NCBI GenBank assembly: GCA_030390025.1
Contig: CM059432.1
Coordinates: forward strand, 98,458,001 to 98,522,000
Origin: Squalus acanthias
Lineage: Eukaryota
Length of the DNA: 64,000 nucleotides
Reading direction: 5' to 3'
In this document: in pieces, positions 1 to 64,000 of the stretch
How positions within the stretch are numbered: position 1 is the first letter of the stretch
Layout of the letters: each line of letters opens with the position of its first letter
Notes under the pieces: model-generated
The model's input: only the letters and a program-made list of their open reading frames with translations
Told to the model about the DNA's origin: nothing
The model's database searches: none
Program-made: the position numbers and the translations under genes

Positions 1-1627
1 CTCCGGCCAGCCTTGTTGCAATAAGCACCTGTGAGTGGTTCGACCCACTCGCCCTTACGGTTCTAACACTGGACTTAGGTGCGAGAGCAGTAATGCAGAG
101 AAAAACTCAAATAGACCCGGTTAAATAGTACGAAATGGAAATCTTTATTGCATAGCGTCCAAAATCATGAAGTACATGTCATAGGTGCAAATTAATGAGA
201 GTACAAGTATAAATACATTCATAAAGCTTGGTCTATGGTAATGAAGAACGCACGGCACATCGTAAAAAGGGGAACACATTATACTTTATCCTTAATAAAA
301 CCACCCTCCCTTATCAATACCTACACTACATCTAGATTTGTAGGATCGGGAAACATGCTCACCACTCGTGATACTTCGGAGAATTTTAAAGTGAGGCACT
401 CGGCTCATTTCGCTGCAGCGCCTGACTGTCACGTGTTTGGAAGGGTCTCTGTACCCCACTTGTTTATCTTTGCTGCTGCAGCAAGCAGGCTGTGCTCCCC
501 GTTGTCATGAAGAACTCGACAGCACTCGGGCCCGGCTGTAGAACTCAAAGAAAAGTCTTCCTGTACCGACACCAGTTGTCGGTAGAATTCAAAGAAGAGT
601 CTTTGACCGGTTCGTGCAGTAACCTGTAGAGTTCAAGAAATGGGTCTTATATTTTCGGGTGCGGTCGGGGTTTACTGACCGCGGCGGCACGTGGATTCTT
701 CTTCTTCTCTTGTCATTTCGTCTTGTCTTGTTGGGCCTTCGGGTCCAAACACCGTTTACCGACTCTCGGGATGGTGCACCCGGTCACTTGCCTTCGTCAA
801 GGTGGCTCGTTCCGATTGAGCTCCACCCAACATTCGAATAACCGTCCAGTGCGGCTAAAGTCCAGAGTCAACAGAGTCCAGAGAAAACACAGAAGGCTGC
901 TCGTCCAGCAGAGCGATACCCGAGGATCAGAATAGGAGAATAAAAGTTCAGCCCGAGTCAAGAGTCCGCAGAGATAAGAGACCGATGGACATTTGTTCAC
1001 TATAGTTATAGTGCTGTGTTCCCTTATCTCCCGCCCAAATCTTAATGTTTGTCCTTTGTGAAATATTGGCGCTCAAAACTCCCAGCATGGGGCGATTCTT
1101 GTCTTTAATGGGTTTCAGTAGCACCTGAAACTGGCCAACTACCCGTTAATGTTTTCCCCATTGTTGACCCAGCCAGGATCGTATGAATCGTCTCCCTGAC
1201 TGGTTTTGGGGGCCACCGAATACTTGTTTAATCACCCGAGAATGGCTCTCTCATTGTAGAGCCGTGGGGGTATTTGTGTATTGATGTGTCTGGATGGGCC
1301 TTCGATTGCCCAGTACAATGAACCTTACTTGTGCATGGAAAACGATTCCAGCACTCATATCTTTTGCTATTGTCACAAATGCAAACAGGTTGCATCCTGT
1401 CTTTATCAGTGCTATCGAGTATGATCCCGTCTTATATTGAAATGTTTATTCGAACACCATCTTGTCTGCCCACTGTAATTCTGGAAGCTTCTGCCACGAT
1501 GCGCGGTGGCCATTTTACAGGCTTCTGTGTCCTTTTTAATCATGACAGCATTTCGTTTAAATAAACTGATCAAACGAATCTGCTTCTCTTTCGTTATTTT
1601 GAATCGCGATAATTGCGAAAATTTACA
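1..1627 (-). mobile_element. LTR (5' LTR or solo LTR, truncated by window edge) related to the LTRs of the provirus at 33289-42817
   Basis: The reverse complement starts TGTAAATTTTCGCAATTATCGCGATT, compared with TGTAGAATTCGCAATATATCGCGATT at 33289. It shares GCACTATAA (TATA), TATCACGAGTGGTGAGCATG and a ~150-nt AATAAAG...GAACCACTCACAGGTG block. Its 5' end abuts LINE sequence with no PPT. Confidence 0.9.
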
Positions 1628-3607
1628 GAAGGACATAACTGCCAGTCTGGGCCTGCGACAGGTGGTGAGAGAACCAACACGAGGGGAAAAACCTACTTGT
1701 CCTCGTCCTCACCAATTTACCTGTCGCAGATGCATCTGTACATGAAAGCATTGGTAGCAGTGACAACCGCACAGTCATTGTGGAGACGAAGTCCCGTCTT
1801 CACACTAAGGACACCCTCCATCGTGTTGTGTGGCACTATCACCATGCTAAATGGGATAGATTCAGAACAGATCTAGCAGCTCAAAACTGGGCATCCATGA
1901 GGCACTGTGGACCATCAGCAGCAGCAGAATTGTATTCCACCACAATCTGTAACCTCATGGCCCAGCACATCCCTCACTCTACCATTACCATGAAGCCAGG
2001 GGACCAACTCTGGTTCAATAAGGAGTGTCGAGGAGTATGCCAGGAGCAGTACCAGGCGTACCTAAAAATGAGGTGCCAACCTGGGGAAGCTGCAACACAG
2101 GACTACATGCATGCTAAAAAGTGGAAGCAGCATGCTATAGACAGGGCTAAGCGATCCCACAATCAGCAGATCAGATCAAAGCTCTGCAGTCCTGCCACAT
2201 CCAGTCGTGAATGGTGGTGGACCATTAAACAACTAACAGGAGGAGGAGGCTCCATGAATATCCCCATCCTCAATGATGGTGCAGCCAGCACATGAGCGCA
2301 AAAGACAAGGCAGAAGCGTTTGCAACCAACTTCAGTCAGAAGTGCCGAGTGAATGATCCATATTGGCCTCCTCCTGAGGTCACCACCATCACAGAAGCCA
2401 GTCTTCAGCCAATTCAATTCACACCACTTGATATCAAGAAACGGTTGAGCGCACTGGATACAGCCCTGACAACATCCCGGCTGTCCTGCTGAAGACTTGT
2501 GCTCCAGAACTAGCTGCGCCTCTAGCCAAGCAGTTCCAGTATAGCTGGAGTCAAACCTAGCAAAAAGGAATATGGTTGTGGTGGTTGGTGGTCAAACATC
2601 ACAGCCCCAGGACATCGCTGCAGGAGTTCCTCAGGGCAGTGTCCTAGGCCCAACCATCTTCAGCTGCTTCATCAATGACCTTCCCTCCATCATAAGGTCA
2701 AAAATGGGGATGTTCGCTGATGACTGCACAGTGTTCAGTGCCATTCACAATTCCTTAGATAATGAAGCAGTCCATACCTGCATGCAACAAGACCTTGACG
2801 ACATTCAGGCTTGGGCTGATAAGTTGCAGGTAACATTCGCGTCACTCAAGTGATGATCTCCAGCATGCGAGAGTCTAACCACCGCCCCATGACATTCAAC
2901 GGTATTACCATCGCCGAATCCCCCACCATCAACATCCTGGGGATCACCATTGACCAGAAACTGAACTGGACCAGCTACATAAATACTGTGGCAACAAGAG
3001 CAGGTTAGAGGCTAGGTATTCTGCGGCGAGTGTCTCACCTCCGGACTCCCCAAAGCCTTTCCACCATCTACAAGGCACAAGTAAGGAGTGTGATGGAATA
3101 CGCTCTACATGCCTGGATGAGTGCAGCTCCAACAACACACAAGAAGCTCGACACTATCCAGGACAAAGCAGCCCACTTGATTGTCACCTCAACCACCACC
3201 TTAAACATTCACTCCCTCCACCACCGGTAACCGTGGCTGCAGTGTGTACCATCTACAAGATGCACTGCAGCAACTTGCCAAGGCTTCTTCGGCAGCACCT
3301 CCCAAACCCGCGACCTCTACCACCTAGATGGAGAAGGGCAGCAGGTGCATGGGAACACCACCACCTCCAAGTTCCCCTCCAAGTCACACACCATCCTGAC
3401 TTGGAAGTATATCGCCGATCCTTCATCGTCGCTGGGTCAAAATCCTGGAACTCCCTCCCTAACAGCACTTGTGGGAGTACCTTCACCGCACAGACTGCAG
3501 CGGTTCAAGAAGGCGGCTCACCACCATCTTCTCAAGAGCAGTTAGGGATGAGCAATATATGCTGGCCTTGCCAGCGATGCCCAGTTAATTGAACGAATAA
3601 AAAAAAA
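1628..3607 (+). mobile_element. Decayed CR1-group LINE (Zenon-like) ORF2 and 3' end, with internal deletion
   Basis: ORF fragments [31 protein letters not shown] and YKAQVRSVMEY. Ends in an A-rich tail GAATAAAAAAAA. Multiple stops and frameshifts. Confidence 0.8.
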
Positions 3608-6340
3608 CTACTTAAAGCCTGCCTGCACCTCTTAATGGGGAGGTGCGTTCTGGCTGGAGCAGGTGCTGGAAGTGGTTGGGGAAGAGAGTCTGAACAGCAA
3701 GAACAGCGACCAATCATGCAACAGGGGAGAGAATGGGCTCCAAGGTTCTCCAATGCTGCACTGGAGGCCTTGGTGGAGGAGGTGGACAGGAGGAGAGAGG
3801 TTCGCTATCCACAGGGGGCAGGAGGCACTCAAGAAAAATTCTGCGATGGCAGTGGAAGCAAGTAGCTGTGTCGGTCAATGCCAGAAGTCAAGCCCTGAGG
3901 ACCTGGATACAGTGCCGCAAAAGGTTCAATGACCTCACATGAGTGGTCAAGGTCAGTGAATTCATCTTCAAATGCCATATCCCACCAAATGCACCACTAG
4001 CCTCACACACTGCTCAATGCACCACACTCCTATCACTCAACTACCAACAATCTCTATCAAACAGGACTCATACCACACATTCAGAGCTTCACCTCACCTT
4101 CACATACTTACCACTGCTGCAACCCTCACACCCACATCTCACAGCTTGCACAAACTGCTAGCTTTTCAATCATGACAGCCACATCACCCAAACATATTGT
4201 ACCACACATACTGAAACACTTCCCTCTCTTTTGCAGCACAAGTTGGCGCATAACCGGAGGCAGCAGGAGCTAACCAACGGCGGAGAGGCGCACCTGCATT
4301 ACCCCAATGGAGGAGGTGGTGCTCGCCATCGTTGGAGCGGCCACTACTGAGGCTGTGGCCAGCGGCGGGGCTGAATCCATTGAAGATAATGGTATCCTCA
4401 TACCTAATCATCCTTCTTACATCCCACTTCCTCCTCATCCCACAATATTGTTTTATTTAAAAGCTGCAGATGGTGTAAGCATGCATCTCTTACTTTTTGC
4501 CTTCCCCCCATTGCAACCCTGCCCTTGTGCCTTTCGCCTTTCAGATACCCAAGAACTGCAACCTGTCTAGGCAGTAGTGGAAGAGCAACAGGTGGAAGAG
4601 GAAGAAGGCAGTAATGATGAAGACACAGCACCGTCACTCGATTTCACACTCGCAGCCACCAGCTCAGATCCTGGGGCAGGCTAAAGGAGAAGGCTGATGG
4701 GTCTGCACAATGACATGCTTGGTGCTTTGGCAGGCCTGCCAGAAAGCCTGCGTGCAATGTCACGGAACAAGGAGGAGTCTGGCACCAACTTGGCACTGGA
4801 CTCCGCATACTTTAGATGCTAGCTTAGACATGGGATATGCACGTGGTGAGACACTAGGCACGAGTGGCCTGCAGCCAGGGCAGGGAGCAAGAGTAGCGCA
4901 GGTGCCAGTTCCCCGGAGGGCGAGGTCGCACACAAGTTCTACTGCAGAGGACCCAGATGAGCACTTTGATGGGGCAGGCTAAAGAAGAAGCCTGATGGTA
5001 TGCACAATGACATGCTTGGTGCATTGGCAGGCCTGCCAGAAAGCCTGCGTGCAATGTCACGGAACATGGAGAAGTCTGGCACCAACTTGGCACAGGACTT
5101 TGCGCAGAGCTGGGAGCCCATCATTTCCAGCATGGAAGTGGTGGTCAACTCCATTAGCACACTTGTGGACCCAACCATGATACAACGTCTGATGGCCGGT
5201 GTCACAGCTTCCATTGCAGCACCCAATGTCTTGTATGCTGCAGTGGAGGCTTAGACATCTGTTATGCAAGCTCAGACTGCTTCCATCGTGGCTGTGGTTA
5301 CTGGTGTTGAAAGGGGATTGCAGGGTGTCAAAGCAGTCCAAATATCAGTCCTCCAACAGATTACTAAGATTGTTGAGGAGCCAACCCGGGGGAGCAGTAG
5401 TAGCTCCATGGAGCACAAACCTGCTGTCCTCTCTCAGGATAACAATATTCCTCCTCCCACCCCTACCAGTGCCCTTGCTGTTGCCTGTCATCCAGCCAGT
5501 CCAGACCGCTTCCGCCCATGCTGAGATGTTGCAGTCCAAAGCCAGGCCTTCTAGGCCTAGAGCTGCTTGAGGTCATCCTCAAAGGTCATCTGCAGTTTCC
5601 TCCACTGAAAGTCAGCAGCCCTCCACCAGCTATGCTGCAGCCACTGGGGTAGCACTGCGTAGGAGCATTAGGGCAGGCAAAGGCAAAATGGAAGACGGGA
5701 ACTAAGGGAGTGTACAAGGGTGATAAGTTTACAAAAGCAAAATACTGCAAATGCTGGAAATCTGAAATAAAAACAGAAATTGCTGAAAATACTCAGCAGG
5801 TCAGGCAGCATCTGTGGAGAGAGAAACAGAGTTACATTTAATTGATTAGTTTACATTTATATGCATTATGGCATGATTTAATTTATAAATTTGGTTTGGA
5901 CTATTTATTTTGTGTTGGCTTTTATTTTTATATTGTGGCCAAGTGGACGCTGTGATGGTCAGTAACAAAGGGAAGGTAAGGTGTGGGACTGTTGGTGAAT
6001 ATGGAATTGGGGTTGCATTTACTGGTATCGCAGCCGGATGAGTCGGTCACGGAAAACCCAGCCAGAAAGGGGTTGTCTGGGTTGCCTCCTCCTCCTCCTC
6101 CTCCTCCTCCTCCTCCTCCTTCCCTTCCTTCTCTTTCTCCTCCTGCTCCTCAGTTGGTCATCATATGGCTGGTGGCAAGGGCTGTGCCCTAATGATGGCG
6201 AGGTTGTGCAGCATGCAACAGACCACCACGAATCTCGACACCTGCTCTGCTGAGTACTACAGGGCTCCTCCAGAGAGGTCGAGGCAACAGAAGCGTTACT
6301 TCAGCATGCCAATGGTCTGCTCGATGATATGTTGTTGTAT
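3608..6340. mobile_element. Decayed PIF/Harbinger transposon: Myb/SANT gene remnant (+, from ~3716) and transposase C-terminal remnant (-, ~6017-6335)
   Basis: WAPRFSNAALEALVEEV...WIQCRKRFNDLT. The minus-strand remnant has a CCMLHN-type motif and a poly-Glu (CCT)n tract. Same convergent layout as the elements at 43955 and 53243. Confidence 0.8.
5730..5836 (-). repeat. Short Penelope-type terminal repeat fragment
   Basis: Reverse complement of 30108-30210 (AACTCTGTTTCTCTCTCCACAGATGCTGCCTGACCTGCTGAG...GCAGTATTTTGCTTTT). Confidence 0.65.
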
Positions 6341-6777
6341 GAATGCTGCCCGCGTGTATGTGGGATGCGCACTGGAGTTATTTGTACAAATATTAAAAGG
6401 TCGTAAATTCAACTGTGGACGGTGCAATTTTATGTGTAAAATGGTTCAAAGGCCTACAAATTCTGTTAACCTCTGAAGAAACTTGAGCAGATTTTTGTTA
6501 GGTGAAAACAACTCCCAAAACATGCAATTGAGGAGCCAAACATGGCAATATGTCAATCAAAAAGTGACGTCAGCCTTCAACAACTCCTGGCTAAAAGTCT
6601 GGAATGAGAAAAACCCAAATGTAAGGCGTGTACGGTAAAATTGCAGCTCAACACATATATATGAGCACGAAAGAAAGTTGTAGCTGGGGAAATGTGAACT
6701 TCTCCCCTTTGGTAGGAAGATTGGAAAAGCAGAATATTTTTTAGAAGGTGAGAGACTGGTAAATGTTGGTATTCAGA

Positions 6778-9700
6778 GGGCGAGAAATTCGTTATAGCCA
6801 AGGAATGGGCGGTGTCAATGGAAAAGTTTGAGAAGTAGCACCAGGCACAAATGCTTTAGTCTTCATGAAAAATCTGTGCTCACTGCTCAATAAAATGATT
6901 GGAGTCCGAGATCAAGTCTTAAAAGCCAAGTTCATTGGCGTTAGACTTAAAAGGTGGACCAAAATCGGGTTCAGTCTAATCACAACTCATCATTGCCACA
7001 GGCTTTTTTCACTACTTAAAGGGGAGGTTCATTGATGCTGCAGCATCTCATTCTCAGCATTGCTGGCTGTGCAGCTGCCTCAGCAAGCAGAAGCAGAACA
7101 AGGAGAAGGAGCTGGAAGACTGAAGCAGGTGTGATCATGGCAGAGCCACACCCCAGGGAGAGAGCCACCAGATTCTCCGATGAAGCATTCGAGGCATCGG
7201 TTTTCGCTGTGGAGAGATGGAAGGCGGTGCTCTACTCAGAAAGTAGCGTGAGGCCCTCACCACAAGTCTTCCACACCATGTGGAGGGAGGTAAAGCAGCA
7301 CATCTCGGGCAGCACTGTGGTCCCCAGGATCTACACACAGTGCAGGAAGAAATTTAACGACCTCACTCGGGTGGCCAAGTTGTAGAGCATGCAGCAGACC
7401 ACCACAAAATGGGACACTCACTGTGGCTAGTACTGGAGGGCTCCTCCCGAGTGGTCAAGGCAGCGGAACTATTGCTTCAATAAGCTGATGGTCTGACTGA
7501 TGATGTTCCTGGTGGCAGCATGGCTCTCATTATATGAGTGCTGGGGACGAGTGTTGGGGTTGTGGAGGGGAATCATGAGCCAGGTGGAGAGCGGATAGCC
7601 CTTGTCTCCAAGCAGCCACCCTCGAGCCTGACGTGGTGGCTGGAAGAGTGCTGGCACACCAGTCTGGTGCAGGATGAAAGCAGCATGGCTGCTGCCAGGA
7701 TAGTGGGCATTGACATTAAGGATTCACTGTCTGTGGCCGCACACCAACTGCACATTAAGTGAGTGGTAGCCTTTGCGGTTACGGAAGATCTCAGGATTGT
7801 TTTGTGGTGCCCGCAAAGCCACGTGGGTGCAGTCAATGGCGCCCTGCACCATGGGGAATCCTGCTATCCTGGCAAAGCCACATGCATGCTCATCCTGCTT
7901 CTCTCTGGTGATCGGGAAGCCAATGTAGTCCCTTCTCCTGCTGTAGAGAGCCTCAGTGACCTCCTGGATGCAGCGATGGATGGCAAACTGTGAGATGTTA
8001 GTTATGTCTCCTGTTGCAGACTGGAAGGATCTGCTGGCGAAGAAATCGAGGGTCACAGTGAACTTGACTGCCACTGGGAGAGCCGTGGTCGCCCTGGTCT
8101 GAGGCTGGAGGTCTGGTTGCAGGAGGTCGCAGAGTTCTGTGACCAACTCCTTGGTGACACAGAGGACTAGAAAATGGATTAGGCCGGAAAACGGGCGGGA
8201 CCATCGCCCAGCGGCTTTTGCCTGCGCCCTTTCAAAGTGGTGCAGGCAGCACTCAAAATTCGTGCTGCCTGTTCATTTACATGATTTCAGCACTGATCTT
8301 AGCGCTATTAGCGCTGCTGGTTGTCTTAGTGCACAACACGGGGGGCCAACATCAGGTAGAGTTTACTGGCCAATAACATTTGACTGAGGCTCTCTGTACT
8401 ACTGAAAGGGAGGGGCTTTGTTGCAGAAGCACCTAATTGTTAGTCTACACAAAGCTATGGTCCAACAGCCAAGGGAAAGAGCTATAAGATTTTCTGTTGC
8501 GGCACTGGAGATCTTGGTCCTAGGGGTTCACAGACGCCATGAGATCCTCTACCCATAGGGGCAGTAGGCCTTCCAGCCAGAACACTAGAAGGATCTGAGA
8601 GGAGATTGCTCAAGCCGTCACTGTGACGTGTGATGCCCCCAGGACCTAGATCCAATGCTGTAAAAAGTTTAGTGACCTCACATGAGTGGTCAAGGTGAGT
8701 GAATGCATCATCGCATGCCATATCCCACCATCTACAAGATGCAGTGTGTACCATCTACAAGATGCACTGCAGCAACTCGCCAAGGCTTCTTCGGCAGCAC
8801 CTCCCAAACCCACGACCTCTTCCACCTAGAAGGACAAGGACAGCAGGCGCATGGGAACACCACCACCTCCAAGTTCCCCTCCAAGTTACACACCGTCCTG
8901 ACTTGGAAATATAATGCCGTTCCTCCCTAACAGTACTATGGGAGTACCTTCACAAAAAGGACTGCAGTGGTTCAAGAAGGCGGCTCACCACCACCTTCTC
9001 AAGGACAAATAGGGATGGACAATAAATGCTGGCCTTGCCAGCGACGTTCACATCCCACACCACAATCTTCACACACTGCTCATTGCACCACACCCCCTTC
9101 ACTCACCTACCAACAAACTCTAGCTATCACCACTCAGACTTCACAATCATAGCTTCACTTAACCCTCACAACCTTACCACTGCTGCAAGACTCACACCCA
9201 CATCTCACACCTTGCACACACTGGCAGCTATTCAACTATGGCAGGCACATCACCGAAACACATTGCATCACACTCACTGACACACTTCCCTTTCTCTTGC
9301 AGGCCAAGGTGGCGCACAACCGCTAGGAGCACCAGCAGACGGGTGGAGGGCAAGCTGGAATTGAGAACCTCACAGACCTGGTGGAAGCAGTGCTCACAAT
9401 AATTGGAGGGGCAGTGACAGAGTTCGTGGCGAGTGAGGAAGTGGAAAGCATCGCTGATGATGAGGGTATGTTCATACCTAATTCTTCTTCTCACATCCCA
9501 CTTCCCCCTCATCCCACAATCTCTTCTCACTTACAAGCTGCTGATGGTGTATGCATGGATATCTTGCTTCCCCACCCATCCCCCAACTCCCCTCATCACA
9601 ACCCGACCCATGTGCATTTCTCCTTTAAGATACCCAAGAACTGCCAGCAGCCCAGCCTGTCCCTGACCAAGAAGGAGAGTGAAGGAGAAGACTCACCATC

Positions 9701-11322
9701 ACGCGATCTGACACTCGTAGACACTAGCTCAGAAAATGGCACTTAAAGTGCGTACTTTAGAGGGTAGTATAGAGGCGGGATCAGCACATGGCACAAGTGG
9801 GCTGCAGCAAGGCCAGGGGGAAAGGGTAGCTCGGGTGCCAGCTCCCCGGAGGGCGAGTTTGCACACAAGTTCTTCTGCACAGGACTCAGATGATGACCTC
9901 GATGGGGTGGCCTTCAGAAGAAGGGTGATGGGCATGCACACAGAAATGCTAGGTGCAGTGGCAAGCTTGCCAGAGACCTCGGGTCAGTGTCAAGGAGCAT
10001 GGAGGGGTCCGGCTCCAACATTGCACGGGGCTTTGCGCAGAACTTGGAGCGCATGATTTCCAGGATGGAGAGAGGCCATTAGGTTACAGGTTGTGGTGGA
10101 ATACAATTATGTTACTGCTAATGGCCCACAGCGCCTCATGGACGTCCAGTTTTGAGCTGCTAGATCTGTTCTGAATGTATCCCATTTAGCACAGTGATAG
10201 TGCCACACAACACGATGGAGAGTGTCCTCAGTGTGAAGGCGGGACCTCGTCCTTCTGTCATGGACAGGTGCATCGGCGACAGGTAGATTGGTGAGGACGA
10301 GGTCAAGTAGGTTTTTCCCTCGTGTTGGTTCTCTCACCACCTGTCACAGGCCCAGACTGGCTGCTATGTCCTTCAGGACTTCAGTTGTCATTGAAGTTCC
10401 CTACCCAGAATACGTCCTGTGCTCTTGCTGACCTAGTGCTTCTTACAAGTGGTGTTCAACATGGGGGTGTACCGATTCATCAGCTGATGGAGGGCAGTAA
10501 TCAGCAGGAGGTTTCCTTGCCCGTGTTTGACCTGATGCCATGAGACATCATGGGGTCCAGAGTCAATGTTGAGGACTCGCAGGGCCATTCCCTCCCGATT
10601 GTATACCGCTGTGCCGCCACCTCTGGTGGGTCTGTCCTGCCGCTGGGACAGAAAATACCCAGGGATGATGATGGCTGCACCCCAATAATGGCCAAGTTGT
10701 GGAGGATGCAGTTGACCACCACAAAATAGGACACCTGCTCTGGTGTGTACTAGAGGGCTCCTTAAGAGCAGTGAAGTCAGCGGAACCATTGCTTGAGCAC
10801 CCTGATGGTCTGCTCGATGACGTTCCTCGTGACAGCTTGGCTGTCATTATATGAGTGCTGGCCACGAGTGGTGGGGTTGCAGAGGGGAGTCATCAGCCAG
10901 GTCACCACAACAACTTTAAATAACTTTAGAAATCTCCAAACAGTTGTACAAACTTAGGCAGAGCCAGTAGAAATCAAAAAGCAAGTCAGCTGCTAGTTGT
11001 TGACAATCCCTTTAAATAGCGTTGATGAGGGGTCCGTCCTGCTGTTGAATGCATGGTCAGCTGGTCGTGATTAGGAGAGGGCATTAAATGGAGTGGTGAC
11101 GTCGAAAATGTCAGATCGTGCGTCAAATCAGTGTTGCTCATTGACGTCATGATCTGGTCATCTAAGTAACTGGAGTGAGCGCAGGCAACAGCAGCGCTAC
11201 CGACTTCCCCAAAATGGCGATCGCCGTGGGATGCGCCAGAAACAGGTGGAAGCGAGGCGGATGCCATTTTTTCAGCAAAACTGGCCACAACGGTCGGCAC
11301 TAAAACTCCGAATTTTGCGGCC
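6778..11322. mobile_element. Scrambled Harbinger mosaic: Myb exons (+), transposase pieces (-, ~7382-8160 and ~10666-10902), interrupted by Zenon-like LINE pieces (~8736-9055 +, ~10145-10665 -)
   Basis: ERATRFSDEAFEA...[40 protein letters not shown] and [11 protein letters not shown]-like ends GGGCGAGAAATT (6778) and AATTTTGCGGCC (11322). Confidence 0.75.
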
Positions 11323-12465
11323 AAAGAATATTAACAAGGATGTAGCAAGTAAAGTATTAGAGAGCTGAAATTGCAGGCCTCTGCTGCCAGGACCGTGGGT
11401 TAGAGATAGGGCTAGAACAATGCAGCTTCAGGTGTGTGACCCTTGCTTGTGTACCGTGAGATTCGTACCTTACAATTTCAGCCTTTAAGAGTGAAGTATC
11501 AGGGTTATACAAAATACATTTTATATGTCATGATGGAAAAAAGAATATTCTGTAGGAAGTAATTTCACTGGTTAAATCACTATTTCAAATCCCATTTTGA
11601 AAGATAAAACTTCGACATAAGGGAAAAATGGAAATAAGTCAAAGCTAAGGGCACTAAATCTGAATGCGTGAAGCATTCGCAACAAAATAGATGAATTAAT
11701 AGCGCAGATAGAAATTAACAGGTTTGATCTAATAGCCATAACAGAAACGTGGTTGCAAAGTGGCCAATTGTGGGAACTAATTATTCCAGGATACTTAACT
11801 TTTAGAAGAGATAGGTAAAATGGAAAAGGAGGAGGGGTAGCCCTGATAATAAAGGATGGGATAAAGACAGTAGAGGCTATTTTAGATCTAGTACTGTGCA
11901 ATGAGAAAGGGTTAATTAATAACCTTGTAGTAAAGAGTGACCATAATATGATAGAATTTTATGTTGAGTTTGAAAGTGATTTATTTAAATCTGTAACTAG
12001 GGTCTTAAATCTAAACAAAGCAAACTACGTAGGTATGAGGGGTGAATTGGCTCAGGTAGATTGGGAAACAACATTAAAAGGTATGACGGTAGACAAGGAA
12101 TGGCTAGCATTTAAAGAATTAATACATAATTTACAACAAATATACATTCCTTAAAAGCACAAAAACCCCACAGGAAAAGTGGTCCAACCGTGGCTAATAA
12201 GCGAAGTTAAAGATAGGATTAGATCAAAGGAAGAGGCTTAAAATGTTGCCAAAAAGAGTAGTAAGCGTGAAGATTGGGAGGATTTTAGAATTCAGCAAAG
12301 GAAGACCAAGAAATTGATAAAGAAAGGGCAAATAGAATATGAGAATAAACTAGCGAGAGACATAAAAACAAACTGTAAAAGCTTCTATAGGTATGTAAAA
12401 AGGCTGAGACAGGAGAAATTATAATGGGGAATAAGGAAATGGCAGAAAAATTAAACAAATACTTT

Positions 12466-13309
12466 GGGCTGGATTTTGAAGTTGGAGTCGGGTTGGGATC
12501 GGGAATCACACATTCTGGCTTGTGAACCCGCCTCCATCGAGATGTGGCCAACCCACTGTATTTTCCCTTGATTGACCTTGTTGAGCCCGCCCAGTGGGCT
12601 CAGCAGGACAATTAAGGGCCACCCAGCAACAGGTGACGTCACAGACTGACATTTCATCTGTCAAGAGCTTTTGACAGATGAAATATCAGCGTTTGACAGC
12701 TCTGTGAAGCTGTCAAACACTCACAATATGATTTCTAACTTCAGTCCTTTCTTTCAGGCTGAGTTAGAAATCATTCCAGCACAGAAAACAGAAGGCTGCA
12801 GGTTTTGACAGAACCACGGCTTTCCTGCTTTCTGTGCCGGTGAGATTTCTAACTCCCGAGAACTGAAGGGCTGACACCTGCAGGAGGAAGTTAAGGTAAG
12901 TAAAACTTTTTCCAACACTTAGCACTTACCTTACACACTTACCTCTGCATACATGCACCCATCACTTACCTGCCCACCGGACATATCGACCCCTCCAACC
13001 CCTGCAGACCCACGGCCCGCCCCGATTACTTGGCGTGGTAGCCACCTGTCGGGAAGCCCACACTTTTCTTTTTAAAATAGGGATTATCCAAAAAACTGCC
13101 TGTTAACTATCTGTTAACAGGCAGTTAATTGTCACTAATCCCTTCCCGCCTCGGGGAATCGGGTCTCAGCACAGGGCGGGTACCCGCCGCCAGAGAAACT
13201 GGCATGGAAGTGGGTTGGAGTCGGGATGGGGTCGGGACCCCTGAATCTGCAACTTTAACCCCCCACACGCCTCCAAACCCGACTCCACGGGTCATTAAAA
13301 ATCCAACCC
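12466..13309. mobile_element. Harbinger-type MITE
   Basis: TIRs GGGCTGGATTTT / AAAATCCAACCC, 3-bp TSD TTT, interrupts CR1 cleanly. Confidence 0.85.
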
Positions 13310-14957
13310 TTTGTGTCTGTCTTCATGGAAGAAGACTCAAAAAACGTCCCGGATATAGTGGAGAACCAAGGGTCTAGCGAAAATGAGGAACTGAAAGAAA
13401 TTAGTATTAGTAAAAAAATAGTACTGGAGAAATTAATGGGCCTGAAAGCCAATAAATCCCCTGGACCTGATGGCCTACATCCTAGGATTTTGAAAGAGGT
13501 GCTATAGAGAAAGTGGATACATTGGTTGTCATTTTCCAAAATTCCATAGATTCTAGAACGATTCTCAATGATTGCAAGATGGCAAATGTAACCCCACTAT
13601 TTAAGAAAGGAGGGAGAGAGAAAACGGGAAACTACAGATCAGTTAGCCTGACATCAGTAGTAGGGAAAATGCTAGAATCTATTATTAATGACATGGTAAC
13701 AGGGCACTTAGAAAGTAATAATAGGATTGGGCATTGTCAACATAGATTTATGAAAGGGAAATCGTGTTTGACAAATCTGTTAGAGTTTTTTGAGGTTGTA
13801 ACTAGCAGAATAGATAAGGGGGCACCAGTGGATGTGGTGTATTTGGATCTTCAGAAGGCATTCGATAAGGTACCACACAAGAGGTTATTAAACAAAATTA
13901 GGGCTCATGGGATTGGGGGGTAATATACTAGCATGTATTGAGGATTGGTTAACGGACAGAAAACAGAGAGTAGGAATAAACGGGTCATTTTTGGGTTGGC
14001 AGGCTGTAACTAGTGGGGTACCGCAAGGATCAGTGCTTGGGCCTCAGCTATTCAAAATCTACATAATGATTTGGATGAGGGGACCAAATGTAATATATCC
14101 AAGTTTGCTGGTGATACAAAGCTGGGTGGGAATGTAAGTTGTGAGGAGCATGCAAAGAGGCTTCAAGCTAAGTGAGTGGGCAAGAACATGGCAAATGGAA
14201 TATAATGTGGAGAAATATGAATTTATCCACTTTGGTAGGAAAAATAGAAAAGCAGAGTATTTTTTAAATGGAGAGAGATCGGGAAATGTTGGTGTTCAGA
14301 GGGTCCTGGGTGTCCTTGTACACGAATCACTGGAAGTTAACATGTAGGTACAGCAAGCAATTAGGAAAGCAAATGGTATGTTGGCCTTTATTACAAGAGG
14401 ATTTGAGTATAAGAGTAAAGACGTCTTACTGCAATTATATAGGGCCCTGGTGAGACCACACCTGGAGTATTGTGTACAGTTTTGGTCTCCTTACCTAAGG
14501 AAGGATATACGTGCCATAGAGGGAGTGCAACAAAGGTTCACCAGACTGGTTCCTGGGATGGGAGGATTGTCCTATGAGGAGAGATTGAGTAGACTAGGTC
14601 TATAAGCTCCAGAGTTTAGAAGAATGAGAGGTGATCTCATTGAAACATACAAAATTCTTACAGGACATGACAGGGTAGATGCAGGGAGGATGTTTCCCCT
14701 GGCTGGGCAGTGTAGGGGGTGGTGGTTTGTGTCAGCTTCACCTCTGACTTCTGAGCGGTTCGAATCGCTCCCACTCCCTTGGTTCAAGACCTTGGACTTA
14801 TTTGGGGGTTGTGATAAAAAGTGCAGCAGACAACTGGTTTTGATGCAAGAACTTTGATCTTTATTTAAGAAAGTAAAACACAACACAAATACTCTTAACA
14901 CTCTAAAAGTGGGGAACACTTCGGTACAAGCGAGGGAAATAACATTAGAAGAATACT

Positions 14958-15705
14958 AATGTTGGCTTTTATTGCTAGGGGGATAGATTATAAAAACAGG
15001 GAGGTATTGCTGCAGTTATATAAGGTATTGGTGAGACCGCACCTGGAATACTGCATACAGTTTTGGTGTCCATACTTAAGAAAAGACATACTTGCTCTCG
15101 AGGCAGTACAAAGAAGGTTCACTCGGTTAATCCTGGGGATGAGGGGGTGGACATACGAGGAGAGGTTGAGTAGATTGGGACTCTACTCATTGGAGTTCAG
15201 AAGAATGAGAGGCGATCTTATTGAAACATATAAGATTGTGAAGGGGCTTGATCGGGTGGATGCGGTAAGGATGTTCCCAAGGATGGGTGAAACTAGAACT
15301 AGGGGGCATAATCTTAGAATAAGGGGCTGCTCTTTCAAAACTGAGATGAGGAGAAACTTCTTCACTCAGAGGGTAGTAGGTCTGTGGGATTTGCTGCTCC
15401 AGGAAGCTGTGGAAGCTACATCATTAAATAAATTTAAAACAGAAATAGACAGTTTCCTAGAAGTAAAGGGAATTAGGGGTTACGGGGAGCGGGCAGGAAA
15501 TTGGACATGAGGCTGAGTTCGGATCGGTCAAGGCCCTGTGGGTGGCGGAGCGGGCCCAGGGACTGAGTGGTCGGGTCCTGCTCCTACTTCTTGTGTTCTT
15601 TAGATTTGAGGTTAGGATCAGATCAGCCATGATCTTATTGAATGGCGGAGCAGGCTCGAGGGGCCGATTGGCCTACTCCTGCTCCTATTTCTTATGTTCT
15701 TATGT
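14958..15705 (+). mobile_element. 5'-truncated CR1 LINE with two tandem 3'-tail modules
   Basis: Open 183-aa C-terminal ORF2 fragment (RPHLEYCIQFW...RRNFFTQRVV), (TTCTTATG)n tail, possible TSD AATACT. Confidence 0.85.
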
Positions 15706-16104
15706 AATACTTCACCCCTCCCAATCCCACTTTACTAGTTAGGTTGGACTCCAGAGGACCAGGGATGATACTCACCAGAATCCTTGACAGTTGGGCTGGT
15801 TCGCGGTTTTGGGGTTCACTCTATATGTCGGTTGGTGTCTGCCATACCCCGTACACGGTAAAGGACTTCAACTGTATATCTGGTCAGTCTTCGCGAGTCC
15901 GCTGATGCGGTAGGGTGCGTATTGGATTTATCAGGTGAGTACCCACTTTTCTTTGGTGTAGAAGTAGGGTTTAGAGGTTTTTTTAAGGGAAAATCTTACC
16001 ATGGGGTAAGTCAGGAGTAGATTGTAGAGTGGAAACTTTGCGGTTCTTCGGTTTTTCTTCAAGTTGGTTTTCTTTGGTCACGGTGGCCCAAATATTGATA
16101 CTTG

Positions 16105-16576
16105 GGGCTGCATTTTCAATGACCCGTGGAGTCGGGTTTGGAGGTGTGTGGGGGGTTAAAGTTGCAGATTCGGGGGTCCCGACCCCATCCCGACTCCACG
16201 CAATTTTGACAAAATCGGTCGCGGGGTTCCTGACTCTGTCCCGTCTCCAAGAGGCAGGAGAGGCCATTAAAGCCCTTAACAAGCCCTAAATTGGCTCTGT
16301 AATGCCATTTTTGAAACGTTTTAGCCAGTTTAACCCTTTTCCAACGTGAAGTACGCCTGATGTGAAACACTCCAGTGAAACCTGGTGGGAGCACAAGTGG
16401 ATAGCTGACTATCAGCTGCAGGTCTACTATTACAACGGAGATGTGATGAAGGTAGTCGTAGTATTAGGTCTGAAAGTCGCCTCTGATGCATTGAATGTCT
16501 TCAGAGACTGTTTGGCCTTGCTGTGAGGAGACAGTCTCTCTCTCTCTCTCTCTCTCTCTGTCTGTCTCTGTCTGTC

Positions 16577-16608
<32 letters not shown>

Positions 16609-16901
16609 CTCCCCCTGCTGCTCAAGCCAGGCAGGTCCACTCACAGCAAAGGCCAGGCAGTCTCTGAGACCAGGCAGTCAGTCTCTGACCTGCAATGATG
16701 ACATCATCAGAGGCGACTTTCAGACTGAAACCACTAATTGGTTCATGGGTTCCCACATACTGGAACTCAATTGCCCAATTAAGTGAAATTTCCATCATTC
16801 ATCCACATTAATCAGGAGGCGGGGGGGGGGGGGGGGGGGGGGGCGCAACACGAAATGCGGATGACACGACCCCAACCCGACCCCAAGACAAAATCCAGTC
16901 A
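16105..16901. mobile_element. Harbinger-type MITE containing a (CT)n/(CTGT)n microsatellite and a G-run
   Basis: TIRs GGGCTGCATTTT / AAAATCCAGTCA, TSD TTG. Homologous (inverted) to 28849-29558. Confidence 0.8.
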
Positions 16902-18257
16902 TTGGTGTTTGGTTGGTTGTTTCGTGAGGGCCTTGTTGCCGCGAGGTGTCCGGTGGTCACTGAGGCGGTCGTTTTGGTTTCTTCTCGTGTCAGCCTACTT
17001 TGTTGGATGGTCTGGTCTTCGAGCTGTCGACCTCCTGGCTGGACACGGAACGCTGAACGGTGTTGGTTTTAGAACTGTGTTGCGGAAAATGCCTCTGTCG
17101 ATGTCTTCTTGTTCTTCCTTCCTCTTCTTCTTTTTCAGGTTGAGAACGGGCCTTCAATTATACCCATTGAAGCTCCCTTATCTGCGCGCCAAATCAGGTC
17201 TCGGTCTTTGTTAGTTTTGGCGGGCTCGTTAACGGTAACTGGTTTGTAAATGTGTGAAGTGGTTCCGGGATGGCCCCCATCCTGTCAATTTGCCACTTAA
17301 TCGGAGTTTGATTGTTCTTATGTTTTGGGTTTTCTTGGCTGGGCCTATGATTTCTATGCAGTAGGCCGATGTAATCTGTTTTATGCATGTCTTAATGGGC
17401 TCTGTAACTTGGGGTGGAGACTGTTTTCCTCGGGTTTATTGTTAGGATGCTAATGTCTGATAGGGGCCGATTTACACTCCCAGCGAGATCATGCGGTTCC
17501 CCAGACAGTTCCCATTAGCTCCAATACCCAAACGGCTTTTACAGAGGTTGAACCCACCTTCATTCACAGCCTTTTCTCCCTGACAAGCCCAGACATGTTT
17601 TAAAAATACCAAATCTTGGTTTTTGCTCAAAATGTCCTTCGGTTAGGCCCAATGCACTTCACCACCCTGTAATAGCTAGAAAAGAGTCCAAAGTCTTTTT
17701 CCTTAGGGTTTGTCTTCGAGTTTTGGGGGATCTGTGAATTTTGAGAATCTTACAGGAGTCTAGAACCAGGGGTTGCAGTCTCACAATAAGTGATTGGCCA
17801 TTTAGGACTCAGATGAGGAGAAATTTCTTCACTCAGAGGGTGATGAATCTTTGGAATTCTCTACCCCAGAGGGCTGTGGAGGCTCAATCGTTGAGTATAT
17901 TCAAGACAGAGATCGATAGATTTTTGAATATTAAGGGCATCAAGGGATATGGGGATAGTGCAGGAAAGTGGAGATGAGTTCGAAGATCAGCCATGATCTT
18001 ATTGAATGACGGAGCAGGCTCGAAGGGCCAAATGGCCTCTTCCTGCTCCTAATTCTTATGTTCTTATGTTCTTATAAAAAGAAGCCACAGTATGGAATAC
18101 TCAAGGACTCCTCCTCCACCTCCTGACATGAAGCAGCTCACTCCATATAAGGAAGCTATAGAAGCTACAGATCATTGATTCAGAAGTGAACGTCTGGAAG
18201 GCACTGAGATTATGGAGAATGAAGGGGTCAACAGAAGAACTCGTATAGACTACACAA

Positions 18258-19176
18258 CGTCAGGTTCCACATGTATGCTGGTGACACCCAGCTCTACCTG
18301 ACCACCACCTCTCTCTAACCCTCCACTGTCTCTGATTTGTCATGCTGCATGTCCAACATCCAGTATTGGATGAGCAGAAATTTCTTCCAATTAAATATTG
18401 AGAAGACCGAATCAATTGTTTTCGGTCCCCGCCATGAACTCCGTTTCTTAGCCACTGATTCCATCCCTCTCCCTGGCCACTGTCTGAGTTTGAACCAGAC
18501 TGTTCACAACTCTGACTACTATTTGACCCTGAGATGTGCTTCCGACCACATATCAGCTCCATCACCAAGACCTCCAACTCCCATCTCCATAACATCGGCC
18601 ATTTCCACCCCTGCCTCAGCTCAGCTTTTACTGAAACCCTCATCGATGCCATTGTTACCTATAGACTTGACTATTCCAATGCTCTACTGGCCAGCCTCCC
18701 ACCTTCAACCCTCTGTAAATTTGAGCTTATCCAAAGCTCTGCTGCCCATATCCTAACTATCCTAACCAAGTCCCGTTCACCCATCACCCCTGTGCCCACT
18801 GAACTACATTGACTCCTCGTCCGGCAACATCTCAATTTAAAAATTCTCATCCTTGTTTTCAAATACCTTCATGGTCTCACCCCTCCCAATCTCTGTAACC
18901 TCCTCCAGCCCTACACCCCTCTGAGATCTCTGCGCTCCTCCAACTCTGGCCTCATGCGCATCCCCGATTTTAATTGTTCCACCATTGGCAGCCTTACCTT
19001 CAGCTGCCTAGGCCTTAAGCTCTGGAATACCCTCCCTAAACCTCTCCACCTCTCTATCCTCCTTTTAGACACTCCTTAAAATCTACCTCTTTCACCAAGC
19101 TTTTGGCCAGGCAAAACGGTCCTGTGAAGCGCGTTGGTACATTTTACTCCATTAAAGTTGCTGCTGTTGCTGTTGT
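18258..19176 (+). mobile_element. L2 LINE 3' portion (decayed)
   Basis: Degenerate YADDTQLY-type motif at its start (TATGCTGGTGACACCCAGCTCTAC), RLDYSNALL, SPITP, and an L2-type 3' tail GTGAAGCG...(GTT)n. Confidence 0.8.
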
Positions 19177-20106
19177 ATATGCTATGGGTTGCTCAATGTT
19201 TTAAATCAATGTATCCCTAAATACTAGTTGAGCATAAACACATAATAGTGCATGTGATAACAAGATAGTACCCACATTGATAAGTGTGCTTTTATACTAA
19301 TATTTCATCTGCTCTCTTCACAAAGCCATCCAGATAACTCAGCGAACAAACAGCCATGCCTAAAGAACACAACACATTTTAGCATCACCATTCTCATTTA
19401 AAGGTGGCACTATGGGAGCAGCACTCTATTGTGGAGTTATTTACCTCCATGCATACTATATTTAAAGATGGCCTGTGTACTGTGGGGTATTTCAATACCT
19501 AGATCTGCACAACCATATCCCACATGAGTTACATCATGGAGCAAAGCTTGTAGGCACTGTAGTCTGATAATCAGCAAGTGGCATCCACAGTGGAGACCTC
19601 AGATTTGCAGGCCATAAGCATAATAGAAGAATCTCTCAATATTGCTCCCATTAATGCTACAGAGGTATTACTGCACATGCCAGCTTCAAATCACTTCAAC
19701 AGTTACAGGCAATCATGATGGAGGGACTCTAACACCTCATAATTGCTCAGTGTTATATCAGAAGCAGATGCCTTCCTGTAATGGAATAGCCATATTTCAG
19801 AAAAATACATCATCCTTTAAACAGATTTGATATTATTAATACAAGACATACTGGGTTTAAAAGTCTGAAAGCCTCGGTGACACAAGCCATAAAACAGAAA
19901 TACAGGCTTCTGAGATAAAGATCAGTTGTTAAACAAAGTTGTAAAACACCACAAGCTTTGAAATGGGAATTAGTTAAAAATACTAAAACAATGCCCTATT
20001 GAAGCAAACCATTGGAGGTCCCTCTATGTCTGAACATTGGAATCAACACAATGGAATCACCCAGTTTAAAGTGTTAAAAGCTAACACTGATGCAAACAGA
20101 AACTTA

Positions 20107-21001
20107 GGGGGAAAAATTCAGTTGGTTGCGCCTCCCTTTAGCACCTTAAGAGGGCGCTAATGGGGCGCAAAGCATCTAGCGCCCGGGCGCGGCGATGTTT
20201 GCGCCGCTCGCGAAATTAACTAGACATTTTGTGGCGGCGCTAATCACTGTTGCCACGATCTCCTGCGCCGGCAGATCGTGACATCAGTCGAGTGCGCAAT
20301 GCCCTGGTATCGCCCCGGAGCGGATATTGAGTGGCGCCCCCTGCCTTACCGCCTGCCGCTAGCAACGACAGGTTGAGGGGAGCGTTTTGCAGTCAGGAAG
20401 GGACTGGGGGAGTGCTATTTAAAGGCGACCGCTTCCTGCCTTTTATTGTTGGTGACATTTTTGAACCACGCATTCTGAGAGAGAGAGAGAGAGAGACTTC
20501 TGGAGAGATTCAACGCTGTGTGAAGGAGTTTTGGGTGCTGAGCAGCACTTTGCAGGTTCATTTTGATTTGCCCTTCCTTGTATCGATTTAGAAGAGACTC
20601 TGGGGGCTGCACTCTGAGCTCTTTCTCTGGTACTCTCCATTGTTCTTTCCAGCAGATTTGATGTGCAGGTCTCTCCAGGCCGAGATTCAAGGCTGCAATG
20701 AGCAGGATGTGGATGGAAAGCAAGATCAACCCACCCCTTTAAGAACTGGCCCGCGCCATTGTGTGTGTGTTCCATTGCTGACTGACATCACATGAGCTTC
20801 GCCAGCGCTCTGAGGTAGCGCCTCGCTCCTCGGCCTTTGCGCCTTAAGACAGGTGTGAAGCGCCTGATTTAGCGCTCCAATCACCTCCAGGGGCGATAAA
20901 AGTCAAGTTTGCAGTCAGTGGCGATACTTAGCACCAGGCGCTAATCTTTGCGCCCGGCCGATAATTGCGCCCCAAATGGGGCGATACTGAATTTCTCCCC
21001 C
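20107..21001. mobile_element. Non-autonomous Harbinger (internal deletion derivative of the 43955/53243 family)
   Basis: TIRs GGGGGAAAAATT / AATTTCTCCCCC, TSD TTA. Both arms are homologous to the termini of 43955-48211. Confidence 0.9.
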
Positions 21002-23832
21002 TTAGAATATTAAACAACCATAAGCCTTCATAATATAACATCAAATAAGACAGTAAACACGATTAAATATGCAACCAATTAAGATAGCTAGAAAACAAGT
21101 AAACACTGAGTTAAAGTGTTTTCAATTTACATATTGTAAATATGATACCTACAGAAGGCTTTGAAGAAATTGACATCAAGTAAAATAAACGCCTGCTGAA
21201 CAAATAGTTTTAATGTTAAGCTTGAAATATGGAGTCCCGAGGTCTGATAAAAACCAATTGAAGTAAATAAGAAATGTATGGAACACCCTAGATGAAGCAT
21301 TTACAAGTTGTAAAATATACCTACAGAAAGGCTTTGAAAATGACATCAATGGATGCATCAAGCAATTACATTGTTTATGTGTTAAACTTGGAACATGTAG
21401 GAGTCACAATGTCTGATAATAACCAGTTAAGCCAATATTAAGAATTGAATGGGAGACCTTCAATAAGAATTGCATCAAACAGAAACCATTGCTGTCATTG
21501 TGTTTATGATGGTTTTTGAAACATCTAAGGTAGAGACATAATTATGCATGAAATGGCTAAATTGACAGTAAAGACAAAAAGCATTCAACAGAGATATCAA
21601 TAAAGACAATTAGTTTACATCAGCAGAAACTTCAAAGAATAAACCACTGCAAAAGAGTATAAAAATAAAAGCTTTTCAGATAGAAAGTCAGAAGTCGCTG
21701 GGAAGACAAGCATTTCTCAACTTCACAGACAAGCTCTGTAAGTTTTTAACATTGAGTCTCGGGTAATCAAGGTATTTGATTTTGGTGGATATTCTGGATT
21801 AAGAAATAAGTAGAAGTGTGGAAATGTAACGAAGTTAAGATTTGAGAATAAGGATCTCTGATAAGAAATGTAAGCTATTTGTATTTTGAACGGTTAAAGT
21901 TGCGATTGCCATAACAGATGTTAACTAAATGTCGGTTCTTTAATAAATCTATATATTTTTAGAACAATCTCAAAGAGTATTTCTGTATCATCTTGCAAAC
22001 TCAATTTCTGTACACTCAAAGGAGTTGCAGAATTCTGGGGGGTATTCCAGACCCTCATAATATCCAGAAGGTTACAGTCTAGTTAAACTTATTAACAGTA
22101 CTATCCGGAGGATGGTAACATCTTCGGACCATTTCTTTCCTTTAGGGAGAGGTAGTCTGACCTTTAGACCCAATTAAGTGTCTTATGGGATCCGGCTACC
22201 GCTAACTTTAGTTGAAGGTGAACGTCTGGGGAATACGCCTGATCTGGGGTAGTCCGAAAGGGCTAGGACTTGTAATTATCCCTTCATTCCAGCAGTGGCA
22301 GAGCTGTGGTATATTACATGACAGCTGGTTGGATCTCATTTCAGCAACAGTTCTGGAAGGTGCTCCTTCTGAAAGCAATGAAACCACAGCAGACAGCTTC
22401 TGGCACTGATACAAGTACATCAAGGATAGTTACTGACACAGATAGGAGTGTTTCCCTGCAGCCCATCCACCAGCAATATTCCCTCAACTTGAGCAGGACT
22501 TAACAGTGGGTGATATCTACAATCAACACAGAAGGACTAATTCTGTGGTCAGCTCATCTCCAGCAGCACCCATGGAATCAAGAATGTAGGCATCAGCTGA
22601 CATTGCACTCAACTCTGAATTCTGTAGGACAAAAAGCTTTGAAAGATTCTGAGGCAGAGTGCTGTGCAAGTGCTGTAGGCATTGCACACTACAAATTTGT
22701 GCAATTAATATAAATTAGCTAATTTGTAGTTTTAAGATTCTAAAAACTATAATAAAATCGCTGCTACCGTGTGGAGATCGAAGTTCAGAATGAATTGTGA
22801 AATGGTTACAGATGGATTCAAAATGTAGGAAATCAGCATGTGTTCTTTGTTTGTGAAGACACAAAATGGCGGAAGTCAGCAGTGGGTTGCCTGGTGGTCA
22901 GCATATAGTCCTTTGTTTGAAAGGCCACATGGACAGGAAGGAGAAACATGGGTGACGAGGAAGTCCTGCCCCCACACACCCCACAGGAACATGAACGTGT
23001 CATGCAGAAGGAACGCCAGTCAGGGAAGGTTTGGAGTGAAACTGATGTATCAGAGGAAGGCAGACAGTGATATACGAGGGAGGGCGGCAGAAAGGCTCTA
23101 TAACAGAAGTGACTCAGAGGCGGGTAATTCAGAACACAGAAGAACACACAAGAAAGAAAGAAGACAGAATGGAAGAACAGATGAACAAAGAAAGCTGGCC
23201 AGTCTATGTTTCGACTTACGACTTTCTGGACCAATCACCCAGAGATAAAGGAGTATGTATGAAAGTCGGACATAGAGCATAGATATTATTAAAGGATACT
23301 TTTATGTACAGTTGACTTGGAATATAAATTGTCTGGAGGTAGTGTGTAAGTTGCTGGGGAGATACTTTTATGTATGGGTAAATTGAGCGCATATTGATTG
23401 CGATGTACACGAATTTTGAACTGTAGTATGAATAAAGACCTATTTTATTGATCACATACTTGTCTGCCATTGTTAAGCTTATTCATAATTCTCGAAGTCC
23501 GAACTCTCCCCGCCTCCCTGTAAATATTGGGGCTTTTGTTTAGTTCATGGGGCCTTTGTTTAGTTCATGGGACCTGCCAGAGTCTTTTCAGGTCCTGTAC
23601 TTCCTTATAGTCCTATGCTAAATTTGTCCACAAAAAATTGTCACCATTTCCTATCTTATTGTGCATGGGATTCTGATTTTCCTTTAAATTTCAAGGCTAT
23701 AATTTGAAACTGAGATATATCTTCACATGTCAAATGCATGACACAGGGCTGGTAAGAAAAGCCCTCAATTTTATGTGCTGAAGTTTTGCTGAACAAGGTG
23801 AATGCACTAGTGATTGGGAATAAAGAGAGCTT

Positions 23833-24655
23833 GGCCCATATTTTCCGATCCCTACGGGTGTGTACGAGCTGTGTACACACCAGTAAGGACCTCGCAAATG
23901 CTGGTTTCAGGCATGCGAAGGGCATGCGCTGAAAACCGGCATTTCCGATCTGTCAAGAATCCTCTTGACAGATCATCCGCCTGCCCAGGAGAAGGGTCTC
24001 TGCAGGTGGAGAGTTCCGCTTTCTGCAAAACCTCCGCCCGCTGAAATCACTTAAAAATCTTACGCCTGGTAAAAGCAGGCATTAGGCCTGCTTTTACCAG
24101 CATAAGAGTTTAAAAAACTAGAAAAAAATAATTTTTTTCACTCATTTATAATTTTAAAATACTTTTAAAAAAGGTAAGTTTATTTTTAGCCTCTTAAAAA
24201 ACTTTAATTATTTTTTTCAAAAAATTAAATTTTGTTTAAAATACTTAATTTAATGTAATTTTAACTTATTTTAAAAATGTGATTAAAAAAAAAATATTTA
24301 ATGTTTTGATGTCTTTTTTCAGTGATCCCGATTCATACTTTTGACAGGTCTATCTGTCAAAAGTATGAAGGGGGATTCCCTTCTCCCATTGGCTCACCTG
24401 GCCCACGTGATCCCAGGGACGCTTGCAAACCGCATGCGCCCCTGGGATACGTGGGCCCTGCGCATTTCGTCATGGAGAGGCCTAGGATCGAAAATGGCCG
24501 GACCTCGGGAGCCGTCAGGTAAGGGCGTAGATTATTTCCCGAAAGGAGGCATCCCCACGCAGGAAGCCTCCTATCGGAAATTATGAGCCCTTCTATTTTA
24601 GCAGCATTTAATTTTTCGAGGTCATGCATAAGCCAGATGTAGAAAAATGCCCCCC
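23833..24655. mobile_element. Probable Harbinger-type MITE (older)
   Basis: GC-rich arms around an AT-rich core. Imperfect TIR-like ends GGCCCATATTTT / AAAAATGCCCCC. CTGTCAA/TTGACAG palindromes as in the other MITEs. Confidence 0.5.
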
Positions 24656-25387
24656 TCCAGTCCCATGTGTGTTTTCCTTTCAAAAGATCAACTAAATGTA
24701 GCTGGTGTACAAAATGAAAAAAGTATGCTTGCTGGATACAAGGTATTCTTCTGCAGTTGATTAACCTACATTGGAGATAGTACTTCTCTCATCACCCTGT
24801 GTAGTGATATTATGAATTGATTTGTGAAGATTTCCTCTAGTTGTTATTTCTCGTAAAGTCATAAACACAAAGCACCAGAGAGGGAAGTAAAGGGTGGGGT
24901 CTCTCTGAGTGAGATTGCAAATCAGGGCAGTTTTGTTCTGTGATCCAACATTCACTTTGAACTGGATTTAGATTGCAGATTGATTCTTGTAGATTCCCTA
25001 AACTGAGAGAGAGAAGAGACTTTCGTCAGTCCTAACTAGATTCAAACAAAATTTCCAGAGCTGAAAGGACACTGCTTTATTATACTATTTCACCCATCTT
25101 CATCTGTGTTCTTCATTCAAAAGATCAACTAAATTAGAATGGTGCAAGGTAGAAGAAGAGGCTGCCATAAAATATTGGTCTGGAATTTGCAGCCAGCAGT
25201 GAAGCAAAGGTGTTCGCTGCTGGCCTCGAAGTATGCTTTGCACAAGGATCTCGCGATCCCTGTGTCGAGAACTTCGGGCTTTCCAACATTCAATTCAAAT
25301 CAACTCAGTACAGTGGGGATCCCCTTGTGCAAAATGCTGTAATGTCAACAAGCTGTCTGAGCAACCAATCAAAACTTGCTTCTTGTT

Positions 25388-26322
25388 ATATATAGATGAC
25401 ATGGACTTGGGTACAGGGAATACTATTTCTAAGTTCACGGATGATACAGAACTTGGTAACGTAGTAAAAAGTAAGCAGGATAGTAGCAGACTTCAGGAGG
25501 ACAGAGACATACTGATGAAATGGGCAGACACATGACAGATGCAATTTAATGTGGATTAGTGTAAAGTGATGCACTTTGGGAAGAACAACCTGGAGAGGCA
25601 GTATAATCTAAATGGTACTATTTTGAGGGGTGCAAGAGCAGAGGGGCCTGGGGGCGGATACTCACAAATCATTGAAGGTGGCAGGGCAAGTCGATAAGGA
25701 GGTTAAGAAAGTGTATGGGATACTTGGCTTTGCAAAAATAGAGGCATTGAATACAAAAACAAGGAAGTCATGCTGAACCTTTAAAAAAACACTGGTTAGG
25801 CCTCAGCTGGAGTATTGTGGAAGGATGTCAAGGCCTTGGAGAGGGTACAGAGGAGTTTTACCAGGGATGAGGGACTTCAGCTATGTGGAGAGATTGGAGA
25901 AGCTGGAATTCTTCTCCTTACAGCAGAGAAGGTTAAGGGGAGACCTAATAGAGGTATTCAAAATTAAAAGGGGTTTTGATAGAGCAAGTAGGGAGAAAGT
26001 GTTTCCACTGGCAAGTGGGTCAGTAACCAGGGGTCATAGATTTAAAATAATTGGCAAAGGAACTAGAGGGGAAATGAGGAGAGATTTCTTCACACAGAGG
26101 GTTGTTAAGATCTGGAACGCACTATCTGAAAGGGTGGTGGAAGCAGATCCTATAGGAATTTTCAAAAGGCAATTGGACATGTACTTGAGAAGGACTAGTT
26201 TGTACCGTTATGGGGAAGAAGATAGGGTGTGCGACTAAATTGGACAGTTTCTTTAAAGAGTCGGCACAGACACAACGGGCCAAATGGCCTCCTTCTGTGC
26301 TGTAAGATTCTATGATTCTATG
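25388..26322 (+). mobile_element. CR1 LINE 3' fragment
   Basis: SKFTDDTEL, QRRLRGDLIEVFKI and FFTQRVV. Tail (GATTCTAT)n. Confidence 0.85.
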
Positions 26323-28567
26323 AAGTGTGAGCAATCGCTGAGGACAGGAAGTTCCCATTTATAAGCAACACAGGGTAATCAAGATAGTTTTCTTAAGCAG
26401 TTTAATTCTTGTGTTTTAATCTTTCAACATATAAATACATAAAGTATGCTGATAAATAATATGGGAGAAAAGCTGTAACCTTTCAACTTGCATATGTTTG
26501 TAATTAAGGTTTATTTGCCTTTTTAACAATTTGAATTTTGCTGCATAATAAATGCCTTATGCTTTGTTTTGCTTCTCCTATTGATCACTTAATTTTTTTT
26601 GCATTTTGGTGCTTTGTATGGTATGCTGAATTGTGCTATTCATTGGAAAATTACTCCTACTTTTACACTTTAAATAACAATTATCGTCAGAAACTGTGCA
26701 ACTTTATGTCACTATATCAATGTTTTAGATTACTTAACAACTGTAGCTCTACTATGATTAATTGCTCCCTAGCATCTCAGAGCTGCATATTCATCAGAAT
26801 TTATGCTGAGAACAAGTTTGTCTCTGATGAGCACAGTAGCAACTTCAGCCATTTTTGCTTCTTTATCATTCCACAACAAGCTTGTGGTTATGAAACATGA
26901 CCCATGGGAAATAAATGTGCCTTACATTTCATGAAGTGCCTCTAGCTGAAGGAAATTACTTTTGTGCTAAAAATGCTGGTCCTCACAATCAATTTATCCT
27001 GGAAGGAAAGGACTTACAAAATCTTCACTGTTTTCAACTTTGACTTTTAGGCAATTCTCTTTTTGTAGCCACAGGAAAAAAAAGCAACAAAATATAATTT
27101 GCAGATATTTTCAGAAAAGCATGTGGAATTTTAATTTTTCATTATGAGACATTGACAACCTACATTATTTCACTTTTGGATTACTTGAATTTGAGATTGC
27201 TTATCAATAATACATTCATTTGTAGATTTCAAAAAATGAAATACATTAGTTCCAGTTATTGCTTCTGGCAGAACACACAGGCAAACATATGCAGTCGTGC
27301 AACTCTGTACTGCAAATTCCCTTCAATGCGCTTCCAATGTCATACACCGTTCTCATATTCATCTTATGCTAACTATATTTCAGGTAAGAATTTACCACAA
27401 AAATTAATAGTAGAAACGAATGAAAATATGAAATTTTTGCTTAAAATAAAACAATAAAAGTAAACAACAACATCTTGCATTTATATAACACCATTAACAT
27501 AGAAGAACATCCCAAGGGACTTCGCAGAGTTGCAATTCTTTTTAAGGCAACACTTCTGTTGATATTTTTCCTCTTCATAAACTTAATAACTTTCTGTCTA
27601 CTGTCTAATGAGAGAACTGGCTTTGATTCAGTTGTTCGTTTGTTTTTATTGTGCCTCTCAAAACTGAACTATTAAAGTCACAATTTGCTCACAGAGATTC
27701 TGGAGAAATTAAAATTACCACTCTGTTCACTTTACGTGCCTTACTTGGTTTCTACTAAAAGATCTATTCAGTTGTTTGTGCGCATTTCCCAACGGTGATC
27801 CATTCAACTTAATAACAATGGCCACTTTCCATTACCTGTAAAAGTGTAATTATAAACTTTAAGTCCTTTACTTTTTGGATGTTGGGCTCTCCCTTACTCA
27901 CACAAAAAGACATTAAGGCTCACAGAAGTTTACTCTCAATCATAGGACTACACACTTCAGTATTTTGTTTCAGTAATTCTCATTTGTTATTGACACAGGT
28001 AAAATTGTATAAAACTGATCCCATTGTAACTATTCCCACAATTTAAAAAAAACAATGGCACATAGCATAACTATCCTGTGCTACTGATTCAATCACATTG
28101 GTTACTGTCAGTGGAAGGCAGCAATGCACTTTGCTATTCTGCTATCTCAAGGTCCCTTCCTAAAGACTGCAGGATAGATTAGCAATGGCCCTTGCTGCAT
28201 TACCACCAAGTCTACCACTGCATCCATGATTATTATTCTTATGTTAGAGTCATGATCCTGAGACTGACATTGCTTAGCTTAAATGAGGACAGGCACCTTT
28301 GAAATGTATGAACAGAATTGAGAAAGATGTCATTTACACCTCCTCTAGACCCATCTTTTGTTTATTCACTTGTCCCATTAACATCTCCTTTTGCCTGACA
28401 CCATCATCCCTTTTGTCATTTAATCTCTCCTGCCTTCCACCCTACCACAGACCTTGCCTTTTGTTCTTTCCTCTCCTCCCCACTTTCCCTGCTTCTGTAC
28501 TTGCTTAAAACCTGTTACATCTCTAACTTTATCCAGTTCTGATGGAAGGTCATCGACCAGAAACGTT

Positions 28568-29205
28568 GGGGGCGATTTTGCCAATGGGAGCGCGTTGGAG
28601 CGAGATTGCTGATTGTGGGGTTGTTGTCCTGCCTCCATCGACTTGTGGCCAATCCATGCTATTTTCCCTTGATTGGCCTTGTTAAGCCCGCCCAGCGGGC
28701 TTAGCAAGCCAATTAAGGGGAAGCTGATTACAGAGAACGTCAGCATATGACGTTAAGTCAGTCAAAACATTTTTGACATGAATTGTCATCGTTTGACAGC
28801 TCTGTGAAGCTGACAATACTGACATTCTCTGTTATTTGATGAGTCTTTGGGCTGGATTTTGATACTGGGGTGGGTTGGGGTCGTGTCATCCACTTTTCGT
28901 GTTATCCACCCGACTGCAATTGGATGTGGGAGATTGATACGATTTTCACCTAATTGGGCAATTGAGTTCCAGCATGTGGGAACCCATGACCCAATTAGTG
29001 TTTTCAGTCTGAAAGTCGCCTCTGATGATGTCATCATTGCTGCTGCATTGAAGGTCTGCAAAGACTGCCTGGCCTTTGCTGTGAGAGGACCTGGATGCAA
29101 AATGAGCAGCAGCAGCCCTAAGTCTGCTCCCAGATATATTTGCACCACCACTCCCAGATATGTCTCCTCCTCTCCATCCATCCATCCATCCATCCATCCA
29201 TCCAT

Positions 29206-29252
<47 letters not shown>

Positions 29253-30105
29253 AATGTGCTCCCGCCAGGTTTCACATTCGTGGTTCAGAACAGGCGTGCT
29301 TCACGTAGAAAAAGGGTTAAAATCACAAAGGCCTTTCAAAATGGCATTATAGAGGCAATTTAGTGCTTGTTAAGGGCCTTAACAGCCTATCCCGCCTCTT
29401 AGAGGCGGGACAGAGTCGGGATCAGCAGACACGATTTAATGAAAATTGCGTGGAGGCGGGATGGAGGCGGGCTTGTGCCCACCGCCAGTTTTCGCAATTT
29501 TAACCCCCCCCCGCCACACCTCCAAACCCACCTCCACGGGTCAATGAAAATCCAGCCCCTTGTATTCAAGACTCATCAAACCTCTTTTGTGAGCAAAAAT
29601 TAGATGGCTGTTGCATCGAGAATGCAGCAGCCATCTGTCATATCTGCCGGTGAGATACGAGAGTCTCCGCATCCCCAACTGTTGAAGCCTGCAGGAAGAA
29701 ACAAAGGTAAGTAAACATTTTGTATCACATACTTACCTCTCCACACTTGCACCCATCACTTACCCCCACGGCGCACTTTAGCACCCCTCTGACGCCCGCA
29801 GACCCACTGCTCACCTCGGTGACCCTGGCAGGGTTTCCCGACATCGGGAAGCCCGCGCCTCTGGTGGAAAAATGGGGATAATCCTCTTAACTGCCTGTTA
29901 ACTACCTGTTAACAGGCAGTTAAGTGGCTGTAATCCCCTTCCCGCCTCCAGGAGACGGGACCCGGCACGGGTCAGCTACCCGACTCCTGGGAAGATGGCA
30001 TGGAGGCGGGTTGCGGGAGGGATGGGTACCCGCCCCCAGATTCTGCCATTTTCCCGGCAGTCCCGTCTCCAAACCTGCCTCCCCAGGGCTGGCAAAATCC
30101 AGCCC
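28568..30105. mobile_element. Harbinger-type MITE (same family as 51303-52148) containing a nested MITE
   Basis: TIRs GGGGGCGATTTTGCC / GGCAAAATCCAGCCC. Homologous in inverted orientation to 51303-52148. Confidence 0.85.
28849..29558. mobile_element. Nested Harbinger-type MITE with a compound (TCCA)n(GCCA)n microsatellite (~29174-29252)
   Basis: Perfect 12-bp TIR GGGCTGGATTTT / AAAATCCAGCCC. Confidence 0.85.
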
Positions 30106-31094
30106 TTTAACTCTGTTTCTCTCTCCACAGATGCTGCCTGACCTGCTGAGTATTTCCAGCATTTTCTGTTTTTATTTCAGATTTCCAGCATCCGCAGTAT
30201 TTTGCTTTTGTAAATAACTTAAACCCTGATAAAATGTTGAGATCTTAGATCAGTTGAACTTGTTTAATTATGTTGGTCAATGTGTATCTTGACTAACCTA
30301 TTGGAGGGAATGCAGATCTGATGCCATTACTTTATACCTAATAAGCAGGAAAATTCAGCAATGAAACCTTGGAACATTGGGGTTATTTTTGTCCTCACTG
30401 CTCGGTAATCTGGAAGAAAGGGTCACGCGCCCATTGTAGAACATGCCAACTTTCTTCTCATTGAAATCAATGCAATGAAGATTGGGCAGGATCTATATTG
30501 GGCAGGCCATCCCCTCTGCCAAATTACCACCCAGGCGGTGAAGACTAAAATTTACCTCAATAAATCCGAGCTGATTTACAGATGCTCTTACTGATCTGAA
30601 GTGAAAGCAAGCTATGCATCAAGTTCTTTTCATATATGTAATTGCTTTCTTTGGATTGAGTAGTAAGATGCAATTTTTTGTTGGGGAGTGGGGTGCGGTT
30701 CACCATCATTTTCAGAAGCCCTAAATTCCTACATAGATGATATAAAGGTTTGATCTGGATAATCCAGTTTTAGGCACGGTGGACTCTTTCCCTTATTTGT
30801 ATGTGAATGTGAAAGGTTGGATGTGCAATTTTCACTATTTCCTCAATTGCCAAGTCTGTCAAATTTGCATACTTCCAGAAGTATGCCACAGGAAGTATAG
30901 GCATACCTATACTAAGACCATCAGGAACAATGGACACATATCAGACTACTAGGAGTTAAAATAAATGTTAAAAGATACTATAAAGAAACTTTTGCCAAGC
31001 AGAGTAAAGGGACATTCTATAGCTGCAGGAATACATATTGCAATAGCAGACAGTTGTAATGGTGTCATTCATGTCCAGAAAGGCAGTCCTCTTT

Positions 31095-31300
31095 GCCGGG
31101 AGCAAGCGGAAGACAAGCGCAAACAGCGGAAGGAGCACACATCAACCCAAGCATCCCACCCACCCACCCCTTCAACCACCATCTGCCCCACCTGTGACAG
31201 AGACTGTAGGTCCCGCATTGGACTCATCAGTCACCAGAGAACTCATTTTTAGTGTGGAAGCAAGTCATCCTCAGTTCCAAGGGACTGCCTAAGAAGAGGA
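31095..31300 (+). mobile_element. RTE-clade LINE 3' tip
   Basis: KRKQRKE...ICPTCDRDCRSRIGLISHQRTH* (RTE C-terminal zinc-finger-like motif), followed by a short 3' UTR ending in AAGAAG. Confidence 0.75.
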
Positions 31301-31317
31301 TGCAAATCTGAAGAGAG

Positions 31318-31826
31318 TAGCAAAGGTCCCTGTTAGAAGCTGAGACAGGAGAAATTATAATGGGGAATAAGGAAATGACAGAGGCTTTAAACAGAAATTT
31401 TGTATCTGTCTTCACAGTAGAAGACACAAAACAATACCAAAAATAGTGGAGAAGCAAGGGGCTAATGAAAGTGCAGAACTTCAAGTAATTAAGATCAGTT
31501 GAGAAAAAGTACTTGAGAAATTAATAGGACTAAAAGCCTGGACCTGATGGCCTACATCTTAATGGTGGCTGAAGAGATAGTGGATGCATTGGTTGCGATC
31601 TTCAATTATTCTCCAGATTCTAGAATGGTCCCAGTGGATTGGAAGTGGCTGTAATCCCCTTCCTGCCTCCAGGAGACGGGACCCGGCGCGGGTCGGATAC
31701 CCGCCTCCTGGGAAGATGGCACGGAGGCGGGTTGGGGGCAGGATGGGCATCCGCACCCAGATTCTGCCATTTTCCTAGCAGTCCTGCCTCCAAACCCACA
31801 TCCCCAGGGCTGGCAAAATCCAGCCC
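31318..31826. mobile_element. CR1 ORF2 fragment (+, 31318-31642) fused to a half MITE (31643-31826)
   Basis: CR1 ETGEIIMGNKEM-type sequence. 31643-31826 matches 29923-30105, including the TIR AAAATCCAGCCC. Confidence 0.75.
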
Positions 31827-33883
31827 TAGCATTTTCCCTACTATTGGTGTTCGGCTAACCGGTCTGTAGTTCCCTGTTTTCTCTCTCCCTCCTTTTTTAC
31901 ATAGTGGGGTTACATTTGCCACCCTCCAATCTGCAGGAACTGTTCCATAATCTATAGAATTTTGGAAGATGACAACCAATGCATCCACTATTTCCATGGC
32001 TACCTCTTATAGTACTCTGGGATGCAGATTATCAGGCCCTGGGGATTTATCAGCTTTCAGTCCCATTACTTTCTCCAGCGCTATTTTTTTACTAATACTA
32101 ATTTCCTTTAACTCCTCCTTCTCACTAGACCCTTGGTTCCCTAGCATTTCTGGGAAGTTATTTGTGTCCTCTTCCGTGAAGACAGAACCAAAGTATTTGT
32201 TTAATTACTCTGCCATTTCCTTGTTCCCCATTATAAATTCTCCTGTTTCTGACTGTAAGGGACCTACATTTGTCTTCATTAATCTTTTTCTTTTTACATA
32301 CTTGTAGAAGCTTTTACAATCTGCTTTTATGTTCCTTGCAAGTTTACTCTCATACTCTATTTTTCCCCTCTTAATCAATCTCTTGGTCCTTTTTTGCTGA
32401 ACTCTAAACTGCTCCCAATCCTCAGGCTTGCTACTTTTTCTGACAACTTTATAGGACTCCTCTTTGGATCTAATACTACCCTTAATTTATTTTGTTAGCC
32501 ATGGTTGGGCCACTTTTCCTTTTGTGTTTTTGCACCAGAAAGGAATGTATAACTGTTGCAATTCATGCATTCGTTCCTTAAATGTTAGCCATTGCCTATC
32601 CACCGTCATGCCTTTTAATGAAGCTCCCCAATCTATCATAGCCAACTCACTCCTCATAACTTTGTAGTTTCCTTTGTTTAGATTTAGGACCCTAGTTTCA
32701 GATTGGACTTCTTCACTTTCCATCTTAATGAAGAATTCTACATGTTATGGTCACTCTTCATGGAAACATAGAACATAGAAGATAGGAGCAGGAGTAGGCC
32801 ATTCAGCCCCTTGAGCCTGCTCTGCCATTCAATGCGATCATGGCTGATTATCCAAATTCAGTACCCTGTCCCTGCTTTCTCCCCATATCCCTTGATCCCC
32901 TTAGCCTTAAGAAATATATCTAACTCCTTCTTGAATATATTTAATGAATTGGACGCAACTGTCTTCTGTGGTAGAGAATTCCACAGGTTCACCACTCTCT
33001 GGGTGAAGAAATTCCTCCTCATCTCAGTCCTAAATGGCTTACCCCTTATCTTTAGACTGTGACCCCTGGTTCTGGACTGCCCCACCATCGGGAACATCCT
33101 TCTTGCATCTAGTCTGTCTAGTCCTCTTAGAATTTTATAAGTTTCAATGAGATCCCCTCTCATTCTTCTAAACTCTAGCGAATACAAGCCCAATCGACCC
33201 AATCTCTCTTCATACATCATTCCTGCCATCCCAGGCATCAGTCTGGTGAATCTTCGCTGCACTCCCTCCATGGGAAGAACATCCTTCCTGTAGAATTCGC
33301 AATATATCGCGATTTGATTAATAAGGAGAAAACACAAAGTTTCGTTCAAACAGCTTTTATTTCAGCAGAATGCTGGCAAGTTTAGAGTGGACACAAGCAG
33401 CCTGTAAAATGGCCGCCGCACCTCGTGACAGAACATTCTAGACTTTTCAACAGGCAGACAAGATGGCGTTCCATTAAACATTTGTGCAAGATCGATAACG
33501 ATTCAGCACAGTGAAGATAATACACGAGACATTATGGGTTTGCAGTATAAACATAGATACTGGAATCGGTCTCCCAGGTACAAAGGAAAGCCATTGTACC
33601 GAGTAATCAAGGGCCCATCCAAAAGACATTAATATGTAAAATCCCAACGACTCTACGATGAGAGAGCCGTTAGCAGGTAGTTATACAGGACACTTGGAAG
33701 CCCCAAACCCCTCCAGGGAGAACACCGACCGATTTAACAATGGGAAAATGTTAACAGGTACTCAGACATTTACGAGTAGCCCCGAAACCCATTAAGAACG
33801 GAGATCACCCATACAAGACATTTGGGCGCCAAACCCTAAACAAAAGAATGGACATTATAGTTGGGCGGGAAACGGAAGATTTT

Positions 33884-33894
33884 TGCACTATAAT
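33884..33894 (+). promoter_or_regulatory. Putative LTR TATA box
   Basis: GCACTATAAT. The TATAA core is conserved in the two diverged LTRs (minus strand ~1005-1014 and ~17155-17163). Confidence 0.6.
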
Positions 33895-34537
33895 TGCAGG
33901 CTCCAAACCGTCCATTCTCTCTCTTGCTCTTGCATTCGCTCGCTTGCTCCTGTGCTTTTATCCGGTCGATTCGTAACCTCGTGGCTGCTCCTGTGTACTC
34001 GTAGTTGGGCTTCTGCTTGCCTGTTGCCTCTTCTGAAAAGACTGTTGAACTTTCTGATCCGTTCGGATCTACCTCGTGTCGCGTAACGAAGACCTATGTT
34101 GGTAACTGGCAGCGGAACCAAAGGCCCGAGATGAGATGAGATGAGATGAGATGAGATGAGAAGAGAGGAAGACCATATCCATCGCCACGGTCAGTAAATC
34201 CCGACCGCGCCTGTAGGTCGATTAGCCAAGTTTTCCTCGCCAGGAAGATTTCTCTTTTGAACTTTTAACAAAACATATTGCATCGACGATAACGGGACTG
34301 TGTCCAAGGAGATTGGAACGTGAAAACACATCGTATCGATGATATTGACAACTGTGCTCCAAGAGTACCTGTTAAACCAACCAACACAGGTCTTCATCAC
34401 AGCAGACGGTCCAGCCTGCTAGCCGGAGCAGCAGAAGCAAGTAAACAAGTGGGACCAGGAGATCTCCTGACCGACACGTGGGTGCTGCGGTGAAAAACAT
34501 CCGATCAGCTATTCGGAATTTCTCCGAGTTATCACGA

Positions 34538-34546
34538 GTGGTGAGC
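34538..34546 (+). promoter_or_regulatory. Putative major splice donor inside the LTR R region (GT at 34541)
   Basis: GTG|GTGAGC lies in a 20-nt block identical to minus-strand 354-373. G|GTGAGT is at an equivalent position in the solo LTR. Confidence 0.6.
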
Positions 34547-34753
34547 ATGAGTCTCGAGATCCTACGAAGCTAGTTTAGGATAGATATTGATAGGGGAGGG
34601 TTTAAGGATTAAGGATATTTGTAATGTGTGCCCCTATTTACTTTGTGCCGTTCGTTCCTCGTTTCCCTAAGATCGACTATATAACTGTTTGTAAGATTGT
34701 ACTGTCATTAATCTGTGCTTATGACATGTATTTCATACTTTTAAGTATCATGC

Positions 34754-34759
34754 AATAAA
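34754..34759 (+). promoter_or_regulatory. LTR polyadenylation signal (functional copy expected at 42561-42566)
   Basis: AATAAA(G), conserved in all three LTR types. Confidence 0.7.
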
Positions 34760-35014
34760 GATTTTCCATTTCGTACCATTCAAACCAAGTCTACATGAGT
34801 TTTATCTCCATTACTGCTCTCGCATCTAAGTCCAGTGTCTAGAACCGTAAGGGAGAGTGATTCGAACCACTCACAGGTGTGTCTAGTGTTCCCAGACTGG
34901 CTGGAGACCAGAACAGGCAACCAGGCCTAGACCCGCACTGACATACAGGCTGCACAGAGCCGCGTGAATCTCACAGGCTGCGAGACACGCAGGGTCAGGA
35001 ATCCCTTACAGAAA

Positions 35015-36826
35015 ATGGCGACCGCGGCAGGACACTGGCAGCGAGAGGGTAGTGTGTTAGATTTTGGAATGACTGTACGAAATGTTATGCAGGAAAAGAT
35101 AGCGGATTATGTGTTTGGAAAGGTTAATCTAACTAAGAAGTGGATAAGTGAATTGTTAGCGGATAAGAGCCCACTAGAGGCAGCTGAAAGGTGGACAGAT
35201 AGTAAAGAACATAGAAAGACACTTGAGAAAGCAGTCTGGCTTATGTGCTACAAAAGGCAGGTTCAGATTTCAAACCAGACCATTACAGCGCTAGTAGCTC
35301 GAATCAGTCATTTAGAGGGAGAAATGGAGGAGAAGGTTTCTGGAGGGGAGGTGCTCATTAAGAATTTAAATGAGTTACACCAAGAAAGCCAGGAAGTCTC
35401 CAGCCACCTTAAAACAAGGATAGATTATCTCGAGTGCCAGGTCACTGAGGCAAAATTGAATGAGAGCAGGTTAAAGGAAAGATGTAACCGCCAAGCTGCC
35501 CAGATAAGAACTCAAGAAGAGAGCTTAATGGGGGTTAGGTCGGCATATAAGTTGGCCCTTGAGGATAAGTTTCAGGGAGCCGACCATAGCGCCTGCCAAA
35601 GGGAGATAGAGAACCTCAAAAAGGCCGTGAACAATGCGAACGGCATGGTGTGCCTTATCAATCCGTCGGCGCACCAGCCGCTAGTAAATGAGAGATTTAG
35701 AAAATCCCCACCAAGTAAAGCAGAAGAAGTAGTAGCCACTGCGCCCTCCGCGCCACCCAGCTATTCAGAAACCTGGGTTAGGGAGGAAGCAATGGAAGAC
35801 ACAAAAGAGCCCATTGAAAAGGAAGTAGAAAAGGGATCGTTGTATCCAGTAACGGGTATTAAAAGGGGCCCAAGCAGAAACGGTGGGGAAGAACCGGGGG
35901 ATCTCCTCGGACAGCTGGTGTTGCCTCACAGTTCACATCAGCTGAGAGCTATGATAAATCACGTACGGAAGCTGACCGAGATAGACGACCCTTCCGTACA
36001 TTTCAGAGAAGTTGAGCAAGCCGCAGCCATTAACGGCTGCGATGATGGGGAGACAGCAAAAATGCTGCTGTTCTCATTAGACAGCTCGGTCCTTCAGTGT
36101 CTCTCAGGCGAGAGCAAGAGGGGAAACAAGAGTTATGAGGAATTAAAGAATGAGGTCCTAGAAGTGTTGGGGGCGAACGACGGAGGTCCGTTTGCTAGAG
36201 TGGGACAGACAGTGCAGATGGAGGGAGAACCCCCGAAGGTTTTTGCCGACAGGCTGTGGCCAGTATATGAGCGCAGCTGTCTAGGTGCGCCCGAGCGCGA
36301 AGATGTGGAAGGCGCCGCTTTAACTCATTGGCTTAGGTGCATAATAGCCAACAGTTTACCAGCCGTTAGAGAGCAGGCAAAAGCATGGTTTGATCCCAAT
36401 GACCTCAACCTTACGGAAGAGTCGGTCTTGAATCGACTCACGTTAGGTTATCGCAATATAAGGGGTATGGCGACACGTCCCTTTAAGGGAAGAGTACATG
36501 AGGTACGACCCACAGCCCCGTATCAAAGAGAGTGGCATCAGGAGGGTAATCGCGCCCCACAGGCAAGTAATGCTTGTTACGGGTGTGGGAAGACAGGGCA
36601 CTGGCGCAAGCATTGCAGGAACCCTTGGAAGGATTCCAAGGATAAAAATCCCGCGGTCCGAGCCCAGGCGCCTGTCCCGGCTAAGGAAGCCAAGGCACCC
36701 ACCCCTCCCGACGACCTCGAAGCAGTGTTAGGAGCCATGCGCAAGCTGGTCTTGAATGCGCGTGGACAGGTGGCGGTCGCAACCGGCCCCGTAGGTGCCG
36801 CAGGACCGTCTAATAGTACCCAATGA
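35015..36826 (+). CDS. gag: Gag-like polyprotein (603 aa from first ATG): coiled coil, PSAP/PPxY late domain, capsid-like helical region, CCHC zinc knuckle
   Basis: Intact ORF right after the LTR. CYGCGKTGHWRKHC at 36575-36616 and PSAPPSY at 35744-35764. Confidence 0.9.
   Translation: MATAAGHWQREGSVLDFGMTVRNVMQEKIADYVFGKVNLTKKWISELLADKSPLEAAERWTDSKEHRKTLEKAVWLMCYKRQVQISNQTITALVARISHLEGEMEEKVSGGEVLIKNLNELHQESQEVSSHLKTRIDYLECQVTEAKLNESRLKERCNRQAAQIRTQEESLMGVRSAYKLALEDKFQGADHSACQREIENLKKAVNNANGMVCLINPSAHQPLVNERFRKSPPSKAEEVVATAPSAPPSYSETWVREEAMEDTKEPIEKEVEKGSLYPVTGIKRGPSRNGGEEPGDLLGQLVLPHSSHQLRAMINHVRKLTEIDDPSVHFREVEQAAAINGCDDGETAKMLLFSLDSSVLQCLSGESKRGNKSYEELKNEVLEVLGANDGGPFARVGQTVQMEGEPPKVFADRLWPVYERSCLGAPEREDVEGAALTHWLRCIIANSLPAVREQAKAWFDPNDLNLTEESVLNRLTLGYRNIRGMATRPFKGRVHEVRPTAPYQREWHQEGNRAPQASNACYGCGKTGHWRKHCRNPWKDSKDKNPAVRAQAPVPAKEAKAPTPPDDLEAVLGAMRKLVLNARGQVAVATGPVGAAGPSNSTQ
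35016..35033 (+). promoter_or_regulatory. Primer binding site, tRNA-Arg(TCG)
   Basis: TGGCGACCGCGGCAGGAC, 5 nt after the LTR. It is complementary to the 3' 18 nt of vertebrate tRNA-Arg-TCG (...GTCCTGCCGCGGTCGCCA) as recalled. Confidence 0.85.
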
Positions 36827-37987
36827 CTAGAGCCCACGCAGCCTGCCTACCTGTGTCCTTTTAAAAGACACGCACAGGAGGGGGTCTGCGGTGAGGAGGC
36901 CAGGTTAAAAGAGCAGGCCTTGCGGGAGGAGAACGCCCGCTTAATAGGGAAAATAGATGGGCTGGAAGGGCAGCTTAGAGAGCAGGCCCTGCGGGAGGAG
37001 AACGCCCGATCAATGGGAAAGTTAGACGTGCTCAGGCTAGAAGCGCAGCTTAGAGAGATAAAAGCAGCCTACAGGGTAGCCAAAAGCCGGGAGTATGAGG
37101 ATGCAAACCAGTGCAAACTGTACAAGCCAGGTGCGCAAGGGAAAACTACAGGGGTAAATCCCGCCAATGGGAAAGCACAGCCCCAGGTAGGACCACAAGG
37201 CACACAGGCAGGCATAGCAGCTTGCATCAGGGGAAGGGACATCCCGGACGATCATGCAGCGTTTTTCTGGAATTGGGGGTTAGATGAGGAAGAACCCAGG
37301 GTACCCTGGTCAGATGAGGATAGTGCAGATGAGGATAGTGATGACGACGGGTGGTTTCGGAGGAACGGTCCCGTTTACGATATGGAGGGAATGGGGGCTG
37401 TAGGTAGAGATCCACACAGGGTGGACACACAAGCTGCAGGTCCCGAGGACAGGAGGGAGGAGCTAGAGGAGGCAGGGCCAGCCGCTATAGGAGCACAGAG
37501 AGTACCGGTGTGGCTCCCAGAGATGTGGCCGCCCGCTTTGAACGTCCAGTCCTCAGGGGAGGCAGAGATCACGAGTGAAGGGCCGCCTGCTGGGCCGAGC
37601 AGGGCGGAGCCACGAACTGCCAGCCCCGAGGTTAGGGAGGCGGAGTCAGCGGAGGCGGAGCCGGCGACTGTGATGGAACCCCAGGTCATCCCGTTGGAGG
37701 TCTCGGAACCCGGTCCGTCCGTCACGGAACCCCCGCCCATAGCAACTCCCCGTAGGTCAAGTAGAGAACCCCAGCCCAGGAGGATGTGGTCATGTCCCCA
37801 GACTGCCCCAAGGCGTAGACTTCAGGTTAAGATAACCCGGGTACAGACCGGCCACATCGCAGCAGTAACAGGCTGCGGCAGATCAGAGGGAAGGGTCAGC
37901 GCAGCAACAGGCTGCGGCAGATCAGAGGGAAGGGTCAGTGCCCTCCCACCGTCGGGAAGAGCTCGCAGCAGCCTTCTCAGAATTTAA
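36827..37987 (+). CDS. ORF2, in frame with gag (probable read-through extension; coiled coil, acidic and Pro-rich; function unknown)
   Basis: 386 sense codons open immediately after the gag TGA in the same frame. TGA-CTAG context, no early ATG, no pol motifs. Confidence 0.75.
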   Translation, partial: LEPTQPAYLCPFKRHAQEGVCGEEARLKEQALREENARLIGKIDGLEGQLREQALREENARSMGKLDVLRLEAQLREIKAAYRVAKSREYEDANQCKLYKPGAQGKTTGVNPANGKAQPQVGPQGTQAGIAACIRGRDIPDDHAAFFWNWGLDEEEPRVPWSDEDSADEDSDDDGWFRRNGPVYDMEGMGAVGRDPHRVDTQAAGPEDRREELEEAGPAAIGAQRVPVWLPEMWPPALNVQSSGEAEITSEGPPAGPSRAEPRTASPEVREAESAEAEPATVMEPQVIPLEVSEPGPSVTEPPPIATPRRSSREPQPRRMWSCPQTAPRRRLQVKITRVQTGHIAAVTGCGRSEGRVSAATGCGRSEGRVSALPPSGRARSSLLRI

Positions 37988-38299
37988 AGGGGCCGCCCTG
38001 AGAACGGGCGGCACTGTAAAGTTATAGTTCTAAGTTTTAAGTTTATAGTAACAAGGTTAAGTTTTAAGTTTATAGTTCAAGGTTAAGCTTATAGTTTTAA
38101 TAAGGCTAAGTTTGTAGTTTTTTTAACAGAAAACGATAAAATGATGGGAGCTTTAAAGATAGGTTTAGTTGAAGTTTATTCAGCGAACGTTGAAGTTTAC
38201 GTGAGGCGAGGTCAGGGGACCCGCTCACCCTTCACAAAAGCCAGAGACTCTTGCGAGGCTGGCTACCTCATTCTATCTGATCACAGGAACCAAGGAAGG

Positions 38300-40651
38300 A
38301 TGGAACGAATTCTAGTATTGCTCGTGGCAATCGGATGTGGATTGGCCTATCGAGGCCGCACCAAGGATGTCGTGGTGTTTGGATGTTCCGGGGACACGGC
38401 CCCCATCGCGGTGGATGGGACCGGAAGACGGAAGGCAGAGGGGACCAGCACCTATTTCCACAAGGGAAGGTGGCCAGGATGGCTGGGAACGAACTCAACG
38501 GAGTATTCTAGCACCTCGGGGTTTGCCTACCAAGAGACTTCTTTACTGTGCCCCAAAGTAAGGATCATCGCACCCAGGATCAGCGTCACCGTCGGCAAAC
38601 GGATTTGTTTGACTTGTAGTGGGAATGTCCCATTGAGCCGATGGTGGTGGCTACGAAAGCTGAGCAAAACTATGAGGAACTCCTCGGTCGAGTGGGAACG
38701 ACTGGGTAATAATACCCATCGGACAATTACGGGGACAAACGGACAAGTGAAAGTCTGTTGGGACAAATGGTGGGAACCGGATGAGGGAATTTATGTATGT
38801 ATGTGGGGGTCAAAGTACGTTTGCCCCAAAGGCATCTCCATATTTTTTATTAATCAATGGCAGGATAACGGACAGGGGATGAGGTGGGATGCGAGCACCA
38901 GGGGGTGCGGAGCCCCATTCTCCCCGATCCCAGTAAATGCCACTGAACTCATTACGCGCCCACGCAAAGCCCCGCCCACGATTCCGGTGGTTCTAGCTGA
39001 GGAAGAAGGGTGCCCTAAAACTAGTAAGGGACCCGGGAATGGTTTGGTACTGGTCCCCACAGACCAGATACTATTTCAGGGGGTACATTACGTGGTGGCC
39101 TCGGTGATTTTAAATCTCACTGAGGTGCGGTTACCAGAGTGGTGCCCCAAAAAGACGGAACAGTTGTATCAGGTCCTGTTGACCAAGATGTTCAGACAAT
39201 TTTACGAGTTTGATTTTGCAGAAATCGATAAAACAAGTTTGTACACCGCACCACAGGAAGTTTTGGATCAAGTAGGGAGGCAAAGAAGGGGTTTGGTGAA
39301 CGATGCGTTCACTGCTTTTAACACAGGGACATCTGTGGTCAACGCTCTAGACAGTGTGGAGCTGCAGACCCAGATTAATGGTTTAAAGACACAGTTAAAA
39401 GACATTCTAACAGATGAGAATAAAGTGGTAGGGTCAGGTCTACACGAGGACCAAGCCATGACTCTCCATTTAAAGGAAATTATAGCAGAGCTGGAGAAAC
39501 ATGCAAAGACGGTAAATGCCCTGATCAGGGAAGATCGGAATGCATCCGATCAAGCTGCGCAGAACGAGGTGTGCGTGCTTTACGGGGCGTGGTTACTGGG
39601 CGAGGGCCGCAGTAATTTGGAGGATTTAAAACAAGGTTTGGTTCCGTCCTGGATAAGTAACAAACACCTACGGGCGCTCCACCCTTTTCAGAACGCATTA
39701 AGTCCGTGCCAGCTCAGGCTAGCTTCAGAAGCTTACCCAGTCCCCGTGGACTGCGGACGATCAAACCATACTATTATGGGAATAGTATTACGCATGCCGG
39801 TTTTGGGCGACACAGCAAAGCCCGCCCCGGTGTATCGGGTAGAGAACATTGGTGTCATTCAGGGGGGAGCCCACATTCGTTACGCAGCGGTTCCACCTTA
39901 CGTCATCCGCTGGGAGCAAACGATGACAGGTACAGATCTCTCTGGTTGTCGTGGCAGGGGAGCACACATAATACTGTGCCCCCAGCACTTGAATGCCTTT
40001 TTAACACCACAGTGCGGGTTCAGAACGGCTGGCGCCAAGTCCATGAATTGCACCATGGAGGCAATGGCACAGGATCATGTGCCTCCGCAGGTAGCATACA
40101 TCGGGGGTGGAACATATTGTGTTACCACTGCAGCGCAACACTACCAGCATGGAAACCGTAGCCGGTGTCCGGTGAGTGACAGCAGTTTCTGTTTTAAACC
40201 CAGGGCTGAAGTTCAAGTAGCACAACAGCGAATTATCCCAATCCCTGAACCATCCACTGTTCATCTCACAGTAAAAGAGAATTTCACCGACTTGCAGCGA
40301 TTTGTCGCGCATTTTGGATACCTCATTCCCCCTCTCCCTGAACACTTAACCAAACTTCTGAAAGCCGTCGCGGTATCACAGAAACATTTTTATACATTAG
40401 AGCAGAAAACTGTCGAAATAGGAACAGACATTCTGGACATAGTAGTTCCACCGTGGTGGAATCTGTTCACTAATATTGAAGTGCCTTCATGGATCAGAAT
40501 AGCCTCCCACATTTTAGTCGTATGTCAAGTGTTTATTGTAGTGTACCTATTGGTCATACATTGTAAAAGAGACAAACGCCTCACCAAGCATGAAAACACG
40601 GGAGAGTGGCGAGAACGTTACGTGCGCGTGCACGATGAGAGCACCGTGTAA
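38300..40651 (+). CDS. env: Envelope / class I fusion glycoprotein (783 aa; frame open from 38141) with an N-terminal Ig-like domain
   Basis: Signal peptide MERILVLLVAIGCGLA. Furin site RQRR (39278-39289), then a fusion-peptide-like GLVNDAFTAFNTGTSVVNAL and a heptad repeat. Cys-rich region, C-terminal TM (IASHILVVCQVFIVVYLLVI) and several NxS/T sequons. Splice acceptors at ~38129 and ~38286. Confidence 0.9.
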   Translation: MERILVLLVAIGCGLAYRGRTKDVVVFGCSGDTAPIAVDGTGRRKAEGTSTYFHKGRWPGWLGTNSTEYSSTSGFAYQETSLLCPKVRIIAPRISVTVGKRICLTCSGNVPLSRWWWLRKLSKTMRNSSVEWERLGNNTHRTITGTNGQVKVCWDKWWEPDEGIYVCMWGSKYVCPKGISIFFINQWQDNGQGMRWDASTRGCGAPFSPIPVNATELITRPRKAPPTIPVVLAEEEGCPKTSKGPGNGLVLVPTDQILFQGVHYVVASVILNLTEVRLPEWCPKKTEQLYQVLLTKMFRQFYEFDFAEIDKTSLYTAPQEVLDQVGRQRRGLVNDAFTAFNTGTSVVNALDSVELQTQINGLKTQLKDILTDENKVVGSGLHEDQAMTLHLKEIIAELEKHAKTVNALIREDRNASDQAAQNEVCVLYGAWLLGEGRSNLEDLKQGLVPSWISNKHLRALHPFQNALSPCQLRLASEAYPVPVDCGRSNHTIMGIVLRMPVLGDTAKPAPVYRVENIGVIQGGAHIRYAAVPPYVIRWEQTMTGTDLSGCRGRGAHIILCPQHLNAFLTPQCGFRTAGAKSMNCTMEAMAQDHVPPQVAYIGGGTYCVTTAAQHYQHGNRSRCPVSDSSFCFKPRAEVQVAQQRIIPIPEPSTVHLTVKENFTDLQRFVAHFGYLIPPLPEHLTKLLKAVAVSQKHFYTLEQKTVEIGTDILDIVVPPWWNLFTNIEVPSWIRIASHILVVCQVFIVVYLLVIHCKRDKRLTKHENTGEWRERYVRVHDESTV

Positions 40652-40658
40652 TCAGAAA

Positions 40659-40853
40659 ATGGCGTCACTCCCGCTCGCCGCGTGCACCGCGGAAGTTTGT
40701 ACTCATATAAGATTTTCAGAGATTGTAAATACGTTGGGAACTCGACATGTTTTAAGAGTTGGGGTTTTGATTATTTTGGTGATGGTGTTGATTGTTTGGT
40801 TTTGGGTTTTGTTTTTTCTCCTTTCCCTGAATAAAAGACAAATATACAGGTGA
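40659..40853 (+). CDS. Putative small membrane protein (64 aa)
   Basis: AAAATGG Kozak context 7 nt after the env stop. One long hydrophobic stretch VGVLIILVMVLIVWFWVLFFLLSL followed by NKR. Confidence 0.35.
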   Translation: MASLPLAACTAEVCTHIRFSEIVNTLGTRHVLRVGVLIILVMVLIVWFWVLFFLLSLNKRQIYR

Positions 40854-41083
40854 TACGAGAGGTATCGGCCTGGTTACGCCGGGAAGGAAAACAAGTGGTG
40901 TAAGTTTAAGGGCAAATAATGCCTACGGTGATATAAAATGTAATTTTCTTGGGAAATAAGGACGACACAGAGACCCTAGCTAAGTTAAAAATTATGGGAT
41001 TAATTTACTGGATTCGGAGAGAAATCGAGATAATATTGCTCATCACTGTGATTTTTGATACGATAAGCGGAGTTATTCGCATC

Positions 41084-41095
41084 AACAGGAGGGAC
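41084..41095 (+). promoter_or_regulatory. Polypurine tract (short)
   Basis: AACAGGAGGGAC immediately before the 3' LTR TGT. Confidence 0.65.
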
Positions 41096-42817
41096 TGTAG
41101 AATTCGCAATATATCGCGATTTGATTAATAAGGAGAAAACACAAAGTTTCGTTCAAACAGCTTTTATTTCAGCAGAATGCTGGCAAGTTTAGAGTGGACA
41201 CAAGCAGCCTGTAAAATGGCCGCCGCACCTCGTGACAGAACATTCTAGGCTTTTCAACAGGCAGACAAGATGGCGTTCCATTAAACATTTGTGCAAGATC
41301 GATAACGATTCAGCACAGTGAAGATAATACACGAGACATTATGGGTTTGCAGTATAAACATAGATACTGGAATCGGTCTCCCAGGTACAAAGGAAAGCCA
41401 TTGTACCGAGTAATCAAGGGCCCATCCAAAAGACATTAATATGTAAAATCCCAACGACTCTACGATGAGAGAGCCGTTAGCAGGTAGTTATACAGGACAC
41501 TTGGAAGCCCCAAACCCCTCCAGGGAGAACACCGACCGATTTAACAATGGGAAAATGTTAACAGGTACTCAGACATTTACGAGTAGCCCCGAAACCCATT
41601 AAGAACGGAGATCACCCATACAAGACATTTGGGCGCCAAACCCTAAACAAAAGAATGGACATTATAGTTGGGCGGGAAACGGAAGATTTTTGCACTATAA
41701 TTGCAGGCTCCAAACCGTCCATTCTCTCTCTTGCTCTTGCATTCGCTCGCTTGCTCCTGTGCTTTTATCCGGTCGATTCGTAACCTCGTGGCTGCTCCTG
41801 TGTACTCGTAGTTGGGCTTCTGCTTGCCTGTTGCCTCTTCTGAAAAGACTGTTGAACTTTCTGATCCGTTCGGATCTACCTCGTGTCGCGTAACGAAGAC
41901 CTATGTTGGTAACTGGCAGCGGAACCAAAGGCCCGAGATGAGATGAGATGAGATGAGATGAGATGAGAAGAGAGGAAGACCATATCCATCGCCACGGTCA
42001 GTAAATCCCGACCGCGCCTGTAGGTCGATTAGCCAAGTTTTCCTCGCCAGGAAGATTTCTCTTTTGAACTTTTAACAAAACATATTGCATCGACGATAAC
42101 GGGACTGTGTCCAAGGAGATTGGAACGTGAAAACACATCGTATCGATGATATTGACAACTGTGCTCCAAGAGTACCTGTTAAACCAACCAACACAGGTCT
42201 TCATCACAGCAGACGGTCCAGCCTGCTAGCCGGAGCAGCAGAAGCAAGTAAACAAGTGGGACCAGGAGATCTCCTGACCGACACGTGGGTGCTGCGGTGA
42301 AAAACATCCGATCAGCTATTCGGAATTTCTCCGAGTTATCACGAGTGGTGAGCATGAGTCTCGAGATCCTACGAAGCTAGTTTAGGATAGATATTGATAG
42401 GGGAGGGTTTAAGGATTAAGGATATTTGTAATGTGTGCCCCTATTTACTTTGTGCCGTTCGTTCCTCGTTTCCCTAAGATCGACTATATAACTGTTTGTA
42501 AGATTGTACTGTCATTAATCTGTGCTTATGACATGTATTTCATACTTTTAAGTATCATGCAATAAAGATTTTCCATTTCGTACCATTCAAACCAAGTCTA
42601 CATGAGTTTTATCTCCATTACTGCTCTCGCATCTAAGTCCAGTGTCTAGAACCGTAAGGGAGAGTGATTCGAACCACTCACAGGTGTGTCTAGTGTTCCC
42701 AGACTGGCTGGAGACCAGAACAGGCAACCAGGCCTAGACCCGCACTGACATACAGGCTGCACAGAGCCGCGTGAATCTCACAGGCTGCGAGACACGCAGG
42801 GTCAGGAATCCCTTACA
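41096..42817 (+). repeat. 3' LTR (1722 bp)
   Basis: Same sequence as the 5' LTR at offset 7807. The only difference seen by eye is A33442/G41249. Confidence 0.97.
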
Positions 42818-44311
42818 TTCCTCAGATAAGGCGACCAAAACTGCACACAATACTCAAGGTGTGGTCTCACCAAGGCCCTGTACAACTGCAGCAAGACATC
42901 CTTGCTCCTGTACTCGAATCCTCTCACTATGAAGGCCAACATACCATTTGCCTTCTTAACCGCCTGCTGCACCTGCATGCTTACCTTCAGCGACTGGTGC
43001 ACAAGGTCACCTAGGTCTCGTTGCACTTCCCCTTTTCCCAATCTATTACCGTTCAGATAATAATCTGCCTTCCTGTTTTTGCCACCAAAGTGGATAACCT
43101 CACATTTATCCACATTATACTGCACCTGCCATGCATCTGCCCAACCACCCAACCTGTCCAAATCATACTGGAGTTTCTCTGCATCCTCCTCACAGCACAC
43201 ACGCCCACCCAGCTTTGTGTCGTCTGCAAACTTGGAGATATTACATGTCGTTCCCTCGTCGAGATCATTAATATATATTGTGAATAATTGGAGTCCTAGC
43301 ACCGATCCCAGTGGTACCCCAATACTCACTGCCTGCCACTCGGAAAAAGACCCTAAAGGACCCCGCACAACAAGATTATTAATTGACCCCTTCTCATTGC
43401 ACAATACCCAATCTAGGATAGCCTGTTCTCTAGTTGGCTCCTCAATGTACTGGTCTAAAAAACCATCTCGTACACACTCCAGGAATTCATCCTCCACAGT
43501 ATTATTGCTAATCTTGTTTGGCCAGTCTATATGTAGATTAAAGTCACCCATGATTACTGTAGTACCCTTGTTACATGCATCTCTAATTTTCAGTTTGATG
43601 CCATCCCCTACATCACCACTACTGTTTGGAGGCCTATAGACAACTCCCACGAAAGTTTTCTGCCCCTTGCTGCTTCTTAGCTCCACCCAGACTGATTCTA
43701 CATCTTGATTTTCTGAGCCAATATCCTTTCTCACTATTGCTCTGATTTCATCCTTTACTAACAACGCCACCCCACCTCCTTTTCCTTTTCGCCTGTCCTT
43801 CCTAAATATCAAATATCATTGGATATTCAGCTCCCAGCCTTGTTCACCCTGCAGCCATGTCTCTGTACTCGCAGTTATATCACATCCATTTACACCTATT
43901 TGCGCTGTTAATTGATCTACCTTATTACGAATGCTTCGTGCATTCAGATACAGTGGGGGAAAAATTAAGTCGCGCCCCATTTGGGGCGCAAATATCATCT
44001 GGACGCAAAAATTAGCGCCTGGCGCTAATTATCGCCACTGACTGGAAACTTCACTTTTACCGCCCCGGGAGGTGAGTGGAGCGCTAAATCAGGCGCTGCA
44101 CACCTGTCTTAAGGCGCAAAGGCCGAGCAGTGAGGCGCTAACTCAGCGCGTGAGCGCAGCGCAGGTGCTGCCAGTTAGCGAGGGAACACAGACACACTGG
44201 CTCCGGCCAGTTCTTAAAGGGGGGGGGCAACTTGCTCCCCAGCCACACCCTGCTCATTGCAGCCTTGAATCTCGGCCTGGAGAGACCTGTGAATCCATTT
44301 TGCAGCCAAGG

Positions 44312-46238
44312 ATGGAGAGGGTGAGAGAACGAGCTCAGCGCTTCACCGAGCGGGCCTTCGATGCTCTGGTTGGCACGGTGGAGCGCAGAAGATCGAGACA
44401 CTTCCCTGAGAGTGGCAGGAGGCCTTTGCCACGCGAGTACAGAAGAGTGTGGAGGGAGGTGGCTCAGAGCGTCTCCTCCAGGAGCATGGTGCCCAGGACC
44501 CATGTTCAATGCCGCAAAAAGTTCAACGACCTCACTCGGGTCATCAGGGTGAGTGGCTTTTTCTCAATACCTCTCCATCCCTCCATCTCAACCTCACTCT
44601 ATGGCCAGAGGGTCTTAAAACCCCAATGCACAACACTCATCCAACACCTATGGCCCTTTCATGAAACACACACACACATTCCACACTTTGCATACAGTAA
44701 GGGCTATTCACCTATGGGAGGCACATCAGGCAAGACCATGGCTGTATACAGTAAGGGCTATTCACCTATGGGAGGCACATCAGGCAAGACCATGGCTGTA
44801 TACAGTAAGGGCTATTCACCTATGGGAGGCACATCAGGCAAGACCATGGCTGTATACAGTAAGGGCTATTCACCTATGGGAGGCACATCAGGCAAGACCA
44901 TGGCTGTATATTTACTCAGATGCTGCCCTTTTTCTTGCAGGCCAAGCTGGCGCATAATAGGAGACAGCAGCAACGGACAGGTGGAGGGCGGCCTCAGCTG
45001 CAACCCCTCAGCGATCTTGAGGAGCGCGTCCACAGGATTGTGGCAAGCCGGGTGATCGGTCCTGTCGCCACTGGAGACGCCGACCCCGTTCTGGACAGCA
45101 ATGGTAAGGTCATCACCTTTTGTCCTCTGTCCTTCCACTTGTCCCTCACAACACCAGCCTTTGACACTTTCAATCCAACTTGCTAACTCGCTGCACTTAT
45201 TCCTCCCTTACTGCCACCCTGTCCTCACGCTAAAGCCACTCTTGTACCTCCCTGCTTTCAGATGGTGATTCACCAGCTGAGGAGACGGGCCCTGAAGCTG
45301 CCAGTGGGAGTGAAGCTGCAGCCGAGGAGGAAGAGGAAGCCGGAGCATCAGTGCCACCCTCTCCCGAGGAAGCCCATGCCCACACTGGGAACACGCCTTC
45401 CCTGGAGGGGAGCAGGGGGGAAGGGTCTGATGAGGGTGAAGCTCCAGGACCCAGCGGGCTGCAGCAACGCCATGGGGGTAGGGAAGAACGGGGGCCTTCT
45501 CCTCAGAGGGAGAGTATGCCAGCGACTCCTACTGCAATGGACGCAGAGGAGGAGCGGCTGATCGCAGAAATGAACACCCAGGCGGTGGGCATGCACACTG
45601 AGCTCATGGGTGCAGTGGGAAGGGTGCCCGAATGCATTGAGTCACTGGCAAGGAGTGTGGAGCACTTCGCTGTAGCACAGGCGGATGCCACACTAACGCT
45701 TAGTGCTGCAATTCAGTCACTGACTGCCGTGATCCCATCTCTGACTGCTCTCATGCAGACTCAGATTGAGGCCACGCGAGCACTGACTGCTGCCAACCTC
45801 GATGGTTCGTTCACATGTCCCCGGGGCTCTCACCGCGCCGCAGCAGGCCAGCAATCTGTGCTCCAGCAGATTGCTCCGGATGCTGAAGTGCTGCCCCGTG
45901 GGAGTGCCAGTGTGTCGGGCGAGCAGGGAGTTGCTGTCCTCTCTCACGATGACAGCATTGCTGCTGCCAACACTGTCACTTCTCCACTGCACTTGCCACC
46001 GCCTGTAGGACAGACTGCTGCCGCCCATGCAGAGTTGGTGCAGTCTGCAGCCGGGCCCTCCAGGCCCAGAACTGGTCGAGGCCGTCCTTCAGGGGCATCT
46101 GCAGTGTCAGGGTCTGACAATCAGCAGCCTTCCACCAGCCTTGCTGCAGCCACTGAGGTCCCAATACGGAGGAGCAGTAGGGTTAGAAGGGGGGAAGTGC
46201 GCAAGGGAAGGAGATCACCCTCGAAGGGCAAAAAGTAG
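44312..46238 (+). CDS. Harbinger Myb/SANT-like DNA-binding protein, 3 exons (44312-44548, 44941-45103, 45262-46238), 458 aa
   Basis: RERAQRFTERAFDALV...WREVA...QCRKKFNDLTR. GT-AG introns give a continuous 1377-nt frame. Confidence 0.85.
44693..44908. repeat. 54-bp minisatellite x4 in Myb intron 1
   Basis: Unit TACAGTAAGGGCTATTCACCTATGGGAGGCACATCAGGCAAGACCATGGCTGTA. Confidence 0.95.
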
Positions 46239-46514
46239 GAGGTGTGACAAAATGCTGGTCATTTTTTTATTAAAGGCCGAGGTTCGTGGTCCAACTTTTG
46301 TCTAGTGTTTTGGACATTATCTCCAGGTTGTGAGAACCAGTTATGTTAATGACTGTTTTTTTGTGTTTATTTCTATGAGTTTGTCATGAGGAAATGACAC
46401 ACACAGAGTTTGTAAAATAAATAAGTTTTTGTATTCAAAATATACATGTTTGGTGTTTGGAATCATTGGTGCTTTGGCCGGCTTAGGGGTTGCGTGCTGG
46501 GTTCATTGATGTTG

Positions 46515-47769
46515 TTAGCAATGGCAGAAGCCATTTCCACAGCAGGGGCCATAGAAGCGGCTTGCTATCAGCCGTTGACGGACGGCCCTTGCAGTTTCAC
46601 CATTGTGGGCCGCCCTCCCGCCTTGGTGCTGCTGATGATCATCCTCCTCATCCTCTTCCTCCTCCTCCTCTGGTGGTGCTCCAAGGCCTGGTGGCATTTG
46701 CTGGGTCCTGACGATTGCCATGTTATGCAACATGCAGCACACAACTATGAAGTTGGATACTCGCTCAGGCGAGTACTGCAGGGCTCCTCCAGAATGGTCG
46801 AGACAGCGGAACCGTTGCTTCAGCACGCCGATTGTGCGCTCAATGATGTTCCTGGTAGCTTGATGGCTCTCGTTGTACCGCAGCTCAGCAGGGGTGTTGG
46901 GCGTACGGAGCGGTGTCATCAGCCAGGTGCTCAATGGATACCCCTTGTCCCCGAGAAGCCAACCAACTGGCTGATGCGGTGCCTCGAAAAGTTCTGCCAC
47001 AGTAGTCTGGCGCAGGATGAAAGCATCGTGGCAGCTGCCAGGATAGTGGGCATTGACAGCGAGTATCAGCTGTCTGTGGTCACAGACCAACTGAACATTC
47101 AAGGAATGGAACCCCTTTCTGTTCCGGAAATCCTCGGCATTCTCATGGAGCACGCAAAGCCACATGCGTGCAGTCAATGGCGCCCTGCACCATGGGGAAG
47201 CCCGATATCCTCGCAAAGCCCAGAGCGCGGTCACGCTGCTTGTCTAGGGTCATGGGGAAAGAGATGAACTCTCGTCTCCTTTTAAAGAGGGCATTTGTGA
47301 CCTGCTGGATGCAGCAATGCACCGCGAACTGGGAGATATTGGCGAGGTCCCCAGCAGCAGCTTGAAATGAGCCAGTAGCATAGAAGTTGAGAGCCACTGT
47401 GACCTTCACTGCCACCGACAGAGACGTCCTGGACCTCAGTTGAGGCTGCAGATCTGGCAGCAGCAGGTGGCAGAGCTCAGTGATCACCTCCTTGCTGAAT
47501 CGCAGCCTTCGCAAACACAGCTCCTCAGACATATGAATGTAGGAGAGCTGTTCACGATATACCCTGGGAGGGTAAGCTCTCCTGTACATACGCCTGTTGG
47601 CCCTCCTCCGTCTGGCCATCATTGCCACTCTCTCTCTGCGTCTCTGTGTCCTCCGATTCAGCTGGAGCAGGACGACGCCCCCAATCAGTGCAGCCTCCAT
47701 AGTCTCTTTGCAAGCAAAGTTATGAAGGACAGCAACCAAAGTACCAGCGAAGTTAGGATCAGTAGGCAA
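46515..47769 (-). pseudogene. Harbinger (HARBI1-like) DDE transposase with one frameshift near 47145
   Basis: [15 protein letters not shown] and [18 protein letters not shown] motifs are split over two frames. 2-nt deletion relative to copy 2. Confidence 0.9.
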
Positions 47770-50127
47770 AACTACCTCACAAAGCGTTGACTCAATGCAG
47801 AAGTCTCTCTTTCTCTCTCTCCGAATCTCTCTCTCTCTCTCAGAACGAGTGGTGCAAAAATGTCAACCACAGAAAAAGACAGGAAGAGGCCCCCTTTAAA
47901 TAGCGCCCCCCCCAGCCCCACAGTGATTGATAGCGTTCCAGTTTTCCGGTCGTTGGATGCGCCAGGCGGTAAGGCAGGGGGCACCACTCAATTTCCGCTC
48001 CGGGGCGCCACAAGGGCGTTGCACCATGGAATGACGTCACAATCTGCGCGCGCAGGTGGTCGCAGCGGTAAAGTTTAGCGACGCCGCACAATGTCTAGTT
48101 AAGTTCCCGAGCGGCGCAAACATCGCTGCGCCCGGGTGCTAGCGGCTTTGCGCCCCATTAGCGCCCTCTTAAGGCGCTAACGGGAGGCGCAACCAACTGA
48201 ATTTTTCCCCCAGTGCCTTTAGATTTGTCTTTTTAACATTTTTAGACATCTTAACATTTTTTTGTACTATGGCGCTATTTGTCTTTTTACCATTTATTCT
48301 TACCCGGACCCTATTTGTTGGTGCATTCCTTTGTTTGTACATTCTGTCCCTTCCTGACACAATCTGGTTATCCTTACCCCAATCACTTTCCTGTACTGCT
48401 TCCTTGTCTTTTCTCTTTAGCATTCTAGATTTCTCTCCACCGCGACCCTCCCCCCACACCCTTATTTAGTTTAAAGCCCTATCTACCTCCCTAGTTATTC
48501 GATTCGCTAGAACTCTGGTCCTAGCATGGTTCAGGTGTAGTCCGTCCCAACGGAACAGCTCTCTCTTTCCCCAGTACTGGTGCCAGTGCCCCATGAATCG
48601 AAATCCACTTCTCTCACACCAATCTTTGAGCCACGCATTCATCTCCCTGATCCTATTGACCCTATGCCAATTTGCTCGTGGCTCCGGTAATAATCCAGAG
48701 ATTGTGACCTTTGAAGTTCTGTTTTTTTAATTTAGTCCCAATCTGCTCAAACTCTCTCAGCAGAACCTCCTTCTTTGTACCTCCTATGTCATTGGTACCT
48801 ACGTGAACCACAACAACTGGATTCTCCCCCTCCCACTCCAAGTTCTTCTCCAGCCCGGAGGAGATGCCCTTTACCCTGGCACTGGGTAGGCAACGTAGCC
48901 TTCGGGACTCACGCTCCTGGCTGCAGAGAACAGTATCTATCCCCCTAACTATACTGTGACCTACTACAACCACCTTCCTTTTTACTCCCCCCACTTGAAC
49001 GGCTTCCTGTACCACGGTGCTGTGGTCAGTTTGCTCATCCTCCCCGCAGTCCCCGCACTTGTCCACAAGGGTTGCAAGAACCTCAAATCTATTGGACAAG
49101 TGCAGGGACTGAGGCTCCTGCAATACTACCTCCTGGATCCCCATACCTGCCTCACTTGCAGTCACACCCTCCTGTCCCTGACCACGTGTCAATTCTAAAG
49201 TAATTAATTTAAGAGGTGTGACTGCCTCCTGGAGCAAAAGGTTCAGGTAACTTTCTCCCTCCCTGATGTCTCGCAATGTCTGCAGCTCCTCAACTCGGAG
49301 CCGAAGTTCCTCGAGCCGCAGACACTTACCGCAGGTGTAGTCACCCTGGACAAAAATGTCCACAAGCTCCCACATGTTGTAGTAGCAACACATCTTGTGT
49401 TCTCCCATTATTTTATTTATTTAATTAATTAGTTTAGTGTTAATCAAATTATTTACCTAGTTTAGTTTATTAAATTAATTAAATTAAGTTTAGTTTTTAA
49501 AATTTAGTTATATGCTGTATGTTAACTTAAAACTTAGCCCACAGTCACTACCAATTACTTACCTGCCTTACCTGTGATGTCACACTGCCATTTTCTCTTG
49601 TTATTGCAGGTCTGCTGCTGCTTTTATCCCCGCTCTCGGGCCTCGGTCGGCTCCCGTTCAGGTCCGCCACTGCTCTGTGGGAGAACTTAGGAAAAGCAAG
49701 CACCTCCTTCCCCCACTTCACCAAACTCCCACACTTACCAAACTTCCACTTGTTCACTCTGTGCTCACTGCACTCAGTGCTGGCTGCACTCACAGGCCCC
49801 TGTGTTTATACTTTTGTAACTTAGATGAGTCAACACTGCTCTGCTACTGTTTCAGGAACCAGTTTAATCTAGTTAGCTAATTAACTACAGCAGCTCTTCA
49901 GCAGGAGAGCTTGCTTGTTTGTCTCTGCTTAAGCCTGAAGAAACTTAAAAATTTAAAGTTCAAAATTTTAACTTAAACAGTTGATCTTACTTAAGAGCTA
50001 CTAGCAATTTACACTAGATTTTAAAAGAGATTAACCCTTAAAACTCCCACACTTACCAAACTCCCAGTTGTTCACTCTGTGCTCACTGCACTCAGTGCCT
50101 GTTCCCTTGTTGGTTCTAAGATATATT

Positions 50128-50768
50128 GGGGGCAAAATTGGGCTGTGTGGTGCTCTTATTTTAGGTATTATGTGGCCTTCTGATGCGTGAAAATGGGGTC
50201 CGAGATGCGCGCGCACAATTTCAATGGGAGGGTCTTTAGGGAGCAATTCTCTTACCTCAACTGCAGTGAGAACCAATGCATGAGATGTCTTCACTTCACA
50301 AACGAACTCGTGAATGAATTCTGCCAACCGCTGCAGCCACAACTGCAAACTCCAAGTACCGTTAAGACAGCATTGCTTGTAGTGGTCAAGGGGACCGTGG
50401 CTCTTAACGTTTATGCTTCTGGCTCCTTCCAGGCTCCTGCTGGAGTTATAAGCCACATCTTGCAGTTTGCAGTACTCTGATACATAAAGAGAGGTCACTG
50501 AGGCTCTCTATACACAGAGAGACAGCTTTCTCTCATTCCGTCTTGCCAGAGAGAAGCAGGCAGAGCGAGCACAAGAGTTTGCATGAACTGCAGGCTTTCC
50601 CATGCTGCAGAGTGCCATTGACTGAATGCACATTGCCTTGCGAACGCCCTATGTGAACTCTGCCATTTTCATGAACCGAAAGGGATTCCACTTCTCAATA
50701 AGCAGCTGATGTGCGATCATAGGCAGCGCATCATGCATGTGAATGCCTGTTATCCTGGCAGTCATTAT
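50128..50768 (+). mobile_element. Harbinger end and transposase N-terminal remnant
   Basis: TIR-like GGGGGCAAAATT. RVFREQFSYL...ALNVYASGSFQ...; breaks off at the CR1 5' end. Confidence 0.75.
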
Positions 50769-50771
50769 GAA

Positions 50772-51014
50772 AAAGCAGCAGCAGCGGCGAGAGAATAAAG
50801 AGCGACCCGGGAGTGGACTTGAATTAAAGCAGCGGTAGCGGCGAGAGGATAAAGAGCGTCCCGAGAGCGGAACTGAATTAAAGCAGAGGCAGCGGCGAGA
50901 GGATAAAGAGCGGCCCGAGAGCGGACCTGAATTAAAGCAGCGGTAGCGGCGAGAGGATAAAGAGCGGCCCGAGAGCGGACCTGAAGTAAAGCAGCAGCAG
51001 CGGCGAGAGGATAA
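50772..51014 (+). repeat. 54-bp GC-rich tandem repeat (~4.5 copies) in the CR1 5' UTR
   Basis: Unit AAGCAGCGGTAGCGGCGAGAGGATAAAGAGCGGCCCGAGAGCGGACCTGAATTA. Confidence 0.9.
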
Positions 51015-51302
51015 TAACTTAAACTAAATAAAATAATCAAACAATAAACCTAAAATAACGATTGAATATAATCTTAACTAACTAATTAATTAATAAATAA
51101 AACAAGGTTAGAGATGGCAGGGCAGGTGGTGTGTCGTAACTGCAGCATGTGGGAGTCTGTGGAGAGCTTCGCGATCCCGAGCAACCACATCTGCAGTAAG
51201 TGTCTGCAACTCGAGGAACTTCGGCTCAGAGTTGTTGAGCTGGAGTACGAGCTGCAGACATTGCGATGCATCAGGGAGGGGGAGAGTTACCTGGACACTT
51301 AT

Positions 51303-52148
51303 GGGGGCGATTTTGCCAGCCCTGGGGAGACGGGTTTGGAGGCGGGACTGCCGGGAAAATGGCAGAATCTGGGGGTGGTTACCCATCCCGCCCCCAACCC
51401 GCCTCCGTGCCATCTTCCCAGGAGGCGGGTACCTGACCCGCGCCAGGTCCTGTATCCTGGAGGCGGGAAAGGGATTACAGCCACTTAACTGCCTGTTAAC
51501 AGGCAGTTAACAGGCAGTTAAGAGGATTATTCTCATTTTTCCAACAGAGGTGCGGGCTTCCCGATGTTAGGAAACCCCGCCAGGGTCAGCGAGGCGAGCA
51601 GTGGGTCTGCGGGGATCGGACGGGTGCAAAAGTGCGCTGTGGAGGTGAGTGGTGGGTGCAAGTGTGGAGAGGTAAGTATGTGAGGTGAGTGAAAAGTGTT
51701 AGAAAAAGTTTCCTTACCTTTGTTTCTTCCTGCAGGCTTCAATCGTTGGGGATCCGGAGGCTCCGGCATCTCCACGGTAGAGATGACAGAATGGCTGCTG
51801 CATTCTCCGATGCAACAGCCATCTGCTTTCTGCTCAGGAAATAGGTTTGGTGAGCCTTGAGTACAGGAACTCACCAAACAACAGAGATTGTCAGTGTTTG
51901 ACAGCTTCTCAAAGCTGTCAAATGATGACAATTCATCTGTCAAAAATTTTTGACAGATGAAACGTCATACGCTGACGTTCTCTGTCACCGGCTTTCCCTT
52001 AATTGGCCTGCTAAGCCCACTGGGTGGGCTTAACAAGGTCAATCAAGGGAAAATAGCGTGGATTGGCCACAAGTCGATGGAGGCGGGACTAAAACACGAC
52101 AAGCAGCAGTCCCGCCTCCAACGCGCCCCCATTGGCAAAATCACCCCC
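51303..52148. mobile_element. Harbinger-type MITE in CR1 ORF1
   Basis: TIRs GGGGGCGATTTTGCC / GGCAAAATCACCCCC, TSD TAT/TTT. Confidence 0.88.
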
Positions 52149-53600
52149 TTTGTTCCAGGAGGCAGTCACACACTTTAGGATTAGTAGTACTTTAGAGTTC
52201 ATCAGTGGTCAGGAACAGGAGGGTGTGACTGCGAGTCAGGAAGGTATGGGGACCCAGGATGCAGTGAAGGAGGAGCCTCAGCCCTGGACCTTGTCCAACA
52301 GGTACGAGGTACTTTCTACCTGTATGGATGAGGAAAAGGACTGCATGGAGGATGGGCAAACTTACCACGGCACTGTGGTACAGGGGGCCATCCAAGTGGG
52401 GGGAGAAGGAAGGAATGTGGTAATAGTAGGGGGCAGTATATCAGGGGGATAGATACTGTTCTTTGCAGCCACGAAAGAGAGTCCCAAAGGCTGTGTTGCC
52501 TGCCCGGTGCCAGGGTTAAGGATATCTCCTCGTGGCTGGAGAAGAACTTGGAGTGGGAGGGGGAGGATCCATTTGCTGTGGTCCATGTAGGAACCAATGA
52601 CATAGGTAGAATTAAGAATGAGGTTCAGCTGAGGGAGTTTGAGGAGCAAGGGTCTAAATTAATAAGCAGAACCACAAGGGTAATAATCTCTGGTTTACTA
52701 CCTGAGCCACGTGCAAATTGGCATTGGGTCAAGCAGATCAGAGAGTTAAATGCGTGGCTCAAAGTGTGGTGTGGGAAAATGGGGTTTCAATTCATGGGGC
52801 ATGGGCACCAGTACTGGGGAAAGAGGGAGCTGTTCCATCAGGGCGGGCTCCACTTAATCCGGGCTGGGACAGTGTCCTGGCGAATCGAATAACTAGGGCT
52901 GTAGATAGGCCTTTAAACTAAAAAAAGGGGGTAAGGGGTCAGGTGAGGGGGAATTTAGAAATCTAAAGAGAAAGGTCGAGGCAATAGAGCAGTGTAGAAA
53001 TTTGGGTAAAAATAAGCAGAGTGTGACAGGAAGGGATAGAGAGTTTAATAGTAGCAGTGCAGCAGAGAATAAGGTCAAAGCAGGGAATAATGGTAAAACA
53101 TTTAAATTAAAGGCTCTTTATCTGAATGCATGAAGCATTCGTAACAAGATAAACAAACTAATTGCACAAATAGAGATAAATGTGTTTGATCTAATAGCCA
53201 TTACAGAGACCTGGTTGCAAGGTGGCCAAGGTTGGGAACTAAGGGGTAGAAATTAGGTCGCGCCCCATTTGGGGCACAAATATCGTCCGGACGCAAATAT
53301 TAGCGCCTGGCGCTAATTATCGGCACTGACAGGAAACTTCACTTTTACCGCCCCGGGAGGTGAGTGGAGCGCTAAAGCAGGCGCTGCACACCTGTCTTAA
53401 GGCGCAAAGGCCAAGGAGTGAGGCGCTAACTTAGCGCGCGAGCGCAGCACAGCTGCTGCCAGTTAGCGAGGGAACACAGACACACTGGCGCCGGACACTT
53501 CTTAAAGCGGGGGGGGCCACTTGCTCCCCAGCCACACCCTGCTCATTGCAGCCTTGAATCTCAGCCTGCAGAGACCTGTGAATCCATTTTGCTGCCAAGC

Positions 53601-55477
53601 ATGGAGAGGGTGAGAGAACGCGCTCATCTCTTCACCGAGCGGGCCTTGGATGCTCTGGTTGACGCAGTGGAGCGCAGACGATGTATGCTGTTCCCTGAGA
53701 GTGGCAGGAGGCCTTTGCCACGCGAGTTCAGAAGAGTGTGGAGGGAGGTGGCTCAGAGCGTCTCCTCCAGGAGCATGGTGCCCAGGACCCATACTCAATG
53801 CCGCAAAAAGTTCAACGACCTCACTCGGGTCGTCAGGGTGAGTGGCTTTTTCTCAATACCTCTCCATCCCTCCATCTCAACCTCACTCTATGGCCAGAGG
53901 GTCTTAAAACCCCAATGCACAACACTCATCCAACACCTATGGCCCTTTCATCAAACACACACACACATTCCACACTTTGCATACAGTAAGGGCTATTCAC
54001 CTATGGGAGGCACATCAGGCAAGACCATGGCTGCATACAGTAAGGGCTATTCACCTATGGGAGGCACATCAGGCAAGACCATGGCTGTATACAGTAAGGG
54101 CTATTCACCTATGGGAGGCACATCAGGCAAGACCATGGCTGTATATTTACTCAGATGCTGTCCTTTTTCTTGCAGGCTAAGCTGGCTCATAATAGGAGAC
54201 AGCAGCAACGGACAGGTGGAGGGCGGCTTCAGCTGCAACCCCTCAGCGATCTTGAGGAGCGCGTCCACAGGATTGTGGCAAGCCGGGTGATCGGTCCCGT
54301 CGCCACTGGAGACGCCGACCCCGTTGTGGACAGCAATGGTAAGGTCATCACCTTTTTGTCCTCTGTCCTTCCACTTGTCCCTCACAACACCAGCCTTTGA
54401 CACTTTCAATCCAACTTGCTAACTCGCTGCACTTATTCCTCCCTTACTGCCACCCTGTCCTCACGCTAAAGCCACTGTTGTACCTCCCTGCTTTCAGATG
54501 GTGATTCACCAGCTGAGGAGACGGGCCCTGAAGCTGCCACTGGGAGTGATGCTGCAGCTGAGGAGGAAGAGGAAGCCAGAGCATCAGTGCCACCCTCTCC
54601 CGAGGAAGCCCATGCCCACACTGGGAACACGCCTTCCCCGGAGGGGAGCAGAGGGGAAGGGGCTGATGATGGTGAAGCTCCAGGACCCAGCGGGCTGCAG
54701 CAACGCCATGGGGGGGGTAGGGAAGAACGGGGGCCTTCTCCCCAGAGGGAGAGTATGCCAGACACTCCTACTGCAATGGACGCAGAGGAGGAGCGGCTGA
54801 TTGCAGAAATGAACACCCAGGCGGTGGGCATGCACACTGAGCTCATGGGTGCAGTGGGAAGGGTGCCCGAATGCATTGAGTCACTGGCAAGGAGTGTGGA
54901 GCACTTCGCTGTAGCACAGGCAGATGCCACACTAACGCTTAGTGCTGCAATTCAGTCACTGGCTGCCGTGATCCCACCTCTGACTGCTCTCATACAGACT
55001 CAGATGGAGGCCACGCGAGCAGAGACTGCTGCCAACCTCGATGGTTCGTGCACATGTCCCCGGGGCTGTCACCGTGCCGCAGCAGGCCAGCAATCTGTTC
55101 TCCGGCAGATTGCTCCGGATGCTGAAGTGCTGCCCCGTGGGAGTGCCAGTGTGTCGGGCGAGCAGGGAGTTGCTGGCCTCTCTCACGATGACAGCATTCC
55201 TGCTGCCAACACTGTCACTTCTCCACTGCACTTGCCACCGCCTGTAGGACAGATTGCTGCCGCCCATGCAGAGTTGGTGCAGTCTGCAGCCGGGCCCTCC
55301 AGGCCCAGAAGTGGTCGAGGCCGTCCTTCAGGGGCATCTGCAGTGTCAGGGTCTGACGAGCAGCAGCCTTCCACCAGCCTTGCTGCAGCCACTGAGGTCC
55401 CATTACGGAGGAGCAGTAGGGTTAGAAGGGGGGAAGTGCGCAAGGGAAGGAGATCACCCTCGAAGAGCAAAAAGTAG
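53601..55477 (+). CDS. Harbinger Myb/SANT-like protein, 3 exons (53601-53837, 54176-54338, 54498-55477), 459 aa
   Basis: Same exon boundaries as copy 1 and a continuous 1380-nt frame. Intron 1 has 3 copies of the 54-bp repeat. Confidence 0.85.
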
Positions 55478-55771
55478 GAGGTGTGCCAAAATGCTGGTCA
55501 TTTTTTTATTAAAGGCCGAGGTTCATGGTCCAACTTTTGTTTAGTGTTTTGGACATTATCTCCAGGTTGTGAGAACCAGTTATGTTATTGACTGTTTTTT
55601 TGTGTTTATTTCTATGAGTTTGTCATGAGGAATTGACACACACAGAGTTTGTAAAATAAATAAGTTTCTGTATTCAAAATATACATGGCTGGTGGTTGGA
55701 ATTATTGGTGCCTTGGCCGGCTTAGGGGTTGCGTGCTGGGTTGATTAGTGTTTGTAGCAATGGCAGGGGCC

Positions 55772-57001
55772 CTAGAAGCGGCTTGCTATTAGTCGTTGAC
55801 GGACGGCCCTTGCAGTTTGACCATTGTGGGCCGCCCTCCTGCCTTGGTGCTGCTGATGATCATCGTCCTCGTCCTCTTCCTCCTCTTCCTCCTCCTCCTC
55901 TGGTGGTGCTACAAGGCCTGGTGGCATTGGCTGGGTCCTGAGGATTGCCATGTTGTGCAACATGCAGCACACGACTACGAAGTTCGAAACTTGCTCAGGC
56001 GAGTACTGCAGGGCTCCTCCGGAATGCTCCAGACAGCGGAACCGTTATTTCAGCACGCCGATTGTGCATTCAATAATGTTCCTGGTTGCTTGATGGCTTT
56101 CATTGTACCGCAGCTCAGCAGGGGTGTTTGGCGTACGGAGCGGTGTCATCAGCCAGGTGCTCAATGCGTACCCCTTGTCCCCCAGAAGCCAACCAACTGG
56201 CTGATGCGGTGCCTCGAAAACTTCTGCCACAGTAGTCTGGCGCAGGATGAAAGCATCGTGGCAGCTGCCCGGATAGTGGGCATTGACAGCGAGTATCACC
56301 TGTCTGTGGTCACAGATCAACTGCACATTCAAGGAATGGAACCCCTTTCTGTTCCTGAATTCCTCTGCATTCTCTCGCGGAGCACGCAAAGCCACATGCG
56401 TGCAGTCAATGGCGCCCTGCACCATGGGGAAGCCCGCTACCCTCGCAAAGCCCAGAGTACGGTCACGCTGCTTGTCTGGGGTCATAGGGAAAGAGATGAA
56501 GTCTCGTCTCCTTCTGAAGAGGGCATTGGTGACCTGCCGGATGCAGCGATGCACCGCAAACTGGGAGATATTGGCGAGGTCCCCAACAGCGGCTTGGAAT
56601 GAGCCAGTGGCGTAGAAGTTCAAAGCCACTGTGACCTTCACTGCCACCGACAGAGACGTCCTGGACCTCAGCTGAGGCTGCAGATCTGGCTGCAGCAGGT
56701 GGCAGAGCTCAGTGACCACCTCCTTGCTGAATCGCAGCCTTCGCAAACACAGCTCCTCGGACATATGGATGTAGGAGAGCTGTTCACGATATACCCTGGG
56801 AGGGTAAGCTCTCCTGTACATGCGCCTGATGGCCCTCCTCCGTCTGGCCATCATTGCCACTCTCTGTCTGCGTCTCGGTATCCTCCGATTCAGCTGGAGC
56901 AGGACGACGCCCCCAATCATTGCAGCCCCCATATTCTCTTTGCCAGAAAAGTAATGAGGTACAGCAACTAAAGTAGCAACAAAGTTAGGATGAATAGGCA
57001 A
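55772..57001 (-). pseudogene. Harbinger (HARBI1-like) DDE transposase with one premature stop (56045-56047)
   Basis: 318-aa ORF with [15 protein letters not shown] and RNIIE. TAA where copy 1 has CAA; the frame continues to 55772. Confidence 0.9.
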
Positions 57002-59325
57002 AACTACCTCACAAAGCGTTGAGTCAATGTAGAAGTCTCTCTCTCTCTCTCTCCGAATCTCTCTCTCTCTCTCAGAACGAGTGGTGCATAAATGTCGACC
57101 ACAGAAAAAGACAGGAAGAGGCCCCCTTTAAATAGCGCCCCCCCCAGCCCCACACCGATTGATAGCGTTCCAGTCTTCCGGTCGTTGGAAGCGCCAGGCG
57201 GTAAGGCAGGGGGCGCCACTCAATTTCCACTCCGGGGCGCCCCAAGGGCGTTGCACCATGGAATGACGTCACAATCTGCGCGCGCAGGTGGTCGCAGCGG
57301 TAAGTTTTAGCACCGCCGCACAATCTCAAGTTAAGTTCTCGAGCGGCGCAAACATCGCTGCGCCTGGGCGTTAGCGGCTTAACGCCCCATTAGCGCCCTC
57401 TTAAGGCGCTAACGGGAGGCACAACCAAGTGAATTTTTACCCCTAAATGTTCCAGGGTACTTGACGTTTCGAAAAGACAGTCAGAATGGAAAAGGAGGGT
57501 GAGTAGCCCTGATAATAAAGGATGACATAAGGACAGTAGCAAGAAAGGATCTCGGCTCAGAAGATCAGGAAGTAGAATCAGTATGGGTGGAGATAAGGAA
57601 TAACAAGGGGCAGAAAACACTGGTAGGAGTAGTATATAGGCCCCCTAACAGTAGCTATACAGTTGGACAGAATATTAATCAAGAAATAGTAGGAGCTTGC
57701 AACAAAGGTTATGCATTAATCTTGGGGGATGTTAATCTTCATATAGACTGGACAAATCAAATTAGGAAAGGTAGTCTGGAGGACGAGTTCACGGAATGCA
57801 TTCGGGACAGTTTCCTAGAATAATATGTCATGGAACCAAACAGAGAACAGGCTATTTTAGATCTTGTATTGTGTAATGAGACAGGGTTAATTAGCAATCT
57901 CATAGTAAATGATCCTCTGTGGCAGAGTGATCATAATATGATAGAATTTCACATTAAATTTGAGAGTGACTTGCCTAAGTCCGAAACTAGAGTCTTAAAC
58001 TTAAATAAAGCCAATTACATAGGTATGAGGGGCAAGTTGGCTAAGGTAGATTGGGAAAATAGATTAAAAGGTATGGCGGTAGATAAGCGGTGGCTAGCAT
58101 TTAAAGAAATATTTCATAGTTCTCAACAAAAATACATTCCATTGAGAAACAAAAACTCCACAGGAAAAGTGATCCAACCGTGGCTAACTAAAGAAGTTAA
58201 GGATAGCATAGATTGAAAGAAGAAGCTTATAATGTTGCAAAGAATAATAGTAAGCCTGAGGATTGGGAGTTTCAGAAACCAGCAAAGGTGGACCAAAAAA
58301 TTGATAAAAAGGGAAAAAATAGAATATGAGAGAAAACTAGCAAGAAATATAAAAGCAGATTGTAAGAGTTTCTACAAGTATGTAAAAAGGAAAAGAGTAG
58401 CAAAAGTAAACGTTGGTCCCTTAGAGGCTGAGACAGGAGAAATTATTATGGGGAATAAGGAAATGGCATAAACAAATATTTTGTATCTGTCTTCACAGTA
58501 GAAGACACAAAAAGCATACCAAAAATGGTTGGGACCCAAGGGTGTAATGAGGGTGAGGAACTTAACGTAATTAATATAAGTAGAGAAAAAGTACTAGAGA
58601 AACTAATGGGACTAAAAGCCGACAAATCCCCTGGATCTGATGGCCTACATCCTAGGGTTCTAAAAGAGGTGGCTTCAGAGATAGTGGATGTATTGGTTGT
58701 GATCTTCCAAAATTCCCTAGATTCTGGAAGGGTCCCAGTGGATTGGAGGTCACAAATGTAACACCGCTATTCAAGAAAGGAGGCAGAGAAAAAAAAGGGA
58801 ATTACAGGCCAGTTAGCCTGACATCAGTCGTCGGGAAAATGCTGGAATCCATTGTTAAGAAAGTGGTATCAAGTCACTTAGAAAATCATAACATGATTAG
58901 GCAGAGTCAACATGGTTATATGAAAGGGAAATCGTGTTTGACAAATTTATTAGAGTATTTTGAGGATGTAACTAGTAGGGTAGATAAAAGGGAACCAGTG
59001 GATGTAGTATATTTGGATTTCCAAAAGGCATTCAATAAGGTGCTACATAAAAGGTTATAACACAAGATTAGGGCTCATGGGGTTAGGGGTAATGTAGTAG
59101 CATGGATAGAGAATTGGTTAATGGACAGAAAACAGAGAGAAGGGATAAACGGAACTTTTTCCAGTTGGCAGACTGTAACTAGTGGGGTGCCGCAAGGATC
59201 AGTGTTGGGGCCTCAGCTATTTACAATCTATATTAATGACCTCTATGAAGGGACGGAGTGTAATGTATCCAAGTTTGCTGATGATACAAAGCTAGGTGGG
59301 ACAGTAAGCTGTGAGGAGAACACAA

Positions 59326-62300
59326 GGGGGGCGATTTTCCGAGTGGAGGCGGCTTTGATGTTCGCCGGGTTCCGGTCCCGCTGCCAGTTTAATCCACCCT
59401 GAAATTACGATTTTTGCTTAAGTGGGCTGATTAAGCCCATCGTGCACGCTACCCGGCCCAATCAGTGGGTTCAGGTCTGCTGCTCGCCTCTGCTGACGTC
59501 TTTCAGCCAGCTGCATTTAAGGGGCCCATGCAGCCTTGTTTTTGATCAATCCTATTCTGCTGCTTCTCGGTGTGGCACATCTGAAAATGACTGCTTCAAG
59601 ACCAAAGGCATCTCCCAGATTCGATGATGACTCCCTCCATGGTCTTGTGAAGGGAGTGAGAGGGCGCCAAAAGCTACTGTTCCCCTCAAATGGACGGAGG
59701 AAGCCTCCTCAGCAAACCAAAGCAGTGTGGCTGCAAATTGCTGAGGAGATGAGCGCCAGGTCTTTGTGTGGTCGCACCTGGATTCAGAGCAGGAAAAGGT
59801 TCAATGACTCGCTACACACAGCAAAAGTGAGTATAGCATCACACTTACCTTCAATTTGCTCCCCATCTCCTCTCATCTCCAGCACTCTGCATTGTCAACC
59901 TACTCCTGCACATCCCATTTAAACCTTACATCCCTTGCACCCTTAACCATCCCTCTCTCTCTATGTACAGAATCACTTCACCATTCTACTATGCACCCCT
60001 CACACTTGCTATCACTGTTATGCAATGACAACAACTAACAGCGCACAGGGAGGGCCCTTGGTCTTGGCACCTCACTCCATCTTTGTCTCCCTCTAAGCAT
60101 CTATGCTATGGATTCTCTACACTCACTCCATCATTCTCACTCCAACTCCACTTGTGTCCCTCATTGCAGGAAAAGAGAGCCCACAATAAGAGGGAGAGAG
60201 CAAGGACAGGAGGAGGGTTACCTCGATTGCCCACTTGACTACTGCTGAGGAGGCTGCTCTCGACATCGGCAGAGATGCTGAGGATCTGGAAGTGGGCAAC
60301 GGTCAGATGGGCGCTGGTGACAGAATAGATTTGCAGCCCTCTCATTTAGATTGCATGAGTGACTGATATGGCATCTGATGTTCATACAGATTGTGTTCTG
60401 ATCATCTGCACAATTCGATGTACCTGCTACGTTAATATCACATGTCTAACTCATGCCTTTACTCCCCCACAGGACCATCGAGAGTCCCCCTCCCCACTGT
60501 CCAGGAGGAAGAGCTGGAAGACTCAGAGGAAGCTGCAACCTCTGAGGGCGCAGTGTCAGCAGAATTGAGCGCACCCAGCACCAGCGCAGAGACGCACACC
60601 TCGGTGGGTCATTCGTGAGATAGACTATTGTTGTCACCTGGTGTATCACAGCTCACAAATGAGCATCAGCAGATGGTGGAGACAGGGACAGCAATGGAGA
60701 GTCCTCGTCAGAGGCCGCAGGGTGCTCCCAGCTCTGCTCAGCTGCATGTGGACCCTCTGGGGCCATCCAGAAAGAGAGCGGTGCTGGAACTTCAGCAACA
60801 AATGCAGGAGTCTCTGACAGGTTTTGCATCCACGGTAACTGCGAGTGTGCAGAGAATGGAGGAGTCCATCTCAAACATAAGCAATGCCATGGTGGAGGCA
60901 ATGGCGCATGAACGTGCCACCATGGAGAGGGTGGCAACCTCCTTGGAGGACATAAGTCGCCAGACTCAAATGAGCATGGTGACTCTTCTAAATAGATGGT
61001 CTGCTGTGAAGGATAGATTGGCAGCTATTGAGGAGAGACACCAGCGGTACATGGATGCCGCCGTTATGAGGACTGTCAGTGCAGAGATGTGTCTTCATGC
61101 CCCCACTGATGTGCAGCAAGGTGCTCTCCAGCTATTTGCTAGCAATGAAGTGCAAGCAACCCATGAGAGGGATGTAGGTGGTCGACAACAAGGAAGTGTG
61201 GGCTCCTCTCCAAGTGCTCACACTCCCATTCCACTGCGGAGCCCTCGGTCAGAGCCCCAGATTCCTCACCCAACTGAGATCGCCGTCTCAGCCCCTGCAC
61301 AGCCGCAGGAGGAGCAGACTGTTGCCGAGCCCTCCTAGGCTCCCAAACCCAGAGGACGACCGCCAAAGGTGTCGAAGCAGGAGCAGCATGAAATTGAGCA
61401 AGGTGCCTCCACATCTGCTGTAGCCACAGGGGAAGCACCACGTAGAAGCACGCGTAAGAGAAAGTTAACACACAAATAGTCACAAGGGTAGTCACTTGGG
61501 TGGTTTGATGTAATACAAATTGAAGATTATCATCGTCATTTCAATTGTAATAAAGAAATGCGATGGCAAACATTTAAAGAGTTGGCCTATGTGTGCCCAG
61601 AATTGGAAGTGTCACAGTGAGGTGTCAGGGTGCCTTTCATCTGTAATGATGGTGGTCAGAGTGATAGGAACCCACAGTTTATTGTACAGATGGTGTATGG
61701 TGTGTTAAGAAGGTGGCAGCCACATGTGTTTGCTTCGTAAACTTAAGCGAATCTGGCATGAATTAGTGCATCCCTTGTATCACGGCCAGCAATGTGCTCG
61801 CATGCTGGTGGAACTAGCACATCCGCCTCTGCAAGGTCTTCCTCCTCCTCGTCCTCTGAGGAGGCTGTGCGCTGAGCCACTTGTTCCTCAGGCAGCGGTA
61901 AGCCACGCTGCTGTGCGATGTTGTGCAGTGCACAGCAGACCACGATGATTCTGGAGCCCCTGGCTGGTGAGTACTGTAGGGGTCCACCTGATCTGTTGAG
62001 GCATCTGAATCGCATTTTGAGCAAGTCAATGGTTTGCTCGATGATGCCTCTGGTGGAAATGTGGCTCGCATTGTAGCGCTCCTCAGCTTCGTTTGATGGC
62101 CTCCTCATCGGCGTCATTAGCCACGTCTTCAGGGGATAGCCCTTGTCTCCAAGTAGCCATCCGGAAAGTTGGGTTGGCAGATTGAAGAGCTGAGGCACAG
62201 TAGACTGCCGCAGGATGAACGAGTCATGGCAACTGCCAGGGAACTTGGTGCAAACATGCATAATGTCCTTTCTGTGGTTACACACCAGCTGGATGTTAAG

Positions 62301-63451
62301 GGAGTGGAAGCCCTTGCGGTTCACAAATACAGCTTAGTTGTGATGGGTTGCCCTAATGGCCACATGTGTGCAGTCTATGATGCCCTACACCCTTGGCAAG
62401 CCTGCCATATTTGCAAAGCCAACCGCACGCGCGGTTACACTTGCTTCATCCATGGAGAAGTGGATGTAATTGTGCATCTTTGCAAAGAGGGCATCGGTAA
62501 CCTGCGTGATGTCTGCTGCTGATCCCTGGAAGGACTCTGAAGCAAAAAAATTGAGTGCGGTGGTGACTTTGACAGCCACTGGTAAGGAGTGTCCACCCAC
62601 TCCTCTGGGCTCCAGGTGTTGGTGCAGCATTGTGCAGATGTCAGCGACTACCTCTCGCGAAAGTCTCAGCCTCCTTTGGCACTGCTGCTCAGTCATGTTG
62701 AGGAAGCTCATCCTCTGCCTATAAACCCGGTGTTGGGGGTATCTCCTGTGGCGAGGTGCAGCCCTGCGCTGATGCCCTCTGCCCTGTGCAGCATCAGGTG
62801 GGTGAGGTTGACACTCCAGTTGTTGCTGATGCTGTTGTGCCTGGTTCTGTTGCTGCAGCTGCTCTTCCTCCAATTCTGAGGACCAGGATGAGAGGGTATA
62901 AATGGTTCCCATTCTACTGATATGTATGTCAGTTGAGTATTAGATGTTATAAGTGCTCAGGCAATGTGGGGAGAGGGTTTTCCAAGGAGGTCACAGTGTA
63001 TATGGATCTCAGCTTAAACACTTACAAGCTCAATAGACCTGCAAAAAGTGTTCCAACACCTCATGAAACAAAGTTCTGTCATCTGAAAGTCAGCCATGTT
63101 ACAGGTCCGCTTTTATGCTGCAGGTGCAGCTGTCAAGAATTCGCATAGTTGCTGAACACGGCACAATCAGCTGGCGTGTTTTGCGAACGGTGTGGAACAT
63201 GCTGGACATGTCCTAAAATGGGAAGAGCTGGCTAAAATCGGATTATGTAGGCAGTTAACAAGCTGTTAACTGCCTAAAGTGCCTCTCCCGCCGCTTGGTG
63301 GTGGGTCTGATTGGGACTCGCAGACCTGACACTTGGCAAAGTTGTGTGGAGGCGGGTTGACGGAGGGGTCGGAACCCGCCGTCAATCAAAACGAATTTAA
63401 CCTCTGACCCGCCTCTAAACCCGCCCTCTGAGCACTGGCAATACCGCGGCC
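59326..63451. mobile_element. Third, more divergent Harbinger transposon: Myb gene remnant (+, from 59587) and disrupted transposase (-, 61743-62912)
   Basis: KASPRFDDDSLHGLV...[32 protein letters not shown] and [16 protein letters not shown], with in-frame stops near 62335-62387. TIRs are imperfect and CR1 resumes at ~63452. Confidence 0.85.
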
Positions 63452-64000
63452 ATAGAATCTGCAAAGGGATATAGATAGACTAAGTGAGTGGGCAGAAAGG
63501 TGGCAGATGGAGTATAATGTAGGGAAATGTGAGGTTATTCACTTTGGTAGGAAGAATAGAAAAACAGAATATTTTTGAAATGGTGAGAAACTTTCATATT
63601 TTGGTGTTCAGAGAGATTTGGGTGTCCTCGTGCAAGAAACACAGAAAGCTAGCATGCAGGTACAGCAAGCAATAAGGAAGGCAAACGGCATGTTGGCCTT
63701 TATTGCAAGGGGGTTGGTGTATAAGAGTAAGGAAGTCTTGCTACAATTGTACAGGGCCTTGGTGAGACCACACCTGGAGTACTGTGCACAGTTTTGGTCT
63801 CCTTATCTAAGGAAGGATATACTTGCCTTGGAGGTGGTGCAACGAAGATTCACTAGATTGATTCCTGGGATGAGAGGGCTGTCCTATGATGAAAGATTGT
63901 GTAGAATGGGCCTATACTCTCTGGAGTTTAGAAGAATGAGAGGTGATCTCATTGAAACATACAAGATTCTGAAGGGGATTGACAGGGTAGATGAGAGGTT

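Follow-up and report, generated by a model that had tools for sequence, protein, structure and literature searches.

Structure of the element and its insertion site

The window, a 64,000-nt stretch of the Squalus acanthias genome, contains an LTR element inserted into a LINE remnant, whose reverse transcriptase (RT) frame runs uninterrupted across both flanks once the insertion is disregarded (Table 1). The long LTRs with about one difference, the perfect target site duplication (TSD), the primer binding site (PBS), the polypurine tract (PPT) and the three open frames listed in the original prediction were all found, the PPT as a candidate. The sole mismatch between the LTRs lies at position 33442, and the 5′ LTR has putative U3/R/U5 borders. 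The PBS, which starts 5 nt past the 5′ LTR and overlaps the probable start codon of gag, corresponds to a tRNA-Arg(TCG) of the same genome.

Table 1. Features of the element and its flanks (positions in the window)
Feature	Position	Strand	Description
5′ TSD	33285..33288	+	4 bp, TTCC; within minus-strand LINE (RT/endonuclease) remnant
5′ LTR	33289..35010	+	1,722 bp, TG...CA; TATAA at 33889, AATAAA at 34754
gag	35015..36826	+	603 aa from first ATG; ends UGA then CUAG
PBS	35016..35033	+	18/18 complementary to tRNA-Arg(TCG) 3′ end plus CCA
ORF2, part 1	36827..36858	+	first ~11 codons of parent pol, in frame after gag stop; by comparison with pol-bearing copy L028
ORF2, part 2	36859..37104	+	246-nt foreign in-frame filler, 82 aa; from junction map against pol-bearing copy
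ORF2, part 3	37105..37987	+	parent Pol post-integrase C-terminal tail, ~293 aa; acidic/proline-rich, then basic
Non-coding spacer	37988..38140	+	T-rich tract ending in AG at ~38130; indel-rich among copies
env	38141..40651	+	836 aa from ATG 38141 (783 aa from ATG 38300)
env hydrophobic signal segment	38306-38353	+	
env RQRR site	39278-39289	+	
env TM	about 40499-40558	+	
Candidate PPT	41084..41095	+	short purine-rich tract, 10/12 purines; abuts 3′ LTR
3′ LTR	41096..42817	+	1,722 bp, TG...CA; single mismatch with 5′ LTR
3′ TSD	42818..42821	+	4 bp, TTCC

The three stop-free frames of the element span 631, 386 and 854 codons and correspond to gag, ORF2 and env. The probable gag start at 35015 agrees with a homolog (P0004) that begins with a matching N-terminus. 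Gag comprises a long N-terminal coiled coil, a helical capsid-like region and a single CCHC knuckle; it is 50% identical to a Rhinoraja protein, and its feature matches in the Atlas are retrotransposon Gag families (best 0.92). Its structural model is too poor (pLDDT 41.5) to judge an MLV/Ty3-like capsid fold, and Foldseek returned no match. A hairpin 3′ of the gag stop had a z of -1.85, with 8 of 200 shuffles equally stable, and no structure is claimed there.

Besides the segments in Table 1, Env includes an Ig-like beta domain, heptad repeats and F-like beta-rich domains, and the AG that closes the T-rich tract of the spacer is a candidate env splice acceptor. Env is predicted to fold like a paramyxovirus F protein: its model (pLDDT 62) matched hPIV3 F in Foldseek (E 2e-11), and comparison in VIA gave a Z of 11.6 for NDV F (rmsd 18.6, 356 aligned), 9.7 for hMPV F (rmsd 5.3, 280 aligned) and 8.3 for foamy Env. 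The F-type env proposed originally is thus borne out by predicted fold and not by sequence, since PF00523 was unmatched in 37 of 37 members and sequence searches gave no convincing PDB match.

The element lacks the enzymes for its own replication, protease (PR), RT, RNase H (RH) and integrase (IN), as had been claimed from the letters of its interior. The YxDD motif is absent from all six interior frames, and D[TS]G matches in the interior are confined to non-coding frames or the leader. The HMM search proposed with that claim, run on six interior frames (the three main ORFs plus three long alternative ones), gave no match to Pfam RVP, RVT_1, RNase H or rve at E<=1.

Copy number and the pol-bearing parent family

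Copies were counted with whole-genome 20-mers at no more than one mismatch, for which a reversed-pattern control gave 0. The pol-less junction had 1,087 matches, distributed over the length of both large contigs listed, and the RT motif 1,096, while the env motif had 1,883. The pol-less structure is therefore recurrent and not single-copy. Of 52 pol-less junctions matched exactly on contig 1, at least 31 are followed by an env motif, which was likewise counted only where exact. Of 27 matches to the interior, the copy in the window among them, 17 span the whole 6,085-nt pol-less interior at 97-100%, and at 17 loci the LTR pairs are near-identical, with 0-4 mismatches in ~1.3 kb. Together with the single LTR mismatch in the window, this agrees with the recent integration inferred in the original prediction. 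The pol-less element multiplies as a lineage, with ~1,100 young copies.

These observations leave practically negligible probability for a one-off deletion, an artefact of assembly, or multiplication through segmental duplication instead of retrotransposition. Tandem copies do occur on small contigs (C264, C792), and TSDs were checked at two insertion sites only, but at both, the one in the window and that of a nested copy, they are clean. One of the pol-less junctions is bridged by contigs from 4 of 4 public runs examined, belonging to four studies. With this and the 1,087 matches, the single-copy recombinant and the misassembly named beforehand as refutations are both ruled out. The bridging contigs are evidence of presence only: no listed run containing the element is recorded as RNA, and runs X1 and X7 are merely guessed to be RNA.

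The RT-motif copies belong to a pol-bearing family with an LTR-gag-pol-env layout encoding PR, RT, tether, RNase H and IN. Its Pol matches RVP, RVT_1, RT_RNaseH, RNase_H, H2C2 and rve, with RT_RNaseH and RNase_H both above cut-off, and 39 of the 52 pol matches scored lie in frames of at least 1,480 codons. The gag of a pol-bearing copy is 97% identical to that of the window, and the 3′ LTRs of four such copies (L023-L026), in the comparison of cis sequences that covered the LTR, are ~98% identical to the window LTR. The earlier expectation of pol-encoding elements sharing cis sequences held to this extent.

The helper is therefore the element's own parent family and not a distinct partner. That the element is non-autonomous and must obtain PR, RT and IN from elsewhere was correctly inferred at the outset, but the satellite or bipartite partner imagined there is replaced by a full-length parent with its own env. 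Among the copies on contig 1, an env motif with the expected spacing was seen for 46 of 50 identified by the RT motif and for 31 of 34 identified by the pol start, and env is open in 4 of the 6 helper regions examined. Since helpers carry their own env, the system is not obligately bipartite. An obligate mutual complementation, with partners devoid of usable env or gag depending on the pol-less element, would fit the roughly 1:1 ratio of the two classes, an env-motif count below their sum (2,183), and the broken env of both second-subfamily helpers (frameshifted in L029, with a ~1.15-kb deletion in L030). It is nevertheless largely refuted by the helper env genes and merits hardly any credence. 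We also considered an env-less helper subfamily, which was rejected, the L030 deletion junction occurring once in the genome.

Origin of ORF2 and propagation of the pol-less copies

The pol slot had been described as holding an unrelated ORF and not a deletion scar. This proved incorrect: ORF2 is an in-frame replacement scar, in which ~304 of 386 codons are parental pol sequence and only the filler is foreign. Recombination swapped ~3.6 kb of parent pol (PR-RT-tether-RH-IN) for this 246-nt piece in frame, and the product reached ~1,100 copies beside ~1,100 RT-bearing ones. The LTRs, PBS, gag, UGA-CUAG stop, Pol C-terminal tail and env were retained. ORF2 is open (at least 350 codons) in 139 of 150 copies scored out of 2,577 candidates, at 15 different in-frame lengths, and a pol-less copy 86-90% identical to the element in the window retains this filler within an ORF2 that is still open.

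The filler is coiled-coil-like and contains an internal 69-nt repeat. DNA and protein searches, in which pol-less copies crowded the scored candidates (40 of 1,343 and 150 of 2,577), found no donor, and the Atlas gave no match at >=0.9. Its first 17 nt had four matches outside the usual context, three of them variant forms of the usual junction and the fourth a nested same-family insertion with a 4-bp TSD. Derivation from the N-terminus of a related gag is a lead only: BLASTP gave an E of 1.2 and hhalign a probability of 2.6% (E 0.018), while in a shuffle test p was 0.004 against the element's own Gag and 0.41 against the Rhinoraja Gag, the reversed sequence reaching 48 versus 59.

We consider it very probable that the element arose by pol replacement from a very young, high-copy lokiretrovirus-like ERV, is non-autonomous and is complemented in trans by helpers in the same genome. 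Judging from sequence, it most likely spread by enzymes borrowed from parent-virus copies. Pol-less RNA would be packaged into particles containing helper Gag-Pol, primed by tRNA-Arg, and reverse-transcribed and integrated by helper enzymes; co-packaging would allow recombination between pol-less and helper genomes. Less surely, Gag, spliced Env and a readthrough product of Gag with ORF2 may still be made from the pol-less copy and enter mixed particles; such a role would account for the intactness of gag and env. Against the favoured reading as a whole stand the 2,032 pol-start matches, about twice the RT-motif count.

The constraint among copies that the original prediction proposed to measure left purifying signatures in two genes. 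Among 17 pol-less copies, pN/pS was 0.27 in gag (p 6e-12) and 0.12 in env (p 1e-43), the latter rising to 0.15 once sites with both alleles in six helpers were removed. These 17 full-length loci were chosen as the best-scoring hits of an intact query and are hence biased toward intact copies; all 17 have an open env, 16 an open gag and 15 an open ORF2. Across 18 copies, gag and env are free of indels, whereas the non-coding spacer together with the 3′ UTR holds 35, of which 29 break frame. The signatures reflect selection on pol-less copies or import from helpers: part or all of them may have been imported by recombination, and 28 of 73 shared env polymorphisms have both alleles already in six helpers. 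Helpers were sampled sparsely (env from 6 of ~1,100, gag from part of one), so that selection within the pol-less lineage is not separated from recombination.

The pol-less RNA might accordingly be a pure defective-interfering parasite that rides helper particles, its own proteins being irrelevant. Gag and env would then look conserved through youth and continual overwriting by helper recombination, and the open ORF2 would persist for its effect on the RNA, for instance protection from decay. In the tail and env trees, pol-less and helper copies interleave with no fixed differences, and the two types of 3′ junction show that recombination with helpers recurred. There is also little amino-acid constraint on ORF2, weak or none in the tail (pN/pS 0.69, p 0.06; dN/dS 0.85 and 1.10) and non-significant in the filler (pN/pS 0.52, p 0.07; 2.0 in clade B); moreover, comparable systems are termed parasite-of-parasite in the available text of PMC10924933. 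However, pN/pS is still 0.16 for env variants confined to clade B (six pol-less copies), ORF2 stays open at many in-frame lengths, and gag and env are open in nearly all full-length loci, whereas the cattle ERVK D-type elements all lack intact ORFs in the portions of that source consulted (PMC10924933). We regard this parasite as a serious contender whose chances fall somewhat short of even; it is a sub-case of the first steps of the trans-complementation favoured here and competes with the last, the supply of proteins.

A rather doubtful extension of trans-complementation is a cooperative, semi-bipartite population, in which the enzyme-less half is selected to supply Gag and F-type Env, the Gag-coiled-coil-tail readthrough protein has a job of its own, and the lineage is long-lived, older than its latest burst, and the first lokiretrovirus-like one described from cartilaginous fishes. 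Such a protein might act in assembly, in selecting RNA or in adjusting the Gag:Pol ratio.

The purifying signatures on gag and env could also point to host co-option, the copies being kept for host use in the manner of zebrafish Bik Gag or an Env receptor blocker, and host use of a non-autonomous lokiretroviral Gag has precedent, as far as bioRxiv 2024.03.25.586437 was available. Near-identical LTRs and ~1,100 dispersed copies, in contrast, indicate constraint during replication and not at fixed loci, and the present data show no host benefit. Co-option is thus quite unlikely, and it need not exclude trans-complementation by helpers.

Comparable systems and lokiretrovirus affinity

Internal replacement with complementation in trans is already a known concept, and by analogy the family appears to belong with elements of this kind, such as the Athila gag+env families, cattle ERVK C/D and recKoRV. 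In the parts of PMC10924933 at hand, cattle ERVK[2-1-LTR] C/D, mouse MusD/ETn and koala KoRV-A/recKoRV likewise have the centre of a competent ERV swapped for a foreign piece with the flanks kept, spread by trans-complementation, and recombine between both types. In contrast to the cattle D-type, gag, env and the fused ORF2 are mostly open here, and the foreign segment, itself short, preserves the frame (PMC10924933). The SERV-K/MER11 pro-pol deletion class and CfERV-Fc1(a) share common internal lesions spread by complementation, but their copies are counted in tens, most being env-deleted too or otherwise broken, with no in-frame replacement in the text available (PMC11379458, PMC6407205).

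That non-autonomous ERVs usually lose env or coding capacity, as stated in the original prediction, agrees with the vertebrate cases compared but not with Arabidopsis Athila, whose pol-less gag+env families are under purifying selection in the sections of PMC2410132 available. These also combine LTRs and intact gag and env with trans mobilisation and recombination links to autonomous families (PMC2410132). Athila is, however, a plant Ty3/Gypsy lineage with helpers from other families and no retained readthrough ORF in the text examined (PMC2410132), whereas the present family has a vertebrate host, an F-type env and, as its helper, a parent that is 97-99% identical. Whether coding non-autonomous copies are parasites or contributors is asked there too (PMC2410132, same sections) and has also been raised for cattle ERVK; the near-identical copies here, ~1,100 without pol and ~1,100 with RT, form a large natural data set for that question. 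RT-based ERV screens overlook the whole pol-less class.

Of the affinities first proposed, lokiretrovirus-like or Ty3/Gypsy-related, the former is supported. In a FastTree phylogeny with 30 database matches, the helper RT falls in the dual-RNase-H clade (SH 100), apart from Ty3/Gypsy-type matches, a tree that cannot separate Loki from other retroviral lineages. Lokiretroviral integrases lie nearest to CGIN1/NYNRIN; the closest named match of the helper integrase, by match annotation and not by tree, is a 'protein NYNRIN-like' from Heptranchias perlo (83% identical). On the predicted fold of its Env, we regard the family as lokiretrovirus-like, with membership unproven. It looks recently active with an F-type fusogen and may extend the lokiretrovirus lineage to cartilaginous fishes; a literature search, largely without subscription papers and Repbase, found no description of this pol-less family or of lokiretroviruses in those hosts. 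Zebrafish BHIKHARI is, in the available text, a pol-less, complemented lokiretroviral family (bioRxiv 2024.03.25.586437), compared with which, and with the lokiretroviruses as covered by PMC7947760, env is retained and the helper abundant here. The gag-pol-env layout of the parent family with tether and RNase H, an F-like Env and a coiled-coil Gag N-terminus are shared with lokiretroviruses in the same portions of that source (PMC7947760). Hydropathy and the RQRR site likewise give Env their signal peptide, basic cleavage site and TM, alongside its coiled-coil heptad repeats, the cleavage motif being RQRR here versus RXKR in the lokiretroviruses described there (PMC7947760).

Structure of the provirus

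The window holds a provirus, bounded by a 4-bp TSD, whose 1,722-bp LTRs begin with TG, end with CA and differ at a single site. It is inserted in a LINE remnant, the RT frame of which resumes across the insertion point. The PBS matches at 18 of 18 positions a tRNA-Arg(TCG) gene of the same genome plus CCA, as established by pattern search, ARAGORN and comparison, and the element contains three stop-free frames, of 631, 386 and 854 codons. Neither a motif scan of the six frames nor a Pfam scan of six long frames identified signatures of RT, protease, RNase H or integrase. The LTRs, TSD, PBS, open frames and pol-less interior of the original prediction were thus all borne out. Substitution rates are slower in sharks than in mammals. 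With the mammalian rate of 2.2e-9 per site per year used in the available text of PMC7947760, the LTR mismatch, a single site, corresponds to an insertion age of about 0.13 My. Named homologs of the element proteins were found in Rhinoraja, Pristiophorus and Heptranchias, which makes a cartilaginous fish the probable host.

Features of the provirus and of neighbouring elements (window positions)
Feature	Position	Remarks
Provirus, whole element	33289-42817	CpG observed/expected 0.6-1.2 (flanks, 0.27-0.47)
LTR mismatch	33442	
Implied R region	33889-34760	TATAA 33889, AATAAA 34754; ca. 850 nt, unusually long
(GAGAT)n microsatellite	near 34130	in LTR; varies between copies
Probable gag ATG	35015	within stretch 35011-35033; context strong, shares bases with the start of the PBS
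PBS	35016-35033	
Filler of ORF2	36859-37104	foreign, 246 nt
Post-integrase tail	37105-37987	
Env codons before signal segment	38141-38299	53 codons, in frame
Harbinger-like copies	ca. 43950-48210 and 53240-57450	two related DNA transposons; DDE_Tnp_4 and Myb/SANT domains
Related Harbinger-like stretch	near 5500-8100	

The Rhinoraja Gag homolog begins at the same residue as the product of the probable gag ATG, and a bound primer tRNA would cover this codon, a possible translation or packaging switch. The primer tRNA of the family is highly amplified, with 431 genome-wide matches to the tRNA-Arg(TCG) gene pattern and large tandem arrays (unit 1,623 bp) at ca. 39.0-42.2 Mb of contig G000:C26 (L032).

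A pol-less family and its parent

The 6,085-nt interior, searched against the 3.7-Gb assembly with 26 of 6,756 candidates scored, gave a list of 27 matches. Of these, 17 (window included) span the whole pol-less interior at 97-100%, their LTR pairs showing 0-4 differences in ca. 1.3 kb. A 20-mer over the 5′ junction of the pol-less structure had 1,087 genome matches with at most one mismatch, and its reversed control had none. Pol-less junctions were also bridged in contigs of all four public runs examined, from four studies (the 5′ junction in three runs, the 3′ junction in one), although one of these runs could be the source sample of the assembly. The pol-less element is therefore an amplified family and not a one-off, the single-copy outcome against which the original prediction had been set. 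An older provirus of pol-less length, 86-90% identical, is nested with a 4-bp TSD in another pol-less copy (L033:1-4401, L034, G000:C2462), exactly at the pol/filler junction of its host copy; locus L035 carries a further LTR, 82% identical.

Four of the matches start only at window position ca. 37105, with an in-frame integrase upstream. In one such pol-bearing stretch, L028, which is frameshifted in pol, gag ends in the same UGA-CUAG stop, beyond which lie PR, RT, tether, RNase H, integrase and an SH3-like domain. The window aligns with L028 at 97% as far as 36858 and at 97% once more from 37105 onwards, with 246 foreign nt in place of 3,619; ORF2 therefore opens with ca. 11 codons from the start of Pol, continues with 82 foreign codons and closes with ca. 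293 codons of post-integrase tail, a part also encoded by the pol-bearing copies. This refutes the earlier view of the pol slot as an unrelated ORF lacking a deletion scar: the element arose by in-frame replacement of pol. The 5′ junction is common to all sampled pol-less copies, and five of the seven aligned have a longer foreign piece, indicating that later recombination with pol-bearing copies rebuilt the 3′ side. Among the candidates scored, searches of assembly DNA and proteins found no donor of the filler; its resemblance to the N-terminal coiled coil of Gag was suggestive and did not replicate with a second Gag. Of 150 copies scored, 139 have an open ORF2 (at least 350 codons), which occurs in 15 different lengths. 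The gag stop has the context UGA-CUAG in 17 of 18 pol-less copies, a known readthrough signal according to the available text of PMC4132726. From the in-frame arrangement, readthrough in pol-bearing copies must presumably yield Gag-Pol, and in pol-less copies it would yield Gag-ORF2.

All 52 pol matches scored were 99-100% identical, with frames of at least 1,480 codons in 39. Genome 20-mer counts were 1,096 for an RT motif, 1,883 for env and 2,032 for the pol start, and pol-less and pol-bearing copies occur at ca. 1:1, about a thousand each. The helper of the pol-less element is its own, coexisting and competent, parent family. The pol-start count is about twice that of the RT motif, and some of the matches are spaced at intervals of 2.9 kb or 8 kb, which may point to additional deleted classes or to tandem arrays. 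Autonomous Pol (L023-L030) carries a ca. 290-aa post-integrase tail, without a match in Pfam, that evolves fast in its middle (dN/dS about 1) and has conserved C-terminal motifs and hydrophobic, protease-site-like tetrapeptides at its borders; possibly this tail is released as an accessory protein.

Selection, exchange and probable dependence on the helper

We examined 23 pol-less loci, picked by their likeness to the intact query and reduced to 17-18 by dropping tandem near-duplicates (L004, L016, L019, L020), the partial L021 and, for part of the tests, L027, which forms one locus with L022. In 17 copies, gag (58 N, 60 S) had a pN/pS of 0.27 (p 6e-12) and env (50 N, 129 S) one of 0.12 (p 1e-43); the ratios for tail and filler were 0.69 (p 0.06) and 0.52 (p 0.07), respectively. 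Gag and env had no indels, versus 35 distinct ones (29 frame-breaking) in 597 nt of homopolymer-rich non-coding sequence, and frames were open in 16/17 (gag), 15/17 (ORF2) and 17/17 (env) full-length loci. The 86-90% identical copy shares the filler of the window element, with ORF2 uninterrupted, so the pol-less form is older than the latest burst; in comparison with this copy, gag and 5′ env gave dN/dS values of 0.30 and 0.35, the filler 0.31 (p 0.07) and the tail 0.85.

Sequences have been exchanged between both forms: pol-less and helper copies are intermixed in the trees of tail and env, with zero fixed differences, and of 73 shared env polymorphisms, 28 show both alleles in just six helpers. 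These points, and the choice of loci by their resemblance to the intact query, caution against taking the ratios at face value; the purifying signal in pol-less gag and env may be partly imported from helpers through recombination. Nevertheless, env pN/pS was 0.15 after removing sites with both alleles in those helpers, and 0.16 within a six-copy pol-less clade. The chances appear balanced between use and selection of the pol-less Gag and Env in particles and a pure parasitism in which they are not used, and a function for the Gag-ORF2 product is rather doubtful.

The original reading stands in so far as protease, RT and integrase would have to come from the helper, very probably by co-assembly with its Gag-Pol. 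A satellite or bipartite system with a distinct partner is not supported, because helpers have env of their own: on contig 1, the sole contig with complete exact matches in all four motif searches, an env motif lies at the expected distance from 46/50 RT motifs, 31/34 pol starts and 31/52 pol-less junctions (exact matches only). An obligate system of mutual dependence could draw on the broken env of both helpers from a second subfamily, but the env-deletion junction of one of them is single-copy in the genome; such a system is highly improbable.

Envelope and related elements

Env as modelled by AlphaFold2 (37 sequences, pLDDT 62, pTM 0.42) resembles paramyxovirus and pneumovirus F proteins, with hPIV3 F in Foldseek (E 2e-11) and, in VIA-align, NDV F (Z 11.6, rmsd 18.6, 356 aligned) and hMPV F (Z 9.7, rmsd 5.3, 280 aligned), where foamy Env scored Z 8.3; the predicted fold thus upholds the F-type env originally proposed. 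The dual RNase H of the helper and the F-like Env fit the description of lokiretroviruses in the available text of PMC7947760, whose host list there does not include cartilaginous fishes. All that an RT tree built from 30 database hits resolves is a dual-RNase-H clade distinct from hits of Ty3/Gypsy type. The family works like a lokiretrovirus and is likely to be one.

As far as the available texts describe them, Athila has pol-less gag+env families under purifying selection (PMC2410132), the signature seen here in gag and env; cattle ERVK C/D, MusD/ETn and recKoRV combine trans-complementation with central swaps (PMC10924933), comparable to the pol replacement; and zebrafish BHIKHARI is likewise a pol-less lokiretroviral family (bioRxiv 2024.03.25.586437). 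The literature searched held no account of the present family, and what is new is the combination of a vertebrate element, a retained F-type Env, a readthrough frame kept by an in-frame filler, the near-equal abundance and the host group.

Env may carry an Ig-like domain near its N-terminus. None of the 17 full-length loci interrupts the codons preceding the hydrophobic signal segment, which may encode a long leader peptide. Env fragments of the lineage also occur fused into predicted Pristiophorus japonicus host genes (Niban 1-like and ZFP2-like; database proteins P0002 and P0003), probably as annotation chimeras.

Follow-up and report, generated by a model that had tools for sequence, protein, structure and literature searches.

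A pol-deleted LTR element

The window analysed is a 64,000-nucleotide stretch of the Squalus acanthias genome, within which a 9.5-kb LTR element, bounded by a 4-bp target duplication and with LTRs identical but for 1 of 1722 bases, harbours a candidate leaky stop codon between gag and a second open reading frame, ORF2 (Table 1). The gag ATG overlaps the TGG that opens the presumed primer-binding site, 5 nt past the 5' LTR. The env-like ORF shows, read by eye, a signal-peptide-like start at 38300, an Ig-like segment, an RQRR site, a hydrophobic peptide and a C-terminal membrane span; its Ig-like matches reached E-values of 0.65–1.3 only, the Pfam F family gave no match on env at cut-off, and a single-sequence model had a pLDDT of 34, with an uninformative fold search. 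No Pfam family reached cut-off for gag, ORF2 or env, the seven Rfam matches over the element were all far under their gathering scores, a tRNA gene search found none, and neither a second copy nor a pol of the element's family was found within the 64-kb window. The element is a young endogenous retrovirus-like element that has lost its copying enzymes.

Table 1 Features of the LTR element and of the gag-ORF2 junction (positions in the window).
Feature	Position	Strand	Remarks
Target-site duplication TTCC, 4 bp	5' copy 33285..33288, 3' copy 42818-42821		
5' LTR, 1722 bp, TG...CA ends	33289..35010	+	single mismatch to the 3' LTR (33442/41249)
gag, 603 aa: N-terminal coiled coil, capsid, CCHC knuckle, TGA end	35015..36826	+	
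Read-through context UGA-CUAG	36824..36830	+	
Predicted hairpin of two helices after the stop, with 36837-36889 as its stable core	36835..36893	+	
Pol remnant start, common to related contigs that diverge afterwards	36827..36858	+	loose contig ends
Family-specific coiled-coil-like insert	36859..37104	+	
Low-complexity pol tail following the integrase C-terminal motif, TAA end	37105..37987	+	homology to P0023, P0034
env-like ORF, 854 codons stop to stop	38087..40651	+	read by eye
Purine-rich tract upstream of the 3' LTR	41084..41094	+	
3' LTR	41096..42817	+	

The gag stop codon

An earlier note on this DNA had described a gag that ends CAA TGA CTA G and is followed by 386 open codons, and re-reading confirmed both: the ATG at 35015 opens 603 codons, the quoted letters stand at 36821-36830, and the gag frame then stays open to the TAA at 37985-37987, for a fusion length of 990. 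All six near-full-length close Gag relatives (three clusters, 36–51% identity) stop within one column of the element's gag stop, a comparison of position at the protein level. These relatives contradict a recent nonsense mutation, a possibility that the note had itself raised; such a mutation in a once-continuous gag-ORF2 frame, with CUAG and hairpin there by chance, we regard as very improbable. A search with the stop translated as X returned 27 matches, all of 628 aa or less, and the Gag alignment found no relative among viral and metagenome contigs. A 20-letter junction pattern hit metagenome contigs at seven loci, none of which resembled the element by tblastn or blastn (0/7), and these were discarded as chance matches.

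The Gag model (pLDDT 75.6) has a helix at 68-183, and a Foldseek search with the capsid placed 6hwx and 6hww in its top rows (E 5e-3 and 8e-3, probability 1.00), none falling under E 0.001. The zinc knuckle reads CX2CX4HX4C, and zf-CCHC is present on homologs. Foamy virus Gag has no CCHC knuckle.

A predicted hairpin downstream of the stop

The arms of the hairpin lie where they had been placed before (CACGCAG at 36835, CTGCGGTG at 36886, CCTGTG at 36850, CACAGG at 36873, GTGTC at 36853 and GACAC at 36867), and the suggested folding of 36824-36900 returned it as both the minimum-energy and the centroid fold (−29.1 kcal/mol, z −1.48). Its core (36837-36841 and 36850-36856) paired with a probability of 0.92–1.0 in five of six context windows and of ~0.6 in the sixth (36827-36926), whilst the two outermost pairs (36835-36836) were absent in three of the six, so the spacer is 8–10 nt and not firmly the 8 nt previously given. 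The z-score ranged from −0.07 to −2.84 across five folded windows, and a 66-nt window matched to the extent of the hairpin was lower in energy than all 133 grid windows over gag and ORF2, with its z equalled or beaten by 11 of them; on their own the hairpin statistics (z about −2) are weak to modest.

The hairpin's 3' half repeats its 5' half in inverted orientation, though not perfectly: the two agree in 19 of 24 aligned columns. Related contigs depart from the element sequence 32 nt past the stop and offer, by eye, a different 3' arm for the 5' arm to pair with: their loose ends past 36858 (30 letters each) contain an exact reverse complement of 36834-36840. The deletion in pol described below may thus have been followed by a rebuilding of the hairpin. 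The TTTTAAAA run at 36859 was considered as a −1 slippery site and dismissed by eye, as it lies behind the stop and in the wrong register for the ORF2 frame.

ORF2 is a deleted pol

Judged from its alignments, ORF2 is an internally deleted pol and not a separate gene. It consists of a few protease-start codons, a coiled-coil insert and a tail whose codons ~94-386 align with the protein P0023 directly behind its integrase C-terminal motif (pairwise E 1e-17), a motif which also closes the RNase H-integrase protein P0034 (RNase H PF00075; integrase nearest to PFV among solved structures). Neither D[ST]G nor YxDD motifs occur in ORF2, and its first in-frame ATG is codon 63 (37013). The 603-aa and 990-aa lengths predicted in the earlier note thus stand, its label of ORF2 for the extension does not, and the longer product would be Gag with an integrase-tail remnant.

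The 5' break of the deletion lies at or shortly after 36858 and the 3' break at ~37105, with loose contig ends behind the former in three of four runs and before the latter in two of four. Within the insert between them, 36908-36950 and 36977-37019 are in-frame duplicates of each other, offset by 69 nt, and the insert had no relative in protein searches; a weak search of ORF2 against longer proteins gave no match, and the best ESM Atlas leads (0.80 for ORF2, 0.84 for env) were below the useful range.

Related copies

Listed contigs of runs X3 (36788-36994) and X12 (36792-37002) cross the stop and hairpin without a difference, so the sibling check proposed earlier came out, like the shared Gag end, in favour of the site, and the identical junction in other runs is further evidence against a recent nonsense mutation. 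In one X3 contig the gag end that adjoins 36824 differs, and the sequence is alike from the stop onward. The pol-deleted form recurs in runs that carry at least two other organism labels, and two listed contigs carry gap letters in ORF2 of 15 and 33, both multiples of three.

Counted over 24 coding rows within the best 40 of 244, five of nine gag substitutions were synonymous, as were 4 of 15 in ORF2, where a neutral expectation is 28%; the remaining 11 in ORF2 were non-synonymous and none made a stop. The neutral look of the ORF2 variants speaks against continued use of the frame and fits a different account, in which the site is an inherited vestige: a parental read-through site that may still leak with no present selection on it, ORF2 being open since the family is young and derives from coding DNA, and the hairpin being a by-product of the deletion (e.g. 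a template-switch inverted copy). The near-identical LTRs agree with this, as do the modest hairpin statistics and a minority of copies that are frameshifted, given the one-base losses at 36880 and 37730 in about 5–6% of the depth of run X1. However, neither the two deletion breaks nor the insert of about 80 codons nor the 69-nt duplication has disturbed the frame, 36614-37043 is free of substitutions among the best 40 of 244 rows, ORF2 has gained no stop among its 15 variants, and the deleted form is shared beyond one organism label; we therefore consider a vestige unlikely, if a serious contender.

The ribosome could also be spared the stop at the RNA level, by a splice from a gag donor to an acceptor behind it (AG at 36867 or 36877), or by a pol-type transcript or an internal start at codon 63. 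A pyrimidine-rich tract ending in AG at 36867, inside the hairpin loop, was the sole one in a crude scan of 36500-38320. Against this, no joint at the gag-ORF2 junction was seen among the contigs of four runs, which cannot show absence, and one contig of run X3, which is only presumed to be RNA, spans the junction unspliced. In favour of a bypass, the gag-UGA-pol junction of Tca2 gave no read-through in a yeast reporter and holds a promoter (PMC2194720, available in part), and spumaviruses express a spliced pol by a separate-start mechanism, in another frame and from its own start (PMC8278194, likewise). The element differs from foamy viruses in its knuckle-bearing Gag and in a pol remnant that lies in the gag frame. 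Taken with the lokiretrovirus junctions below, such a bypass is improbable.

Lokiretrovirus relatives

The element appears lokiretrovirus-like, a placement made on likeness in Gag, pol end and layout. As far as the accessible part of Wang and Han 2021 (PMC7947760) goes, it shares with lokiretroviruses the LTR-gag-pol-env layout, the UGA-CUA context of the gag stop, a coiled-coil Gag with MLV CA as the best match to its capsid (6HWW/6HWX here, 6HWW named there) and, judged by eye, similar motifs in env, while a relative's pol has an RNase H of retroviral type and an integrase that ends in a similar motif; the 5-nt gap from LTR to primer site is also that of Loki-Sri. The N-terminal coiled coil and the capsid similarity to MLV and Ty3 CA are present, yet not Loki-specific. 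Loki Env is related to the F protein of paramyxo- and pneumoviruses and has an RXKR site; the env-like ORF here shows, by eye, RQRR followed by a fusion-peptide-like segment and a membrane segment. Of the Loki pol parts PR, RT, tether, RNase H and IN, RNase H and integrase were seen in the relative P0034. The element differs in its cartilaginous-fish host, a class absent from the host list seen in that paper, and in its CCHC knuckle, internally deleted pol and extra Ig-like N-terminal part of env.

The earlier note had called for TGACTAG to be sought at the gag-pol junctions of relatives, and the context does recur there: among the eight stop-bearing Loki consensus elements seen from the PMC7947760 data set, seven have UGA-CUA(G/A) at the gag stop (UGA-CUAG in Ofa, Cne, Pyo and Sau; UGA-CUAA in Bsp, Lro and Dcl), whilst Tfu is ambiguous. 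In four of these junctions, read by eye, the frame is uninterrupted between the stop and the D[ST]G of the protease and lacks an ATG. In the same supplement, 13 of the 17 TGACTAG matches seen lie away from gag-pol junctions, and 10 other Loki entries have a fused gag-pol, so the stop is not universal in lokiretroviruses. The fused entries are what a nonsense mutation in a continuous frame would start from, but CTAG directly follows just 1 of the 2254 TGA trinucleotides in the window (both strands), yet the six-base form stands at 7/8 of the Loki gag stops seen. For splicing, the same junctions are pyrimidine-rich in places, with an AG about 30 nt past the stop (by eye); however, these AGs fall in differing codon phases among the elements, and the third base of CUA, unneeded for splicing, is kept in all eight junctions seen.

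The closest parallel to a family without pol is BHIKHARI (Bik-1 and Bik-2), zebrafish lokiretroviruses which, in the portions available of PMC12067270 and bioRxiv 2024.03.25.586437, are likewise young, non-autonomous and in need of a partner for enzymes, with an intact coiled-coil Gag. They have no pol remnant (Bik-2 also lacks env), and that such families exist favours a vestige, whereas the present element has env and, in frame after its candidate leaky stop, 386 codons of a pol remnant.

Comparison with known read-through sites

The UGA-CUAG context is known from the read-through literature (PMC4132726, PMC13517186), and in the accessible parts of these and of PMC3159437 the same stop and 3' context mark type II read-through in alphaviruses, OPRL1, OPRK1, AQP4, MAPK10 and MDH1. 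In reporters UGA-CUA alone gave 1.5% read-through, and the figure for natural CUAG genes rose as high as about 31% (PMC4132726, seen in part). The element has UGA followed by CUA(G), a 386-codon in-frame region without an early start and homologous to pol ends, and a stop and context kept among relatives (position in Gag relatives, DNA in close copies and distant Loki). Its predicted stem, of modest z, lies at a spacing inside the 7–12 nt past UGA reported for alphavirus and plant-virus sites of this kind (PMC3159437, available in part). Unlike type II sites as described there, the site here joins gag to a pol remnant, and its stem belongs to a compact local hairpin rather than being long-range with a 100–150 nt loop.

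Gag-pol read-through is reported for gammaretroviruses (UAG plus pseudoknot), WDSV, SnRV, SSSV, ZFERV and RMEV (PMC13517186) and for XtERV-S, which has an in-frame TGA (PMC8278194), both sources being available in part. The element resembles these in an in-frame stop between gag and pol, after the zinc knuckle and ahead of the protease; as had been pointed out before, it departs from the gammaretroviral UAG-G context in that its stop is UGA-C. The contexts in the part seen of the 2026 review PMC13517186 are UAGGGA/UAGGGC, UGAAGA, UGACGA and UGAAGU, with neither UGACUA nor 'loki' there. The main text of PMC7947760 makes no mention of readthrough, read-through, suppression or stop codon, and the literature covered, outside Repbase and subscription journals, held no description of a read-through signal in Loki-like elements.

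An inherited junction probably still in use

The stop position shared among Gag relatives, the contigs that cross it without difference and the UGA-CUA(G/A) of Loki junctions together argue for read-through, and we put at roughly 60% the reading that gag and pol of a lokiretrovirus-like element meet at this site, that its stop is read through, and that the pol-deleted family still uses it. Most ribosomes would halt at the UGA and release the 603-aa Gag, termination would be weakened by the CUAG context, and the hairpin would probably add to the leakiness, so that a few percent might insert a residue and go on. In a pol-bearing parent this would have yielded Gag-Pol. With protease, RT, RNase H and integrase core deleted, it would now give a 990-aa Gag with a coiled-coil insert and a disordered integrase tail, and a partner element would have to supply the enzymes. 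The benefit may be a Gag-tail protein, as a minor virion component or as a regulator, or the shielding of a long gag RNA from nonsense-mediated decay, which read-through can block (PMC4917968, PMC5360307).

More tentatively, and with less than even confidence, we propose both that UGA-CUA(R) read-through is an unreported gag-pol strategy shared by part of the lokiretroviruses and by cartilaginous-fish Loki-like elements, and that selection has kept the cassette in a pol-less, env-bearing family, with a new 3' arm acquired after the deletion, serving a Gag-integrase-tail protein or protection from decay.

Implications

If read-through occurs here, a further gag-pol decoding signal, of the UGA-CUAG type of alphaviruses and vertebrate genes, would be added for retrovirus-like elements. 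From the junctions compared, the signal is present, and apparently unremarked, in several lokiretroviruses, and the element's relatives appear to make a single protein from gag and pol by means of a leaky stop and hairpin. Lokiretroviruses are described as sister to all sampled retroviruses (PMC7947760, seen in part), and that some members have a fused gag-pol and others a stop would bear on the origin of Gag:Pol ratio control. For annotators, such gag/TGA/pol junctions would not be lesions, and a family which has no pol enzyme, yet keeps the cassette, would offer a natural test of read-through retained for a non-enzyme reason.

Anatomy and surroundings of the element

The candidate read-through site lies inside an LTR element of 9,529 bp, whose 5' and 3' LTRs (1722 bp each) differ by 1 base and whose ends are both flanked by a TTCC target duplication, which together argue for a very young insertion. 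The element interrupts a LINE, and further downstream two related copies, separated by ~9.2 kb and carrying plus-strand Myb/SANT ORFs and a minus-strand DDE_Tnp_4 transposase, are what we take to be Harbinger-type DNA transposons.

Coordinates of the element, its read-through candidate and neighbouring features
Feature	Position	Strand	Details
LTR element	33289-42817
Region of the presumed primer-binding site	35011-35035		site opens with TGG
gag	35015-36826	+	603 aa
Gag stop context, CAA-TGA-CTAG	36821-36830	+
Predicted hairpin	36835-36893	+
ORF2	36827-37987	+	386 codons, in the gag frame
Tandem duplication	37850-37940		near the ORF2 end
AT-rich degenerate short repeats	37988-38140		between ORF2 and env
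env-like ORF	38087-40651	+
LINE RT and endonuclease fragments	42802-43812	-
Transposon copies	43955-47850; 53243-57127
Contig across stop and hairpin, run X3	36788-36994		0 differences
Contig across stop and hairpin, run X12	36792-37002		0 differences

The named relatives of Gag and pol are proteins of Rhinoraja, Scyliorhinus, Heterodontus, Rhincodon and Heptranchias, plus one distant Xenopus protein, and these homologs point to a cartilaginous fish as the most likely host. The Gag structure model (pLDDT 75.6) comprises a long coiled coil and a capsid, the latter best matched by MLV CA, then HTLV-1, BLV and dArc1, all at E of at least 0.001. The gag ATG overlaps the TGG of the presumed primer-binding site, 5 nt past the LTR, and the first Gag residues are similar in four database relatives (P0001, P0002, P0014, P0018); a primer site that encodes these residues would predict this. 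Between ORF2 and env, the repeats show many small indels among copies. The N-terminal part of env (38540-38830) follows an Ig-like arrangement (Cys, Trp, D-x-G-x-Y-x-C), which in PDB drew matches to JAM and antibody V domains alone (E 0.65-1.3); an Ig domain ahead of an F-like fusogen, if true, would be unusual. A 138-aa database protein, P0021, fuses the Gag capsid start directly to a stretch resembling the C-terminal part of this env; it is a family member with a deeper deletion.

The stop context and its hairpin

The earlier note had proposed a read-through signal at the gag stop, UGA-CUAG followed by a stem-loop, and its coordinates and lengths all proved correct on recheck. RNA folding returned the hairpin as claimed, aside from the 8 nt spacer, which became 8-10 nt because the two outermost pairs are unstable. 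Core pairing probability was 0.92-1.0 in five of six context windows, at 37 and 20 °C, and ~0.6 in the sixth. The folding energy itself is unremarkable (z -0.07 to -2.84 across five windows): of 133 grid windows spanning gag and ORF2, 11 reach an equal or better z; the best (-4.77) belongs to the window at 37853, ~130 nt before the ORF2 stop. Compared with the reverse complement of the 5' half, the hairpin's 3' half agrees at 19 of 24 columns, an agreement that either selection or inverted duplication could produce. The UGA-CUAG context is rare by chance, CTAG following 1 of the 2254 TGA triplets in the window.

ORF2 as a remnant of pol

The frame behind the stop is open as described, and is no separate gene but a deleted pol. 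A search of 1.84 billion representatives gave one ORF2 match, the protein P0023, aligned from codon 94 to near the ORF2 end (pairwise E 1e-17). Just upstream of the aligned part, P0023 has the C-terminal motif of an integrase, matched weakly by SH3_Tf2-1 and Integrase_p58_C, and a search with this motif led to P0034 from Heptranchias, which contains RNase H (PF00075), an integrase zinc finger and an integrase core, its closest solved structures being foamy virus integrase, then Ty3. ORF2 lacks both D[ST]G and YxDD.

Contigs of four public runs, under four organism labels, were aligned on 36300-38400. Related contigs depart from the window after 36858 (loose ends in three of four runs) and join it at 37105 (two of four), marking the same break as the P0023 alignment. 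The loose ends behind 36858, up to 30 letters, are open in frame and resemble a protease start by eye; the elements behind them are presumably pol-bearing. ORF2 thus combines at least ~11 codons of the pol start, an insert of ~80 codons containing an in-frame 69-nt duplication, and the tail behind integrase, a composition that makes the gag stop a gag-pol junction and the element non-autonomous. The read-through call is sound as a reading, with ORF2 now assigned to pol.

Age of the gag stop

In protein-level comparison, the Gag C-terminus falls within one alignment column of the element's stop in all six near-full-length close relatives (three clusters, 51, 45 and 36% identity); five distant proteins (~20% identity) end at other columns. 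The stop position is therefore old. The search of 1.84 billion representatives that yielded P0023, made with the gag-ORF2 frame read through with X, gave 27 matches, the longest 628 aa and none a fused form, which is weak evidence. At the DNA level, two contigs among 32 pieces listed of 4034 cross the stop and hairpin, and no substitution falls in 36614-37043 among 40 rows listed of 244. In one X3 contig the gag end differs as far as 36823, and the sequence is window-like from the stop onward. Another observation from X3 is a contig without 65 bases of the window within 37102-37168. A recent nonsense mutation in a continuous gag-ORF2 frame is, on our assessment, highly improbable.

Mechanism and precedents

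UGA-CUA alone gives 1.5% read-through in reporter assays and natural CUAG genes up to ~31%, the first six bases being conserved universally (PMC4132726). Stems are described 7-12 nt past the stop in alphaviruses and several plant viruses (PMC3159437), and UGACUA requires structure only conditionally (PMC13517186). Given these reporter levels and the stems at other viral sites, the most likely working is leaky termination, in which mostly Gag would be released at the UGA and a few percent of read-through would yield a 990-aa Gag-tail protein.

The loose ends behind 36858 (20-30 letters, three runs, by eye) contain the exact reverse complement of 36834-36840, so that related elements would form a 7-bp stem 7 nt past the stop, on the assumption that the 5' arm persists in those contigs. 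The window element lacks that 3' stretch, the same 5' arm being predicted to pair with 36886-36893; different partners for one arm suggest that structure matters. Bypass of the stop by splicing or another route, for which a pyrimidine-rich tract with AG ending at 36867 and Tca2's gag-UGA-pol junction, which need not direct read-through (PMC2194720), can be cited, seems to us improbable.

The element family resembles lokiretroviruses (Loki; PMC7947760) in its integrase end motif and, by eye, its env, and is a candidate member of that group. Data set S1 of that paper comprises 24 consensus elements, with a separate gag entry in at least 7 and a fused gag-pol entry in at least 10. Among eight gag-pol junctions compared there, Ofa, Cne, Pyo and Sau have UGA-CUAG, Bsp, Lro and Dcl have UGA-CUAA, and Tfu has N at the third stop base, then CUAA. 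In four of these Loki elements the frame stays open past the stop as far as the active site of the protease, without ATG (by eye). Several junctions in the supplement seemingly allow a stem 6-10 nt past the UGA (by eye). The main text of PMC7947760 makes no mention of read-through or stop codons; the available text of a 2026 review of animal-virus read-through (PMC13517186) gives the retroviral contexts UAGGGA, UAGGGC, UGAAGA, UGACGA and UGAAGU, and has no match for 'loki'. XtERV-S has a TGA in frame (PMC8278194). The UGA-CUAG signal type and gag-pol read-through are each already known; our literature searches, which do not extend to Repbase or subscription journals, turned up no earlier account of UGA-CUA read-through in Loki-like elements.

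Continued use of the junction

The ORF2 frame is intact across two breaks, the insert and the duplication, and gap totals in two listed contigs are 15 and 33. None of the 15 ORF2 variants shown is a stop; 4 are synonymous and 11 non-synonymous, a neutral ratio (28% synonymous expected), and the gag variants shown number 5 and 4, respectively. In run X1, single-base losses at 36880 and 37730 are seen at a depth share of ~5-6%. An open but unconstrained ORF2 also fits a young element whose junction was inherited and is not kept for use, an alternative we consider rather unlikely. That the gag-pol read-through junction is still in use is our favoured reading, with a probability of roughly 0.6, and the open, unconstrained frame fits either a disordered tail with an accessory role or an advantage gained from elongation as such. 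Nonsense-mediated decay can be blocked by read-through (PMC4917968; PMC5360307), and read-through may in this way shield the gag RNA, with its long 3' region, from decay.

What the first reader, a model, noticed from the sequence alone, without database searches (positions are those of the whole stretch)
39029..40651. Env core resembles paramyxo/pneumovirus-F or baculovirus-F-type fusogens rather than retroviral SU/TM
Seen: the furin site is followed by a ~450-aa membrane-anchored subunit with a fusion peptide, a long heptad repeat, a large Cys-rich beta-type region (DLSGC...IILCP...QCG...NCT...TYCV...CPV...FCF), a second heptad and a TM. There is no CX6CC or immunosuppressive motif, and it is far longer than a retroviral TM. 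Established: lokiretroviruses and insect errantiviruses use such F-like envs. The tail has a YxxV motif and ends ESTV, a class I PDZ-binding motif. An intact fusogen in the germline could be infectious or co-optable.
Basis: partly seen in the sequence, partly recalled or inferred. Interest (0 to 1): 0.7.

Follow-up and report, generated by a model that had tools for sequence, protein, structure and literature searches.

The report
Paramyxovirus-like envelope in cartilaginous-fish provirus
A very young, enzyme-less endogenous retrovirus, probably of a shark or ray, has an intact envelope protein built like the fusion proteins of measles-type viruses and foamy viruses, and its relatives look like snakehead-retrovirus kin, which hints that this kind of fusion machine is old and widespread among retroviruses.

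Summary
The 783-aa Env (38300-40651) has a class Ib F fold: the model's best solved matches are hPIV3, NDV, Nipah and RSV F (Foldseek E 9e-12; Z about 12-13).

The contrast 'F-like rather than retroviral' is wrong, however. The family profile's only clear PDB sequence hits are foamy-virus Env, and walleye epsilonretrovirus Envs match the model too.

The provirus has 1722-bp LTRs with one mismatch, a 4-bp target duplication, a tRNA-Arg primer site and an intact gag, but no pol, so this copy cannot replicate alone. In whale-shark gene models the same env is joined to pol pieces. Their full-length relative resembles snakehead retrovirus (SnRV) more than lokiretroviruses (indirect, by eye). A weakly supported Ig-like module precedes the core; it is absent or different in some relatives. 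Fusion activity, expression and co-option are not shown.

The scan already noted this family (F-like Env, Ig module, missing pol, Arg primer) on other pieces of this genome. The SnRV link is new to it.

The parts
33285..33288 (+). target-site duplication, left copy (TTCC), inside a CR1-type LINE on the minus strand
   Evidence: the interrupted LINE frame is seen on both flanks; the CR1 label is recalled
33289..35010 (+). 5' LTR, 1722 bp, TGTA...TACA; TATA-like box at 34678, AATAAA at 34754
35016..35033 (+). primer-binding site of tRNA-Arg(UCG) type, 5 nt after the LTR, overlapping the first gag ATG
   Evidence: 13 of 18 loci with the motif are tRNA-Arg genes (10 TCG, 2 CCT, 1 ACG), 1 unassigned tRNA, 4 no tRNA; these are metagenome tRNAs, not host tRNAs
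35015..36826 (+). gag, 603 aa: N-terminal helical/coiled-coil region, presumed capsid, one CCHC knuckle; TGA stop followed by CTAG
   Evidence: skate relative 50% identical over 99%; capsid fold and readthrough are inferred
36827..37987 (+). ORF2, 386 aa, in frame after the gag stop where pol should be; no protease, RT, RNase H or integrase core
   Evidence: weak similarity to the Gag helix of a relative (E 0.15)
38300..38347 (+). Env signal peptide (residues 1-16)
   Evidence: hydropathy; same position in relatives
38348..39010 (+). Env N-terminal module (17-237) with probable Ig-like domain (about 85-170, 38552-38809) and Pro/Thr-rich stalk; candidate receptor-binding part
   Evidence: weak; UniRef name of a relative
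39011..39289 (+). F2-equivalent piece (238-330) ending in the furin site RQRR (39278-39289)
   Evidence: C238 kept in 11 of 11 and C282 in 12 of 14 aligned relatives
39290..40483 (+). F1-equivalent ectodomain: fusion peptide, HRA helices, Cys-rich beta domains, HRB helix
40496..40561 (+). transmembrane anchor
40562..40651 (+). 29-aa cytoplasmic tail with YVRV and terminal ESTV, and stop
40659..40853 (+). small 64-aa ORF with one hydrophobic stretch, candidate accessory gene
   Evidence: not tested further
41084..41094 (+). polypurine tract
41096..42817 (+). 3' LTR, one mismatch to the 5' LTR
42818..42821 (+). target-site duplication, right copy (TTCC)

Best explanation
This is the intact envelope gene of a young, pol-less (helper-dependent) endogenous retrovirus of a cartilaginous fish, most likely from the snakehead-retrovirus-like branch of Retroviridae. 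Its Env is a class Ib fusogen. Supported by model and sequence: an F-type core with an F2-like piece, furin site, HRA, beta domains, HRB and TM. Inferred from F and foamy Env: it trimerises, is cut at RQRR, inserts the peptide after the cut into the target membrane, and zips HRB onto HRA to fuse membranes. Inferred, weakly: the N-terminal Ig-like module stays on the F2-like piece and binds the receptor, replacing the separate attachment protein of paramyxoviruses and the inserted RBD of foamy viruses. Inferred: this copy supplies Gag and Env and borrows enzymes from pol-bearing relatives.
For: Fold: Foldseek PDB top hit hPIV3 F, E 9.3e-12, and all 39 rows shown are paramyxo- or pneumovirus F. 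VIA Z 13.0 (rmsd 13.8, 326 aligned) and 12.1 (rmsd 5.3, 290 aligned). In 48,161 representatives the top 16 rows are F proteins or foamy Env. BFVD adds baculovirus F, insect-virus and fish-filovirus glycoproteins, WEHV1 Env (8.5e-9), WDSV Env and feline foamy Env. Profile-to-PDB: only foamy Env below E 0.01, 2 of 18 hits. Provirus anatomy. No pol. Contigs of other runs bridge gag-ORF2 and ORF2-env, and all 30 bins are covered in 4 of 4 runs. Selection: 7 of 8 env and 10 of 15 gag variants used are synonymous. Lineage: whale-shark gene models join this env to pol pieces (P0026, P0018) or gag pieces (P0040, P0044). The Pol relative P0072 has RT, two RNase H-type domains and integrase, and by my eye matches about 65 of the first 132 RT columns of SnRV against about 48 for a lamprey lokiretrovirus (texts). 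SnRV Gag has a coiled coil, one zinc finger and in-frame gag-pol (PMC2717909 passages).
Against: The model is a monomer with pTM 0.53, low confidence around the fusion peptide, and TM-scores of only about 0.4 with high rmsd. No Pfam F or env family is hit. The Atlas recognition value was below its threshold. The SnRV link is two steps removed (gene-model chimeras of another shark, then an unnamed Pol) and has no tree. SnRV has a 136-aa Env tail against 29 aa here, and SnRV Env was not available to compare. The gag stop is TGA, not amber. The Ig call never passes a significance threshold and its model has pLDDT 33.5. No pol-bearing copy of this family was seen directly.
Confidence: 0.7

Rival explanations
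1. It is a lokiretrovirus (BHIKHARI-like non-autonomous element), the first from cartilaginous fish.
For: Lokiretrovirus Envs are F-like with RXKR (PMC7947760). By eye the printed Loki Envs share the order of motifs with this core. BHIKHARI are pol-less with a coiled-coil Gag of similar size.
Against: The three complete Loki Envs seen begin the core right after the signal peptide and have a more hydrophobic fusion peptide. The X. tropicalis relative of this Env (P0071) differs by eye from Loki-Xtr Env. The linked Pol has the LPQGFH motif printed for SnRV, not the PFGY of Loki RTs. An RT screen found 0 of 6 chondrichthyan genomes positive, including whale shark, where this env family occurs.
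Confidence: 0.1
2. It is a foamy-like ERV whose Env has lost the inserted receptor-binding domain.
For: Foamy Env is the best sequence-profile hit and scores Z 9.2 (rmsd 6.9, 286 of 321 aligned). 4-bp TSD and coiled-coil Gag fit.
Against: Arg rather than Lys/Thr/Asn primer; GGGAC-TG rather than GGGTG at the PPT border; a CCHC knuckle is present (criteria from PMC5210030 section 14). P0072 scores higher against MLV/XMRV-type RT-RNase H than against foamy Pol.
Confidence: 0.08
3. It is a recombinant: an SnRV-like backbone that captured an F-type env recently from another virus or element, so it says little about the ancestral retroviral Env.
For: The top BFVD scores are non-retroviral glycoproteins. 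Env and RBD swaps are common in retroviruses (bioRxiv 2024.03.17.585361, abstract and passages). The N-terminal module itself varies within this family.
Against: The env family is deep and vertebrate-wide (18-30% identity to frog, coelacanth and eel members), and the BFVD scores among F-like proteins are too close to rank donors. This rival is compatible with the fold and mechanism in the best explanation.
Confidence: 0.2
4. The env at this locus is a host-co-opted fusogen or restriction gene.
For: Intact 783-aa ORF; synonymous-biased variation.
Against: The LTRs differ at 1 of 1722 sites (about 1.3 My, range 0.03-7.4, at an assumed shark rate). The family is multi-copy, so the selection signal is explained by viral replication. 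It sits in a complete provirus inside a LINE.
Confidence: 0.03

Closest known systems
Paramyxovirus / pneumovirus F (hPIV3 1ZTM, NDV 3MAW, Nipah 8DMJ, RSV 3RKI)
   Same: F2-furin-F1 layout, nested beta domains, HRA and HRB, one C-terminal TM; best structural scores.
   Different: 6-16% identity; extra ~220-aa N-terminal module; less hydrophobic fusion peptide; encoded by a retrovirus without a separate attachment gene.
Foamy virus Env gp130 (8RM0, 8RM1; PMC11468914, abstract, section 9 and passages read)
   Same: Retroviral class Ib fusogen; only clear sequence-profile hit; Z 9.2 and 8.5.
   Different: Foamy RBD is inserted within SU and Env has two membrane spans; here there is a short signal peptide, a contiguous F2-like piece and an N-terminal module. 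Primer, PPT border and Gag zinc knuckle are not foamy-like.
Snakehead retrovirus and SnRV-like ERVs, including elephant-shark CmiERV lineage I (PMC4422223 part 1 of 2 read; PMC12193657 and PMC2717909 passages)
   Same: Coiled-coil Gag with one zinc finger, in-frame ORF after the gag stop, small ORF after env, SnRV-like RT and RNase H in the linked Pol relative; Arg primer (SnRV's is recalled).
   Different: No pol in this copy; 1.7-kb LTRs; 29-aa Env tail against 136 aa; TGA stop; SnRV Env fold not tested.
Lokiretrovirus Env and BHIKHARI (PMC7947760, parts 1-3 of 4 and supplement passages; bioRxiv 2024.03.25.586437 passages)
   Same: F-like Env after a dibasic site; pol-less, coiled-coil Gag elements exist.
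   Different: Different RT type in the linked Pol; Loki Envs seen lack the N-terminal module; BHIKHARI Bik-1 and Bik-2 lack env; none found in six chondrichthyan genomes.
Baculovirus F and errantivirus F-type Env (bioRxiv 2023.10.26.564294, abstract and part of section 6)
   Same: Same fold family.
   Different: Invertebrate Ty3/gypsy backbones; the linked Pol here has retroviral dual RNase H.

Membership tests
Class Ib (paramyxo/pneumo F-type) fusogen | Nested domain I-III core with HRA and HRB | tested here: met
   (predicted model only)
Class Ib (paramyxo/pneumo F-type) fusogen | Furin site directly before a fusion peptide | tested here: met
   RQRR 327-330; the peptide is only mildly hydrophobic
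Class Ib (paramyxo/pneumo F-type) fusogen | Trimer that fuses membranes | not testable with these tools
   activity needs an experiment; no trimer prediction was run
Gamma-type Env | Short TM subunit with ISD and CX6CC | tested here: not met
   453-aa subunit, no CX6CC, no Pfam hit above cut-off
Lokiretrovirus | F-like Env with RXKR-type site | tested here: met
Lokiretrovirus | RT of the Loki clade | tested here: not met
   indirect: this copy has no RT; the linked relative P0072 is closer by eye to SnRV (about 65 of 132) than to Loki-Pma (about 48 of 132); no tree
Lokiretrovirus | Tether plus RNase H | tested here: met
   P0072 only; shared with Retroviridae, so not discriminating
Spumaretrovirinae / foamy-like ERVs | Lys (or Thr/Asn) primer site | tested here: not met
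   tRNA-Arg
Spumaretrovirinae / foamy-like ERVs | GGGTG at the PPT:LTR border | tested here: not met
Spumaretrovirinae / foamy-like ERVs | Gag without Cys-His box | tested here: not met
   one CCHC knuckle
Spumaretrovirinae / foamy-like ERVs | 4-bp TSD | tested here: met
SnRV-like retroviruses | RT groups with SnRV | tested here: inconclusive
   favoured by an eye comparison of a linked relative; no tree, and no RT in this copy
SnRV-like retroviruses | Gag with coiled coil and one zinc finger; next ORF in frame after the gag stop | tested here: met
   coiled coil judged from sequence and weak Pfam hits; stop is TGA
SnRV-like retroviruses | Arginine tRNA primer | tested here: met
   that SnRV uses tRNA-Arg is recalled and was not seen in any paper read
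SnRV-like retroviruses | Long (136-aa) Env tail as in SnRV itself | tested here: not met
   29 aa; a feature of the virus, not of the clade
SnRV-like retroviruses | Env homologous to SnRV Env | not testable with these tools
   SnRV Env was not returned by any search
Errantivirus / Ty3-gypsy with F-type env | Gypsy-type Pol | tested here: not met
   indirect: P0072 aligns to MLV/XMRV RT through a second RNase H, though its whole-chain top score is Ty3
Immunoglobulin superfamily domain (N-terminal module) | Ig fold with C...W...DxGxYxC pattern | tested here: inconclusive
   pattern present, but best E 0.48, model pLDDT 33.5, Z 4.3 or less

The most novel reading that the evidence does not exclude
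An undescribed vertebrate-wide lineage of SnRV-like retroviruses (sharks, rays, frogs, coelacanth, eel) uses a compact F-type Env with a swappable N-terminal receptor module. Together with foamy, loki and walleye epsilon Envs, this would make the class Ib fusogen the ancestral retroviral envelope, with gamma- and beta-type Envs as later replacements. The pol-less, env-keeping family may still be spreading in cartilaginous-fish germlines through helper-supplied enzymes.
Probability: 0.35. Interest if true: 0.75.

Novelty: new variant of a known kind. Interest (0 to 1): 0.52.

Why it matters
Wang and Han listed four scenarios for where retroviral Env came from and could exclude none (PMC7947760). 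Foamy Env has since been shown to be F-like. An F-type Env on an SnRV-like backbone, plus the walleye-virus matches seen here, would put this fold on several deep branches and let RT and Env trees decide among the scenarios. The Env is also a compact natural example of an F core with a built-in attachment module that varies within one family. For this single locus the importance is modest: it is one young, helper-dependent copy of a family the scan has met many times, with no sign of co-option.

Tried and rejected
Pfam found no F, baculovirus-F or retroviral env family for the Env or among the 25 of 39 families shown for 34 aligned members. The single sequence found only weak Ig hits in PDB.

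No whole genome is held, so copy number and helper copies could not be checked. Viral contigs gave no relative of Env or of P0072. Rfam found nothing in 33000-43000, and ARAGORN found no tRNA in the window.

The N-terminal model was too poor to use. No gamma-type Env and no SnRV Env appear in the 50 BFVD rows shown, which does not exclude them.

No RNA holder is on record; the two 'RNA?' runs are guesses, and no env splice joint was among the 15 of 61 joints shown. Expression is untested. Summed contig depth was not used as copy number. ORF2 has no similarity to Pol P0072, which ends before an integrase tail, so the tail origin claimed by earlier notes was not tested.

Literature searches for a description of this family or of walleye or SnRV Env as F-like gave none. 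The paper on cartilaginous-fish endogenous foamy virus (PMC9972966) is not held, and Calcraft 2024 and Nino Barreat and Katzourakis 2024 were seen only as citations; any of them may already cover part of this. The Loki supplement was read only in passages and is cut at 300 of 318 pages; bioRxiv supplements were closed.

Full report
Observation. The finding lies in an uninterrupted ORF whose signal-peptide start is at 38300, giving a 783-aa protein that stops at 40651. RQRR (327-330) is followed by 453 residues, there is no CX6CC, the TM is at about 733-754, and the 29-aa tail holds YVRV and ends ESTV. Most of the twelve cysteines of the core are well kept in relatives, for example C550 in 23 of 24 and C560 in 22 of 23; C470 is the exception at 12 of 23. 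The fusion peptide is only mildly hydrophobic.

Fold. An AlphaFold2 model of residues 236-728, from a 34-sequence alignment, has mean pLDDT 70.8 and pTM 0.53. Foldseek against PDB gave 245 matches at E up to 0.001; all 39 rows shown are paramyxo- or pneumovirus F, led by hPIV3 F at 9.3e-12. VIA-align gave Z 13.0 (rmsd 13.8, 326 aligned) for hPIV3 and 12.1 (rmsd 5.3, 290) for post-fusion Nipah F. In the wide search of 48,161 chains the top 16 rows are F proteins (14) or foamy Env (2), and unrelated folds start at Z 5.0. BFVD adds insect-virus glycoproteins, a fish filovirus glycoprotein and baculovirus F. The Atlas feature search pointed to Gypsy env, Baculo_F and Fusion_gly, with a recognition value below its threshold. 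High rmsd and TM-scores near 0.4 fit a model caught between conformations, but they mean the ranking among F-like proteins is not reliable.

The contrast with retroviral Env fails. The family profile searched against PDB sequences hit only foamy Env below E 0.01 (8RM1 at 7.5e-4, 8RM0 at 4.5e-3; 2 of 18 hits, no paramyxovirus F among them). Foamy Env shares the F core (PMC11468914, section 9). The model also matches WEHV1 Env (8.5e-9), WDSV Env (3.7e-5) and feline foamy Env (1.6e-4). The real contrast is therefore with gamma- and beta-type Envs.

The element. The env sits in a provirus with LTRs at 33289-35010 and 41096-42817 (1722 bp, one mismatch) and a TTCC target duplication inside a LINE. 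At the shark rate assumed in PMC4422223 that is about 1.3 My (0.03-7.4); at a mammalian rate about 0.13 My. The primer site is of tRNA-Arg type: 13 of 18 metagenome loci with the motif are tRNA-Arg genes, 10 of them TCG. Gag is intact (603 aa, one CCHC knuckle). In place of pol there is a 386-aa ORF with no enzyme domain, and a Pol relative finds no significant match anywhere in the window. This layout is not peculiar to the locus. Twenty of 24 listed runs, from 8 studies and five organism codes, hold at least half of the sampled words. In 4 of 4 runs laid all 30 bins are covered, and single contigs bridge gag-ORF2 and ORF2-env. Of the 40 variant rows shown (of 448), 7 of 8 in env and 10 of 15 in gag are synonymous; I dropped four adjacent gag rows that form one block. 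This suggests purifying selection in the family's recent past, on a small and non-random sample.

Relatives and lineage. The library-wide search gave 51 Env relatives. I looked up sources for 31 of them: 21 are from eight genera of sharks and skates, 5 from frogs, coelacanth and eel, and 5 are unnamed. The nearest (73-75% identity) are from a skate and a sawshark, so the host is probably a cartilaginous fish (inference). Whale-shark gene models join env pieces to pol pieces (P0026, P0018) or to gag pieces related to this Gag (P0040, P0044). The pol pieces are 39-69% identical to an unnamed full Pol, P0072, which has RT, two RNase H-type domains and integrase. Compared by eye with RT texts in the supplement of PMC7947760, P0072 matches SnRV at about 65 of the first 132 columns and a lamprey lokiretrovirus at about 48, and it shares SnRV's LPQGFH motif. 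Coiled-coil Gag, a single zinc finger and an in-frame ORF after gag are described for SnRV (PMC2717909 passages). An SnRV-related lineage is known from elephant shark. SnRV's arginine primer is recalled, not read. The Loki RT screen was negative in 6 of 6 chondrichthyan genomes. Three foamy criteria fail. I put the SnRV-like assignment at about 70%; it is indirect and lacks a tree.

N-terminal module. About 220 residues lie between the signal peptide and the core. Several weak signals agree on an Ig-like domain at about 85-170: Pfam Ig_3 E 0.48, JAM E 0.65, CRTAM E 0.58, Atlas 0.80-0.82, a relative named Ig-like in UniRef, and V-set E 0.045 in another. None is significant, and the model failed. 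The module is 149-188 aa in five relatives, Cys-rich and apparently different in Mustelus, and absent in the eel, coelacanth and one unnamed relative, which have only about 20 residues before the core. A swappable front part suits a receptor-binding role; this is inference.

Tail. YVRV is kept in the skate relative but the PDZ-type end is not. Four of 16 relatives with tails (two of the 16 are one cluster) end in S/T-x-hydrophobic against about 3% expected by chance, uncorrected for kinship. This is a hint only.

How it probably works. Predicted from sequence and model: an F-type core with a cleavage site, two heptad regions and an anchor. Inferred from F and foamy Env: trimer, furin cleavage, receptor-triggered refolding and fusion. 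Inferred: the F2-like piece carries the attachment module. Inferred: the provirus makes Gag and Env and depends on pol-bearing relatives for copying. Not shown: expression, cleavage, fusion, infectivity or host benefit.

Prior notes and novelty. I reached the F fold, Ig module, missing pol and foamy hit before looking, and the Arg primer. The scan has noted the same family on other pieces of this genome, mostly filed near lokiretroviruses. Their claims of over a thousand copies and of helper relatives were not tested here. The words snakehead and SnRV occur in no earlier finding. Searches found no paper describing this family or calling walleye or SnRV Env F-like, but three relevant papers could not be read.

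Verdict. The feature is real and the fold call is right. The fusogen class is known; the combination of backbone, host and front module is a new variant. Interest 0.52.

Noticed in passing
BFVD rows 20 and 39: Walleye epidermal hyperplasia virus 1 and walleye dermal sarcoma virus Env models match the F-like core (E 8.5e-9 and 3.7e-5), suggesting epsilonretrovirus Env is class Ib too; not found in print.
   Followed up: partly
window 35011-35033: The primer site lies 5 nt from the LTR and overlaps the first gag ATG; a methionine 24 codons later is conserved in both Gag relatives and may be the true start.
   Followed up: partly
window 36821-36830: The gag stop is TGA followed by CTAG, a context I recall as favouring readthrough; ORF2 follows in frame.
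   Followed up: no
window 36897-37057: ORF2 holds an internal duplication of a helical stretch and weak similarity to the Gag helix of a relative.
   Followed up: partly
window 38606-38617: A CxxC (CLTC) sits in the N-terminal module and is kept in the close relatives, although there is no CX6CC partner in the TM subunit.
   Followed up: no
window 40659-40853: A 64-aa ORF with a strong hydrophobic stretch starts 7 nt after the env stop, in the same sequence context as the gag ATG.
   Followed up: no
window 38265-38299: A possible splice acceptor lies about 12 nt before the env ATG; contigs of two other runs show 24- and 28-letter gaps in the ORF2-env spacer.
   Followed up: no
window 43955-48211 and 53243-57446: Two related copies of a two-gene DNA transposon that looks PIF/Harbinger-like (label recalled), with further fragments near 5500-8300 and 60600-62900.
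   Followed up: no
proteins P0049, P0055-P0068: The frog Mantella aurantiaca carries a cluster of 16 near-identical envs of this family, most of them 677 aa, on several contigs: a second recent expansion.
   Followed up: no
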